Origin: Schmidtea polychroa
Lineage: Eukaryota
Length of the DNA stretch: 64,000 nucleotides
Assembly: GCA_044892525.1 (NCBI GenBank)
Contig: CM097885.1
Span: forward strand, 37,758,001 to 37,822,000
Direction: 5' to 3'
Positions 1 to 64,000 of this stretch are shown here, one piece after another. A program made the translations under genes and the position numbers. The notes under the pieces were generated by a model, which saw nothing but the letters and a program-made list of their open reading frames with translations, did not search any database and was not told where the DNA came from. The stretch's first letter is position 1; every line of letters starts with the position of its first letter.

Positions 1-2861
1 TGTCGGCTTAAAAGTTGTTCAGACCACATCGTACCTTTGTCGGAACCTTATGGACAGCTACCGGCGAGATTTTCGAGCTCCAGTTAATTCGTGGTGGAAA
101 CTTTCTTTTTTCTAAATTTACTCTTAAAAATGGAGTTGGAAATCTGTATATGAAAGGGAATTTCATCAATTAACAGAACCTGGGAGTTCTCAACTTTGCT
201 TCCGGATTGCACACAAGCTATACAATACCAGCGTCAATTGTGACGAGTGTGGTTTGGTCTAAATGTGTCTTTATTGAGGTTGTGACTGTTAAACTTTGAG
301 CTATAGTAGCGATACCGCAATTGAAACACATCAGTTGTCAAGGAGATGGGTCAACAGCCACAACTTCACACCTCGAGAAATATTAATTTTCCATTTTTCA
401 CATTTTTATGCTTCAATCAATTTTCTTTATTTATTGTTGAATTTTTGGTTTTAAATTATTTAGCACACTGTTAAGAATAAGATCAAATTTGTTGATATAA
501 TATTTTAATATAATAAAATCCAAAATCTGCCGTATCTCGTTTATTAAAACAACATGACGAATTTCTGAATAATAATACATACATCATCAATAATTATTTC
601 TGTGTTTTAATTTAGTTTCACCCTTTAGTGCCATACGGTACTTAAAAATCTTGCAATTATTTTCTTCCATAATTTAGTCATTTGAGCGTAATTCGAACAC
701 ATCGTTGGGACTAGTTTGCAGCGGTGAACATCTGTCGTGATTATTGGTTCAGCAGTTGTAGTGTGTATTCATGATTAAAATTTAATTTTTTAGTTAAATA
801 CAGATTTGGGCACTAAAGTGTTAATATTTAATTTAACATATTATTTTATTATTTACTGTCATCCTCACACTCACAATTTTTTGCATTTAATTCCAATTAC
901 TCGTCACTAGACAACCTTAACAATACAGAGTAAGTATAAAAAATTTTATTAATAAGAATATTAATCTCAAAGCGGATGTGATCTTTGGCATTGGGTTTCG
1001 TTAGCAACTATCTCATGAGTGTTTTAGAAACTGGTTAAATGATGGTTGAATAGTAACGGAGACAGTCAAATAGGTCAGCCATTTCTATAATGTCATTGAA
1101 CATAAGATTAGGAAATGACCCCTGGTTTAAAGTATAATTTGAGAAATATTTTGATATTTAAAATAACGCTTTGGTGGGTTGAGGGTAATCCACATTTTAC
1201 TCTTTCGTGTCGTTTCTCACGCAACTCAGAATACAATGTTTTTTACTCTACCCTCCGACACCCGTTAAGCAATCAACGTTGGTGATGTATCGCGTGGAGA
1301 ATGCTCGTGAAAAAAAGCGTGCCTCTGAATACTATAATTATCAAACATTCGAGTGGGTTTGCGGACTGCCGATAGAAGGCTTATTCCTGGTTTCAATCCG
1401 GTCCCTTATTCTATAAAACCAAGACATGCTAATTATTATTTATCTCAATCGGCGGAAATGGTAACCCGCAAATTTATAAAGGGTTTATGTGTTACATTAT
1501 GGTCAATTTCCGCAGAGTTATTTCATTGCTTGATGTAATAATATACTTTGAAATTTTTGAGCAGGGATCCACAGTTATCTCCTGATTTGAGTTTTAAGTT
1601 TCTTATAATATTGACATCGTTTGAAGTCAATCTTAAAATTTTGAGCAGAGATTCGCCCTGATTTCTCGTGTTATTGATTGATTTTAGCCCCTAGTCATAA
1701 TCGATATTTTGGTGTGCAAGCATGTGATTAAATTGATTAAAATTGATTAAACGTTAAATTGATTAATTTTGAATTTCAATTTTTATCAATTTTGATGGCG
1801 ATTTCTTATAATTTCTTATTTGTTTTATTTTCTAGTTTTTATATTTTAATTAATTTCGCCGCCATGATGAATATGGGTATTTTTTAGAATATTCTATGTT
1901 ACTTTACGGATTTTAATATATAATTCTTATTTCTTTTAATTTTTGGGTTATTCTATTTTTGATTTTTGATAATTTAATTTTTAAATGTTTATATTTTAGT
2001 TAGCTTCAACTAGTTACTTGACGGTCATGATGGGTTTCGCCATTTTATAGAATATTCTAGTTTTCTAGTAATCTCTAATATAATTTTGATTCCTAATTAA
2101 TTTTTTTAATGGTATTTTGTGGAATTCTTTTTCTGTTTCATTCATACTTTTCTTTTATCGCCATAATTTCAAATTCGTTAACTTCCGTTATGTGTACATG
2201 TTATGTTTGAGTTCGTTTCGTATAACTTCTTGCTTTTGTTTTATTTGACTTTAGTTTCGTGTTTATCATTTTGGTGTTAGTTGAATTCTTTTTAATGGTG
2301 TTTAATCGTTGTTTTGACGTGTTTTAAGTTTGACTTTACTTAGTGTTTTCAGAACGCATTCAGGTCAATTTTCATTTATGTGGGCTTAAAATCAGTTTTT
2401 CCCAACAGATTGATAAACATTATGTCGAAAATTTATTTTATGTTTATGAATTAGGTCAAAAACCAAATCCAATATAATTAGAAATAAAAACGTTTTGAGT
2501 ATAAATAAAACTTAGCACTCCATGTTTGTAGGTTAGTGTAAGTTGTTATTTTTATAGAAAATAAATGTTCTGGTAAAATTTAATTATTTTTAAAAATCTG
2601 TATATTAATTTGGAAAGTTAATATAGGAAAATTTATTTTGTTAAAATTATTTTAATCATGGGAATTTTGTAAGAGAAATGAGATAAATGTATAATACAAA
2701 AACATCTTAATTTCATCATTATGAAATTAAAATAATTAATGTATTTTATTTTTATATATTGGGGAGAAATTGTCTAGGATATAAATATCACTGTGCAAGG
2801 AAAAGATCCTTCATAACTAATAACACAAATTAATAACTGTCAATCAATAACGAATAATATA

Positions 2862-2876
2862 TATTATTATTATTAC

Positions 2877-2950
<74 letters not shown>
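2862..2950. repeat. (TTA)n microsatellite, ~30 units
   Basis: Direct reading of tattattat... with one tac interruption. Confidence 0.97.
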
Positions 2951-2951
<1 letters not shown>

Positions 2952-3415
2952 TGATATTTTTTGTTGTTAATACATCATTTATTAATCCAATAAAATGGAA
3001 AAGAATAAAATAAAAATATTTATTAATTGCAAAAATCGTAATGTGTAGAATAAAAGAAGTGGAGGAAAATTTATTTAAAAATGTATTTTGAAATAGAAAA
3101 TCTTATCAGAAGAGTTGTGTAAAGAGACTGATGTAATGACTGATTAATAAAGAAGGATTATTATTTGATTCAAGGAAACGCATTAAGTACTTTGTAAACG
3201 TCACCTTTCATGCTCAACTATTTCCGTTAATTGATGAACGATTGCTAATAGGAATGGGCAAATTTTAGCTCTTGCAAATGTTAATAATGACGACGATAAG
3301 ACTGTTTCATAGGTAACATACGGTATGGGAATTTAATATAAATTTTTTACAAATAGTTACAGAAATAATATTAGTTTTGACAAATAGATTTGCAGAATCG
3401 ATATGAATTGTGACA

Positions 3416-3417
<2 letters not shown>

Positions 3418-3509
<92 letters not shown>
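3418..3509. repeat. (AAT)n microsatellite, ~30 units
   Basis: Direct reading; explains the poly-Tyr ORF 3371..3553. Confidence 0.97.
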
Positions 3510-3511
<2 letters not shown>

Positions 3512-3909
3512 CAAATTAGAAAATAACAATATTAAATTATAAGAAAGCACCACTTAAATATTAGTTTTACAATATATTTCGGTAGTTTTCCTGTCGTCAT
3601 CAGGTAGAATAGAATAACTAGATAAATTAGAGATTTTTGAATTTTTTTTTAGAGATTTTTTTATTAATTATATAATTTTTTAATAAAAAAATATTTTTTA
3701 AATTATAAAAATTATAATTTAAATAATAAATTTTTTTTAATTTGTAGAAAAAATATGGAGATTTTAAAATATTGAAATTTAAAATTTATTTAACGGGAAC
3801 TTTTTAACAATCCAATAAAATCAAGAGGGATGGAAGAAAAACATTTTATTCATAGTAATTGAAATCTTTAAATTTGCAATTTAGAAAACATTAATGAAAT
3901 TTATAATTT

Positions 3910-4560
3910 TTTAAAAATTACGTCTTTTAGATGCCGTTCTTTTGTACAAATGCATTCTTGAGATTCTTTATTGACCGCCGCAACATCTCAGCTGGGACAC
4001 TGTGAATTTCATCCTGAATTTGCAGTTTTAACTCATCCAGAGTTCTTGCTCGAGTTGTATACACTTGACTCTTGAGATAGCTCTACAATAAAAAATCACA
4101 AACGGATAAATTTTGGGCAAGGAAACTTTACCGAATCTTTAGATCACACAGTTATCTCACAATTATGGCGCAGCTTCCATTGATTGTCGTGCAAGATGTG
4201 ATGTTGCTCCATCCTGTTGAAACCAGGTTTCTTGAACGTGTGGAAAATTTCTCAATTCAGGTGTAACGAAGGATTGTAACGATCCTTATTAACAGTATCC
4301 CCTGTTCATTTTCAAAAAAATAAGGTCTAATGATTCCCTGTAATGAAACAGCGCCCCATACTGTCACCTTACTAGAGTGTAAAGGGCACCAATGAACTTC
4401 ATTAGGATTTTTGTCTGTCCAGTAACGGTAGTTCTGCTTATTCACGTAACCTGTGAGATGAAAATGGGCCTCATCTGACATCCACAACTTGCTTAGAAAT
4501 TCATCTTCCTTGTTTATGTTTGTTATCATTTGTTGACAGAATTCTAATACCAACACAAAT
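3910..4560 (-). pseudogene. Tc1/mariner-superfamily (DD37D-like) transposase remnant
   Basis: ORF 4257..4556 has WMSDEAHFHLTGYVNKQNYRYW...PLHSSKVTVWGAVSLQGIIRPYFFE; downstream frames give WFQQDGATSH and YLKSQVY...TLDELK; frameshifts and stops. Confidence 0.85.
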
Positions 4561-4855
4561 TTAGACTTATCAACCTTACACTCGTTATTTAATTTAACTT
4601 ATTATCTAACTCCCTTATATTAATAAAATCACACCCAGCTTTTCTCAGGCTTCGATCTTTAGGATTTTTAATAAATTTATCAACAGTCTCTTTTACTATA
4701 ATTAATAAAAAGGATTTTGAATAACCGTTCTTCATTAACAATTTAACCAATTTATATAACACTTTTTACTGAATTTACAAAGTAGAAGACAAAGATCATG
4801 AACGATAAATCAATCCCTTCACCATATTTCTCTTAATTTGAATTCACAAAATCTT

Positions 4856-5052
4856 NNNNNNNNNNNNNNNNNNNNNNNNNNNNNNNNNNNNNNNNNNNNN
4901 NNNNNNNNNNNNNNNNNNNNNNNNNNNNNNNNNNNNNNNNNNNNNNNNNNNNNNNNNNNNNNNNNNNNNNNNNNNNNNNNNNNNNNNNNNNNNNNNNNNN
5001 NNNNNNNNNNNNNNNNNNNNNNNNNNNNNNNNNNNNNNNNNNNNNNNNNNNN
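4856..5052. other. Assembly gap (N run)
   Basis: Run of n. Confidence 1.
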
Positions 5053-5399
5053 TAAAATTTGTTCTCATTATTCCTGTTATAGAATTCTATTGTTAGTAAT
5101 AACTGTAAATTGAACTGGGGATTTGTGATGGTTCATGTGCTTAATCGTGTAAATTAATTATTAATTAATTATGATATTTTATTTATACCTCTTTCATAAA
5201 TGAGTATTGCTTATTTAAACCTTATTTATTGTTAACAATATCAATAATTATATTCTGTTTTTCTATTTTTCTCTCTGTAGAATCCTCGTTGATTAATATT
5301 ATGATATATATTTTTACTCCTTCAGTTCATTTATGAATCTTTGGGCTGAACAGAAAATCTCGAGGAATTATGTTGTTATCCGAAGAGAAACATTAATAT

Positions 5400-6380
5400 A
5401 TTTGTTGATTTTGAGAAGTTAAAATGGGTGTTGCTGTAATATTTACATTAGAAGGATGTGGATTTGCTCTTTTAGGATATAATGAAACTTTTGGAACACC
5501 AAACAAAGAAAATTTCTGAGGCCTGTTTGAATTAAATAAAGTTTCGTGTATTTTTTTTCAATCATAATAAACATTCAAAAAATAGATTATATAGGTCTCT
5601 TTCAAATTTGATTACAGAATATGTAGTGAGCATTCAGAGGCCTAATAATCCAAACTTGCGACCAAGGCAAGGATAAAAAATTTACACTCTTTCAAAGAAA
5701 TTGTATGCATTAAGATACGAATCAGTTTTTAATAGCGAAATAATAAATGCATGATTTTGTAACAATATTTTTATTGAAAAGAACAACAAAGTTAGTTAGC
5801 TACCCCTACAAGTTACAAATTAATGTTCCTAATTAAAAATCATAATAATTTATAGTAAAATATCTAATTCGAAAATTTCAGAAAAATTTATTAAAAAATG
5901 ATCATTGTTTCTGCGACCCTTGAGATACTACCCTTAATCAGGAGCAGTGTTCACTTGGCCTTCATATCAGCACAGTAAGCATATGCAATTTTTAGTTAAT
6001 AGAGTAAGAAATTTGAGAAAAGCAGGTTACTTCAGTTTTTGTGTGGACTCTCATGTTGATCAGCTAACGCTTATAGTAAAATATGTATCGATAAATGATC
6101 CGCTTTTTAACCTTTCTGTAACAAAAAAACATCGGTGAAAATATTGCGGATATTGAAGTGACTTCCTTAAGTTATAAAATGTCTTGGAAATACGGTGGAA
6201 TGCAGAAAATATTCCTAAGAAAAGTAAGCACATTATGCATATTCACTGTACCGCACATTCACAAAACTTTATTGGCCATGGTGCAGATGTTGCATAAGAA
6301 ATATACATGGTTTTTTATCATTCTTCAAAGTAAAAGCTAGAGTGCCAAGGCATTTGTCTGGCACAAGTTGGAACTCACTT
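5400..6380 (+). pseudogene. Degenerate hAT (ZMYM1-like) transposase fragments
   Basis: Frames read GFALLGYNETFGTPNKENF*GLFEL, AGYFSFCVDSHVDQLTLIVKYV and PRHLSGT, matching motif order in ZMYM1-like hAT transposases. Confidence 0.5.
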
Positions 6381-7396
6381 ACTCAATCTTTTCTTTGATA
6401 TTAAGAATGAAATTAAATTTATCATTGAAATTATTTAACAGACCGTAAGATAATTATTGCAAGACGTTTATTTTCTGTCCAACACGAATTTCCGGCACAG
6501 CCATTTTTAATGTTGTTGCTTCATTTTCAATATCGAAATCGTATTTCTGTTGATCATTTTTGTAATAAATTGTAATTGCAAAACAAATATCTTGGCTATT
6601 CAAGTAAAATCAAATAATTTTTGTCAAACCAATTTCGAAAATAAGACGTTTCTGAAGATGTCTCAATTGCGCCAGGAATCCGTAATGATCAAATGGGTTT
6701 ATTTTAGAAATAATTCATTTAAATAGATATTTCTGTATTTTTAGATGACAGCTGGAATGAAGATGGCGTAAATTTTGGTTATTTTGTTTCTGGTAATTTT
6801 TATACACAATTTAGGATGAGAGAAATATTTTAAGGTGAAACTGAAGGAAATACGTGTTGGCTGTCGTTTGCTACAACAATGTTCAAAATGAAATTATAAT
6901 GCAGGAAAGAAAAGAGACTCTTTCTTGCAGTGCCAAAATATAATAAATAGTAATATTATAAATTAATTTATTTTAAGTATACGATAGACATTTTACTTAT
7001 TATCCGGTATTTTAAACAAAAAAAATAAAGAAGCGAAAAAATATTTTTTTTATTATTTTTTATATTTGCAACGACATTTTTATATAAAAGTGAATAAATT
7101 AATAATAAAAGATGTTAAAATCAGGTTTGGGACTAACCCATATCCAGAAAAAAATTACTTATATATAATAAGAGTATAATAAACATGTTTGACCAGGAAG
7201 AATTTTCTAAGAGAATTTAATAATTTAAATATTGAATCCATTCAACCATTAAATTATAGTAGTACACCAAACACCACTGTGAACCGTTTCCTATAATATA
7301 ACAAAAAATCAATAATCTTACATTAGAGAAACATACATACTTACTTTGATTTGAAGTTGATGTTCTCATTTATAGTTCAGTGAGATACATCTTATA

Positions 7397-8241
7397 CACC
7401 CGTCTGCACTGAATAAACGCGTCTATAATATGGGTTGGTGTGTACAACCCATATTATAGATGCGTCATAATTTGTGATGAAATGTATTCAGTTTTAGATG
7501 GATTTTCAAACAATTTCAATGTAATCATTTTGTATTTCTGATGAAATAGTTAATTTATGATTAACTATTTTAGCCATTTTAGAAATGGCTTTCAAGTAAT
7601 TTTTTTTTATTTAAAGTAAATTTAAAGATTTGAATTTTGATCCATATAGATATAAGATCATTATTCAAGCTCTTAAATATTACTTTTTATCAACAATTTT
7701 ATTATAAATTATGATTAAATTTCAAGGTTTTTAGGATTTTTATGAAATTTTATGAAGTTATTTTGAACTATTTCGATATAATGTAAGTCACATATATTTT
7801 TAACTATAAATAAATAAAGTAATTAGTCGAATTTTGTCATGTTCTATTAAAAAAACTAATATTAAATTTATTAAAAATTGAAGATAAATCTTACGAAATA
7901 ATCTCTTTATTATCTATACAACTCAAAGTTGAGTTTTCGGAATTTTCGTCAAAATTTTATCGGTCATTTTTTTCTAAAAATGTCTGTAAATGATTTATTA
8001 TAGTGCGTTTATTCATTACAACGATTCTACATATCGAAAATTTGCATGCACTTTTTACTATGTGTTGTGTTTGTGTGTGTCAGTTTATTTTTTCTACCAC
8101 TTTCTCACTTTCTATATTAAATGCGTTTATTCATTGCAACGCTAAAAATTAACACACAGGTAAGTTTGTATTTTTATATAATATATACGTATTGATTTTA
8201 TTTTTACATTATAAGATGCGTTTATTCAGTGCAAACGGGTG
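7397..8241. mobile_element. Tc1/mariner-type MITE, ~845 bp, TA target duplication
   Basis: ta|cacccgtctgcactgaataaacgcgtctataat ... attataagatgcgtttattcagtgcaaacgggtg|ta: ~33-bp TIRs with few mismatches; no ORF. Confidence 0.8.
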
Positions 8242-8244
8242 TAC

Positions 8245-8860
8245 TATAGAAATCTGAAAAGTGGAAGAAAAATTAAAAACTGCGCACAAACGCAACACAT
8301 ACTAAAAAAACACATACAAACTTTTGATTCGTAGAAATGCACCGCTGAGATACTTTCTATAGTAATTTTATTTTAGACAATTTTTAGAAAAAAAAGATCG
8401 CTGAAAAGTTTTAAAAATATATTTTTAATGAAAATATCAAGAGCAGATGAATTTGGTTCAATGTCTTTTCAATCCAGATTTGATTTCCTGAAAGAAGCCC
8501 TTCATATTGAGCTCAGAAAAAAAATTACAGAAATTTAAAAAAATTATTTTATTTATATTCGGCGATTTTTCTAAAATGTTTTAGAAAAATAATTATTTGT
8601 GGTGATTGATTGATTTATTTAATTATAATTAAAAATATATTTGACTCACATTTTTTCGAAATAATTCTAAAATAATTAAAAATAAATGTCATAAAATTCC
8701 AAAAATCTCTGAAAATTAAAAATAATATATAATTATACTGTTGACTAAAAGTAAAATTTAAGAACTTGAATAATGGATCTATATGGATCAAAATTCAAGA
8801 CTTAAAATTTACTTAAAATTAAATATCTTACCTGAAATCCATTTCTAAAATGGCTAAAAT
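8245..8860. repeat. Diverged inverted copy of ~7560-8115 (foldback arm)
   Basis: Reverse complements of 8245-8400 and 8720-8860 align by eye with 7950-8115 and 7565-7710 (e.g. attttagccattttagaaatgg; ttgaattttgatccatatagat). Confidence 0.75.
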
Positions 8861-9699
8861 AAATTTCCAAAATACATTCATGTAGAGCAATTCAGTAAAT
8901 GATAAATTCATAAATTGATAAAGATGATTAATTGATAAATTTGTGAGTGAATTGCTCTTCGCGCCAACCACCACTATAGAGAATGTATCTCAGTGGTGTT
9001 TGGTGTAGTATGTTGTGAGCCTGTAACACCAAAAGGAAAATACCACCCGCTCTAATAAGCATACCGTCCAACGACAGAGCAAGAAGGATATATTGAAAAG
9101 ATTTCACCCCCTTAAATATTGTTTTCTGACTTTACAGAAATTTTCGTGACGAATTTCAAAGATTTATAGCTCATTCGATTTGCAACAATCTCTTCTACAA
9201 AGCGCAGTCTAAATTAACTCTTATTAACCATGTATTTCTAACTAAATTGTCTACGAATTTCTGAATATTGCTTGAAAATAATAATGTACTAACTAAAATA
9301 CGTAAGAATTTGCTAAATGATACCCAAATAACAATTTTTTACTAAGAATTTATGAAATGTTACCCTAAATATTAATACATTTCTAACAAATATATAAATT
9401 GCTTATGAATTTGTTTAAGGATACTTCAAATGACAATGCATTTTTAATTAATATACTTAGATTGACCAAGGTTTTTATCAAGTATTTATACGTTGTCTAT
9501 GAATTTGCTAAGTATTACTGAAAACCTCCATATAAAGTACATTCTATTTGCAAACAATTCTTCTTCGGGTGTATTTCTTAAAGGTAGGTGTATTTATAAG
9601 AGAAATATTGAAAACAAATGTTTGATACACCATATTCAATAAAATATTGAATACATTATTGGGTTCGTACTCTACAAGAATTATTTTGGTGTCATTTTC

Positions 9700-9870
9700 C
9701 ATTTATCGACTGATATTTTGTTTATAGTTCCCGATTCTCCCGATATTGCATGTTGTTTGATATTATGACGACTTTTGAACTTTTCTAGCCATCCTTCACT
9801 GGCATTAAAGTCTGATCGGTCAATCCCAAGAGCATCCGATATTTTGAGGGCCTTTGAATGAAATCTCTAA
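9700..9870 (-). pseudogene. pogo/Tigger transposase CENP-B-type HTH fragment
   Basis: Minus frame FHSKALKISDALGIDRSDFNASEGWLEKFKSRHNIKQHAISGESG. Confidence 0.8.
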
Positions 9871-10029
9871 TTAACAATTATTATTTTTTAATTTATAAAA
9901 CATTTGCATTTTACATTATACATTTAAATTGTTAATTTGGAAATACTATTTTAAAAATATTTTACATAAATTATCTTTAAAAGTTAATATTTAATTTTTA
10001 AATATATATTTATTGGTAAATGGTAATTT

Positions 10030-10228
10030 NNNNNNNNNNNNNNNNNNNNNNNNNNNNNNNNNNNNNNNNNNNNNNNNNNNNNNNNNNNNNNNNNNNNNNN
10101 NNNNNNNNNNNNNNNNNNNNNNNNNNNNNNNNNNNNNNNNNNNNNNNNNNNNNNNNNNNNNNNNNNNNNNNNNNNNNNNNNNNNNNNNNNNNNNNNNNNN
10201 NNNNNNNNNNNNNNNNNNNNNNNNNNNN
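10030..10228. other. Assembly gap (N run)
   Basis: Run of n. Confidence 1.
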
Positions 10229-10309
10229 TTTATTATATATAGTCAGAGTTTATCCGACAAGATATTTTGTCCCTCTATCGGTATTGGTCACAAGGGTACT
10301 GCTCACACT

Positions 10310-10480
10310 NNNNNNNNNNNNNNNNNNNNNNNNNNNNNNNNNNNNNNNNNNNNNNNNNNNNNNNNNNNNNNNNNNNNNNNNNNNNNNNNNNNNNNNNNNN
10401 NNNNNNNNNNNNNNNNNNNNNNNNNNNNNNNNNNNNNNNNNNNNNNNNNNNNNNNNNNNNNNNNNNNNNNNNNNNNNNNN
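10310..10480. other. Assembly gap (N run)
   Basis: Run of n. Confidence 1.
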
Positions 10481-12034
10481 CAATGACTATCTTATAGTCG
10501 AAAAATTTTTCATTAAATAAATCATTCGTAAATTCGTATTTAAATTTTATTTTAATTCAATATTGAATATTATTTTAATATTTCAATAGTAACGCAATAA
10601 TTTGTTTATCAAAAAAGTCCAAATTGACAATAATTATTATGGTTAGATTTATGTACAAACACTATACAAGCTTAAAAACTTCAAACAGTCCTCTTTACTG
10701 GAGCTATGTAATATTATTAATATGATGCAGCATAACAGCTGGAGTTGCTTAAAACCAGTTGAACTTTGTACATAGACAAAACTGTAATAAGAAAAAGGCG
10801 AGGCCGTCTGGTTAGGGCAGTCTCAGCACTGCTGAGTAAGCAGTAATCTGCACTACTGAAGAATATGCCTGCTGCTGTGCTGCATCAACTATGTTTAACA
10901 ACATAGCAGAGTAATAGGTACTATCAATAATAATAATATTCTATAAACGGTTACTCTGAGCAGCTGTATGCCGCAGTGATAGTAGAATACATTTCAATCC
11001 ATTTAGCTCTTCCAAATCAAAGATATATTAAATTGTTAGTGTCAGTGATCGGATTAATCTTAATGCTAGTACACATTCATAAAAATTATCTTTGGGGGGC
11101 GCCAATTAGGATTCAACAGGACCGTGGAGGGGTGACTCGCCCCCCACGATTATAGCTAAATCCGCCACTGGTTTTTACTGAACCCATCATATTGACGAAT
11201 ACATTAAAATGCAGATTTTTTAGTTAAAATTAATTGAAAAGAAATTTATTATTACAAAAATGATTTAATAAAAAACATAGTTAAAATATTTTTTTATTTT
11301 ATTTGTTTTATTTCATATTTTTTTATTTCATTTTAAAAAGTTTGATATTTGTTAGATTGACGGGTTTGGGGAATCTAGGTGTTAAGCACTAAATAGAATT
11401 ACTTGTTTTTCGTGTATTTCTGTGTAAGATCTTTAGAATAGAGGAACAGGGGAAAAAGTACATATTTGAATGATTGATGTCTGATATTAATTTTTAAAAA
11501 AAATATCCAAAAATATTTTGAAATATTTTGCTCCATCCTTTGGTAAATGTTTCCGTTTCGTAATCTAATAAATAAATGAATATTGAAATCTGGAGTACCT
11601 GTAAAAGACGTAATATTTAATGACGGAAAACTTGCCCAAACAGTATAAAAGTAGTTGTTACAGCAGCATAAATTTGTTTTAATGTAAATATATTTTGATA
11701 AACAGATTTAATATAAAATAATAAATTAACTAAATAAATAAAATTGCATAATAAGTAACCCGTTAGCTACCGAATTTTTTTTTCGGAAATATGATGATAA
11801 TTTAATGGGGCATTTAAAAATTGGGTAATATTAGTTTGGCAATATTTAAATTAAATTTTGGAATTCATTTTACTAACTTTGGCCTTTAAATTAATTACAG
11901 AGGACATTAATTAAATTACTCAGCATACTACCACGTACTAGCCCTAAATTTTATTACTTTGGGGAAAATCTTAATTAAAATGTTTATGAAATTTATTTGT
12001 AAAAATATTAAATTATTAAATTATTATTTGGCAA

Positions 12035-12379
12035 GTTGAATTTCTGACAAATACAAACGAAAACAACTGGAAAAATGCTAGGTGTTCATGTCCTGCGTAT
12101 CAAAAAAATTACATTTGCAAACATGTCATTGGTTTATCGACACGACTCAAATTTGTTACCATTCCAAATTTAGCAAAGACTGTTCCAATTGGAGAGAAAC
12201 GGAAAAGAGGTCGTCCAAGTCTTGCATTGAAGGCTTTGGAGTATCAACCAATCTCAACTCAAATCAAAACCAAAACTTTGCTCACAAATGTAGAGCAAGG
12301 ACCCCAGAATATGATTCAGATATTCAACCAGCCAAAAGACGCCGTGGAAGACCGCCAAAGACCGTCACAAAAGTGTTGA
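12035..12379 (+). pseudogene. MULE/MuDR-type transposase C-terminus with SWIM zinc finger
   Basis: Frame not in ORF track: NARCSCPAYQKNYICKHVIGLSTRLKFVTIPNLAKTVPIGEKRKRGRPSLALKAL (CxC...CxH SWIM plus KRKRGRP). Confidence 0.75.
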
Positions 12380-12679
12380 ATCCTTTAAAGTTTGCTTTAA
12401 TTCTATAATTTGTTTTATTATGCATTTATAGCCTGAATAAATTCATGAAATATATTTTTGTCATTTGTAATAGAACTTACTTCACTGATGACTTTAAACA
12501 ACCCTTATTTGCTTAAAATTCAAAACCTCCTTGATGGAAGTGGTTATTGTTATAGCGATCATTGTTTCTACAAACTCCATTACAGTGGAAGCTGCTTAAT
12601 ATGATCACTTTGGGACAGAGTAAAACTGATAACATCAACCAATGAAAATAAAGCAAAAAAAACTTCTGGGGCATAATTT

Positions 12680-12880
12680 TTGACCAGTTTGACTTTTTTG
12701 TGCAACTGGTTGAAATTCTTCCTGTAGACAGTCTAAATTTTATAGACTGGCTACAGCTATTTGACCAGTTTGACTTTTAATTTTATATTTTCGATCAATG
12801 TTTTGACCAGTTAACACAAGATCCATTTTTTGATCTATCGAGTTTCGACCAGTCATCATTCGACCAGTTGACCCCCTTCT
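12680..12880. repeat. Subterminal repeat cluster (tt(t/c)gaccagtt x5), probable DNA-transposon end
   Basis: Five copies of (t/c)gaccagt ending ttcgaccagttgacccc, downstream of the SWIM fragment. Confidence 0.55.
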
Positions 12881-13289
12881 CATTGTGATTACATTAAGCG
12901 GCGTCCTCAATTTATATATTTTTTATCAATACCTTAATCATTTAATGACCGAAGTAAAAATATTGAAGACAATTTTTCTATTTATTTAATGGCCAAGTTT
13001 TTTTTTAATTTAAGGGCCACAGTAATAACATTCATCACCTAATAATATTTTAATTAAGACCATGTAAAATTTAAGTCCAGACTTAGTATAATTATGACCA
13101 CAGTAATAGCCTCCCTTTAAAAATTACGAAAAAAAATTTGGGCACATAAAAATTCTTCTATAGAATCAAATTCTGAGTTAAATTCAAAGGCTGAAGAATA
13201 TGAGGTGTGATCTCTAGCTGAATTCATAATATGACAGTTAATATTTTCAAATTTAAAGTTTTATATATTAAATAGCCTATTTAAAGAAA

Positions 13290-13530
13290 TTTTCGTGTTT
13301 AGTAATTAATGAAAAAAATTTTCGCGTTTACTAATTAATGAAATTTTTTTTCGTAATTTTAAATAATGTAAAAATTTTCGCGTTTACTAATTTATGCAAT
13401 TTTTTTTCGTAATTTTAAATAATGTATAAAATTTTCGCATTTACTAATTTATGCAATTTCTTTCGTAATTTTAAATAATACATTTTTTTTCGCAATTTTT
13501 AAATAATGCTTATCTTTTTTCGTAATTTTT
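13290..13530. repeat. AT-rich tandem repeat, ~55-bp degenerate units
   Basis: Repeats of aaattttcgcgtttactaatt(a/t)atg and cgtaattttaaataatg. Confidence 0.8.
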
Positions 13531-14069
13531 AAATTTCTCTAATTTTATTTGAAATCCGGACTAATTCTTGTATGTGTGTATGTGTAATTGTATTTACCTT
13601 TATTGAAGTAAAACTTTCAGTATGCCGAATCACTAAATAATGAAATTGGTGACGTATGTAGCACATACACACAAATTGAAATAGAAAACTTTTTCTTCTT
13701 GTTCTTGATTTTGTTTTTATTGTTGTTGATTTAGATGAAAATGATGATGTTGATGATGATAATGATAAGCACACACAAAATTTAACTCAACAATATATAA
13801 AACTTGTTTGTCGATAAATAAAATCTTTCCGCGATCGCGATTGTTTTGTAATATTTAGGGGAAATAGATGGGAAATTTTTATCTAAATCTGCAGAGTAAT
13901 TAGTGCTCTATTTTTTAAAAAAGCCGGATTAAAAAATTTTTACCCGTTCTCGAGTTAACCGATATGGACAATAAAGCAAGCACTTTCAAAATTGGTTATG
14001 ATAGTGTAATAAAATACGATAAAGTGGCGGTAGGTTAGTATTAAAATCTTGATTAATAATAAATTTTAT

Positions 14070-14572
14070 GTCAACCCATTTGCGGAGTGTGAAGCCATCA
14101 ATCTTGAAGAGGAGCTTGAGGAAAACCTGACTGATTTGAAAAATGATTTGGTTTTCAAAAGAATCTTTGTAGAAAAGAGCTGTCTGAGCTCTGGATATCT
14201 TTAAACAACAAATTTCCACGATTGAGCAGCAATGCAATAGAATTATTGTTGCCATTTGGAAGCTTTGTCTTTGCGAGCAGGGCTTTTCGACACTCACAAA
14301 AATAAAGTCAAAAAAGCGTGAGAGACTACAAATGATCCATAAAGAAATGCGTGTTTGTCTTTCGAAAATGGAGCTTCGCATCAACCATATTTGCGCAAAA
14401 AAGCAATCTCAAATTTCGCATTGAACAAAAATAAAATTTAATTGTATTCGATTCATTACTTGTAATTAAAAATTTATTCTAAGATTTTTAACTGTTGATG
14501 TTTTATATAGGGGTGTCTCGAGAAAAAAAATGGCTTAGGGTGCCGCGATGCGAAAAAGGTTACCCAACACTG
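14070..14572 (+). mobile_element. 3' part of Buster/Charlie-type hAT transposon
   Basis: Frames FYVNPFAECE...WISLNNKFPRLSSNAIELLLPFGS/LCEQGFSTLTKIKSKKRERL...KKQSQISH*; ends ggttacccaacactg followed by tactatat. Confidence 0.8.
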
Positions 14573-15571
14573 TACTATATCAATAATTTTTCTATTGAAA
14601 TTTATTTGGCTTAAGTGTTAATGGAAGTATAAAAATTAAAAATAAAACAAATATTGGCCAACAAAAAATTTATCTTGTAATTTTTACTGAAACTCAAATA
14701 TTTTTCAATTCCAGCTTCTCTATTAATTTTACATATATTGTCAAACATTACATTTAATTAATATTGAATTTATTTTTAATTTCTTTAGACACTTTAATAT
14801 TTACATTAATTATTAATATGTGAAAAAAATAAATATAAATTTATTTCAGCTATAAAAGAAAATTATTCTAACACTGAAAGAATTAGATATTTTCAAACAA
14901 TTCATTTTTTTGCATATAAATTAGTAAATTTTGATTTAACACTCTCTACACCTCAACTCTAGTTTTGAGTTAATTTTGCAATTTATATTCAAATCCCCAC
15001 AACTGTCAGGGTCATCCTAATTAAGAAAATTATATTTGGTTGCAAATATCGAATAAGTAGTATATTAAAATATAAATATTTCTAATTTAATTTGATTTTC
15101 ATTTTATTTTATCTTCATTTCCTTTCAGATTATAAATCAATATTTTATTTTATATTTAATATTAATTGTCGGTGCAGTTTTTGATCAATAATCGGAAAAG
15201 AAATGAAGATTAGGGAAAGTAAAAATTAAAAATAATTAAAAGATTGATGGTGAAAAAAGATAGAAAATTTTATTAATAATTTAATTTGAGATAATTTGGA
15301 CTTCATAAAAAGTTTTTTACATTTAAATTAAATTATTCAATTTTATTTATTTTATGATTAGTGTGATGTTATTTTATAATTATTATTTAATATTATGCAA
15401 ATTGCAAATTATTAAGAATAATAAAAAACAACACTCTATAGCAATGGGTTCAAACTTCCAAAGCTCGCGGAACCTTTATGTGATATAAATTTATTTATGG
15501 ATACTTAGCTTTTTATATGCTTTTTAACTTAAATCATCGATCTCTACTTACTTATATGTATGTTTTATTAT

Positions 15572-15723
15572 AGTTAAATCCATCTTTAGATCCATCTTTA
15601 AATTTGCAGCAAAAATCTCGAAACTAACAATATATATTTAATCAAAGAATTTCTAAATAACAAGTTTTAATTAATTCGCAAAACCGCCAATTCCAAATTA
15701 TTTAAACAAACAGATATCTAACT
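15572..15723 (-). repeat. 3' LTR (AGTTA...TAACT)
   Basis: Identical to 20124-20275. Confidence 0.95.
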
Positions 15724-15734
15724 CTCCCCTTCTT
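15724..15734 (-). promoter_or_regulatory. Polypurine tract AAGAAGGGGAG
   Basis: Abuts the 3' LTR and overlaps the pol stop codon. Confidence 0.9.
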
Positions 15735-18700
15735 AAGAATTTTTCCACTTCTTCAGCCACTCGATTCTTCTTTCTTTCGTTCCTTCTTGTGAATGTAGTT
15801 CGACTCGATGAGGTGATAGAAATCTGGCGATTTTATATGGGCCATCGTATTGCATACCATCCTTGTGCCTGTTCTGCGGCTCTTTACGTACGAGTACCTC
15901 CTCCCCCACCTCGAAGACACGAGTGCCCCTCTTTGTCTTATCCATAGCTCTCATAGTGTCTGCGGCTTTACTCGAATTAAATCTCGCGTCTTCGATTCTT
16001 TCGCTTCTTGATATCTCGGCTTGTTTCAGGTTAGAGTGTAGGTTAACACTCCGTCCATAGATTATCTCAAATGGTGATAAACCTGTAGCACTTTGTCGAC
16101 TGCTATTTATAGTGAACTCTATTCTGGGTAGAAGTTCGTGCCAGTTTCTCTCTTCACATCCGCCTGCCAATGTTGCTGTAATAAGATCTCTTATCGTTCG
16201 TATGGCTCTTTCGGCTAAACCATTTGATTGGTGCTGATAAGGTGAGCTGAATTCCTGTTTGATTCCAAGTTTCTGTAGCTTCTGTCTTAGGAAATTCCCT
16301 TCGAAATTTCGGCCTCTATCTGTTAAAATGCTCTTCGGTTTTCCAAATCGATAGATCCAACTATTAAGTATTGTTTTGAAAATGGTCCCTTCGTCTTGCT
16401 TTGTGATTGCAGTTAAAGAAATCAGTTTGCTAAAACGGTCCACCATTACTACCATATATTTTTTCATGGCGTTTATTTCCATGTAAGCCACATCTAAAAC
16501 AATCTGTTCTAGGAATTCAGAGCTATATCTAGGAATAAATGTTTCCTTGGTTCTTGTCTGATCGATCTTTCTCTTAGCGCAGATCTCGCAACATCGTAAA
16601 CAGAGTTGGATTGTTTCTTGCATTTTCGGCCAATAAAATATCTTTTCCATATAATGAAATAATTTCTTAACTCCAATGTGACATAGTTCTTCATGTAGTG
16701 TTGTTGTTAACAGGCCTGCAAATGTTTCTGGGACTAACATTAAGATATTTTTGTTCTTTTCTACTGTTATTAATCCTCCATCAATTCGTGTATTTTTTAC
16801 GTTAAAAGGAAAACAATTCTTTTTCTCCCGTGTACATCCATTTTCCAATATCTCTCGCAGCTCTTGAAACCGAATGTCCTTTTGTTGTTGTTCCCATACT
16901 TTTTCCATAGCTTCTGTTCTTTGGATAGTATATATATATCTAATCTTTGATTTTCCTTGCTTAGCTTCTTCATGTCTTGTTTGACACTGGGTGCAAATCA
17001 TACTTTTTAATCTTGATAGTCCATCTGCATTCGAGTGTTCTTCTCCTTTCCGATATTTTAGTTCAAAATCATATTCCGACAGGTTAGCTAACCATGTTTG
17101 GAACTGCGGACTGATTGGCGTTTTTGTAGTGTTCATGAAAACCAATGCCTTGTGGTCGGTGCGAATTATGAATTTTTTTCCGTACAGATATTCTCTAAAA
17201 TGCATGACGTATTCATGTACGGCGAGCAGTTCTTTCCTGGTTACACAGTATCCCTTTTCATGTGATGACATATGTCTCGAGCCATAAGCTATGACAGATT
17301 CTTCTCCATCTTCTGTAATTTGACTCAAAACTGCACCAATGGCTCCAAAACTAGCGTCTGTGTCTAAGATAAAAGTCCTATCTTCTCTTGGAAAATCAAG
17401 GATAGGTGCTTCGCACAACCGTCTCTTCAGAGTTTGGAAGCTCTCATTGCATTCTTTAGTCCAATTTATATCTTTATCGCATCCAGATGTTGCAGCGTAT
17501 AATGGTTCGGCGATTTTGGCATAGTCTTTGATGAATCTTCTATAGTAGTTCGTTAATCCGAGAAACGATCTCAATTGTTTTGAACATTTTGGTACTTCTG
17601 CTTTCTCGATCTCTTCCACTTTCTTCCTGTTTGTCTGGATACCCTTCTCGTTAATTGTGTGACCAAGGAAACACAATTCTGTTTTATTGAATTTGCATTT
17701 TTCTGGATTTATCTTCAGTCCTGCCACTTGAATTCTTCTGAATATTTCCCTTAATAGCTCATCGTGGTCTTTTTGACTTTTACCATATACCAAGATATCA
17801 TCTAGATAAACTACTACTCCCTTGAATAGCATTCCTTCTAGCACTGTGTGCATCAGTCTCTGGAATGTCGCAGGAGCTGTTGCTAAGCCAAATGGTAGTC
17901 TATGGAAGCAAAATTGTCCTTCTCTTGTACTGAATGCAGTCATCTCTTGAATTTCTGGAGCTAACTCCACTTGATAATACGCCTGACCTAAATCGATTGA
18001 CGAAAATATTTTTGCATTCGCGAGACAGTCTAGTAAGAATTTGCTGTTAGGCATCGGAAATGACTCTTTTTCTGTTATGGAATTTAATCCACGATAATCT
18101 ACACACATCCTGATAGATCCATCTTTCTTCCCTACTATCACTAACGGGGCATTCCAAGGACTCTTGCAACACCGAATAACATTTGCTTTCATTAACTCTT
18201 TTATCAGTTCTTCAATCTTTTTCTCCATGTGCATTGGTTGACGTCGAGGATGTTGCATTATTGGGCCTCCTGTTATCCGCATCTCATGTCGAACTAAGTT
18301 TGTAAATCCCAGATCGAATTTCGATGCCATAAAAATTCCGCCGAATTCCCTGATCATTCCTTCAATATCTTTATTATTCTCACCTGCCATCGCCACTAGT
18401 GCTTTATTTATTCTTTCTTCATCAGTGTAAATTTTATTTATCAATGACGTTTCTATATTATTGATTTTCATTAACTTTACTCCAAACTCTTTCATTGTAT
18501 CAATGCCCCCTATGAATTCGGGTTTGATCTCTTTTACCACTACTACTGTGATCATTTTGGTCTTCTGATTCCACGTGGCCGGTATAGTCATGTATCCCAT
18601 TGCTTCTTCACCTCCAGTTGAAAAAACTCCGCACAATAATATCATACAACGTTTAAGTTCTGGTTTGCCTATTTTCTCCCACAAATTCTTGCTCATAACT

Positions 18701-18792
18701 GTTACTGATGCTCCAGAATCCCATAACATCTCTGTTTCGGCATTATTCAACATTATTTTACTCCAATTTCTTCCATCTTTCGTCTGGTACAT
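15733..18792 (-). CDS. pol: Pol polyprotein (aspartic protease, RT, RNase H, integrase); frame open upstream into gag end
   Basis: LWDSGAS protease; RMCVDYRGLN, LPFGL, VYLDD RT; LDTDAS...ELLA RNase H; H-H-C-C zinc motif, LDVA, TDRG, ERAI integrase; Ty3 domain order. Confidence 0.97.
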   Translation of the reverse strand: MYQTKDGRNWSKIMLNNAETEMLWDSGASVTVMSKNLWEKIGKPELKRCMILLCGVFSTGGEEAMGYMTIPATWNQKTKMITVVVVKEIKPEFIGGIDTMKEFGVKLMKINNIETSLINKIYTDEERINKALVAMAGENNKDIEGMIREFGGIFMASKFDLGFTNLVRHEMRITGGPIMQHPRRQPMHMEKKIEELIKELMKANVIRCCKSPWNAPLVIVGKKDGSIRMCVDYRGLNSITEKESFPMPNSKFLLDCLANAKIFSSIDLGQAYYQVELAPEIQEMTAFSTREGQFCFHRLPFGLATAPATFQRLMHTVLEGMLFKGVVVYLDDILVYGKSQKDHDELLREIFRRIQVAGLKINPEKCKFNKTELCFLGHTINEKGIQTNRKKVEEIEKAEVPKCSKQLRSFLGLTNYYRRFIKDYAKIAEPLYAATSGCDKDINWTKECNESFQTLKRRLCEAPILDFPREDRTFILDTDASFGAIGAVLSQITEDGEESVIAYGSRHMSSHEKGYCVTRKELLAVHEYVMHFREYLYGKKFIIRTDHKALVFMNTTKTPISPQFQTWLANLSEYDFELKYRKGEEHSNADGLSRLKSMICTQCQTRHEEAKQGKSKIRYIYTIQRTEAMEKVWEQQQKDIRFQELREILENGCTREKKNCFPFNVKNTRIDGGLITVEKNKNILMLVPETFAGLLTTTLHEELCHIGVKKLFHYMEKIFYWPKMQETIQLCLRCCEICAKRKIDQTRTKETFIPRYSSEFLEQIVLDVAYMEINAMKKYMVVMVDRFSKLISLTAITKQDEGTIFKTILNSWIYRFGKPKSILTDRGRNFEGNFLRQKLQKLGIKQEFSSPYQHQSNGLAERAIRTIRDLITATLAGGCEERNWHELLPRIEFTINSSRQSATGLSPFEIIYGRSVNLHSNLKQAEISRSERIEDARFNSSKAADTMRAMDKTKRGTRVFEVGEEVLVRKEPQNRHKDGMQYDGPYKIARFLSPHRVELHSQEGTKERRIEWLKKWKNS

Positions 18793-18839
18793 CTCTTCTT
18801 CTGCCTCGTCTCTTCGTTGTTCATTTCCTATTTCACAAT

Positions 18840-20147
18840 TTATTGTCTTGACTCCACCGACGAAATGAAACCCATGGAGTCGCTGATGTTTTTTCCGTCT
18901 TCTCTCAATATAGTATATTTCTCAGGGACATTGTATCTATCTTCCATATTGCTGTGATCCATTCTGAAATCCTGGCTGTTCTCGGTGTAATCTCTTGTTT
19001 CAGATTTTGAATCTTCTTCTTCTATGCACGCTATTCTTTGATATCGTTGTGGAACATCTTTCCGTAACGAAAAACAATCTCGGAACCCGTGTCCTTCCTT
19101 GCCACATATCAGACATTTATTTCCCAGTGGACACTCATACCTTCTATGTCCCCTTTCGCCACAGCAAAAACAATCACCTACCGTTAATTTTGGGACCGAT
19201 GCTTGTGGTAGTCCCCTACTTTCATTGTACAGCCTCCTTGCAATATTCTTCATGGATATTGTTGGCAGCTTCCTTTCTGAGCTATTCGGGATTCTCGCAT
19301 TTCTCAAGAATTGTTGTCTTGGAGATTGTTCTCGACGACCATGGTTATTTCCTTCGTATTGTATTGGTCCGCGTATAGGATGTTCGTCTCTTCTTGATCT
19401 GTGGTGACTAAATTGGTCCTCTGGTAGTCTTCTTTGTGATGATGTATGCATGGGATCTTGGGTATTCTTTTGAATTCTCATCTTCCCTCCCTCAGTCACG
19501 CTAGCGTATGTTCTTTGACCGATTGCTTTAATAAATTCTGTTTTATGGTTTCCATTTTTGTTACTTTCAAAAATTTTCGCCAATGATCTCGTTTCTTCAA
19601 TTTTTGTTTCTGGTTTCGTCAATAGTATCTCTCTCAGTCTCGCATCGCGTGCTTTATTTGCGATGAGATCTTGAACAATATCTTCTTCTGATCGTCCTGA
19701 ATTTATAACTTCAGCTAAAGCTTTCCTTAGCCGTATTTCAAAAGCTGCAAACCTTTCATCATCTTCCTGTTCCATAGCTGCCAATTCTCTGATTTTGTCA
19801 GTTATTGATTTTGTAATTGTGAACGTATTTAAGAACCACGCTTTGGCTTTTACATCTGTTGTTTCTGTTTCTCTGACGTTTCCCCACAATGTCTTTGCTT
19901 CTGCCACTAATAACACATCGAAAGTGCTTGTCAATCGCTGTCCATTTGTCAGCAACCATTCTTCTATATCCCTGATCCATTCTTCGGCTTCTTTTAAACC
20001 TCGTCCATCATATCGTCTGATGTTCAATGTGAGCATGTCTTGGCATGATTTCCGTAGGCATTCCATTAGCGATTTTGTCGATTTTGAAATGGCGTTGATA
20101 TTTTGATTTTCGGCGTGGTCGCCAGTTAAATCCATCTTTAGATCCAT
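18840..20147 (-). CDS. gag: Gag with two CCHC zinc knuckles
   Basis: 435 aa; CFCCGERGHRRYEC and CLICGKEGHGFRDC; RYDG...AEEWI capsid-type motif. Confidence 0.93.
   Translation of the reverse strand: MDLKMDLTGDHAENQNINAISKSTKSLMECLRKSCQDMLTLNIRRYDGRGLKEAEEWIRDIEEWLLTNGQRLTSTFDVLLVAEAKTLWGNVRETETTDVKAKAWFLNTFTITKSITDKIRELAAMEQEDDERFAAFEIRLRKALAEVINSGRSEEDIVQDLIANKARDARLREILLTKPETKIEETRSLAKIFESNKNGNHKTEFIKAIGQRTYASVTEGGKMRIQKNTQDPMHTSSQRRLPEDQFSHHRSRRDEHPIRGPIQYEGNNHGRREQSPRQQFLRNARIPNSSERKLPTISMKNIARRLYNESRGLPQASVPKLTVGDCFCCGERGHRRYECPLGNKCLICGKEGHGFRDCFSLRKDVPQRYQRIACIEEEDSKSETRDYTENSQDFRMDHSNMEDRYNVPEKYTILREDGKNISDSMGFISSVESRQ
20114..20124 (-). promoter_or_regulatory. Primer-binding site TGGCGACCACG (probably tRNA-Arg)
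   Basis: Directly at the 5' LTR end; complementary to a tRNA 3' end ...CGTGGTCG-CCA; tRNA identity is inference. Confidence 0.85.
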
Positions 20148-20275
20148 CTTTAAATTTGCAGCAAAAATCTCGAAACTAACAATATATATTTAATCAAAGA
20201 ATTTCTAAATAACAAGTTTTAATTAATTCGCAAAACCGCCAATTCCAAATTATTTAAACAAACAGATATCTAACT
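20124..20275 (-). repeat. 5' LTR (AGTTA...TAACT)
   Basis: Identical to 15572-15723. Confidence 0.95.
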
Positions 20276-20660
20276 ATTATATATATAAATTCAAATTTCT
20301 TCAAAAATAAAAAAATTTAATGTAACATCTACTTACACAATAGAAAATGTAAAGATAATAAAATTAATTTAATGACTTGGGTGAGCTTGCTTTTTAACAC
20401 ATAATTTGACGATATTTGAAGAAATTTATGTTAATTGTAGACGCATGACATTTTCTGCATCAAGTTTGTTTCTGTATTTTGTCTTCGTAGCAATGTAAAG
20501 AGAGAATAATCTCACGCAAAGATATGTTGTTGCGAAAGGCATTAATACTTTTACGGCTCGTTCGGAAATTTTCGGATATTCATTCAATAATTGAATCCAA
20601 AATGTAACAATTTCAACCTGGCGAATTGTAGTTTCTCATGTTGTGTCTGTAGATATGTGT

Positions 20661-20856
20661 CTCCAATCTCTTATTTTATAGTAAAAAGACCTTAAATTTT
20701 TACACTTTTAACTCATTTAGAGCCTTTATTTTGAACACAAATACCCATATGTTTTCTGCTTTAAACCCTATAAACATAAAGAAAATAGGAGAAGAGATGG
20801 AAATTCACAAACTCCAGGTAGGGTTGCGTGCATGTGGGTCTTATATCCACTACTTA
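20661..20856. repeat. Left TIR (outer ~49 bp missing)
   Basis: Reverse complement of 30641-30836 with 4 mismatches in 196 bp; weaker similarity continues inward to ~20910. Confidence 0.93.
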
Positions 20857-21407
20857 TAGCAAATCGCCAAGTTGGCAAATTGCTAACTAAAATTATAAAT
20901 ATTTTATAAATCTTAATCTTGATGTCTTGAAGAATAAAAAATTTTATGAAATAGTAAAACTGCTCTGAGAGGACAGTGGTATTTTTTTTTTTTTTTTTTT
21001 TTCACTGTCCTCTCAACAGTTTTTTTGATCCGGATCATTTTTTTATTCAACCTCTTTCGTTTATCGAATCTCTTCCAATATACAAGCTGGCCAGACTCAT
21101 ACATCAGAATCAATTCGATCTCGAAAGTACAAATGAATTCGAAAGCGAATCCGAAAGAGGTCCGAAAACAACTGAGAAAGGGATCGATCCGGGTGTGTTC
21201 GAAAGACTGGTGGCGATAATTACCGGTTCACCATCACACCCGTTTCAATAATTTTTTTTTCATATTTATGTTTAAAAATTAATTAATTAATAAAATAAAA
21301 TAAATAAAATAAAATAAATAAAATAAAATATACAACTACTTTATAAATCTAAGATACCCACACCATTTTCAATATTATTTTCAAATTTTTATTATTATTT
21401 TATGTTG

Positions 21408-21488
21408 AAAAAAAACTAACCTCAGATGTGATTTGAACCGCTATCTATTTGAACCACTGTGCCAGTCTAGCCCACTGCGCTATCAGGC
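21408..21488 (-). ncRNA. Candidate tRNA-like RNA polymerase III transcription unit
   Basis: A-box TAGCGCAGTGG at +7, B-box-like GGTTCAAATC (partly duplicated), T8 run downstream; not a canonical cloverleaf. Confidence 0.4.
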
Positions 21489-21518
21489 TTTGGATTTTTA
21501 TTTATAAAATTCTAAAAA

Positions 21519-21740
21519 TTAAATAATCGATTCAAGTTCTTTAACTCTTTCCTGTAATTGTTTCATTTTCTTTAACCTTATCTCAGCAACTTCTACAGCT
21601 TTCATGTAAAAATGTCGATACTTTTCATTCTCTACCATCAACTCTTTGATGTATTCTAATGGTTCTTCTTCTCTTCTTTTCATTCTCTTATGTTTAACTT
21701 CATTCAATTCATTTCTCATTCTTTCAATTAAGTCAGTCAT
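21519..21740 (-). CDS. Small coiled-coil protein, unknown function (73 aa)
   Basis: TATAAAATG start context shared with other element ORFs; charged, helical composition. Confidence 0.6.
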   Translation of the reverse strand: MTDLIERMRNELNEVKHKRMKRREEEPLEYIKELMVENEKYRHFYMKAVEVAEIRLKKMKQLQERVKELESII

Positions 21741-21787
21741 TTTATAAATATTTTTTTTATTGGATATATTAATTTTAATATATAAAA

Positions 21788-23079
21788 ATGAATAATATAA
21801 ATCTCAAAATTCAAGAAAAAAATAAATTAAATCTTGATTATAATAAAGAATTTACTCATGAAATTAAAAAAATGATATTTTAAAAATCTCCCCAACTTCA
21901 GGATCTATTGCAAACTTAAATCGTAGGGGTGATATAGTTTTTCAATCTCTTCAAACATCAAACCCTATAGATATTTGTAATGCCAAATTATATTATAAAA
22001 TTGAATTAGAAATTGAAGCAAACAAAGATATAACCCTAGAAAATAATTTCTTTCCAAATTTATTCTCCAACATGAGATTAAAACTAGGATCATCAGAAAT
22101 TGAAACTGTTTTACATCCAGGAGTATATTCTACAATGTTAAATTTTATTTTAACTGGTTGTGATTATAAAAATGAATATGGTGAATTAACAGGCTGGATT
22201 CCTGACACTAATAAAGGGGATTTAGATAAAGATGGTTTAGATATAAATTATGGTTACCATAAAAGAGCTGAACTTTATAAATCTAAAAAATTTGAAGGTT
22301 ATTTTGAATTAAAACACTTATTTGGATTCCTTCAAAATTATAACCGTGTACTTCATAATGTTTTTATAGAATTCATCTGTAATAGACTAGAAGGTGATAA
22401 AAGATTGTTCTATGGAGCTGCAGATACAAAAGCTAAATTAAAATTATCAACACTTGAATTGCATATACCTGAATGGACATTAAACCCACATTCTGAAATC
22501 AAACTCCTTGAAAGATTAAATTCCAACAAGTCTATAAATGTAAATTATTTAAATAGAATCTGTAGTGAATTTAGTATGACAGAGGGTTCAACATATTCCA
22601 TAAAGGTAGCAAATTTAGCATACCGACCAAGATATATCTTGATTGGATTCAAAGAAGTAGATTCATCTTTCCAAAAAAAAACCAACTTGTTTATTCAAAA
22701 GATTGGAGATGATAATTTAAAAACAATCCAAATTCAATTAAATAGTTTTTATTATCCAATAAATAGAATGGAATTTAATATTGAAAATAATGAAAACATA
22801 TTCCCATATCTAAATTATATTGAAACATGTTATGATTTCAAAGTTGAACCACAATTAAGTTTAGAAGATTTCAAAAATTTATATTCTATATTTTGTATAA
22901 ATGTTTCAGACCAAGATGATCGCCTAGCCATAAATAATGTTGATGTTACACTTCATGTAACAAAGGATTCTAATTTTAAAACTAAAGTATATACATTAAC
23001 ATTAGAAGAAAAGAAAATAGAAATGAAATTATATGGTGGAAAGATTTCAATTATTGAAAATGTTAGGGGAGATTCTTAA
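21788..23079 (+). CDS. Major capsid protein (double jelly-roll), ~430 aa after correcting a 1-nt deletion in the A7 run at 21866-21872
   Basis: Motifs NNFFPNLFS, LKHLFGF, RPRYILIGF, LNSFYYP and DFKNLYSIFCINVSDQDDRL match my recollection of Polinton/adintovirus MCPs. The upstream frame (KISPTSGSIANLNRRGDIVF...) is continuous with ORF 22072. Confidence 0.82.
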
Positions 23080-23096
23080 TATTTTAACATTTTAAA

Positions 23097-23918
23097 ATGT
23101 CTTTAAATAAATATTGGAGATGCGAAACTTGTAATTGTCAAGTTACAAGACATCATAAAGCAAGTCATCTAAAAACTAAAAAACATACGAGAGTTGATAT
23201 TACAGGAGTCGATATTCCACGAGCTGGAGCCGACTTGCAATCTTCAAAAACAACATCTTCAATATTAAAACCTTTTACTACAGAAAAATATCCAGGTGAA
23301 AGACATTTATTTAAACACAACTATACCGGACCAGGAACAAGATTAGATATTAGATTAGATGAAACTAATAATCCTAAACAAGGATAAGAACCAATAAATA
23401 GAATTGATCAAGCAGCTTTAAAACATGATATTGCTTACAACTCAGAAGATCTTAGAGATAGACATGTGAATTTAATACATGATTTAAATAATATCCAAAA
23501 TCCATCAACACAAGAAAAGATTCAAAGAGCTCTAGTTAAATTAGCAATGAAAGGTAAGATTTTCATAGGCTTAGGACTTGGGCACCCCTTCCCTAGAATA
23601 GCAAAAGATGTTGCTAATAAAAAGATTATTGAACAAGCAGAGATTGAATCCAAGACTGATTCTTTTAATAGCTTATTAACCCCAACAGAATCACAAATAA
23701 AATATGCCAACGAATTACACCATGAATTTAGAAAAAATAAAAAATATTTAAAAGTTCAAGTACATGAAAAAGATCAAACATGGTCTGCAGATTTAGTCTT
23801 TATGCCAACCAAATCATCAGACCCTGAAAAATATAAAATAATTTTAACAGTAATAGATTTATATACACGATTTGCTTTTTTTCCGAGTATTGGTACCAGA
23901 TGGTGCTCAGAAGAATAA
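23097..23918 (+). pseudogene. Single frame: zinc finger + parvovirus-type PLA2 + N-terminal part of retroviral-type integrase; one internal TAA (23385-87); integrase truncated ~23885
   Basis: CETCNC...HLKTKKH; NYTGPGT...NRIDQAALKHDIAY (PLA2 Ca loop and HD catalytic motif); ANELHHEFRK...WSADLVFM...YKIILTVIDLYTRFAF (Polinton integrase first Asp). ORFs 23097 and 23466 are in the same frame. Confidence 0.85.
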
Positions 23919-23942
23919 AGTCTTATTTTTTTAATTATTAAA

Positions 23943-24539
23943 ATGGAAGAAGTAAGAGAAGAAAAAATTTATCCAGAATTGTCATCAAGATATTATTCCG
24001 AAGGTCACAAAGGTTCCAAGGCCTCGGCTCCCACAGAACTTGAAATTATGAGAGTAAAAGAATTTAAATCAGAAACCTTACATTTACAAGATTTATTAAA
24101 GCATTATAAAAAAATTAAAAATAGATGGAATAAAGGGAATACAGTTTTTAAAGTTGTAGGTTATTCTTTAGGATTTACATCTGCAATATTAACAGTTATT
24201 TTACCCATAACTTTACCGGTTGTTACTCTTGCGCCTGTAATACTTGGAAGTATTTCTGTAGCTGATGGTTTCTTAACTGAAATAGTTTCATTATCTTATA
24301 CTTCTAAAAAGAAAAGTTTATATAGAGAAGTTTGTTTATCAGTAGAATTAGGAATATCAAAATTATTTTTATTTCAATTAAGGGCTTTGGAAGATGGAAT
24401 CCTAACTGATGAAGAAATAATGAAATCAAATCAAATAATACAAGATATTAAAAATGAGGTTATAAGATTAAAAAGTGCTAATGTTATAAGTAATGAATAT
24501 TCTAAAAAAATTAAACGAGAAAAATGGCTGAAAGACTAA
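23943..24539 (+). CDS. Membrane-associated Polinton/adintovirus protein (gasderminoid-like), 198 aa
   Basis: N-terminal IYPEL, central hydrophobic hairpin (VVGYSLGF...VILGSISV) and ALEDGILTDEE motif typical of this family as I recall it. Confidence 0.6.
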   Translation: MEEVREEKIYPELSSRYYSEGHKGSKASAPTELEIMRVKEFKSETLHLQDLLKHYKKIKNRWNKGNTVFKVVGYSLGFTSAILTVILPITLPVVTLAPVILGSISVADGFLTEIVSLSYTSKKKSLYREVCLSVELGISKLFLFQLRALEDGILTDEEIMKSNQIIQDIKNEVIRLKSANVISNEYSKKIKREKWLKD

Positions 24540-24555
24540 TTTATAAATATAAAAA

Positions 24556-25104
24556 ATGGATGCATTTTTAAAAAAAGTAGATCAAGTTGCTATAGTTGAT
24601 ACTTCTAAATTAAATATGTTTTTATTAAAAGAAAAAGCTTTAGAGTTTACAAAGATTTTAAGTGAGAATCCTAATCTTACTCAATCTCAAATTTGTAAAA
24701 TGTTGGGTACTTCGGATTCTACAATGAGAAGAATAAGAAATGATTTAGGAATGTGTTCTCCTTTTAGACATGCTGTTAAAAGTAAAAAATCTAAAAAGAA
24801 AGGGGTCGTTGATAAGATTCCAAACATCCTAGCAGGAAGGGGTGAGGGAAAATCCTTTTATTGTACAGATTGTTCAAAAGTTTTTAAATCTAGTAAATCT
24901 TCTCAAAGTCATGTTTGTAAGGGGAGTTCCTCCAAGGCTCTTAAATCAAAAGATACTTTAGGATCCGGAGCTTCGCCTAGTATCTTTGATAATAAAAATC
25001 TTAAATGGAAAGAAAAGGAAGAAGAAGAAGAAGAATTTGAAGGTCATTCTGAAGATGAGGAAGAAATAAGCAAAAAACAATTAAAGAATATTCTTGCAAG
25101 ATAA
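24556..25104 (+). CDS. HTH + C2H2-like zinc finger protein with acidic tail (182 aa)
   Basis: NLTQSQICKMLGTSDSTMRRIRNDLGM (HTH-like); YCTDCSKVFKSSKSSQSHVC. Confidence 0.7.
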   Translation: MDAFLKKVDQVAIVDTSKLNMFLLKEKALEFTKILSENPNLTQSQICKMLGTSDSTMRRIRNDLGMCSPFRHAVKSKKSKKKGVVDKIPNILAGRGEGKSFYCTDCSKVFKSSKSSQSHVCKGSSSKALKSKDTLGSGASPSIFDNKNLKWKEKEEEEEEFEGHSEDEEEISKKQLKNILAR

Positions 25105-25132
25105 ATAAAATTTTTAAATTTTTAAGTATAAA

Positions 25133-25513
25133 ATGGATTACGATTCAATCATTGCAACAATTAATGAAGAACCTGAAATACAAAAAGAATGTGTAAAGCT
25201 TTTGACAGAATTTAATAAACAAAGTATGGGAACTCAAATTGATTATGGTAGACAAGCTATAGTGTATCGTGCAGGACAAGAAGAAATATTAAAGCGTTTG
25301 ATGAATAGTGCTATTGATCTTCGTCTGGAAAATAAAGCAATAAAGGAAGAGAATGAATATCTATTCCAAAGTGCTAATTTAGTTGATAAAAGTTTTATAG
25401 AATCTATGCATGGAAAACACTGCTTATTGAATAGTTCTAATGCTGCTCGGAATGAAGAAATGATGAAGGAAATAGAGGAAATATTACGTAGACCAATACA
25501 TAAAATAGAATGA
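25133..25513 (+). CDS. Unknown helical/coiled-coil protein (126 aa)
   Basis: TATAAAATG start, co-oriented with the cluster. Confidence 0.6.
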   Translation: MDYDSIIATINEEPEIQKECVKLLTEFNKQSMGTQIDYGRQAIVYRAGQEEILKRLMNSAIDLRLENKAIKEENEYLFQSANLVDKSFIESMHGKHCLLNSSNAARNEEMMKEIEEILRRPIHKIE

Positions 25514-25676
25514 AGGATAAAATAAATAATATTATAATAAAACATGTTATCTTATAATATATTTCTTGTATTTTAATTTCTTTATCTTTAATTATTTCAT
25601 CAACAAGATCATATAATTTTTTAGTTTTTTCTACAAGTTCCTTGGCTTTTGAATATCTTAAATTAATTGTCGACAT
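25437..25676 (-). CDS. Small protein with C-terminal transmembrane segment (79 aa)
   Basis: TATAAAATG start; charged N-half then CFIIILFILSFILFYVLVYVIF; overlaps the convergent ORF end. Confidence 0.45.
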   Translation of the reverse strand: MSTINLRYSKAKELVEKTKKLYDLVDEIIKDKEIKIQEIYYKITCFIIILFILSFILFYVLVYVIFPLFPSSFLHSEQH

Positions 25677-25764
25677 TTTATATATTTAAAAATCAAATAT
25701 CGCTGGATTCAATCATGACTGAAAATCACTGAAATAAATGAGTAATGCAAGAAACTTATATTCT

Positions 25765-28700
25765 TCAAGTATTGATTCTACTTAATTGAATTTTATTATA
25801 ATTAAATTCTTCATCAGTTAGACCTTCAGAATTGAACCCCTCAGTGTTGAAACATTTTTTCTCTATACATATTGAATTTTTAACTTGACAATATAAAGGT
25901 TTGTTATCAAGGTAATCGAATTGTGGTTCATAACATAGCTCTTCAGAATATATAATCTCAACATTATAAATATCAAGATCAGTAATCTTTAAGTTATAAA
26001 GTTCATTTATTTTTTCAAGATTTTTTATTATAGGGATTAAATCATTTCCAATTGGGAGAGTTTTTTTAAAATCACTTAGAATAAATCTTTTATCATCATA
26101 ATTTGATAGTGATATCTTTGCTGCTTCTTGTTGATACATATTATGCTTCTTAGATTTAAGTTGATGTACCTCTTCTATTTTATCTTGATGGTTTTCTTTT
26201 AGTGCATCTTTATAATCTTGGTGTGTGATTTTCTTAGATACTGATTTTTGTATACCTTTACATTTGTTATCGTTAAAGGTTTTTGTATCTGTCATTATTG
26301 GTCGTTCAAATGTATAATCTATTTCTTCCATTTCATTTGTTGTTGGATTTTTATACATAATTTTAATTGTTTGCTTTTCTGTTTTCGGCTTTTCTGTCAC
26401 TTCAAGTGAATATTGTTTAGGTCTAATAAATACTCCATCTAATATTGGGGTATTTGGTTTTTCATCTTTGAATGTGAATAATTCTCCAGATGAATTTATT
26501 AGTTTAGAAAGTATAGGATTTTCAGCTATTTCTTTTTTCACATCTTCACCATATATTTTAAAAAAGAAACTATCTGTATCCATTGCATGTAAGGATATTC
26601 TATCTCCAAAGTGTGGTACTAGAATATCATAATAGGCCTCATACATTTGTAGTTTAGAAAGTTCTAAAATAGTGAAGCCCATAAAGATTGGTTTATTATA
26701 AGTTTTTTCATTATTTTTATTTCAATTGCTACAAGGTTCTTTGAGAACACTTCTGCATTTTTAAATGTTGGTTTCCCAAGCATTCTATTATACCTTGCAA
26801 AGTCCTTTTGAGTATTTGTTAATAACTCTACTCGTGTGTATTTGTCCACGTTTTCCATTGTCTTTCCGAAGACTGCATTATTTAAAAGTTTGTATATCAC
26901 ATCAAGATAGATATTTCCAGCTCTTTTTGCTTCGTTTCGTTTCTTAATATTTCCTTCTATAAACTTTTTCATAAATGGTGCTTGTCTGAATTTTATAATA
27001 GAATGAATCTTCTTCAAACGCATTCCATGTGAAAGATAAAATTGAAAGAGTCTATAATGACAAAGATAATATTCTCTATCAGTTTGATCACATAAAAGTT
27101 TTATATTTGTTGCTATATGTTTTAAGATTTGCCAAGCTGAAAGTTCACTGATATTAATCTTTCTTTTTATAGGAGCAAGGGGGAGAAATCTAGTTCTAGA
27201 TTTTATTCTATCAGGGTACTCGAGATCACATTCTATAGCATATTCAACCTCTGAATCTTTAGGGGTTAATAGGATTTCTTTTATAAGATCATCTAGTTTT
27301 TCTTTTTCTTTAGGAATATTTACCCATGTGAAGTTTCCAATTGGTAAATATTCAGTCATTTTACCCCCATATAGAGCAGTTGCATCAGGATAAAATATTT
27401 CACATGGATCAGATAAACCTTCTGTTATTAATTTAGAGTCTTCTGGAGTTTTTATTTGTATATAGTCCGCATCTGTATCTTTAAAGAATTTTCTATAAAG
27501 AGTTAAGGAATTATTTGCAGTTATTTCTCTATCTCCCATTACAGAGGAAATACCTCCTCTAATATTATGTTTAAATATATTAAACATATCAAGATCGGTT
27601 AATAATTCTATAACTTTATCCCTATCCCTATCCCTATCCCTATCCTCTTCTTCAATCCATATATTATATAACATTATATCCCAAGCTAGAGCTGGCAGTG
27701 TTATATAATTATAAGGTTTTAATTCAAAGGCTTTACAAAAGGTTTCAAAGCAGTCTGCTAAAATATAAACATCAAGGGATAAATACATGTCGGTATATTC
27801 CCCAAGATTTTTACACTTGAATAATTCCCACATTTTATTTGCTCGAGAATATTCTTGATCTGTAATATTTGATTGTTGTAGTTTTGAAAAGAATGCTTCT
27901 TTCTCTGGTAATTTTGTTTCATTATATTTATCAAATGAATTCATGTAATCGTAGGGGTAGATTCCTTTTGCTAAACATGTTGGATATTCTTCTGGAGGAA
28001 TATTATATTTTATCAAAACATGCTCTGTTGTATATTTAAAATCTTCTGGTTTCATTGTTTTTGCTACTGCATCTAGAGACATTTGAAGAAAGTTTAGAGA
28101 ATCTATAAATTTTAAACAACCATATTGTACACATTTATATTTTTCTTTTGTTAAGCCGATAACCTTGAAAGAGTTTTTAGCATTTACTGCTAGAGCCTTT
28201 ATAAATAAATGTAAATCATATCCAAAAAGATTATGAAATATAACTGGTATAAATTTAGGAGTATGACAATTAAGATTACAATTTTTATGGGCTGCTCCTC
28301 GATAATTATTTTCACTTTTAAAATGATCATGATCAGGGACTTTTTTATTTGGAGATTGCTCTTGAGTTTGTAGTGCTTCATGAAGCATTCTTTGTTCTTC
28401 TTCTTCAATAATCTCAAGGAATTGGTTCATAGGGAGTGAAGTATCAGGGGTCGCGAAGCTCCCGGAGGTTGGATTCCCAGAGGTTGGATTCCCAGAGGTC
28501 GCGAAGCTCCCAGAGGTTGGATTCCCAAAGAGTTGATTCCCAAATGGTTGTTTACACATCCAACAATTTGAAGCATTTTTATATTCTCTCCATTGTTCAT
28601 TTGAAAATTTTATTTTATAATCTGTTTTTAATATTTTAAATAATTCATGTTCTAAATCATTTACACTTTTAACAAAATGATCTGAAACATCTTCTGAAGA

Positions 28701-30547
28701 AGTTCCTCTATATGAATATTCTTTAGATTCTATGAGTTCTGGGTAATTACTTTTAAAAAATAGTTTATAAGCTGATGGTATTTGTTTAGCAGTTCTTATT
28801 GTATAAGATTTTCTATTTTCCCATAGAAAGTTTTTCATAGTCTGCCATGTTGATACCTTTTGGGAATAATTATACCAAGAATCTAATAAATTATTTTTTT
28901 CTATTATTTTTAAATATTCTTTTTCTAAATCATGTTCTATATTTACTGCTTCAAAGTCACCATATATTACTCCCAATGATTCTAATAAATTTGAATAATT
29001 TTTAAAGTTCATGTCTGTGTTTGTAGGCATTTTAATTAAAGCTGGTTGGTTTTTCTCACATAATCTTTCATGTTTAATTATAGAGTTTTTTGTTGTAGAA
29101 TAATGAAGACATCTTTTACATGTTATACCCCCTCTAGCTAATGTTTTTGTGCGCATAAAACTTTGAAAGTTTTTTATTAAAATATAATGTTGATTCCTTT
29201 CTAGGTTTTCTAGGTTCTGCTCGTCCTCTCCTTCATCACCCTTTCCAACGGACACTCCATACCCTTCCTCTTCATCTAACCCTGACTCAAATAGTCCTGG
29301 ATCTTCTTCATCTTCTTGTTGAAGATTTAAATCTTGCTCATTTTCATCTTCATCTTCATTATAAACATAACCTTGATTAAACTCTCTTTGATCAACATTA
29401 TTAAATTCTTCTAATATTAAAAGATCTATTTCTCTATTTTTATCTTGTTCAAATAGTATTTTATTTGAAATATAAATTGGAATAATATGTTTTAAATCAT
29501 CTTTATCTGGGGCATATTCATAAATATTAAGTTTAATATTATTTAAAATTTCAAATGCTGGAATGTCTTCAATTTTCATTGGATGTTTAAATCCTTTTGG
29601 ATATATTAATTCGTTTTCATATTGTTTATATTTAGAAACCCTTTGGGGATTCTTTGCTTGAGGATGTAGTTGAGCAAGTATTGACCATTGAAAACATTTG
29701 TTATCACTATTCTGTACATTTATAACATAGTTGGAGTCAAATGGTGTACGGATAAAAGATTTGGGATTTGGGGGTGCTGCTCTCCAATATTCAATTTCCA
29801 TAGATTGGAAAGAATGAAATCTTAAATTTGATTCTCCTAATTCTTGTTCTACTTGTTCTTGTTGTTCTTCCATCTCTTTACATAAATCTTTATTGGTTTT
29901 ATTTATTCCTTTTGCTGAGAATAAATATTTAAAAGATGTTTCAACACTAGAATCTAAGGGGGTTGTGTCTGCTTCTTCTCCTCTCCAATATTTTGTAGAG
30001 ATTTTTACATTTTTTATTTTATAATGTTGAATCTTGATCGACCAAAAATTCTTATAGCATCATCCATTGAATTTTTTATGTTTTGTTTATTTTCTCTTAT
30101 ATACTCTGAGATTGTGGAGGAAAACATTTGTTCTCCAAATACATCTATGTGATGGAAGTTATCCCAATTATATTTTTCTTTTTCAATATGTTCAGGTTCT
30201 TCTTCAGAATCTTCTTCTTCACAATCAGAATCTCTTTTAGGTATTGGTTGGTTGTTCTTTATAGCACATTTTTTTACATGTTTTAAATAATAAGATTTTA
30301 TATTAAATTTTGATTTACATATAGAACATTCAAATTTTTCTCTATTTTTAGGAACTCCAATACAACTTTCAAAATGTTTATCATATCCTGAAAGTAGATA
30401 TCTAACTTTACATTTGGTACAAATTTTTGAGTTTGAATTATCAAGTCTATTTGTTTTTAATAAATGAGCTTTTGATTTTTGATGAGATAATAGAGCAGTT
30501 CTATTTTTAAAATTTTTTTGACAAACATCGCAATTATAAATATTCAT
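25765..30547 (-). CDS. Protein-primed DNA polymerase B (~1590 aa) with N-terminal zinc fingers, split by two 1-nt frameshifts (~30045 and A5 at 26714-18)
   Basis: ExoI YGDFE, ExoII FHNLFGYD, ExoIII YLSLDV; motif A DATALYG, B KLLNNAVFGK, C MDTDS; Endonuclease VII-like CWMC...DHDH...GAAHKNCN; INVQNSDNKCFQWSILAQLHP. Joins ORFs 30014..30547, 26664..29873 and 25765..26682. Confidence 0.92.
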
Positions 30548-30640
30548 TTTTTAAAAAAATTTTTTTATTGGATACTATGTTTTCATATTTATAAAATATT
30601 TATATTTACCAACTTGGCAGCTTGCCAATCGGTACTTTGC

Positions 30641-30885
30641 TAAGTAGTGGATATAAGACCCACATGCACGCAACCCCACATGGAGATTGTGAATTTCCAT
30701 CTCTTCTCCTATTTTCTTTATGTTTATAGGGTTTAAAGCAGAAAACATATGGGTATTTGTGTTCAAAATAAAGGCTCTAAGTGAGTTAAAAGTGTAAAAA
30801 TTTAAGGTCTTTTTACTATAAAATAAGAGATTGGAGGCCACTTTTCCAGAGGGGTTGTGTGCATGTGGGTCTTACATCCACTACT
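30641..30885. repeat. Right TIR (complete, ends CCACTACT); contains its own 35-bp inverted ends
   Basis: 30643-30677 and 30851-30885 are reverse complements with 2 mismatches. Confidence 0.93.
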
Positions 30886-31357
30886 GTCTGTAGATATGTG
30901 TCTATCAGCTGCTCTCTTTCTTTAATTGATAATGTCTCTGCATTACTAGATTCAACAAACGGACTTTGCACCCAACTAAAAATGTATGTTTTAGGAGGAA
31001 AATATTCCAAAAATAATTTTGTAATCCAGATAAATGTTCCAAAATATGCTTTTTCGCATTTTGGTCGAGTATGGACTTTTAAAGTGGAAGTTAAAGTGGA
31101 TAGTATTGGGTAGCATAATAGTGGGATATTGATAACAGTGTGAGTCAATGACAATCAGGGTTGAAAACAGTGGAAACGAATAACGTATTTTTAGATCTAT
31201 GCTATTTTGTCTCTTAGACCAAGGTTATTAGTATGCTCCTATCAAATATATGAAAAGCCTATGAACTTGTTACTGCTTTATGAAGCGAAAATAAAAATTG
31301 AGATCATGTTCACTTCTACTGAGATTGTTGTTGGACATTATAGTTTAAATACTATAT

Positions 31358-32343
31358 CAACGGTGGGCAAATGCGGCTCTTAGAGCCGCATGCGGCTCTT
31401 CGTTGAGTAAACTGCGGCTCATTGATAATTGAATTCTTGATAATCGAATTCGATTTTTTATTTTGAAATTTTTCACTAAATGTTTTGAGAAAAAATTTGC
31501 AAACATTAAATTTGGCTTTACAAGGAAAAGAAAAGATAATTATTGATTTGTCACAAACGTTATTTAGTTTTGAAGCTAAACTTCGGCTTTTTGTGAACGA
31601 TCTTAGGTCGAAAATATTTAATCATTTTCCACGAATAAAAGCTAATATAATTGATATTACAGAAGAAAAAGTAAACGAATACAGTGAAAAATTGGAAGAA
31701 TTTTAAATGTAGGTTTGAAGATTTGAAAAGTTATAAATCTACATTTGCATTTTTTGTGAACCCATTTATTTGTGATATTATTGAAGATGGATTTCCAATT
31801 TCTGAAGTAATACTTGTTAAAAAAGCGGTTGGGGAATTGGAGTTATTAGATATGAAAGAGGACCAGGCTTTGCAAATGCACCATAAATCTACTTCTATAG
31901 TTGAATTTTGGAAACTCGTACCAGAGGCAAAATATCCACACTTAAAACAAGCTGCTTGCCGTCTAATTTCAATTTTTAGTACAACATATTGTTGTGAATC
32001 TTTGTACTCCACAATGAAGTTCGTAAAGTCGAAATATCGTTCACAGTTGACCAATCAGCATCTTACAGAATTGCTGCGAACAGCTTTAACAAAGTATACA
32101 CCAAATTTCAAAGATTTGACCAAAAGTCTTCGTTAATTCAAGAAATTTTATTACTTTTTATTAATGGATTTTTATGTTTGTTACTTAATGTTTGAAATAA
32201 TTATTTTGTTTTTTTTTAATAGCGTTTAAGTCTCTTTAATCAAATTAATGAAATAAAAAAAATATGTACTTTACTATGGTGGCTCTGTAAAAAATAAATT
32301 TTCGGAAAATGGCTCTTATTGAACCCATGCGTGCCCACCCTTG
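31358..32343 (+). mobile_element. Internally deleted hAT element (GTF2IRD2/SPIN-like), 986 bp, TSD TACTATAT
   Basis: TIRs caacggtgggca / tgcccacccttg; identical 8-bp flanks (31350-57, 32344-51); ORFs 31485..32136 encode the hAT C-terminus (FWKLVPEAKYPHLK...STTYCCESLYSTMKFVKSKYRSQLT). Confidence 0.9.
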
Positions 32344-33161
32344 TACTATATATTTACCCAGTTTATGTTAATTATAGCATCGACTCTGCTTTTACAAAAA
32401 GGCAAAGCAAATATTTACGAAAAAAATAAGACATGATTATTTCTAAAGAAAAAGAAACTAATTTCAATATTTTTCATGATTTCGTCAAAACATTTTAAAA
32501 ATAAAATCTGTCTGTGAGATGTTGTTCTATAGACAATATGACAAAAAATTTTAACCGCGAGATAATCATTGCAGATCGTTAATAATTCTTTACTACTTTT
32601 TATTTATAAAGATTATTTAGGTACTTGGAAAAATGAAAGGAGAGTCCCATCAAGCGCTAGCTAAAACCCAAACAGTGACGATTCACATTACTGGGACGTA
32701 TTTTAATACGAAGGAGCTATTGTCAAGAAACCTTTATGTAAATTTCGAAAAAGTAAAATATTTTTTTTACTTTATTAAAGATATTTTAATCATTTTTTTA
32801 TTCTTTCATTCCATATATAAAAAACTTTTGAAAAGGAACTTATCAATGTAAATTTTAACTTAACTTCAAACAAATTTAAAATGTTGCGTAAATATACTTT
32901 TTTCTACTATTTATAATTTTAAAAGTGACTTAAAAAATAATTCTACATTATAAAAAAGACAAAAATACATTTTAATATTTTTAAGAAATTTTTCAAAAAG
33001 ATTTCCAAAAATATATAAAATATCTTTATTTTTAAGAAAATTTAAAATTATTTTACTATTAAAATTTTGTGTTAAATTTTAAATTCTGAAATCAATTTTT
33101 AATACACAATCTTTGTTTAAATAATCTGTTTAAACTTAATAAATTTATTTTGAATTGAAAT

Positions 33162-33693
33162 ATGGAACAAGTTAGTATTTTCGTAATAAATAAAAGCTTT
33201 TTATAAAATTTTATCATGTAGACTGAAAGAGCCTTTCAAAAACAGGAAGTTCGAGGTAAAAAGGGTTCAAGAAACCGTTACTATAAAAGTATTGGTTTGG
33301 GATATAAAACTCCAAGGGAAGCAATAAATGGTCATTATATTGATAAGAAATGCCCTTTCACTTCTGATGTTAAAATCAGAGGACACGTTATTACTGGACT
33401 TGTTATGAAATTGAAAATGAACAGAACTGCCGTTATTAGACGGGATTACTTACATTTCGTTAAGAAATATAACAGATTTGAAAAAAGACACAAGAATATT
33501 TCCGTTCACGTTTCACCAGCTTTCAGGTATACTTATTTATTATTAAAATCATATCTTATTTATTCCTTTTAGAGATATTAGTGTTGGGGACACCGTTATT
33601 GTTGGTGAATGCAGACCTTTGGCCAAAACTGTTAGCTTCAACGTTTTGAAAATATCAAAGGCTTCTACTGATAAAGCAAAAAAGAGCGCTTAA
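33162..33693 (+). CDS. RPS11: 40S ribosomal protein S11 (uS17), 144 aa; exons 33162-33170, 33222-33526, 33573-33693
   Basis: [48 protein letters not shown]; GT-AG introns of 51 and 46 nt restore the frame. Confidence 0.96.
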
Positions 33694-34525
33694 TTTAATA
33701 ATAAAAATTTTGGATTTTAACTTTTTTTAATTAAAAGTCAACACAATATATTAATTCAATTATGTATTAAAGATATAATTTCAAACTAATGCTATCTATT
33801 TTTTTACAGCTAAGAGTTTTAAAAAGTTATTAATATCTATTGATCCGTGTGATCGTTTACTAGCCTTTAAAGCACTTGATATATCTTCTGTTTTGAGTTT
33901 GAGGTTTAATATCGAATTATATCGATTAGTAATTCCCAGAATTTTAGATTCTTCTAATGCACCTGAAATAATCAATCAATTATTGTTTTGAATCGTCATT
34001 TAGATTTATGGTATTTCCCTCATGTCACAAATTAAGAACCAATCCAATTTTTTTTACTCGTGTTCCTCCATGTACTGATATTGGGACGTGAAAATTGTAT
34101 CGAAATTTTATTTATGATTGGTCTTTTTTGTTTTATATTCAACCACTAGAGTTTACCTTATACTTTACAATATAAATCTAATGCTAACCTGTAAAGTTGT
34201 CCAATATGGTTAATAATTTATGTTATTTCCTAGAATAGGGTTCATAAACGAAGGATTTGTATCTACTAAACCGACATCTCGGTGGTTACTGAAATAAACG
34301 TCAGAAAAGAAAGCCTTGATAATTCAATTATAAATTAGTCGGATTCTTAGCTTCTCAAGAAACAATTTTATATAAATTTATAAAACAATTTTATTCATCT
34401 CATTAATTTGGTTATAAATTTGGAATTGTCACATCCAAAACTATTGAAAATATACTTAATAATATCCATTGTCGGGTTTAAGTTATCATTATATACAGGG
34501 CCCGTGGAAGGCGGGTACAGTTATT

Positions 34526-45292
<10,767 letters not shown>

Positions 45293-45434
45293 CTATAAAC
45301 GCAATAATTTGTGAAATAACACAATATTTAAAGAATTAATAATAAATATTTATTTCTGTTTATAATTCATTATTAATCAAGTTATTTTCCTTTCTTTCAT
45401 TTGTATAGATTTTGGTTCAAAAGCGATAAATACA

Positions 45435-46165
45435 TGTGATAGTGAAGAAAGCAGATGGATCTATAAGGATGTGCATGGACTACAGAAGATTAAATCCCAT
45501 TACGGAAAAAGAATCAGTTCCAACGCCAGATAGATGAACATTATTAGATTGTATTGCTAATTCAAAATATTTTTCGTCCATAAACTTAAGAAAAGTACAT
45601 TATCAGATTTGCTTTAATAGACTTCCGTTCGGATTAGCTACAGTACTGACTTCTTTTTAAAGATTGACTAATATTATGCTGGAAGGTTTAATATTCAAAG
45701 GAGTGGTTATCTACCCCAATGATATTTTGGTTTATGAAAAAACCCAGTAGGAGCATGATAACATTTTAGAGGAAGCTTTTAAATGAATTCAACAGACAGG
45801 ACTGAAAATAAATCTAGGAAAATGCCATACCTATAAAATCGAATTAGTATTTTTATTACACCTAACTAATGAAATTATATAAGAACGAATTCAGAAAAGA
45901 TTGAAGAAATCGAATTTGTGCCAGTCCTGAAATTCGCAAAGCAAGTAAGATCATTTTTATGATTGACCAATTACTACAGAAGATTTATTAAAGATTGCGC
46001 AACAATTGCGGCGCCTTTGTATGCAATAACAAGTTGGAAGAAAAAGGTTATAGGAACAAAAGAATGCAAAGAAAGATTTGAAATATTAAAAAAAAATAAT
46101 GTGAAGCACCAATATTAGATTTCCCTCAAGGAAACAGATGTTCATTTTGGATAAGAAAGCTAGTT
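45435..46165 (+). pseudogene. Degenerate Gypsy RT/RNase H fragment of the same family as the 15.6-20.3 kb element
   Basis: IVKKADGSIRMCMDYR, LPFGLAT, GLIFKGVVIYPND, LTNYYRRFIKD, CEAPILDFP with many stops. Confidence 0.85.
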
Positions 46166-47087
46166 TCGTAAAGTCCCATTGGGAAAGGGAATTTGAAAAC
46201 GGGCAATTTTTTAAATTTAAATAAGTATTCTTGTTTTATGTTGTCTTTTTCAGATTTAACTAACAATTTTAAAATTTTGAATCAAAGTTTACGATGTCCG
46301 TACTATAACTTTGGTAAGAGGCAACTGTGCTTCACAAGGTTAAGTCAAGCAGGTTGTCAATATTCTGTAGATTCTTTATTTGATTCAAATCTTCAACTCT
46401 TTTTTCAAAATTTAAATAAAATTAAAATCTTGTGTTGGCCCGGTAATTTGTAAAAATATTCGGTGTGAAGTTTGACACTGTTGACAGAAGAATTTTAATC
46501 TGTCAATCATCAGTAACGTACTCCACTAAGTGAGTTACAGAGCGTAAACAGTTGCGTCAATCATTGAAGATAATTATTTACTAAGTCACGTTACCATTTT
46601 AAATGCAAATACTTTGATTGTAGAATGCGATTGAACCTACAATTAAATTTTAGATTCCGTAAGTAGTGTCATGTCACTAAATATTATTTTGTTTATTATT
46701 GGTTTTAAATAAAATGAATTTTTCGAAAGTAAGTTACGAAGATTCCTAGAATTCAATGGTATTGAGGTAAAGGTTACTTGTACAGATTCAAAAACACTTA
46801 TTTATGTCAAGTGCAGAAATCAATCAGATGGAATCAATTCATTGAGCATGAAACAGTTTAGTAGTGATTATGTAATCATTTCAATATTCGATTAAATAAT
46901 ATTTTAACTTGAAATTTAATTTTATTAACTATTTTACCTTATAAACCAATGATTCCAAAACTATGCGCCTTGGCACCACCCTGAGAATATTTCAATTATT
47001 ATAAATTTTTAGTCTCTTATATAAATATATGTATATATATTATAAGAACTTTTATTTCTTCCAATTTCACCACTGATTATTTTATCC

Positions 47088-47590
47088 ATTGAATTAAAAA
47101 GAGAGTTTTAAGACTATAAATCAGTAATATATCGATGTTTCAAAAACTCATTGCAAAGATTTGCCGCTGAGACTCTTTACATCAAAAAACTTAAACCGTC
47201 CATCAACATTCAACTAAATTAATATTTAAATTAATATTTAATTAGATTTAAAATTTAAAATTAAAAAAAAATATTTAAAATTTAAAATATAAATAACGTT
47301 TTTTTTATTAAAGAATTAAAAATTTAATTAAATTATAGAATTTAAAAATTTTAGATTTAAAAAAAAATAGGGAATATATATTTTTTGGGTACTTAAAATA
47401 AAATATAAATAGAATATAATTTAACCAATAAATTTATTATAAAATACGAAATAAAGTTTTATCCCCCAACAATAATTATTTAATGTAATAATGATCAAAT
47501 TCACTTGAAAAAGGCAGTGCCGAAAATTCGTGAGTATCAACAAACATCGATATATTACTGATTTATAGTCTTAAAACTCTCTTTTTAATT

Positions 47591-47594
<4 letters not shown>
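47088..47594. mobile_element. Penelope-like element end with 53-bp perfect inverted repeat
   Basis: 47088-47140 is the exact reverse complement of 47542-47594; AETLYIKKLKPSINIQL (GIY-YIG C-terminus) at ~47163-47215. Confidence 0.6.

Positions 47595-47674
<80 letters not shown>
47593..47674. repeat. (TA)n microsatellite, ~40 units
   Basis: Direct reading. Confidence 0.97.
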
Positions 47675-47679
<5 letters not shown>

Positions 47680-47699
47680 AACCATTTTAAATGACGTTG

Positions 47700-48296
47700 A
47701 TTTGTTTTGCAATTTAAAACCTGTTTTTGAAGATCACCTATCACAGCTTATAAAATAGTTCAAAAAATACTTTCAACCAAACAATATCAGCAAGATCGAT
47801 CCGAACTTCTTTGGAAGAAGAAGAAAATCTTATAAGTTGCCTTGCGACATTTCACCGAGGACAAAATTTGGAGGTATGGAACTTACTAATTTTTGGATAT
47901 TAGTAAAAGATGAATATCCGCTGCTAAGTAATAAAGCTCAACAAACCTTAATTCTGGGTTTTCACGGTCACTGTAATAATGAATATATGTTGTAAAGAAA
48001 ATTAAGATGGAACATGAAATTAGGGTACCTGCATTCGGTTTGATTTCGAGATTTGAGAAGTTGCGTAACATAACAAACTTATCCATCCCACTAATTATTT
48101 TAATTATAAGTCTGTTTAACAGACTTTGTTCAATAAATTGTTTGTGAATTATAAATGCGTGTTTCATTTATTATTATATATTTAAACTAACCTAATCACA
48201 TCATCTGCGTACTTCAATTGCGTTAGATAGACCAATGTTTCGACTTAGGGTACTGCGAAAAAATTCTGATATATTAAAGTGGTTTAGAAACCACTG
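47700..48296 (+). mobile_element. 3' part of Buster-type hAT
   Basis: FWILVKDEYPLLSNKAQQTL; end ggtttagaaaccactg. Confidence 0.7.
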
Positions 48297-49314
48297 TTAT
48301 ACACCATTACCTCACTTGCGTTGATTCGGTTTGCATAGTATATTTTTGACACTCAATTTTTAGTTTGTGTTTAAATTTTTTCACATTACGTTGCGTCTTT
48401 GTAATTTAGCAGTATTTTATAATTCTCAGCGATTTCAATGAAATATCGAACAAATAATATTGTGAAACAATTACAATATATATGTGAGAGTGAAATCCAA
48501 ATATCATTTCACAAGAAAAATTCATGAAAAATACAGCTTCACTTTGCCTAGATTTTTGAAATCAGTTATGGACACAATGTGATGTGTTGGTGTACTTTTT
48601 TATTTATATATTTCCATTTTACATGATCGAATAAAATTTGTTAATGATTTTTATAGTAACTATCATTTTTCACTGGTTTCACCAAAACATTTTGTGACTA
48701 AAATTGAAATTGGTTAGATCATCTAAATAATCGTTAAAATTACATACAAAATGATGTACAAATAACAATAATTCCATTCAATCAAATTTTATATTCTAAT
48801 ATAATAAATTGGTACTTTATTTTCTATCAGTAAAATCTTTAATTTGTCAATTTTCATTATTTTCATTTCTTATTTTAGACTATTAATTAGTGTTGGTGTG
48901 AATAGCAAAGTTGTGAAAGCAAAATATTGATCTATAATTACGCTGAAGAGACCGTTATTTATTTCACTGCTATTTTCGTAATAAATGTTATAAACTTATG
49001 AATTTTATAAGGTGTTTTTTTATTTTCTTCGATGTCCTTTATTTTCCCAGAAAAAATATGGTCACCATATATGTATAAATCTATAAATGAAATGAAAATA
49101 AAGAAAATTGAAAAACGATAAATTATGAAGTATGATAAAAGTATATGATTTTAAATCTTGTGCATATGATATTTTGTTTTAAATGATAGTGATTAAATTG
49201 TAATATTAAAATATAAAAATTGTTTAATTTAATAAAAAATATTTATTTAAATTAAAATTTTTAATTGCTTAATTTTGAATGTGATTAATTAAAAATGAAA
49301 TTTTAATATAATAG

Positions 49315-49865
49315 TAGGAACTGCTCAATACAAAATTGCAAAGTTTTTGGATGGGTTATTAAAACCTTTAATGATTACTGATTTTGAATGTAAGGATACC
49401 TTTGAATTTTCAACGTTTATTGTAGAGCTAAATATAAAAAGTACAGATGAATTTATGGTATCATTCGATGGTTTAATCTATTTACGAATGTCTCCTACTA
49501 GAAACGATTGATGTATATTGAAAGATGTGGAAAGAAAATGTAATCGAACATACGAAAGTTGATGAAATTGCATTTCGTAGATTACTCGAATTTGCAACGT
49601 CTAATGTGAATTTTCTTTTTAACAATGGGTAGTATAAACAGATTGATGGTGTTGCTATGGGTTCTCCATTGACTGTAACAATGGCCTCTATTTTCATATC
49701 AAGTTTAGAAAAGAAAATTTAATTATACAATTTAACTAAACCAACTGTGTATAAACGATATGTTGATGGTATTTTTTTAGTGTTTGAGAATCGTGAAAAT
49801 GTAAAGCCTTTCTTAGATTATATGAATGATTTGCATATGAATATTAAATTTACGTGTGAAGAATT
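49315..49865 (+). pseudogene. Penelope-like reverse transcriptase fragment
   Basis: YKIAKFLDGLLKP, FMVSFD, YKQIDGVAMGSPL, YKRYVDGIF, NIKFTCEE in shifting frames. Confidence 0.85.
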
Positions 49866-50977
49866 AAATATTCTGAGAAAAGAATTTCCCGTAAATTCTA
49901 ACAGTTTAAAACAACTCCGAATCCAAGTTGATTTTTTTCAAGTGCTCAATTTAACTGGCTTTTAATGTTCTTTTTAAGATATTGATTAATTGTCATCAAT
50001 AATAATTTAATAAAATTTATTTTAATTTAAATATTTATTAAATAATTATATAATATTAAATATTAACATAATGGCAATTCTGAATTTCATAATTTAATTA
50101 AAGTTAAAATAATAATTTAATTAAAAAATTTCACATTGAAAAACTAACCTGTTATATTCTGTATTCATTAAAAATAAAATGAAAACATTAAAATTCAAAT
50201 GGAAAACTCATAAACTGAAAAAACCTTTTGCAATAACTAACCATATAAGCTGGAACATCTCCAAATCTACTACTCAAATTTGCATCATATTTCGGTAATT
50301 GAAAAAACCGATTTCTCGAATATGTTCCCGCCATGAAAATGTCTGTCGATTGTGAATCAATAATCTATTTGATCGCAAACTAGTCCAAATGGTAACTATG
50401 ACAATTCACTTGGAAATGAAACTGAGAGGTGAAATCAAGTTCAAATAACGTTTGAAATGCTGTTCAAATATCAGCTAAATTTATTTACTGAAATTAATAA
50501 AAGCAATTAAAGTTTGGATCAAATAAAAAGCAAACAGCTACTTAAACTTGTGAAATGTGTTATTGGTTGATATTATACGGACAGCAGTTTACCGCTTTAT
50601 TGAGCACAATTTAACATTTGAAATTGTGATCTATATAGAAATATATATATATATATATATCCAGTAAATAAAAGGTAATTGAAGGACGATTTCTGAGGAG
50701 GGAAATCTTTCAACTTTCCTTATTCAGCGATTCGTATTTGATGATCCGACATAAAAATGTATACATTGTAAAGATTCCAAACATTTTTTGACTAATGATG
50801 AAAATAAAGAACTTAAAAATCCACGAAAATAAAGTTAAACATGTCTAACTTAAATGTTTTGAACCTAAATTAATTTTTCTTCTTTAGATCCGCCTTTTTT
50901 GTTTTAAGAAAATTTATTTTTATTGGAATTCTTTTATTTGGAATAACAAGGAGGTATGGAATGTATAATGTCTTAAA

Positions 50978-51590
50978 TTACAATACTGGCAGCAGCCTCA
51001 GATTAATGAATGAAGTGTACACTTTTTCATAGTGATTATGAAGTACAAATGGCCCTGGGGTAAATTGTGTATAAAATAGCTGTTTGCAGAAAACATTAAT
51101 ACCCAGAAGAATTTCTTTATTTATCAATGACATATGATTATAGCAAACGGTTGACATGGCTCTAACAGACACTCGAAATTTGTTAGAAAGTCCTTGAGCT
51201 AGTTGCATTACTGTTAATTCAGTTTTTGTTTCATCATTTGAATTCTTTTTCATTTCATTTTGATCTTTACTTTGTAAATTTGTAGACTTATCTTTCGTTG
51301 TGGGATGTTCATTGAATACTTGCATAATGGCTCTGATTTTCGAAATCTTGGATAATACTAGAAAATGTACAAGAGTTTTTCATTTTGACATTGTCAGATT
51401 TGGGGAGATCAAATGAACAAAACTTGTTATTGAGCATATTTTGAATTTCTACTTTATATTTGTAAGAATGTACATCATGATCATGTGTCAATTCATTTCC
51501 TTCAATGGAATTAATAAGTAAAGATTTTGTCAGATCATCTCTAATTCTTTCCAAAGACTTAATTGAACTATCGGAAGTTTGATTTTCCAT
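50978..51590 (-). pseudogene. Two overlapping unknown ORFs, probably one frameshifted coding region
   Basis: ORFs 51309..51605 and 50978..51325 overlap; AAAATG start at 51590; no recognisable motif. Confidence 0.3.
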
Positions 51591-53387
51591 TTTAAACCAC
51601 ATCAAAAAATCCTTTTAAAAAAACCCCCAAAATTTGGTTGTTAAAACAAACTCTAAAAAACTCTTTAAAATATCAATTTACAAAAAATTCCAAAAAATAA
51701 CCTTCGAACAAAACCCGAATAGACTAATTCTTCGCGTCTGTGTGCGCACACCAACATCACAATAACTCCGCACACAGACTCGACAAAGCTCAACAAACAA
51801 AAACTGCCAGTCAGAGGTAGACATCATTCCCTCCTCTGACTGGTCGAAACAATAGCTTCAAAACCAACTTTAAATTATTGAAAATTATTAATAGGTCCAA
51901 GAAGGTCTGAGAAGGAACTACTATTATAAGCCTACGTAAAGTTGTATAAAAATGAAATATTATCAGAATTTTTAAAAGGATTTCGCAGTGCAGTTATACC
52001 TTGTTTAATATTATTGCACTAATGTTATTCAAATTTTAAATATTTTATCTGTAAAAGATTGAGGAAAAAAAATTAATTTTTCAACTTAAATTTTTTATTG
52101 AAATTAATTTTTGATGCCCAAATTTTGCGCATATTTTTATGAGATGTAGATTGTTTATCTATACTGAAAAACTATAAATTCTAACCCTTATTAACGTTAT
52201 TTTGCTTAACACTATGAAAACCTGGAGCGCATTCTTTACTGTAAGCGGAATATTAGTATATTAATAATGATATTAACATCATTCGAATAAAAAGGTAAAC
52301 AATCTCCACAGTTTTAATTAATTGAAAATATTTCAGCCTAAAATAAATCATGTTCACTCTAATACGAAATTAAACTGATCTTTTACTCTCTCACTCTCTC
52401 TTTTTTTCTCGAATTTAATCTTTCTTTTCTTATTTCCATGATACTGAATTTACTGATTTTTTTAAAAATTAATTTATTAAAAATATTTTAATTTGCTTGA
52501 ATTGTTATATATTTTTTTAAATATATCAAATGAAGAACGAAAAAGAAAGATTCAACTAGAAAGGAAAAGAGATAAGCTAAATTTCGTATTGGAGTGAACA
52601 GAACCTATTTTATGTCGAAAATTTTCAATTAATAAACACTGTGAAAATGGCTTACTTATTTATGTTAATTATGTTTCTATAAATAATTCGTGACCGTGCA
52701 GTTATTATAAAGTTTTAATGATGATATTAATTACCATAATTATTATGTGTTGGTAAATACTAAAAGCTTTGTTTTAATGGTTTAGACTTGTGAATTGTAA
52801 TTGAGAAAAAAATTATGCATAAAGATGTTAAATAGTACTTCGGGCTAATAATCATAAATATTTGATTAAAAAATAACTATTTTATATATCATTGTTATAG
52901 CATAATTACAAATACCTGAACAATTGTTAATAAAATTTAAATAAATGTAGTAATATTTATTGTTATTAGAATGTACATTAAAAAATATACAATGTGATCA
53001 TAGATCGGGTGGACCATGTGCTGAATGTTTTTGAATTTCAAACAGAAAATTTAACACAAACATACAAATTTCGACAAGGTTCAGATTTATCTCCCGAATG
53101 TTCTGTGTGACTTCATTGTTACAGTTATAAAAAAGTGCAACTAAAAATTAAATTTAAAAAAATTGTGTACAAAACATAAAAATTTACATGTAACAAAATT
53201 CAAAAATATACTGAGCATTGTCATAAGTAAATAGACACCCCTTAAAATAGAAAAAATGCTTAAAATCATTAATAACATCCCATTACAAGAACTACAATAA
53301 AGTTAAAATACAAAATTTACATTGCCCTATTGTGAGTCACTATGCGAAGCTAACTATGATTGATTAGTATATTCCCATTGTCTATAA

Positions 53388-53807
53388 CAGTGGTTCCTAA
53401 CCTTTATAAAACCGCTACCCCTGTAACCTGTTAGGAAATCAAATTTTACCCCAATTTTAAAATGTTATAAAAACACTCAATGCAAGCGAATTCTAATGTT
53501 TATTAATTACAAAGTTGTCATTGCCCAGCAGTTAGTCAGAACGTATACAATTTATTTGAATCTCAAACTGCCATACGGCGCGGTAGGCTGAGGCAAATGC
53601 GATAATGCGCCGTATCGCATGCGCGCCCACTCTCAAATCGGATATGTTTATACATGTCGAGTATTTGTTTCGAGCGCGGCGGATTCCGCATGCGTGATGC
53701 ACCGTAACTCAGGATTCAGCCTTCGGTTAACAAATTGTTTTCTGTTACCCCTGAAGAATAGCGTGTTTACCACCGAGGGGTAATTCCCCCCAGGTTCGGA
53801 ACCCCTG
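53388..53807. mobile_element. hAT (Charlie/Buster-type) MITE, 420 bp, TSD GTCTATAA
   Basis: TIRs cagtggttcctaacct / aggttcggaacccctg; identical 8-bp flanks. Confidence 0.9.
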
Positions 53808-53934
53808 GTCTATAAGATAGCTAATTTTCAAGTGTTTTCACACTTGTGTTAATCATGCCAAGCACTCCAGGTACCAGTGAACTGTTAGATTTTTAAGAGG
53901 TCAAACTAGTCCACAATACGAGTCTAGAAGATCA

Positions 53935-54600
53935 TAAAGAAACGTTGCCGGTGCTTTGCATGTGCCTCTGTCGATAGTGAAAAACATTATGTGCCAATTT
54001 TGAAATTCAGGAAAATTCAGTGTCAAACCTCGTACTTGACGATCAAAACCATATGAGGATATTCTTCGGTCTATCAGATGAAGTGTTGAGACTGGTAATC
54101 ATACACCAGCTGCCAAAATAGCAAAAAAGCCGCTATATCTATGTATGCAGTACGGCGCCTTTTGAAGAGGTTGGAATACAAAAGACGAAAGCCACTTCTG
54201 ACACCTAAGAATATTGTCAATCGATTTTTCTGGACAAAAGATATGAGAAAACCCTCATTACTGCCGGGAACATGTTATCTTTAGTGATGAGAGTTCCTTT
54301 CAACAGTTCTTCGCCAGTGATCATGTGGACTGGATCAATAATACGATAATACTTGACTTCAATCCACTGTGAAACGTAGGATCCCTGTCATAGTGTTAGG
54401 AGCTATTTGGTTCAATGGAAAATCAAAGCTACATCATTCCCAAGGGACTGTCACCTCCACATTTTACCGTCAAATACTTCATGAGATCCTCCTTCCCTTC
54501 TACTAAAACGAAATATATGAAAAGAAAATTCCCATTTTATGGAAGATAGTGCACCTTGTCACACTGTGAGAGCAACAAAGACCTTGTTAGAGGAACATAG
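53935..54600 (+). pseudogene. Tc1 transposase remnant
   Basis: KPLLT, VIFSDESSF, MEDSAPCHTVRATK; many stops. Confidence 0.75.
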
Positions 54601-55270
54601 AATTTCTTGCCAATTTCCAGGCCTATTCTGACTATTCAATAAGTCTCGCTGCAACCATTCTAGTTCTGCACGTTCTGCAACAATAATCATCTGTTTTATT
54701 TACTCCTTTGACTTAACTTGATTCCTTTAATTCCATTTCATCTAGTTCTTTCTTCTATCTTTAATTTTTCTTTTTAGCCCAAATACCGATTTCTTTTTCC
54801 CTACCTGAGGCAAAATGCCGATTGTTTCGGAATTTGAGCTTCATTATACGATTGAAATGATCGCCTTAATTAATGATATTTCAACTATACCATCTCCTTT
54901 TGACAAGTTTTGCCTCATGTTCTTTTTTATCTTTTCTCCTACGAAAGAAATAATTAATTGTCCCACCATGCGTTTAATTTGCCATAATCTCTTTCTCGTT
55001 TTCCATTACTCATGTTGTCATGATTATGGTTTTCCAGAATCCACTTTGTTTATTCTTCCTTTTGTTTACTTAACTCTGGTTTTCCTCAATTAATTAATTA
55101 ATTAACGATTTTTTGTTTTTGTATGTTTTCTTGCGTTTCGACCCTTTCTGAACATATTCTGGTGAATACGTTCTCGCCATGATGTTTCTGATCTCCTTTA
55201 CACCTGACCCGTTTTCCAAATTTTAATTCGGTGATTTCTTCTTTTTGGATTTTCGATATTCCTTTTTTTT
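54600..55270 (-). repeat. LTR-like repeat (copy 2), diverged homolog of 36620-37580
   Basis: ccctacctgaggcaaaatgccgat and the other shared blocks, in reverse order. Confidence 0.55.
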
Positions 55271-56231
55271 AATTATTTGTTAATTTTGAATTTAAGAACC
55301 CCAACATAATTCTATTGTTAGCAAGAACTGAAAATTGTTAATAGTCATTTTCTCGACATGAATACATATTAATATATTATAATTGAATCAAATTTATCAG
55401 TCAATGATTTATTATTAATTAACATTGTTAATATATTCGAACATTGTTTAACATTGTTTATCCATGTCAGCTTCGGTTATAATCCTCTAATAACGCCACT
55501 GACTGTCTGGTTTTCTGATAAATTGCCAGAAATAAGATAACATAACAATTTAGGAGATACTCCGAGAATTTATTAAACAATATTACATGTACAAGACTGG
55601 AAGAGTAAACATGAATACAAAAGCAACAATACAAGTGTTAATGCAAAAAACTAAATTTTAACAACCTAAATTTATGGTAGTCATTTTTTTGAAAATAACA
55701 TTCACTATGAAGGCAACTGGAGCTCATTGCGCTAGCCGTTGGTACTAAAGAATAACCCTGTTGGATCACTATTGGGCTGAAACCCGCAACATAGGACTAA
55801 CCTATACGGGATTGGATAGATATGAAAGTTACTATTAGCAAGCTACCACCCTTCACTTGGCACATTTTTCTATGAATTTAATCTCTAGGTTTGGTACTGT
55901 CGATCGAATGCCTAATAACCATACTCCTTCAACAATATTGTGGTAGATGCCATTAGTTGATATTTAATTTTTGCTACAACGAGTGAATTAACCTTTCGGC
56001 GGCTTTTTTTAATTTACAATAACTATTGTATATATAAAATATATCATTTTTAAAATTTATTCCATTTTTATTTAATTGATCAAAATTTAAATTTTTTAAT
56101 AAAAAATTTAATAATATTTTTATTGCTACTTTTAAGGAATATATTTTCGAAAACCATTAAAATCTTTTCCAATTTCAAAATAATTTGTTTGTTTAAGCTA
56201 ACATTCAATACAAATTGAAGACTTTTTAAAA

Positions 56232-56800
56232 ATGGCATTCGGATTTGTTGCCGCTTGTTATATTGCTGCTTTGTTGTTGTCAATAGTTTTAATATTTTTC
56301 ACAATTTACTTAGTCATTGCATTTGATGAATTAAAAACAGATTATAAGAATCCAATTGATGTTTGTCGAAATTTAAATCCGGTAACAAATATCTCACGAT
56401 TAAATAATTCATTATCAATTTTTAGCTTGTACTTCCTGAATACATAATCCATGGATCTTTGGCGGTTGCATTTTTATGTGCATTTCAATTTGGTACTGTT
56501 TTATTAAATTTACCACTTGTTGCATATCACATTCACAGGTAAAAGATATTTTGTATCAATAGTAAAATTATCATGAACTAGGTATATAAATCGGCCTTTG
56601 ATGAGAGGTCCAGGTCTTTATGATCCTACTACAGTACTTAATGCCGACCAGTTATCTAAAGCAGTAACAGAAAGTTGGGTTAAATTAATATTTTACATCA
56701 TTTCATTCTTTTATTACCTTTATAGGTGAGTTTTATTATTTTAATGATTTTATTTTATTTATTTTTTTTCAGCATGATTTATGTTTTAGTTACTGATTAG
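56232..56800 (+). CDS. cni: Protein cornichon homolog, 144 aa; exons 56232-56381, 56426-56538, 56582-56725, 56773-56800
   Basis: IAFDELKTDYKNPID, LVLPEY, GPGLYDPTT, FYYLYSMIYVLV; GT-AG introns of 44, 43 and 47 nt. Confidence 0.96.
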
Positions 56801-59024
56801 AATGAAATTTCTCTACATTACATGTTATTTCATTGATTGTCTCAATAAAGTTTTATTTAAGTTCTTTTTCAACATTAGTTTTTAATAATTTGTATCTTTG
56901 CATCTGTAATGATTCGATATTATATTCCTTGTAAATTCTCAACCAATCAACTACGAATGTTTGAGTGATGTAATGGGTTTGTAAACGTGTATGATTTTTT
57001 ATTCAAGTGTTGATTTACCCTTTGATCATGAATTGTTTTTGTAAAAATCGTAGTTTTCAGTCAATTGAAATTTTCACAAATTAATGCTGGAAATTTTGTT
57101 TTTGTATGCATAAATATTTCGCAAGTTATGATTGGTTGATGCAATAATTGATGGATTTATAGATTGTTCAATTGTTACGAAATCTTTTCTTCAAACAATT
57201 GATTTTAATATATTTATATTCATGAATTTTATAGATATTGCCGCACAACTAGTATTATGCTTTGTATTTTAGAAATTACTGTTTTATTATAAATAAATGG
57301 AAAATTCAGTAAACTTCGAATTAGCTTCATGGGAATTAAATTTTATATGGACATAATTTATTTCCGTGTCAATTTCTATTTATCAACATGATTTGAGTTT
57401 GATATTAGCAAGATTTATATTTTTACAAGAAAATCAATGACATATTCATATTGGCATGACTTCCGTATTTAAATGAAAGGGAACTATAAACAATAATGTT
57501 TAGAAAAACATAGCCTGATAAAGATAATATGCATCTGATTACTATTTTGGAAAAGTCGTGACGTATTAACTTAAAACTAACATTTTTTTTAGAATTTGTC
57601 TTATACTATAAATTTTTGCTCTATTAACTTCGCGTTTAATTGATTGTGCCGCGCAAATTTTGTGAGGTCAAATTAACCTACTTTCCGTGATCAGATTAAA
57701 CTGAAATTTGGCAAGTAGATTCGTTGTTCAGAACACTGCATGCTATCAAAATTTCAGATCGATTCGATCGCGGAAAGTGGGTGAATTTTAAAATATTGAT
57801 ATGTCAAATAGTGTTATTTCCTTATTTCAATATAGATTCTTATCTATTCATTAACTTCGGATAAAAGAGAACGTAATTATATCTAAAATATGTTGAAATT
57901 AAGAGAGTGAAATATAGAGTTTCGAAAACCATGTTTTTATGGTTGATATTTAATAACAGTTACAAACCTATTGAATTTTGATTAGAAATTGTAACTTATA
58001 AATTAAAAAATCTAATCAATTCATATTATTGAAGAAAACATTCGTAATTCAAAAACAAAAATAATATTGAATTTATTAAAAAGAGAGCTTGAAGACTGCA
58101 TGCATTTTATTTATTCGTAACAAAAAATATAGATCTATTACATGAATAATCCAAGGAACATTAAACATTTAATTAACTTAGTAAATTCGTCAACCGAATT
58201 TTTTTTTCGTTAACAAAGACTGAATTTTTTTCTAAATTACGTTACAGCGAAACTTCGTAAAAAGAGACTTTGTAAAGCAAGGGATTGGTGTACTTTTATT
58301 CAAACTTCAACATATGCTGTTTGACTGTCATCCAAGACTCCGCTCTATCATTGCCATCGTGGATTATCAATTTGATTCTGCTTTCAAGTAACACATCATA
58401 AAGTTCTGCATCATTAGATACATTCTTACAAGAAACATAAAGCATTTTGGAAGTATCATTAGTTTCGGCTGTCATTTAATTTTCTTAGGAGAACAACAAA
58501 GGTGAGCAAATAATGAAATCGTTATGTTAAATAATCTTTGATCTTTTCCAATCGTTAAAATCTTCATACTCCAAATTTCGTTTGGTCATTTCCTTTTCAA
58601 CAACTTCTAACAATTCAAAAAATCACAAATTGTCCGCGACTGTGTGCGCACACAAAAAATCCAATTTCGGAATACCAAACGCACACAGACGCGACAATTA
58701 AACTCATGATTCACCATAAACAGACAAGGCTTAAAATTTTTAGGTCGTCTAATGAAATTTGTTGATAATTTTAGTGTTGATGCTATCCGGTTATATGAAA
58801 TATTTATTATATTTCTATCATTTTTGTGAATTTTATGTTGATTGAAGGAATATATAAAATTCTAGGGGTTTCATGGTAATTTATTGATAAGATAAATTTT
58901 AACAAATTTAAATCTAACCAATTGATTTTCTCCAATAACTTTACTCACTTTATATTTTCTTCTAAGAATATTTCCATGAACCTTTCAATTCCTACGTACT
59001 TCAATTTACACGTTGATGAATTTT

Positions 59025-60873
59025 TTAATATTGAAATTCTTTAGATTGGAAACCAGTTAATTTTATCAAACACACGATGATGGTAATTACTAAAATATAT
59101 CTAAAATTCTTAAGGTTTTCCACGGTTTTACCGTATAAACTGTTGTTCTTTAACTTAAAATAATCTCGCTGAAATGAATCTGTACTAGCTGCTCTCATTT
59201 GAGTATTGTAATCAATATAGCCTCTGAAAATAGCTACTTGCTTGAATTCTACAGCTCGATTGACTTTTGTGACTTTTGCGCCGTAACTCAACCATTCAGT
59301 CAAAACTCTACTATTAATCACATAATTGGTCTTTGGTTCGTATGTTAATAACAACTTTTCAACTTTACTTCCAGGCGGATAACAAAGCTCAAGAGCTATA
59401 GGTAAATCATCTAGTTTATCCTGTATACTATATGGAATGACGATATCAACCTCCAAAACATATCCACGATCTCCATCAAACTCATCTCCATTCATAAATC
59501 TTTTAATAATACTATCCATTACAGTCTGATCTTTTAACCATCTAAATTCACCAACAGGAAGTTTTTGCGACAGAGTCCATCCATATAAATTATTAACATC
59601 TTGGTATGACATTTGTGTGAATTCATCAGCTTCAACACGGTGTTTGTTGATAAATGTCATTCCACCACGAATACCAGCTTCAAATAAACGGTAAAGCTCT
59701 GGATCTTGAATAAGTTCTATCGGTTCAGCTAATTGTTTAATAGCTGATGCCCAACTTAATCCAGGCATGGAAACAAACGACAGAGCCTCAAGTCCATCTT
59801 TGTCAAATGTTTTTTCTCTGAAAGCCTCAAAAATATCTGCTAATAGAAAACATCCAACTTCAAATATACTAGCATGTAATCTAGCAACGTCTCACAGTTA
59901 TATTGTTGCCAGATTTGATTTGCATGTATATAATCTTCTTGACTAACTCCCTCCCAAATCGGTGGTAATTCTGTTATTGACTGTAAAACATCCATTGACG
60001 TAGCCATATCATAAGGAAAAATGTTTTTACTAGTCATCATCTGTGATTCGAAAACATCTGAGGTCAGTGGAAGACGTGGCAAGTTTTTTGATAAATTTGC
60101 CAAGCTGCTATTTAAAAATTGTAAAGAATCAATAAATCTAATTCTTCTGCTTTCGATGTCGCTGTAAGTGTGAGAAACTTTTCTGTTGATTGAGGAATAA
60201 CAATTAAATTCCAATCGGGGAATTTTCCAATTGTATATTTTAATATATGATGAATGTCATATCCACGAAGATTATGAAATACAACAGGTAAAGACGGATT
60301 GATTCTTCTAGCCAAGTTGCAATCTTGACATGCTGCTCCGAGATATTGACCAGTAAAATGATCATGATCTCGAACAGGTATATTGATAATCTTTTTACAA
60401 AGGTAGCAATGAGTTTCAGTCGTGAATTCTTCCTGCTGTTCCCAACTGAGTTCCATCATTTCCTTTGATCCATTAATTTTATACCACGGATAAACTATGT
60501 CTGTAGCTATATCATCCAATGCTTGTATAAACTGAATGATACAGTTTTTCCCAACAAATGTTTCATTTCGGATCGGACAACCTTGATGAAGAAGCACAAA
60601 TTCAGATGCAATCGGCTCATGTTTTTGGAAGTGCTTGTCATTTAGAGGTAATATCGATTCAAAGTCCGCGTAGACAACAAACTGCTGTTTTATAGTTTTA
60701 TTCCAGTCTTTAAATTCGATATATTTATTCTCTGACATTGAGTATAGAGTCGTCCGCCTCACATTCTTCCTACAAAGACCTATATGTCTTTCAAAAGCAG
60801 GACGTTTTCGAAACCCATGAAGACATGTATGACACCATTGTGATTGTGATTGTGATTGTGACCGTCTATACAC
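59025..60873 (-). pseudogene. Second, diverged protein-primed PolB fragment (Polinton type), frameshifted, truncated after motif B
   Basis: YADFES, DHDHFTGQYLGAACQDCN, VFHNLRGYD, FIDSLQFL, YLKLDV, GIRGG, DVNNLYG, KLKNNSLYGKT. Confidence 0.88.
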
Positions 60874-61718
60874 CGAAACTGTTTACAAGTGCATCCATAA
60901 ATCTTTAGCATTTTTTAACTTGTAATAGTGCAAAATTTTCGTTTTACAGATGTCTAACATTAAAATAATATAAACATTACAAGCTTTGTGATACCCTAGT
61001 ATTATTAATAGTATTATCATTATTTTTCAATAACCTGAAATGTTAACATTTCCAACCATTAAATCAAATCTGCCTTAAAATATAACCCTTAAAATAACCT
61101 TTCTAACACTTAGAAGAAAACTTTCAACGTAAACCAACGTTATCATTAAAGTTTAACCCTTAAACAAACCTTTTGTACCTAAATCAATCTTACCTTTAAA
61201 TTCTTATCCTTAAATCGACTTTTTGACCGTTAAATCAAGATTTAACCCTAAAATGACTATATATAGACTTTAATGACCTTAAATTAACTTCACTGACCGC
61301 TAACGTCATTATTACAGTTATTTAAAACAATAATTTTTTATTCATCTCTACTTATTTTATTTAATAAAACCGCGATGAATGCATATTTTCAATACAATTC
61401 TTTATTTCCTGTTTACTTTTAATATTTCGTTTATCTTCATTACAATTATGGATCAACAATTTATTTTCTTACCTAACACAATTTTTAGCACTGCCTTTTA
61501 CTTTTCTACATTTTTGATCTAAAGTTATAAAAAATTCGAATTTTAATTCAAAGCACTTTTAAATTCGTAAAACATACTTTGCTTAATCTCTATCATCACA
61601 ATTATTATTATCAACATTATTATCAACATTATTATCAGTTATGGAAAGTTGTTTGTTTTAATAATATTCGATTTAGCGTTATTTTAAAAAATATATTTTA
61701 ATTGCATTTATTGATTTT

Positions 61719-62966
61719 ATGAATTTAGAAGTTGAAGACATCATAACTGGCGACCACGCCAAGGAAATCAATGCGATAGGAAAAAAGAAAGGAACTAAGA
61801 ATATGTTAGATTCCTTGTCAAAACAAGCACGTGAGATGCTAAATTTTAATGTAAGAAAGTTTGACGGAAAAGTTGGATCTGAAGCCGAACTTTGGCTAAA
61901 GGATATTATGGAATGGCTGAGAATAGAAGATCAAAGTCTAGTAGACGCATTGGATCTTTTGTTGACAGATGCGGCATCGATGTTATGGGAAGCGGCGAAA
62001 ATAGCGAAGATGACCGATGAAATGGCAAAAGAGTGGTTTATAGAAACTTTTACAGTAAGGAAAACCATTACTAACAAGATTGTGGAACTAGCTCAAATCC
62101 AGCAAGAGAGAGATGAAAGATTCCAAGTCTTCGAAATACGAGTAAGAAGTTTAGTTAAAAGTGTATTTAGCTCTGGAATGTCTGATGAACAGATTGTTCG
62201 AGACATTATTTCAAACAGAGCGAAAGGCGATAGAGTAAAAGAAATATTCTTATCAGGGAAAGTGACAAGTTTTGAAGATGCCAGGGATATGGCAAAAATT
62301 CAGGAGAAGATCGAGATGACGAATGACAATAATTTCAATATTGATGCCATAAGAAGAGACTCTTACGCATCAGTGATGAAAAATGGTAAATTCGAGGGTA
62401 GACGAGACCAAAGAACAATAGTGAAGACAACTGCACGTCAACGCGACGAACCCCGAGAGATTAATCATGAGAGGAATAGACCTGGTAATGGTCGGTTTGT
62501 ACCAATTGTAAATGAAGACAAGAATGAAAATGAGCGGTATAGAGGACGATATGAGACAGGAGAACCAGAGAGAAGAATACCTACAGTATTGCTTAAAGAT
62601 ATTGCAAGAAGGTTATTTAATGACAGCAAAGGAAGAGATTCGCCTCATCCAGTGAAACTGACACCAGGTCAGTGTTTTTGTTGTGGAGAAAAAGGGCACC
62701 GGCGTTTTGAATGTCCTATGAAAGACAAATGTCTAATCTGTGGAAAAGAAGGTCATGGATTCAGAGATTGTTTTTTGCTTAAAAATAGAAATGGATATCA
62801 GAAGAGAGTGGCATGTATTTACGAAGAAGATCACGAAAGAAATAATGGTGATTTCACAGAAGATTTATACAGTAATTACGAAGAAACGATAAAAAAATCA
62901 ATGGATAAACCAAAAAACAAGGACGATCCCATTGCTTTCATTTCGTCAGTGGGGTCGACACAATAA
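61719..62966 (+). CDS. gag: Gag with two CCHC zinc knuckles (415 aa)
   Basis: CFCCGEKGHRRFEC and CLICGKEGHGFRDC; homologous to 18840..20147. Confidence 0.92.
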   Translation: MNLEVEDIITGDHAKEINAIGKKKGTKNMLDSLSKQAREMLNFNVRKFDGKVGSEAELWLKDIMEWLRIEDQSLVDALDLLLTDAASMLWEAAKIAKMTDEMAKEWFIETFTVRKTITNKIVELAQIQQERDERFQVFEIRVRSLVKSVFSSGMSDEQIVRDIISNRAKGDRVKEIFLSGKVTSFEDARDMAKIQEKIEMTNDNNFNIDAIRRDSYASVMKNGKFEGRRDQRTIVKTTARQRDEPREINHERNRPGNGRFVPIVNEDKNENERYRGRYETGEPERRIPTVLLKDIARRLFNDSKGRDSPHPVKLTPGQCFCCGEKGHRRFECPMKDKCLICGKEGHGFRDCFLLKNRNGYQKRVACIYEEDHERNNGDFTEDLYSNYEETIKKSMDKPKNKDDPIAFISSVGSTQ

Positions 62967-62992
62967 TCAGTAGAAAGTAGCGAAATGAAGAC

Positions 62993-64000
62993 ATGATGCA
63001 GAAGATGTATGAGACGACAGACAGAAGAAAGTGGAGTAAGATTGTAATAAACATGACGGCGATTGACATGCTTTGGGACTCTGGAGCGTCAGTATCAGTT
63101 ATGAGTGAAAAAAGTTGGACAAAGATCGGGAAACCGAGGTTGAAGCAGAGCACAATTTCTCTTTGTGGAGTATTTTCGACGGGAATGGAAAGACCGTTAG
63201 GAGCAATGACGATAGAAGCTGATTGGAATGGGAAAAAAAGAATTATTAATGTTATAGTTGTCAAAGATATACGCCCAGATTTCATTGGGGGTGTAGATAC
63301 AATGGAAAGATTTGGTATTCGACTGGTAGAGGTGGACAATATTGAAGCGTCACAAGTAGGGAGGACATATGTGGACTCACAACGAGAAGAGAAAGCATTA
63401 TTAATGCTTCGAGACCGGAAGAATGAACAGTTAGACATATTGCTACGGAAGTTCAAAGGTATTTTTATGGCTTCAACTTTTGATCTTGGGTTTACGAAAG
63501 TTGTTCAACATGAAATGAATATAGTAGGTGGGCCTGTAATGTTACAGCCAACAAGACAACCAATGCATTTAGAACAAAAGCTTGACGAACTTGTCACAAA
63601 CTTATTAGAAGCGAGAGTTATTAGAAAATGCAAAAGTGCATGGAACGCACCACTAGTGATTGTGGCTAAGAAAGATGGATCAATAAGGATGTGTGTCGAC
63701 TATAGAGGGTTGAATGCGATCACTGAAAAGATATCTTTTCCAATGTCAGATACACGATTTCTACTGGATTGTCTGGCAGATTCAAAATATTTCACATCCA
63801 TCGATCTAGGTCAAGCATATTATCAAGTTGGAATGGCGAAGGAAATTCAAGAGGTCACGGCTTTCAGTACAAGGCAAGGACAGTTTTGTTTTAACCGACT
63901 TCCTTTTGGACTAGCAACCGCCCCTGCGACGTTTCAAAGAATGATGCACTCAATGTTGGATGGAATATTATTTAAGGGTGCTGTTGTCTACCTCGATGAC
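62993..64000 (+). CDS. pol: Pol (protease and RT up to YLDD), incomplete at window edge
   Basis: Open frame LWDSGAS...RMCVDYRGLN...LPFGL...VYLDD; absent from the ORF track because no stop lies in the window. Confidence 0.92.
   Translation, partial: MMQKMYETTDRRKWSKIVINMTAIDMLWDSGASVSVMSEKSWTKIGKPRLKQSTISLCGVFSTGMERPLGAMTIEADWNGKKRIINVIVVKDIRPDFIGGVDTMERFGIRLVEVDNIEASQVGRTYVDSQREEKALLMLRDRKNEQLDILLRKFKGIFMASTFDLGFTKVVQHEMNIVGGPVMLQPTRQPMHLEQKLDELVTNLLEARVIRKCKSAWNAPLVIVAKKDGSIRMCVDYRGLNAITEKISFPMSDTRFLLDCLADSKYFTSIDLGQAYYQVGMAKEIQEVTAFSTRQGQFCFNRLPFGLATAPATFQRMMHSMLDGILFKGAVVYLDD

Follow-up and report, generated by a model that had tools for sequence, protein, structure and literature searches.

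The window analysed here is a 64,000-nucleotide stretch of DNA from what is probably an animal genome, and within it lies a real element of 10.2 kb (positions 20663-30885) whose boundaries are set by the arms of its terminal inverted repeats (TIRs). The features of the element and its flanks, in window coordinates, are as follows.

20426-20643, minus strand: relic of a hAT transposase, dimerisation domain (PF05699, E 1e-6); host-side downstream half of the target
20644-20662, unstranded: left copy of the target-site duplication, an exact 19-bp direct repeat
20661-20911, plus strand: left TIR, lacking the outer ~49 bp including the AGTAGT terminus
20956-21024, plus strand: strong poly-T-loop hairpin within the left non-coding arm (z -7.0; 0 of 200 shuffles as stable)
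21408-21489, minus strand: candidate Pol III type-2-like unit (A box at 21482-21472 and B box at 21439-21430, separated by 32 nt; T8 run at 21415-21408)
21519-21740, minus strand: orphan ORF of 73 aa with a charged, helical product; nothing significant in Pfam or PHROG
21788-23079, plus strand: major capsid protein (double jelly roll, DJR), frameshifted near 21866-21872 (PF21738, E 2e-23; structure model)
23097-23879, plus strand: ZnF-PLA2-integrase fusion gene, 5' part only (PF08398, E 1e-7; alignment to P0028)
23880-23942, plus strand: deletion junction segment, with no match to P0028 residues 256-463
23943-24539, plus strand: helical protein of 198 aa; long hydrophobic hairpin at about residues 68-117, from hydropathy
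24556-25104, plus strand: 182-aa HTH and C2H2 zinc-finger protein with an acidic tail (HTH_24, E 6e-4; zf-C2H2_jaz, E 2e-3)
25133-25513, plus strand: 126-aa orphan ORF; no significant Pfam or PHROG match
25437-25676, minus strand: orphan ORF of 79 aa that contains a hydrophobic stretch and overlaps the 126-aa ORF; weak matches only
25765-26721, minus strand: C-terminal piece of pPolB with the PolC (DTDS) motif; homologues cross the break at about 26700
26664-30059, minus strand: core piece of pPolB (end of the terminal-protein region, vOTU Cys motif, Exo I-III, Pol A, Pol B)
30014-30547, minus strand: C2H2 zinc-finger ORF (pPolB N-terminal profile positions 5-94, E 0.19)
30587-30885, minus strand: right TIR, complete, with an AGTAGT end
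30885-30903, unstranded: right copy of the same 19-bp direct repeat
30904-31154, minus strand: host-side upstream half of the target, in degraded frames (six-frame reading of both flanks)

The TIR arms (20661-20911 and 30587-30836) are 92% identical over a 253-bp alignment, with four mismatches between left and right in the outer 196 bp. The sequence-only reading had proposed an endogenous adintovirus with these boundaries, and the TIR arms bear the boundaries out. The end of the right TIR (30643-30885) forms a 243-bp self-palindrome with stems of 34-35 bp (z -8.6; none of 100 shuffles was as stable). The two TIRs are not independent MITE insertions: the inverted similarity runs ~55 bp further inward than the 243-bp unit, and the target duplication lies on either side of the complete element.

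The 19-bp repeat occurs only twice in the window, and in a control of 375 random 41-bp pairs the longest match was 12 bp. The duplication measures 16-19 bp, depending on how the microhomology (2 bp on the left, 1 bp on the right) is assigned. The segment at 30904-31154 has no Pfam support of its own; it is taken to be the earlier portion of the hAT relic, with frames that lead into the same duplicated sequence. The relic, which we take to be Buster-like, is split by the insertion of the element, with a duplication of 16-19 bp instead of 6 bp. Retrotransposition (TPRT) was rejected as the source of the duplication, based on the lack of poly(A), genes on both strands, and one intact TIR end.

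The structure model of the capsid protein has a pLDDT of 82 and matches the capsid proteins of mavirus, SGIV, and PBCV-1 (E about 1e-12). The double jelly-roll fold predicted for 21788-23079 is thus present in the model, although the gene is not the single ORF that had been described. Residues 1-28 and 28-430 of P0001, an intact 431-aa relative with 97% aa identity, map to two different frames of the window. At the 13 positions that differ between the two proteins, the odd residue lies in the window sequence nine times and in P0001 three times, with one undecided; this skew is not significant alone (one-sided binomial p about 0.07). In a quick tree of 22 of the 27 capsid matches (those of ≥380 aa, all without names), the two end branches are 0.027 and 0.006. 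The frameshifts sit in A-rich runs and could be assembly or sequencing errors. As a weak control, we found no breaks at 12 homopolymer runs in two Ty3 elements, versus two to three breaks at 34 runs in the element.

The PLA2 domain and the integrase had been reported as separate genes. Both are present, but they belong to one fused gene, which has an internal stop at 23385-23387 and lacks three residues of a PLA2 motif; this second-Asp motif is kept in all 18 relatives. The fusion of PLA2 and integrase is native: 17 of the 18 long relatives carry both Pfam domains, in a search that had selected for long proteins. The intact 463-aa relative P0028 (PF00665) is 84% identical to 23103-23879, and the rest of P0028 is unmatched anywhere in the window. 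The integrase therefore ends at 23879, equivalent to residue 255 of P0028, and is cut after the first catalytic Asp. The second Asp and Glu motifs of P0028 (residues 286 and 321) fall past the break, so that most of the catalytic core is deleted and residues 256-463 are lost. The partial integrase and the internal deletion at about 23880 are thus as first described. The junction segment shares no 6-mers with 197 fetched proteins, has no informative second copy in the window, and gave just a chance-level match in a Pfam scan. It probably combines intergenic DNA with the 3' end of a gene that has been lost.

The 198-aa ORF downstream has relatives P0196 and P0197 (92% and 90% aa identity), which start six residues earlier; its Atlas matches are clusters without names. 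Based on its hydropathy, the protein is predicted to be membrane-associated. It had been labelled gasderminoid-like, a label that found no backing: there was no gasdermin among eight PDB sequence matches, and Foldseek returned no significant fold matches for an AlphaFold model that is unusable (three-sequence alignment, pLDDT 44). In adintoviruses, GasderminX is described for Beta modules and PLA2 for Alpha modules. The HTH-ZnF assignment of the 182-aa ORF agrees with its two Pfam matches, both below the curated cut-offs.

The minus-strand module encodes pPolB in at least two, probably three, pieces. PF03175 matches above its cut-off (E 1e-7), and motifs Exo I-III and Pol A-C are present, which confirms the polymerase call, in a broken gene. 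Profile positions 100-231 of pPolB match from nt ~30011 (E 2e-27), upstream of the ATG at 29873, which is the only one of nine starts without AAAATG context. A vOTU Cys motif at nt 29705 is common to 73 of 114 long pPolB homologues. Of 1351 window pieces scored against the N-terminal profile of pPolB, the zinc-finger ORF at 30014-30547 ranked second, and the two matches are colinear and abutting. This is no more than suggestive, and the ORF is probably the N-terminus of pPolB, with a further break near 30014-30030. Among 1.84 billion representatives, no pPolB relative exceeded about 42% identity over a long match, so pPolB is divergent from that library. A second pPolB relic in the window (59025-60882) was considered as a helper or sister copy and rejected; it shows 22-49% identity and is itself broken.

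No packaging ATPase, adenain-like protease, or penton gene was identified, in agreement with the sequence-only reading. Six-frame translations of the element contain no Walker A or adenain motif, the largest intergenic gap in the element is 140 bp, and none of 47 spare frames (of 55 listed pieces) matched Pfam families for these proteins. DJR particles require both a penton and a packaging ATPase. The conserved DJR capsid protein and the PLA2 together imply particles and hence both of these proteins, and the ATPase, protease, and penton genes most likely lay within the deleted block.

In Rfam, no region of the element reached the gathering score, and the hairpin at 20956-21024 gave sub-threshold miRNA-like scores only. 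The unit at 21408-21489, in the left arm, was called with the A- and B-box consensus; in a post hoc test, it was the sole such pair in the 64 kb, and none of 1500 Markov resamples produced one. ARAGORN called no genes there, Rfam did not call it, and its fold is no stronger than that of shuffles. It is a candidate small RNA gene or tRNA remnant. Related MELD viruses are reported to carry predicted tRNA genes.

The element is of Maverick/Polinton, adintovirus-type origin, based on its TIRs, DJR capsid gene, PF03175 pPolB, and ZnF-PLA2-integrase gene. With Mavericks/Polintons (Polintoviricetes; for example vertebrate Mavericks, PMC8097293, and 72 tabulated Polintons, PMC4028283) it shares pPolB, an RVE integrase gene (here its 5' part), a DJR capsid gene, (AGT)2-ended TIRs, a pair of inward-facing gene modules on opposite strands, and mutational decay. 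It differs from them in its length of 10.2 kb, the absence of ATPase, protease, and penton, a truncated integrase fused to PLA2, a duplication of 16-19 bp rather than 6 bp, and a truncated left TIR. An intact Maverick is defined by (AGT)2 or (AG)3 at both ends and a 6-bp target-site duplication (PMC8097293); here the motif is at the right end and not at the left, and the core ORFs are interrupted in the capsid, PLA2-integrase, and pPolB genes. Alpha adintoviruses of the Mayetiola type (PMC8502044) likewise combine an OTU-PF03175 polymerase with a parvovirus-like PLA2 domain. Their PLA2X, defined as PLA2 plus a pX-like tail, is a separate gene, whereas PLA2 precedes integrase in one frame in the element, which also lacks adenain, FtsK, and penton; the likeness is one of gene content. 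The element probably belongs to group 2 Maverick-Polintons, in which PLA2 is common (bioRxiv 10.64898/2026.06.19.733378). The alternative label of Polinton-like virus (PLV) names the wrong group: in PLVs, pPolB and RVE integrase are mostly missing (PMC11161782), and the element has both. Halocafeteria endogenous virophages/PLVs (bioRxiv 10.64898/2026.07.28.741278) also have palindromes at their TIR extremities beside the target-site duplication; those are 52 nt long and mostly in elements without pPolB, whereas here stems of 34-35 bp surround about 175 bp and pPolB is present.

We consider it highly probable that the locus is a defective genomic Maverick/Polinton copy with a one-ended insertion, an internal deletion, and later point lesions. 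It is a fossil: the capsid, PLA2, and pPolB genes are broken, the integrase is cut, and the left TIR is shortened. It is filed as a defective relic rather than an intact virus because the ATPase, adenain-like protease, and penton genes are absent, and judging from its sequence it is now unable to replicate, form particles, or integrate. The anatomy of the element, its breaks, the loss of integrase residues 256-463, and the structure of the junctions are established by the sequence; the mechanism of integration and the order of events we infer as follows. A parent element of about 13-14 kb would have replicated by protein-primed pPolB from AGTAGT-ended TIRs, packaged its genome with capsid, penton, ATPase, and protease, and integrated by an RVE integrase fused behind a zinc finger and PLA2 domain. 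The copy would have entered an old hAT relic by one-ended integration, the integrase joining the intact right end. Host repair may then have attached the left end, which had lost ~49 bp, through 2 bp of microhomology at a distance of 16-18 bp, which would account for the long duplication. The deletion took away the last 45% of the integrase gene, at its 3' end, and most likely the missing morphogenesis genes as well, and point lesions would have accumulated in the copy.

The 16-19-bp duplication and the trimmed left end fit one-ended integration. Aberrant one-ended integrations of the retroviruses ASLV and HIV-1 likewise have one normal end, one truncated end joined at short homology, and a lengthened duplication (PMC5041404); these belong to a different virus class, and the analogy is one of mechanism, not membership. 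Aberrant HIV duplications are usually hundreds of bp or more (PMC5041404), much longer than the 16-19 bp here, which is a point against the one-ended reading.

A helper-dependent, non-autonomous subfamily, in which the deletion preceded insertion, helper proteins acted in trans, and decay followed, is unlikely. By analogy, an aberrant left junction might be expected from a weak or trans-acting integrase, TIR divergence is low (4 of 196 sites), and non-autonomous Polintons of 11-15 kb without morphogenesis genes are catalogued (Table S1, PMC4028283). However, catalogued elements without ATPase and protease mostly also lack the capsid gene, which is kept here, in broken form; the element was observed only once, and the window contains the junction a single time; and the small lesions represent post-insertion decay, which is able to explain the deletion too. 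The earlier suggestion of a possible helper-dependent derivative lacks support as regards a working element: capsid, PLA2, and polymerase are all encoded by broken genes, and the AGTAGT-bearing left terminus has been lost.

We regard as very improbable a lineage that is compact by nature and has no ATPase, protease, or penton, with just the integrase cut in this copy. Among 72 Polintons, ATPase could be recognised in only 83% and protease in only 74% (PMC4028283), pPolB is divergent, and the element holds no remnant of the three genes. However, what follows the break is not integrase sequence, which means that the deletion extends beyond that gene, and the 198-aa ORF that follows starts six residues short of its relatives. 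The particles implied by the DJR capsid and PLA2, with their need for penton and packaging ATPase, also argue against it; the element is short because part of it was deleted, rather than as a new compact virus. The capsid, PLA2-integrase, and membrane-protein genes are unbroken in P0001, P0028, and P0196/P0197, which belong to the same or a sister family, and the proposed undescribed compact lineage is accordingly unsupported. Given these relatives (97%, 84%, and 92% identical), the description of the proteins as very divergent holds only for pPolB (about 32-42%). Least probable of all is an assembly artefact in which a mis-joined repeat in a gapped assembly gave rise to the 19-bp duplication, the shortened left end, and the deletion: the window holds three N gaps and multi-copy elements with palindromic ends are difficult to assemble, but no N lies inside or near the element, its flanks read as two halves of one hAT relic, and an adjacent Ty3 element has identical LTRs, a 5-bp TSD, and open frames.

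A more far-reaching reading, which we hold only as a tentative and rather doubtful one, is an undescribed Maverick lineage with a particle-borne fusion of integrase to a virion-type PLA2, a VA-RNA-like Pol III transcript, and palindromic ends. In such a lineage, the present copy would represent a defective-interfering genome that had been integrated in trans through a single end. If true, the integrase would travel inside the particle, a retrovirus-like delivery in a DJR DNA virus. If the fusion holds family-wide, it would suggest a route by which the integrase of a Maverick enters the nucleus together with the incoming genome; if the Pol III unit does, it would bear on the origin of VA RNA, in an adenovirus relative. 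The junction, for its part, resembles a one-ended integration that a Maverick integrase carried out in nature; all three features could matter to specialists if they hold family-wide. In the open literature examined, we found no description of a PLA2-integrase fusion or of Pol III RNAs in Mavericks, and motifs of the element had no match in the supplementary data of two published papers. As a locus, the element is one more decayed Maverick, the commonest state of such elements; most vertebrate Mavericks are degraded fossils (PMC8097293). A host exon matched just EF-hand look-alikes in the Atlas, and as a guess from composition the host may be an AT-rich animal such as a planarian. Flatworm assemblies are rich in Polintons, with 748 pPolB1 loci in 8 of 73 genomes. 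The genome surrounding the element is AT-rich.

The element, the Maverick/Polinton-derived copy at window 20663-30885, had been delimited correctly in the sequence-only reading, as judged by its terminal inverted repeats (TIRs), a direct repeat that flanks it and the hAT relic that it splits. The features concerned, with two internal ones, are as follows.

20661-20911: left TIR, lacking the outer 49 bp present in the right TIR
30587-30836: right TIR, the part that pairs with the left TIR; it extends 49 bp further, to 30885
20644-20662 and 30885-30903: exact 19-bp direct repeat flanking the element
23097-23918: zinc finger-PLA2-integrase frame, with an internal stop at 23385-23387
21489-21408, minus strand: Pol III type-2-like unit (putative A box, 32-nt spacer, putative B box, T8 run)

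The TIR pair shares 92% identity across 253 bp and differs at 4 sites of the outer 196 bp. The right TIR terminates at 30885 in an AGTAGT motif, which PMC8097293 describes as the one most often found at Maverick termini, and its outer 243 bp form a self-palindrome (stems 30643-30677 and 30851-30885; z -8.6). In a control for the 19-bp direct repeat, the longest match among 375 random 41-bp pairs was 12 bp. Because the left TIR shares two bases with the repeat and the right end shares one, the target-site duplication (TSD) measures 16-19 bp, whereas a TSD of 6 bp is reported for intact vertebrate Mavericks (PMC8097293) and one of 5-8 bp more generally (PMC10748475). A Pfam search identified the left flank as a hAT dimerisation domain (E 1e-6). 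The right flank runs into the same duplicated stretch and reads as the part upstream of that domain, so that the element was inserted into a hAT relic.

We consider it highly probable that the element is a Maverick copy that entered by one-ended integration and has since decayed. The integrase would have joined the right, canonical end, and host repair would have joined the left end, which would have been trimmed at a short homology; the enlarged TSD would result from this one-ended joining, and decay would have followed insertion. PMC5041404 attributes the combination of a canonical end, an end trimmed at short homology and a duplication of more than usual length to an integrase that joins one end while host repair joins the other, although the duplications in the aberrant integrations described there are usually longer than 16-19 bp.

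The double jelly-roll (DJR) major capsid proposed from sequence withstood the fold check set for it. The frame at 21868-23079 matches PF21738 (E 2e-23), and its structure model (pLDDT 82, pTM 0.85) matches the major capsid proteins of mavirus, iridovirus and PBCV-1 (E about 1e-12) along with many viral DJR proteins. Among 27 capsid hits is P0001, an intact database protein of 431 aa with 97% identity; residues 1-28 of P0001 correspond to the frame that begins at 21788 and all later ones to a different frame, which places a break in the capsid gene near 21866-21872. Of 13 differences from P0001, 9 have the odd residue in the window and 3 in P0001, with 1 undecided; this 9:3 skew hints at decay but does not reach significance.

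The protein-primed family B polymerase (pPolB) of the element is of the PF03175 type and has all Exo and Pol motifs and the vOTU Cys motif (vOTU/pPolB domain order as given in PMC11161782). A break at about 26700 separates motif B from motif C; homologues continue across it. At the other end, homology begins at nt ~30011 (E 2e-27), upstream of the first ATG, at 29873, which is the sole start among 9 to lack an AAAATG context. The zinc-finger ORF at 30014-30547 is probably the pPolB N-terminus: against the preceding profile positions, in an N-terminal profile built from 73 of 150 homologues, it gave a weak match (E 0.19) that ranked second among 1351 window pieces. The description of the proteins as very divergent applies to pPolB, which has ~32-42% identity to the best of 150 listed representatives (one 452-aa protein reaches 49%), but not to the capsid, the PLA2-integrase (84%) or ORF 23943-24539, whose relatives are 92% and 90% identical and start six residues earlier. 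A GC-rich tandem duplication at 28426-28530 within pPolB repeats short low-complexity peptides in frame. A second, distant Maverick-type pPolB relic lies at 59025-60882 on the minus strand in three frames (PF03175 E 9e-14); it is 22-49% identical to the element's pPolB, and no TIRs or other genes were recognised beside it.

The frame at 23097-23918 encodes a C2H2-like zinc finger, a PLA2 domain (E 1e-7) and, fused to it, the start of an RVE integrase. All 18 longer relatives found contain PF00665 and 17 also contain PF08398, so the PLA2-integrase fusion is natural in the element's lineage; the search favoured long proteins, and these counts do not give the frequency of the fusion among Mavericks. 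The N-terminal zinc finger is present in 7 of the 18. Residues 1-255 of the closest relative, P0028 (463 aa, 84% identity), align to 23103-23879, whereas residues 256-463, where the Glu motif and the second Asp of the integrase lie, have no match anywhere in the 64-kb window. A different motif, the PLA2 second-Asp motif, occurs in 18 of 18 relatives and is lacking in the element. The integrase is therefore partial, and the internal deletion suspected at ~23885 is confirmed at about 23880. The 63 bp after this point are not integrase, and neither a Pfam scan nor a search for 6-mers shared with 197 fetched proteins assigned them. Because its polymerase, capsid, PLA2 and integrase are all broken and it has lost one origin, the element cannot work as a virus. 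It had also been read as a possible helper-dependent derivative, which would mean that the deletion preceded insertion; Polintons without morphogenesis genes are already catalogued (PMC4028283), but with core genes broken and one origin lost the element could not readily work as a satellite either, and we regard this reading as unlikely.

A packaging ATPase, a cysteine protease and a penton are absent, as had been noted. A six-frame search of the element turned up neither a Walker A nor an adenain motif, a Pfam scan of 47 spare frames returned no ATPase, protease or penton hit, and coding space is lacking: genes occupy 8669 of 10223 bp, and the largest intergenic gap is 140 bp, apart from end regions of 856 and 338 bp. 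We infer that the three genes formerly lay in the deleted block. A naturally compact lineage is very improbable, and misassembly is the least probable explanation. The frameshifts by themselves could be sequencing errors (the homopolymer control is weak), but the internal stop, the loss of three residues in the PLA2 motif, the trimmed TIR and the large deletion are lesions of another kind.

Degraded copies are described as the rule among Mavericks (PMC8097293), and the element falls short of an intact one. It nevertheless carries pPolB, an RVE integrase and TIRs, the features taken to define Maverick/Polinton origin in PMC11296320, and it resembles the Alpha adintoviruses or group 2 Mavericks as described in PMC8502044 and 10.64898/2026.06.19.733378. 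It is not a Polinton-like virus (PLV), one of the labels suggested for it, since pPolB and RVE integrase are mostly absent from PLVs according to PMC11161782. PMC8502044 ties PLA2 to Alpha modules and GasderminX to Beta modules. ORF 23943-24539 encodes a long hydrophobic hairpin, and its proposed gasdermin relation found no support in a PDB sequence search, a structure model or a fold search, all weak tests. ORF 24556-25104 matches HTH and C2H2 profiles weakly, and the 73-, 79- and 126-aa ORFs, without significant match in profile searches, are orphans.

The Pol III-type unit of the left non-coding arm could represent either a small-RNA gene of the virus or what is left of a tRNA. No second pair like its presumed A and B boxes occurs in the window, and none of 1500 resamples of the element has one; the unit was first spotted by eye and the resampling done afterwards. 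It has 49% GC beside sequence of 11% GC, is not recognisable as a tRNA (neither ARAGORN nor Rfam called it) and is no more stably folded than shuffled sequence. Related MELD viruses are reported to carry predicted tRNA genes. Directly inward of the left TIR, 20956-21024 forms a strong hairpin whose loop is poly-T (z -7.0).

With 20-42% GC per kb the window is AT-rich; it has three N gaps, is crowded with transposon relics and looks like part of an invertebrate animal genome. The minus strand of 15572-20275 carries a Ty3/gypsy LTR retrotransposon that appears intact and very young, with 100% identical 152-bp LTRs, AGT..ACT ends and a 5-bp TSD; its 435-aa gag starts at an ATG (20147) within the 5' LTR and is overlapped by a 1062-aa pol frame. 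A related Ty3 element, about 70% similar in DNA, lies at 61677-64000 on the plus strand and has open gag and pol frames that leave the window; a further fragment lies at 45436-45605. More hAT transposase relics, all on the plus strand, occur at 31675-32136 and 38410-39630 (PF05699) and, with weaker matches, at 14177-14367 and 47861-47953. The minus strand at 44831-45292 probably carries a host exon, in which one segment is EF-hand-like (Atlas leads at or below 0.9). Simple repeats comprise a 56-bp minisatellite (13285-13519), an exact 63-bp tandem duplication (34950-35075) and long, inverted TAT and AAT microsatellites about 460 bp apart (2853-2960 and 3401-3517).

What the first reader, a model, noticed from the sequence alone, without database searches (positions are those of the whole stretch)
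30643..30885. The TIR is itself a 243-bp mini-element with AGTAGT...ACTACT ends
A 35-bp terminal motif (AGTAGTGGAT(A/G)TAAGACCCACATGCAC(G/A)CAACCCC) occurs at the true end and again inverted ~210 bp inside. The left TIR retains the inner copy (ending 20854). So each arm can fold into a panhandle and carries two opposed origin/att-like ends, and the gene core resembles a composite transposon flanked by two mini-elements. Possible roles are hairpin-assisted or flip-flop replication, release of mini-replicons, or independent mobilisation as a MITE.
Basis: partly seen in the sequence, partly recalled or inferred. Interest (0 to 1): 0.7.

Follow-up and report, generated by a model that had tools for sequence, protein, structure and literature searches.

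The report
Fold-back ends of a Polinton
The end of this virus-like jumping element carries a second, mirror-image copy of its own tip about 200 bases inside, a layout also seen in one distant relative but missing or at best weak in three others, which may give the element a built-in fold-back start point for copying its DNA.

Summary
The 243-bp right arm (30643-30885) of a 10.2-kb degraded Polinton/Maverick starts and ends with inverted copies of one 35-bp AGTAGT motif (33/35 alike; fold z -9.2). The left arm keeps the inner copy and lacks its outer 49-51 bp. It is not a one-off: public contigs hold a whole ~90%-identical unit with another outer flank, and a distant Polinton-like contig (L012, capsid 30% identical) has the same layout with its own sequence (150-bp unit, perfect 21-bp ends). 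Three other loci with Polinton-type tips show no clear inner copy (one has a weak match). The composite-transposon reading fails: the unit has no target duplication of its own, and left/right likeness runs ~60 bp past the inner copy. Solo MITEs are neither shown nor excluded. Best reading: a lineage-restricted self-complementary arm that folds into a local panhandle origin for terminal-protein priming (architecture ~0.85, function ~0.4). Rivals: captured mini-element without function (0.3), parvovirus-like self-priming (0.15). Nearest precedent: short terminal palindromes in Halocafeteria virophages/PLVs. New variant of a known kind.

The parts
30643..30885 (.). Right arm: 243-bp self-complementary terminal unit
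   Evidence: a whole diverged unit in public contig X3 record 16
30643..30677 (+). Inner, outward-reading copy of the 35-bp AGTAGT terminal motif
   Evidence: 33/35 to the outer copy
30851..30885 (-). Outer copy of the motif = true right end of the Polinton
   Evidence: depth falls from repeat level to single-copy level across 30885 and contigs end or turn away there
20663..20854 (.). Left arm, inverted: inner 192 bp of the unit; outer 49-51 bp missing
   Evidence: 188/192 identical; no fold
20820..20854 (-). Inner motif copy of the left arm
   Evidence: 34/35
20855..20911 (.). Diverged inward extension of the TIR, left
   Evidence: 45/64 columns; 0 of 500 shuffles
30587..30642 (.). Diverged inward extension of the TIR, right
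20644..20662 (+). 19-bp direct repeat, left copy (long target duplication; last 2 bases also fit the arm)
30885..30903 (+). 19-bp direct repeat, right copy (first base shared with the element end)
21868..23079 (+). Double jelly-roll major capsid reading frame
   Evidence: PF21738 E 1.9e-23; 27 homologues
23097..23918 (+). PLA2-like/rve integrase gene, interrupted by a stop and cut short
   Evidence: PF00665 E 0.009, under the cut-off; 43% to residues 6-219 of the 441-aa PLA2-like+rve frame of L004, E 6e-52
25765..30547 (-). Protein-primed PolB in three frames (zinc-finger head 30014-30547, body 26664-30059, tail 25765-26721)
   Evidence: PF03175 E 1e-7; all three pieces match one frame of L003

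Best explanation
The unit is an integral, lineage-restricted part of the TIR of a Polinton/Maverick family: each full arm ends in a 150-250 bp cassette bracketed by inverted copies of the terminal origin/attachment motif. SHOWN: the anatomy, its recurrence in other copies, the same layout in a distant relative, and the ability to fold. INFERRED: when a strand is excised or displaced during copying, its last 243 bases snap back so that the 3' tip pairs with the inner copy, giving a ~35-bp duplex origin without the two ends of a 10-20 kb strand having to meet; the element's terminal-protein-primed PolB starts there, displaces the inner copy and runs through the loop into the core. A predicted by-product is initiation at the outward-reading inner copy, giving arm-sized molecules that could integrate as solo mini-elements. 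The clipped left arm with a 19-bp duplication is read as host repair at a hairpin-prone end (inference).
For: Fold z -9.2. X3 record 16 spans 30641-30885 with 23 other letters and 2 gaps and has a different outer flank. X1 record 7 is a third arm-plus-interior junction, and X5 depth at 30639 is 144.8 against 18.4 on the unique flank. L012 (capsid 30% identical; ATPase, pX-like) has AGTAGT at 16, a perfect 21-bp inverted copy ending at 165, fold z -10.8, no duplication round the unit, and an older 81% tandem copy of the inner motif with its interior join. Among the 19 shown differences of the X3 unit none lies in the terminal 30 bp of either motif copy (chance 0.005 if uniform, but biased, see against). 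The PolB N-terminus keeps the nearly invariant Ser and the Cys of the NxDNKCF motif, in keeping with the terminal-protein and vOTU domains described in PMC11071308 (passages). Panhandle origins on displaced strands are the standing model for adenovirus and PRD1 (PMC11886824, passages).
Against: No functional data. Only one relative shows the layout, at one end, with 15 nt of flank; its place in the capsid tree is unsupported, so convergence is possible. L039 and L028, with Polinton-type tips, lack an inner copy and L041 has only a weak 14/15 match, so Polintons do not need it; the full TIR could already form a more stable long-range panhandle. Identity drops from 98% to about 70% exactly at the inner motif, which suits a recently added cassette. 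In run X1 the arm has depth about 3,600-4,700 but the inner flank only 49, so most arms there are not joined to this interior. 4 of the 23 X3 differences and 149 table rows were not shown, and rows near contig ends are suppressed. PMC11886824 notes that direct evidence for panhandles is lacking even in PRD1/adenovirus. That the aligned Ser is the linking residue is my inference.
Confidence: 0.42

Rival explanations
1. End capture without function: a miniature non-autonomous derivative of the same Polinton landed in the old TIR of one copy, was mirrored to the other end by panhandle repair, and its outer tip became the new end. The hairpin is a by-product; the ~60-bp diverged extension is what is left of the older TIR.
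Against: It must have happened twice (window family and L012) with different sequences; in L012 an 81% tandem copy includes the inner motif and its join to the interior, so that join is old. The main arm contig in X1 (depth 2764.6) is no deeper than neighbouring gene contigs (3023.2, 3222.8), and the X3 unit ends on the same two bases that follow the inner motif in both window arms: no sign of a large solo family, though depths are no copy numbers.
Confidence: 0.3
2. Self-priming hairpin: the 3' tip folds onto the inner copy and primes synthesis of the core directly, as in parvovirus rolling-hairpin replication and as proposed for Halocafeteria virophages/PLVs; resolution at the inner junction would flip the arm.
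For: The geometry puts a paired 3' end next to the core as template. Precedent: 10.64898/2026.07.28.741278 section 7; AAV flip/flop model in PMC11575299 (passages).
Against: The element encodes a protein-primed PolB with its N-terminal motifs in place, whereas the Halocafeteria palindromes go mainly with non-pPolB elements. No Rep/HUH family was hit in 11 frames of this element or 20 frames of L003, L004 and L012 (the contigs are partial). Three of three inner junctions have the same arm orientation; 0 of 9 listed joints change strand.
Confidence: 0.15
3. Composite transposon: two independent mini-elements inserted on either side of a gene core and mobilised it.
For: Two inverted units bracket the core; four usable-looking ends in an intact layout.
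Against: No 4-8 bp duplication round the right unit or the L012 unit; both units join homologous interior at the same position; the core is the Polinton's own gene set.
Confidence: 0.05
4. One-off duplication or assembly artefact.
For: The window is an assembly with gaps elsewhere; no listed contig bridges this exact right junction.
Against: Whole unit in an independent study's contig, outer 49 bp covered in several runs, same layout in L012.
Confidence: 0.02

Closest known systems
Polinton/Maverick elements (animal, alpha-adintovirus-like with PLA2-like gene)
   Same: pPolB, rve integrase, double jelly-roll capsid, TIRs; TIR length inside the 100-1500 bp range given in 10.1101/2023.08.22.554363 (passages); PLA2-like gene as described in 10.1101/697771 (passages). 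AG...CT microsatellite tips are recalled from Kapitonov & Jurka 2006, which is not held.
   Different: TIR contains an inverted second copy of its own tip; this copy is 10.2 kb, has no detectable ATPase, penton or protease, and has a 19-bp instead of a 5-8 bp duplication.
Terminal palindromes of Halocafeteria seosinensis endogenous virophages (subtypes 1, 2, 5, 6) and PLV subtype 4 (10.64898/2026.07.28.741278; section 7 read, methods passage seen)
   Same: Self-complementary sequence at the TIR extremity next to the target duplication; hairpin role in replication proposed.
   Different: Those are short palindromes (52 nt in subtype 5; screened with a gap limit of 10) mostly in non-pPolB elements of a protist; here two whole origin-type motifs are separated by a 108-173 nt loop in a pPolB-encoding, animal-type element.
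Adenovirus/PRD1 ITR panhandle (PMC11886824, passages)
   Same: Duplex origin rebuilt on a displaced single strand for terminal-protein priming.
   Different: There the two genome ends anneal; here one arm can do it alone.
Streptomyces telomeres (PMC13685816, passages)
   Same: A 250-300 nt terminal single strand with fold-back structure serves terminal-protein priming.
   Different: Streptomyces patches ends after internal-origin replication with Tap/Tpg and multiple short palindromes; no homology is claimed.
AAV/parvovirus hairpin ITR (PMC11575299, passages)
   Same: 3' end can fold back with the genome core as template.
   Different: No Rep nickase found, no flip/flop seen, large unpaired loop instead of a T-shaped hairpin.
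MITEs and bacterial-type composite transposons
   Same: Short unit with inverted ends; two copies bracket genes.
   Different: No own target duplication; shared interior junction; solo copies unproven.

Membership tests
Polinton/Maverick | Protein-primed family B polymerase | tested here: met
   PF03175 E 1e-7; 38-49% to L003 PolB; in three frames in this copy
Polinton/Maverick | rve integrase | tested here: met
   PF00665 E 0.009, under cut-off, but E 6e-52 to the L004 frame that scores PF00665 5.8e-13; cut short here
Polinton/Maverick | TIRs of 100-1500 bp | tested here: met
   253-column inverted match, 92%; left arm clipped
Polinton/Maverick | 5-8 bp target duplication | tested here: inconclusive
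   19-bp direct repeat at a damaged left end; other insertion sites could not be paired
Polinton/Maverick | Double jelly-roll capsid gene (typical) | tested here: met
   PF21738 E 1.9e-23
Autonomous, complete Polinton | Packaging ATPase, penton, protease; 13-25 kb | tested here: not met
   No hit in the window for these frames of L003, L004, L012 (1 of 17 correctly translated queries hit, the integrase); 10.2 kb. Filed as a deleted copy, not an autonomous one
MITE | Short, non-coding, inverted ends | tested here: met
   243 bp, 33/35 ends; no Rfam match near a gathering score
MITE | Own target duplication at this site | tested here: not met
   Flanks differ at 4-8 bp; same in L012
MITE | Many solo copies in the genome | tested here: inconclusive
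   No genome held; contig depths point both ways
Composite transposon | Two independently inserted elements round unrelated cargo | tested here: not met
   Homologous interior from the junction on both sides; cargo is the element's own gene set
Parvovirus-type rolling-hairpin end | Self-complementary 3' end | tested here: met
Parvovirus-type rolling-hairpin end | Flip and flop orientations | tested here: inconclusive
   3 of 3 inner junctions alike, 0 of 9 listed joints change strand; too few
Parvovirus-type rolling-hairpin end | Rep/HUH nickase | tested here: not met
   No such Pfam hit in 11 element frames and 20 frames of three partial relatives
Protein-primed panhandle origin | Initiation on the folded end | not testable with these tools
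   Needs observation of replication intermediates

The most novel reading that the evidence does not exclude
A clade of animal Polintons has evolved arms that are complete mini-replicons: each arm holds two opposed origin/attachment motifs, folds into its own origin, and can be copied out as a 150-250 nt protein-capped unit that integrates alone and can re-end other elements. This would be a built-in source of Polinton MITEs and defective-interfering-like molecules, and a replication mode distinct from the end-to-end racket model.
Probability: 0.25. Interest if true: 0.78.

Novelty: new variant of a known kind. Interest (0 to 1): 0.55.

Why it matters
How Polintons replicate has been modelled from sequence (end-to-end annealing, then protein priming) and, by my recall, not observed. 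An inverted second origin motif inside the TIR, seen in two families whose capsids are 30% identical, makes sharp predictions that can be checked in existing assemblies and long reads: constraint on the inner copy, fixed or flipping orientation, arm-sized solo copies. It also links to the 2026 report of terminal palindromes in protist virophages/PLVs, whose screen (gap limit 10) would have missed long-loop forms like this one, so the feature may be under-counted.

Tried and rejected
Whole genome not held, so no scan for solo units or paired target duplications. Motif scans: viral contigs 1 hit, L001, a chance match inside a tailed-phage terminase-like gene; metagenome contigs 0; spaced two-end patterns gave 0 hits and 2 hits in tailed-phage-like contigs, L054 and L055, rejected. 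Capsid queries found nothing in viral contigs or prokaryote genomes. Of 96 locus ends (L002-L049, 1.2 kb each) 3 had an inverted repeat above the script's threshold; only L012's starts at an AGTAGT tip; most of these ends are fragments, not true termini. Four further ends (L050-L053) showed no such layout; 13 of 17 records asked for were not held and one stretch was not cut out. The X3 outer flank is not in the window. Rfam: no match near a gathering score for either arm; no tRNA by ARAGORN. The depth dip at 30563-30613 was not used: the tool skips a repeat at 30542-30572. Run X3 held only 0.07 of the words and is used only for the laid contig. RPS11 search did not name the host beyond 69-77% identity to many animal proteins. 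No earlier finding matched the arm by sequence or words. Literature searches turned up no description of a long-loop inverted tip in Polinton TIRs; Repbase/Dfam entries, Kapitonov & Jurka 2006 and bioRxiv supplements could not be seen and may hold one. Passages of PMC6431247, PMC11296320 and 10.1101/2025.02.07.637071 said nothing on it.

Full report
Setting. Between 20663 and 30885 lies a 10.2-kb degraded Polinton/Maverick: double jelly-roll capsid frame (PF21738), an interrupted and shortened PLA2-like/rve integrase gene, and a protein-primed PolB in three frames whose pieces all match one frame of relative L003. ATPase, penton and protease frames of relatives find nothing in the window. Whether the PolB splits are lesions, introns or sequence errors was not tested; earlier notes report spliced PolB leaders in other families of this genome.

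Observation. The right arm 30643-30885 begins and ends with inverted copies of a 35-bp motif, 33/35 alike, with worn pairing to about 70 bp. It folds far better than shuffles on both strands (z -9.2 and -8.8); the best of 258 control tiles reaches 23 bp. The left arm is the inner 192 bp of the same unit, inverted, 188/192 identical; it lacks the outer 49-51 bp and does not fold. Left/right likeness goes on for about 60 bp inside the inner motif at about 70% (45/64 columns, 0 of 500 shuffles; the next block is at chance, 204 of 500). So the TIR is the unit plus a worn extension, and the identity step falls on the inner motif. The unit has no duplication of 4-8 bp round it. The element as a whole is bracketed by a 19-bp direct repeat that abuts the clipped left arm with a 2-base overlap; 0 of 2898 random flank pairs share 19 bases. 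I read this as repair at the left end during or after insertion; its first six bases would fit an ordinary 6-bp duplication. This is inference.

Other copies. No genome is held, so I laid contigs of 4 of the 8 listed runs (3 studies) on 29900-31400. The unique right flank has depth 145 (X4), 18.4 (X5) and 46.9 (X1); the arm is tens to hundreds of times deeper, and depth falls across 30885. X3 record 16 covers the whole unit (30641-30885; 23 other letters, 2 gaps) and leaves at 30885 into a flank that is not in the window. X4 record 23 also turns away after 30885; X5 records 30 and 31 stop there. The inner join recurs: X1 record 7 runs from the arm into a diverged interior, and X5 has depth 144.8 at 30639. 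Against a constant join, X1 has only 49.3 at 30639 while the arm has about 3,600-4,700; there most arms meet other sequence, which may be a diverged core or host flanks. The deepest single arm contig in X1 (2764.6) is about as deep as gene contigs next to it (3023.2, 3222.8), which shows no great surplus of arms, but the tool warns that these sums are no copy numbers. None of the 19 shown X3 differences lies in the terminal 30 bases of either motif copy (0.005 if uniform), but 4 differences are hidden and rows near contig ends are suppressed, so this is only a hint. None of the 9 listed joints changes strand. Three of the four left/right differences in the window are common variants in these runs, and at the fourth (30781) the right arm differs from all laid depth.

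Relatives. A capsid alignment found 21 metagenome loci. One reaches an end: L012, with capsid 30% identical, A32-type ATPase and pX-like genes. It has 15 bases of flank, then AGTAGT at 16, and a perfect 21-bp inverted copy of this tip ending at 165; the 150-bp unit folds at z -10.8, has no duplication round it, and is followed by an 81% tandem copy of the inner motif with its join to the interior. Only a short core of the motif is shared with the window (12 of 16 columns). Its place in the capsid tree is unsupported, and neither PolB nor the other end is on the contig. A PolB alignment found 27 viral-collection loci. Judged by eye, three have Polinton-type tips: L039 and L028 have no inner copy, L041 has a 14/15 match at 599-613 (E 0.28). 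The layout is therefore shared by at least two families and is not universal.

Mechanism. A single strand ending in this arm can pair its 3' tip with the inner copy. That gives either a duplex origin for a terminal protein or a self-priming 3' end with the core as template. The PolB N-terminus keeps the nearly invariant Ser and the NxDNKCF Cys of its relatives, matching the terminal-protein and vOTU domains that PMC11071308 describes (passages); no Rep/HUH family was hit in 11 element frames or 20 frames of three partial relatives; and the three inner junctions seen share one orientation. I therefore favour a local panhandle for protein priming (0.42), a short-range form of the adenovirus/PRD1 model (PMC11886824, passages), with a loose parallel in Streptomyces fold-back ends (PMC13685816, passages). 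The main rival (0.3) is capture of a miniature derivative at the old end, mirrored by panhandle repair, with the hairpin as a by-product; the identity step and the X1 depths speak for it, the second case in L012 and its old inner join against. Origin by capture and later use do not exclude each other. Parvovirus-like self-priming (0.15; PMC11575299, passages) remains open. Two independent insertions round a core (0.05) and artefact (0.02) are rejected.

What is known. Terminal palindromes with a proposed hairpin-priming role were reported in 2026 for Halocafeteria virophages and one PLV subtype, mostly without pPolB, found with a gap limit of 10 (10.64898/2026.07.28.741278; section 7 read; methods passage). 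Nine searches of the held library showed no report of a long-loop inverted tip in pPolB-encoding Polinton TIRs; subscription papers, repeat databases and preprint supplements were out of reach. The AG...CT tip rule is recalled, not read.

Verdict. A real structural variant of the Polinton TIR, seen in two families, with an untested function. New variant of a known kind; interest 0.55.

Noticed in passing
window 15572-20275: Gypsy-type LTR retrotransposon with two 152-bp repeats 100% identical and open gag and pol frames, about 370 bp left of the Polinton; looks very young.
   Followed up: partly
window 59025-60882: Fragments of a second, different Polinton-type PolB (PF03175 E 8.5e-14; Endonuclease_7-like piece).
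   Followed up: partly
window 61677-64000: A second Gypsy family, about 67-75% alike to the first, running off the window end.
   Followed up: no
window 21420-21495 (-): Stretch with what look like Pol III A- and B-box motifs (recalled) in the non-coding left part of the Polinton; no ARAGORN or Rfam call, fold z 0.4. Similar units were noted in another family of this genome (e1-7879910).
   Followed up: partly
window 20956-21023 and 21190-21242: Two hairpins inside the left end of the Polinton: a 14-bp stem round a T run (z -6.4) and a GC-rich stem followed by a T run (z -2.7).
   Followed up: partly
window 7566-7818 and 8614-8861: 255-bp inverted repeat pair, 81% alike, bracketing about 1.3 kb: another TIR element.
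   Followed up: no
window 31328-32136: hAT transposase tail (PF05699); the repeat starts near 31328, where laid depth jumps more than a thousandfold in X4 and X1.
   Followed up: no
L004 4586-5191: 201-aa frame beside the integrase with a pattern that I recall as HNH-endonuclease-like; no Pfam hit at E 0.01.
   Followed up: no
L041 1-613: Weak 14/15 inverted match to the tip about 600 bp inside; may be chance or a worn form of the same layout.
   Followed up: partly
L055 6000-6158: 19-bp perfect inverted repeat in an intergenic region of a tailed-phage-like contig; unrelated to Polintons.
   Followed up: no
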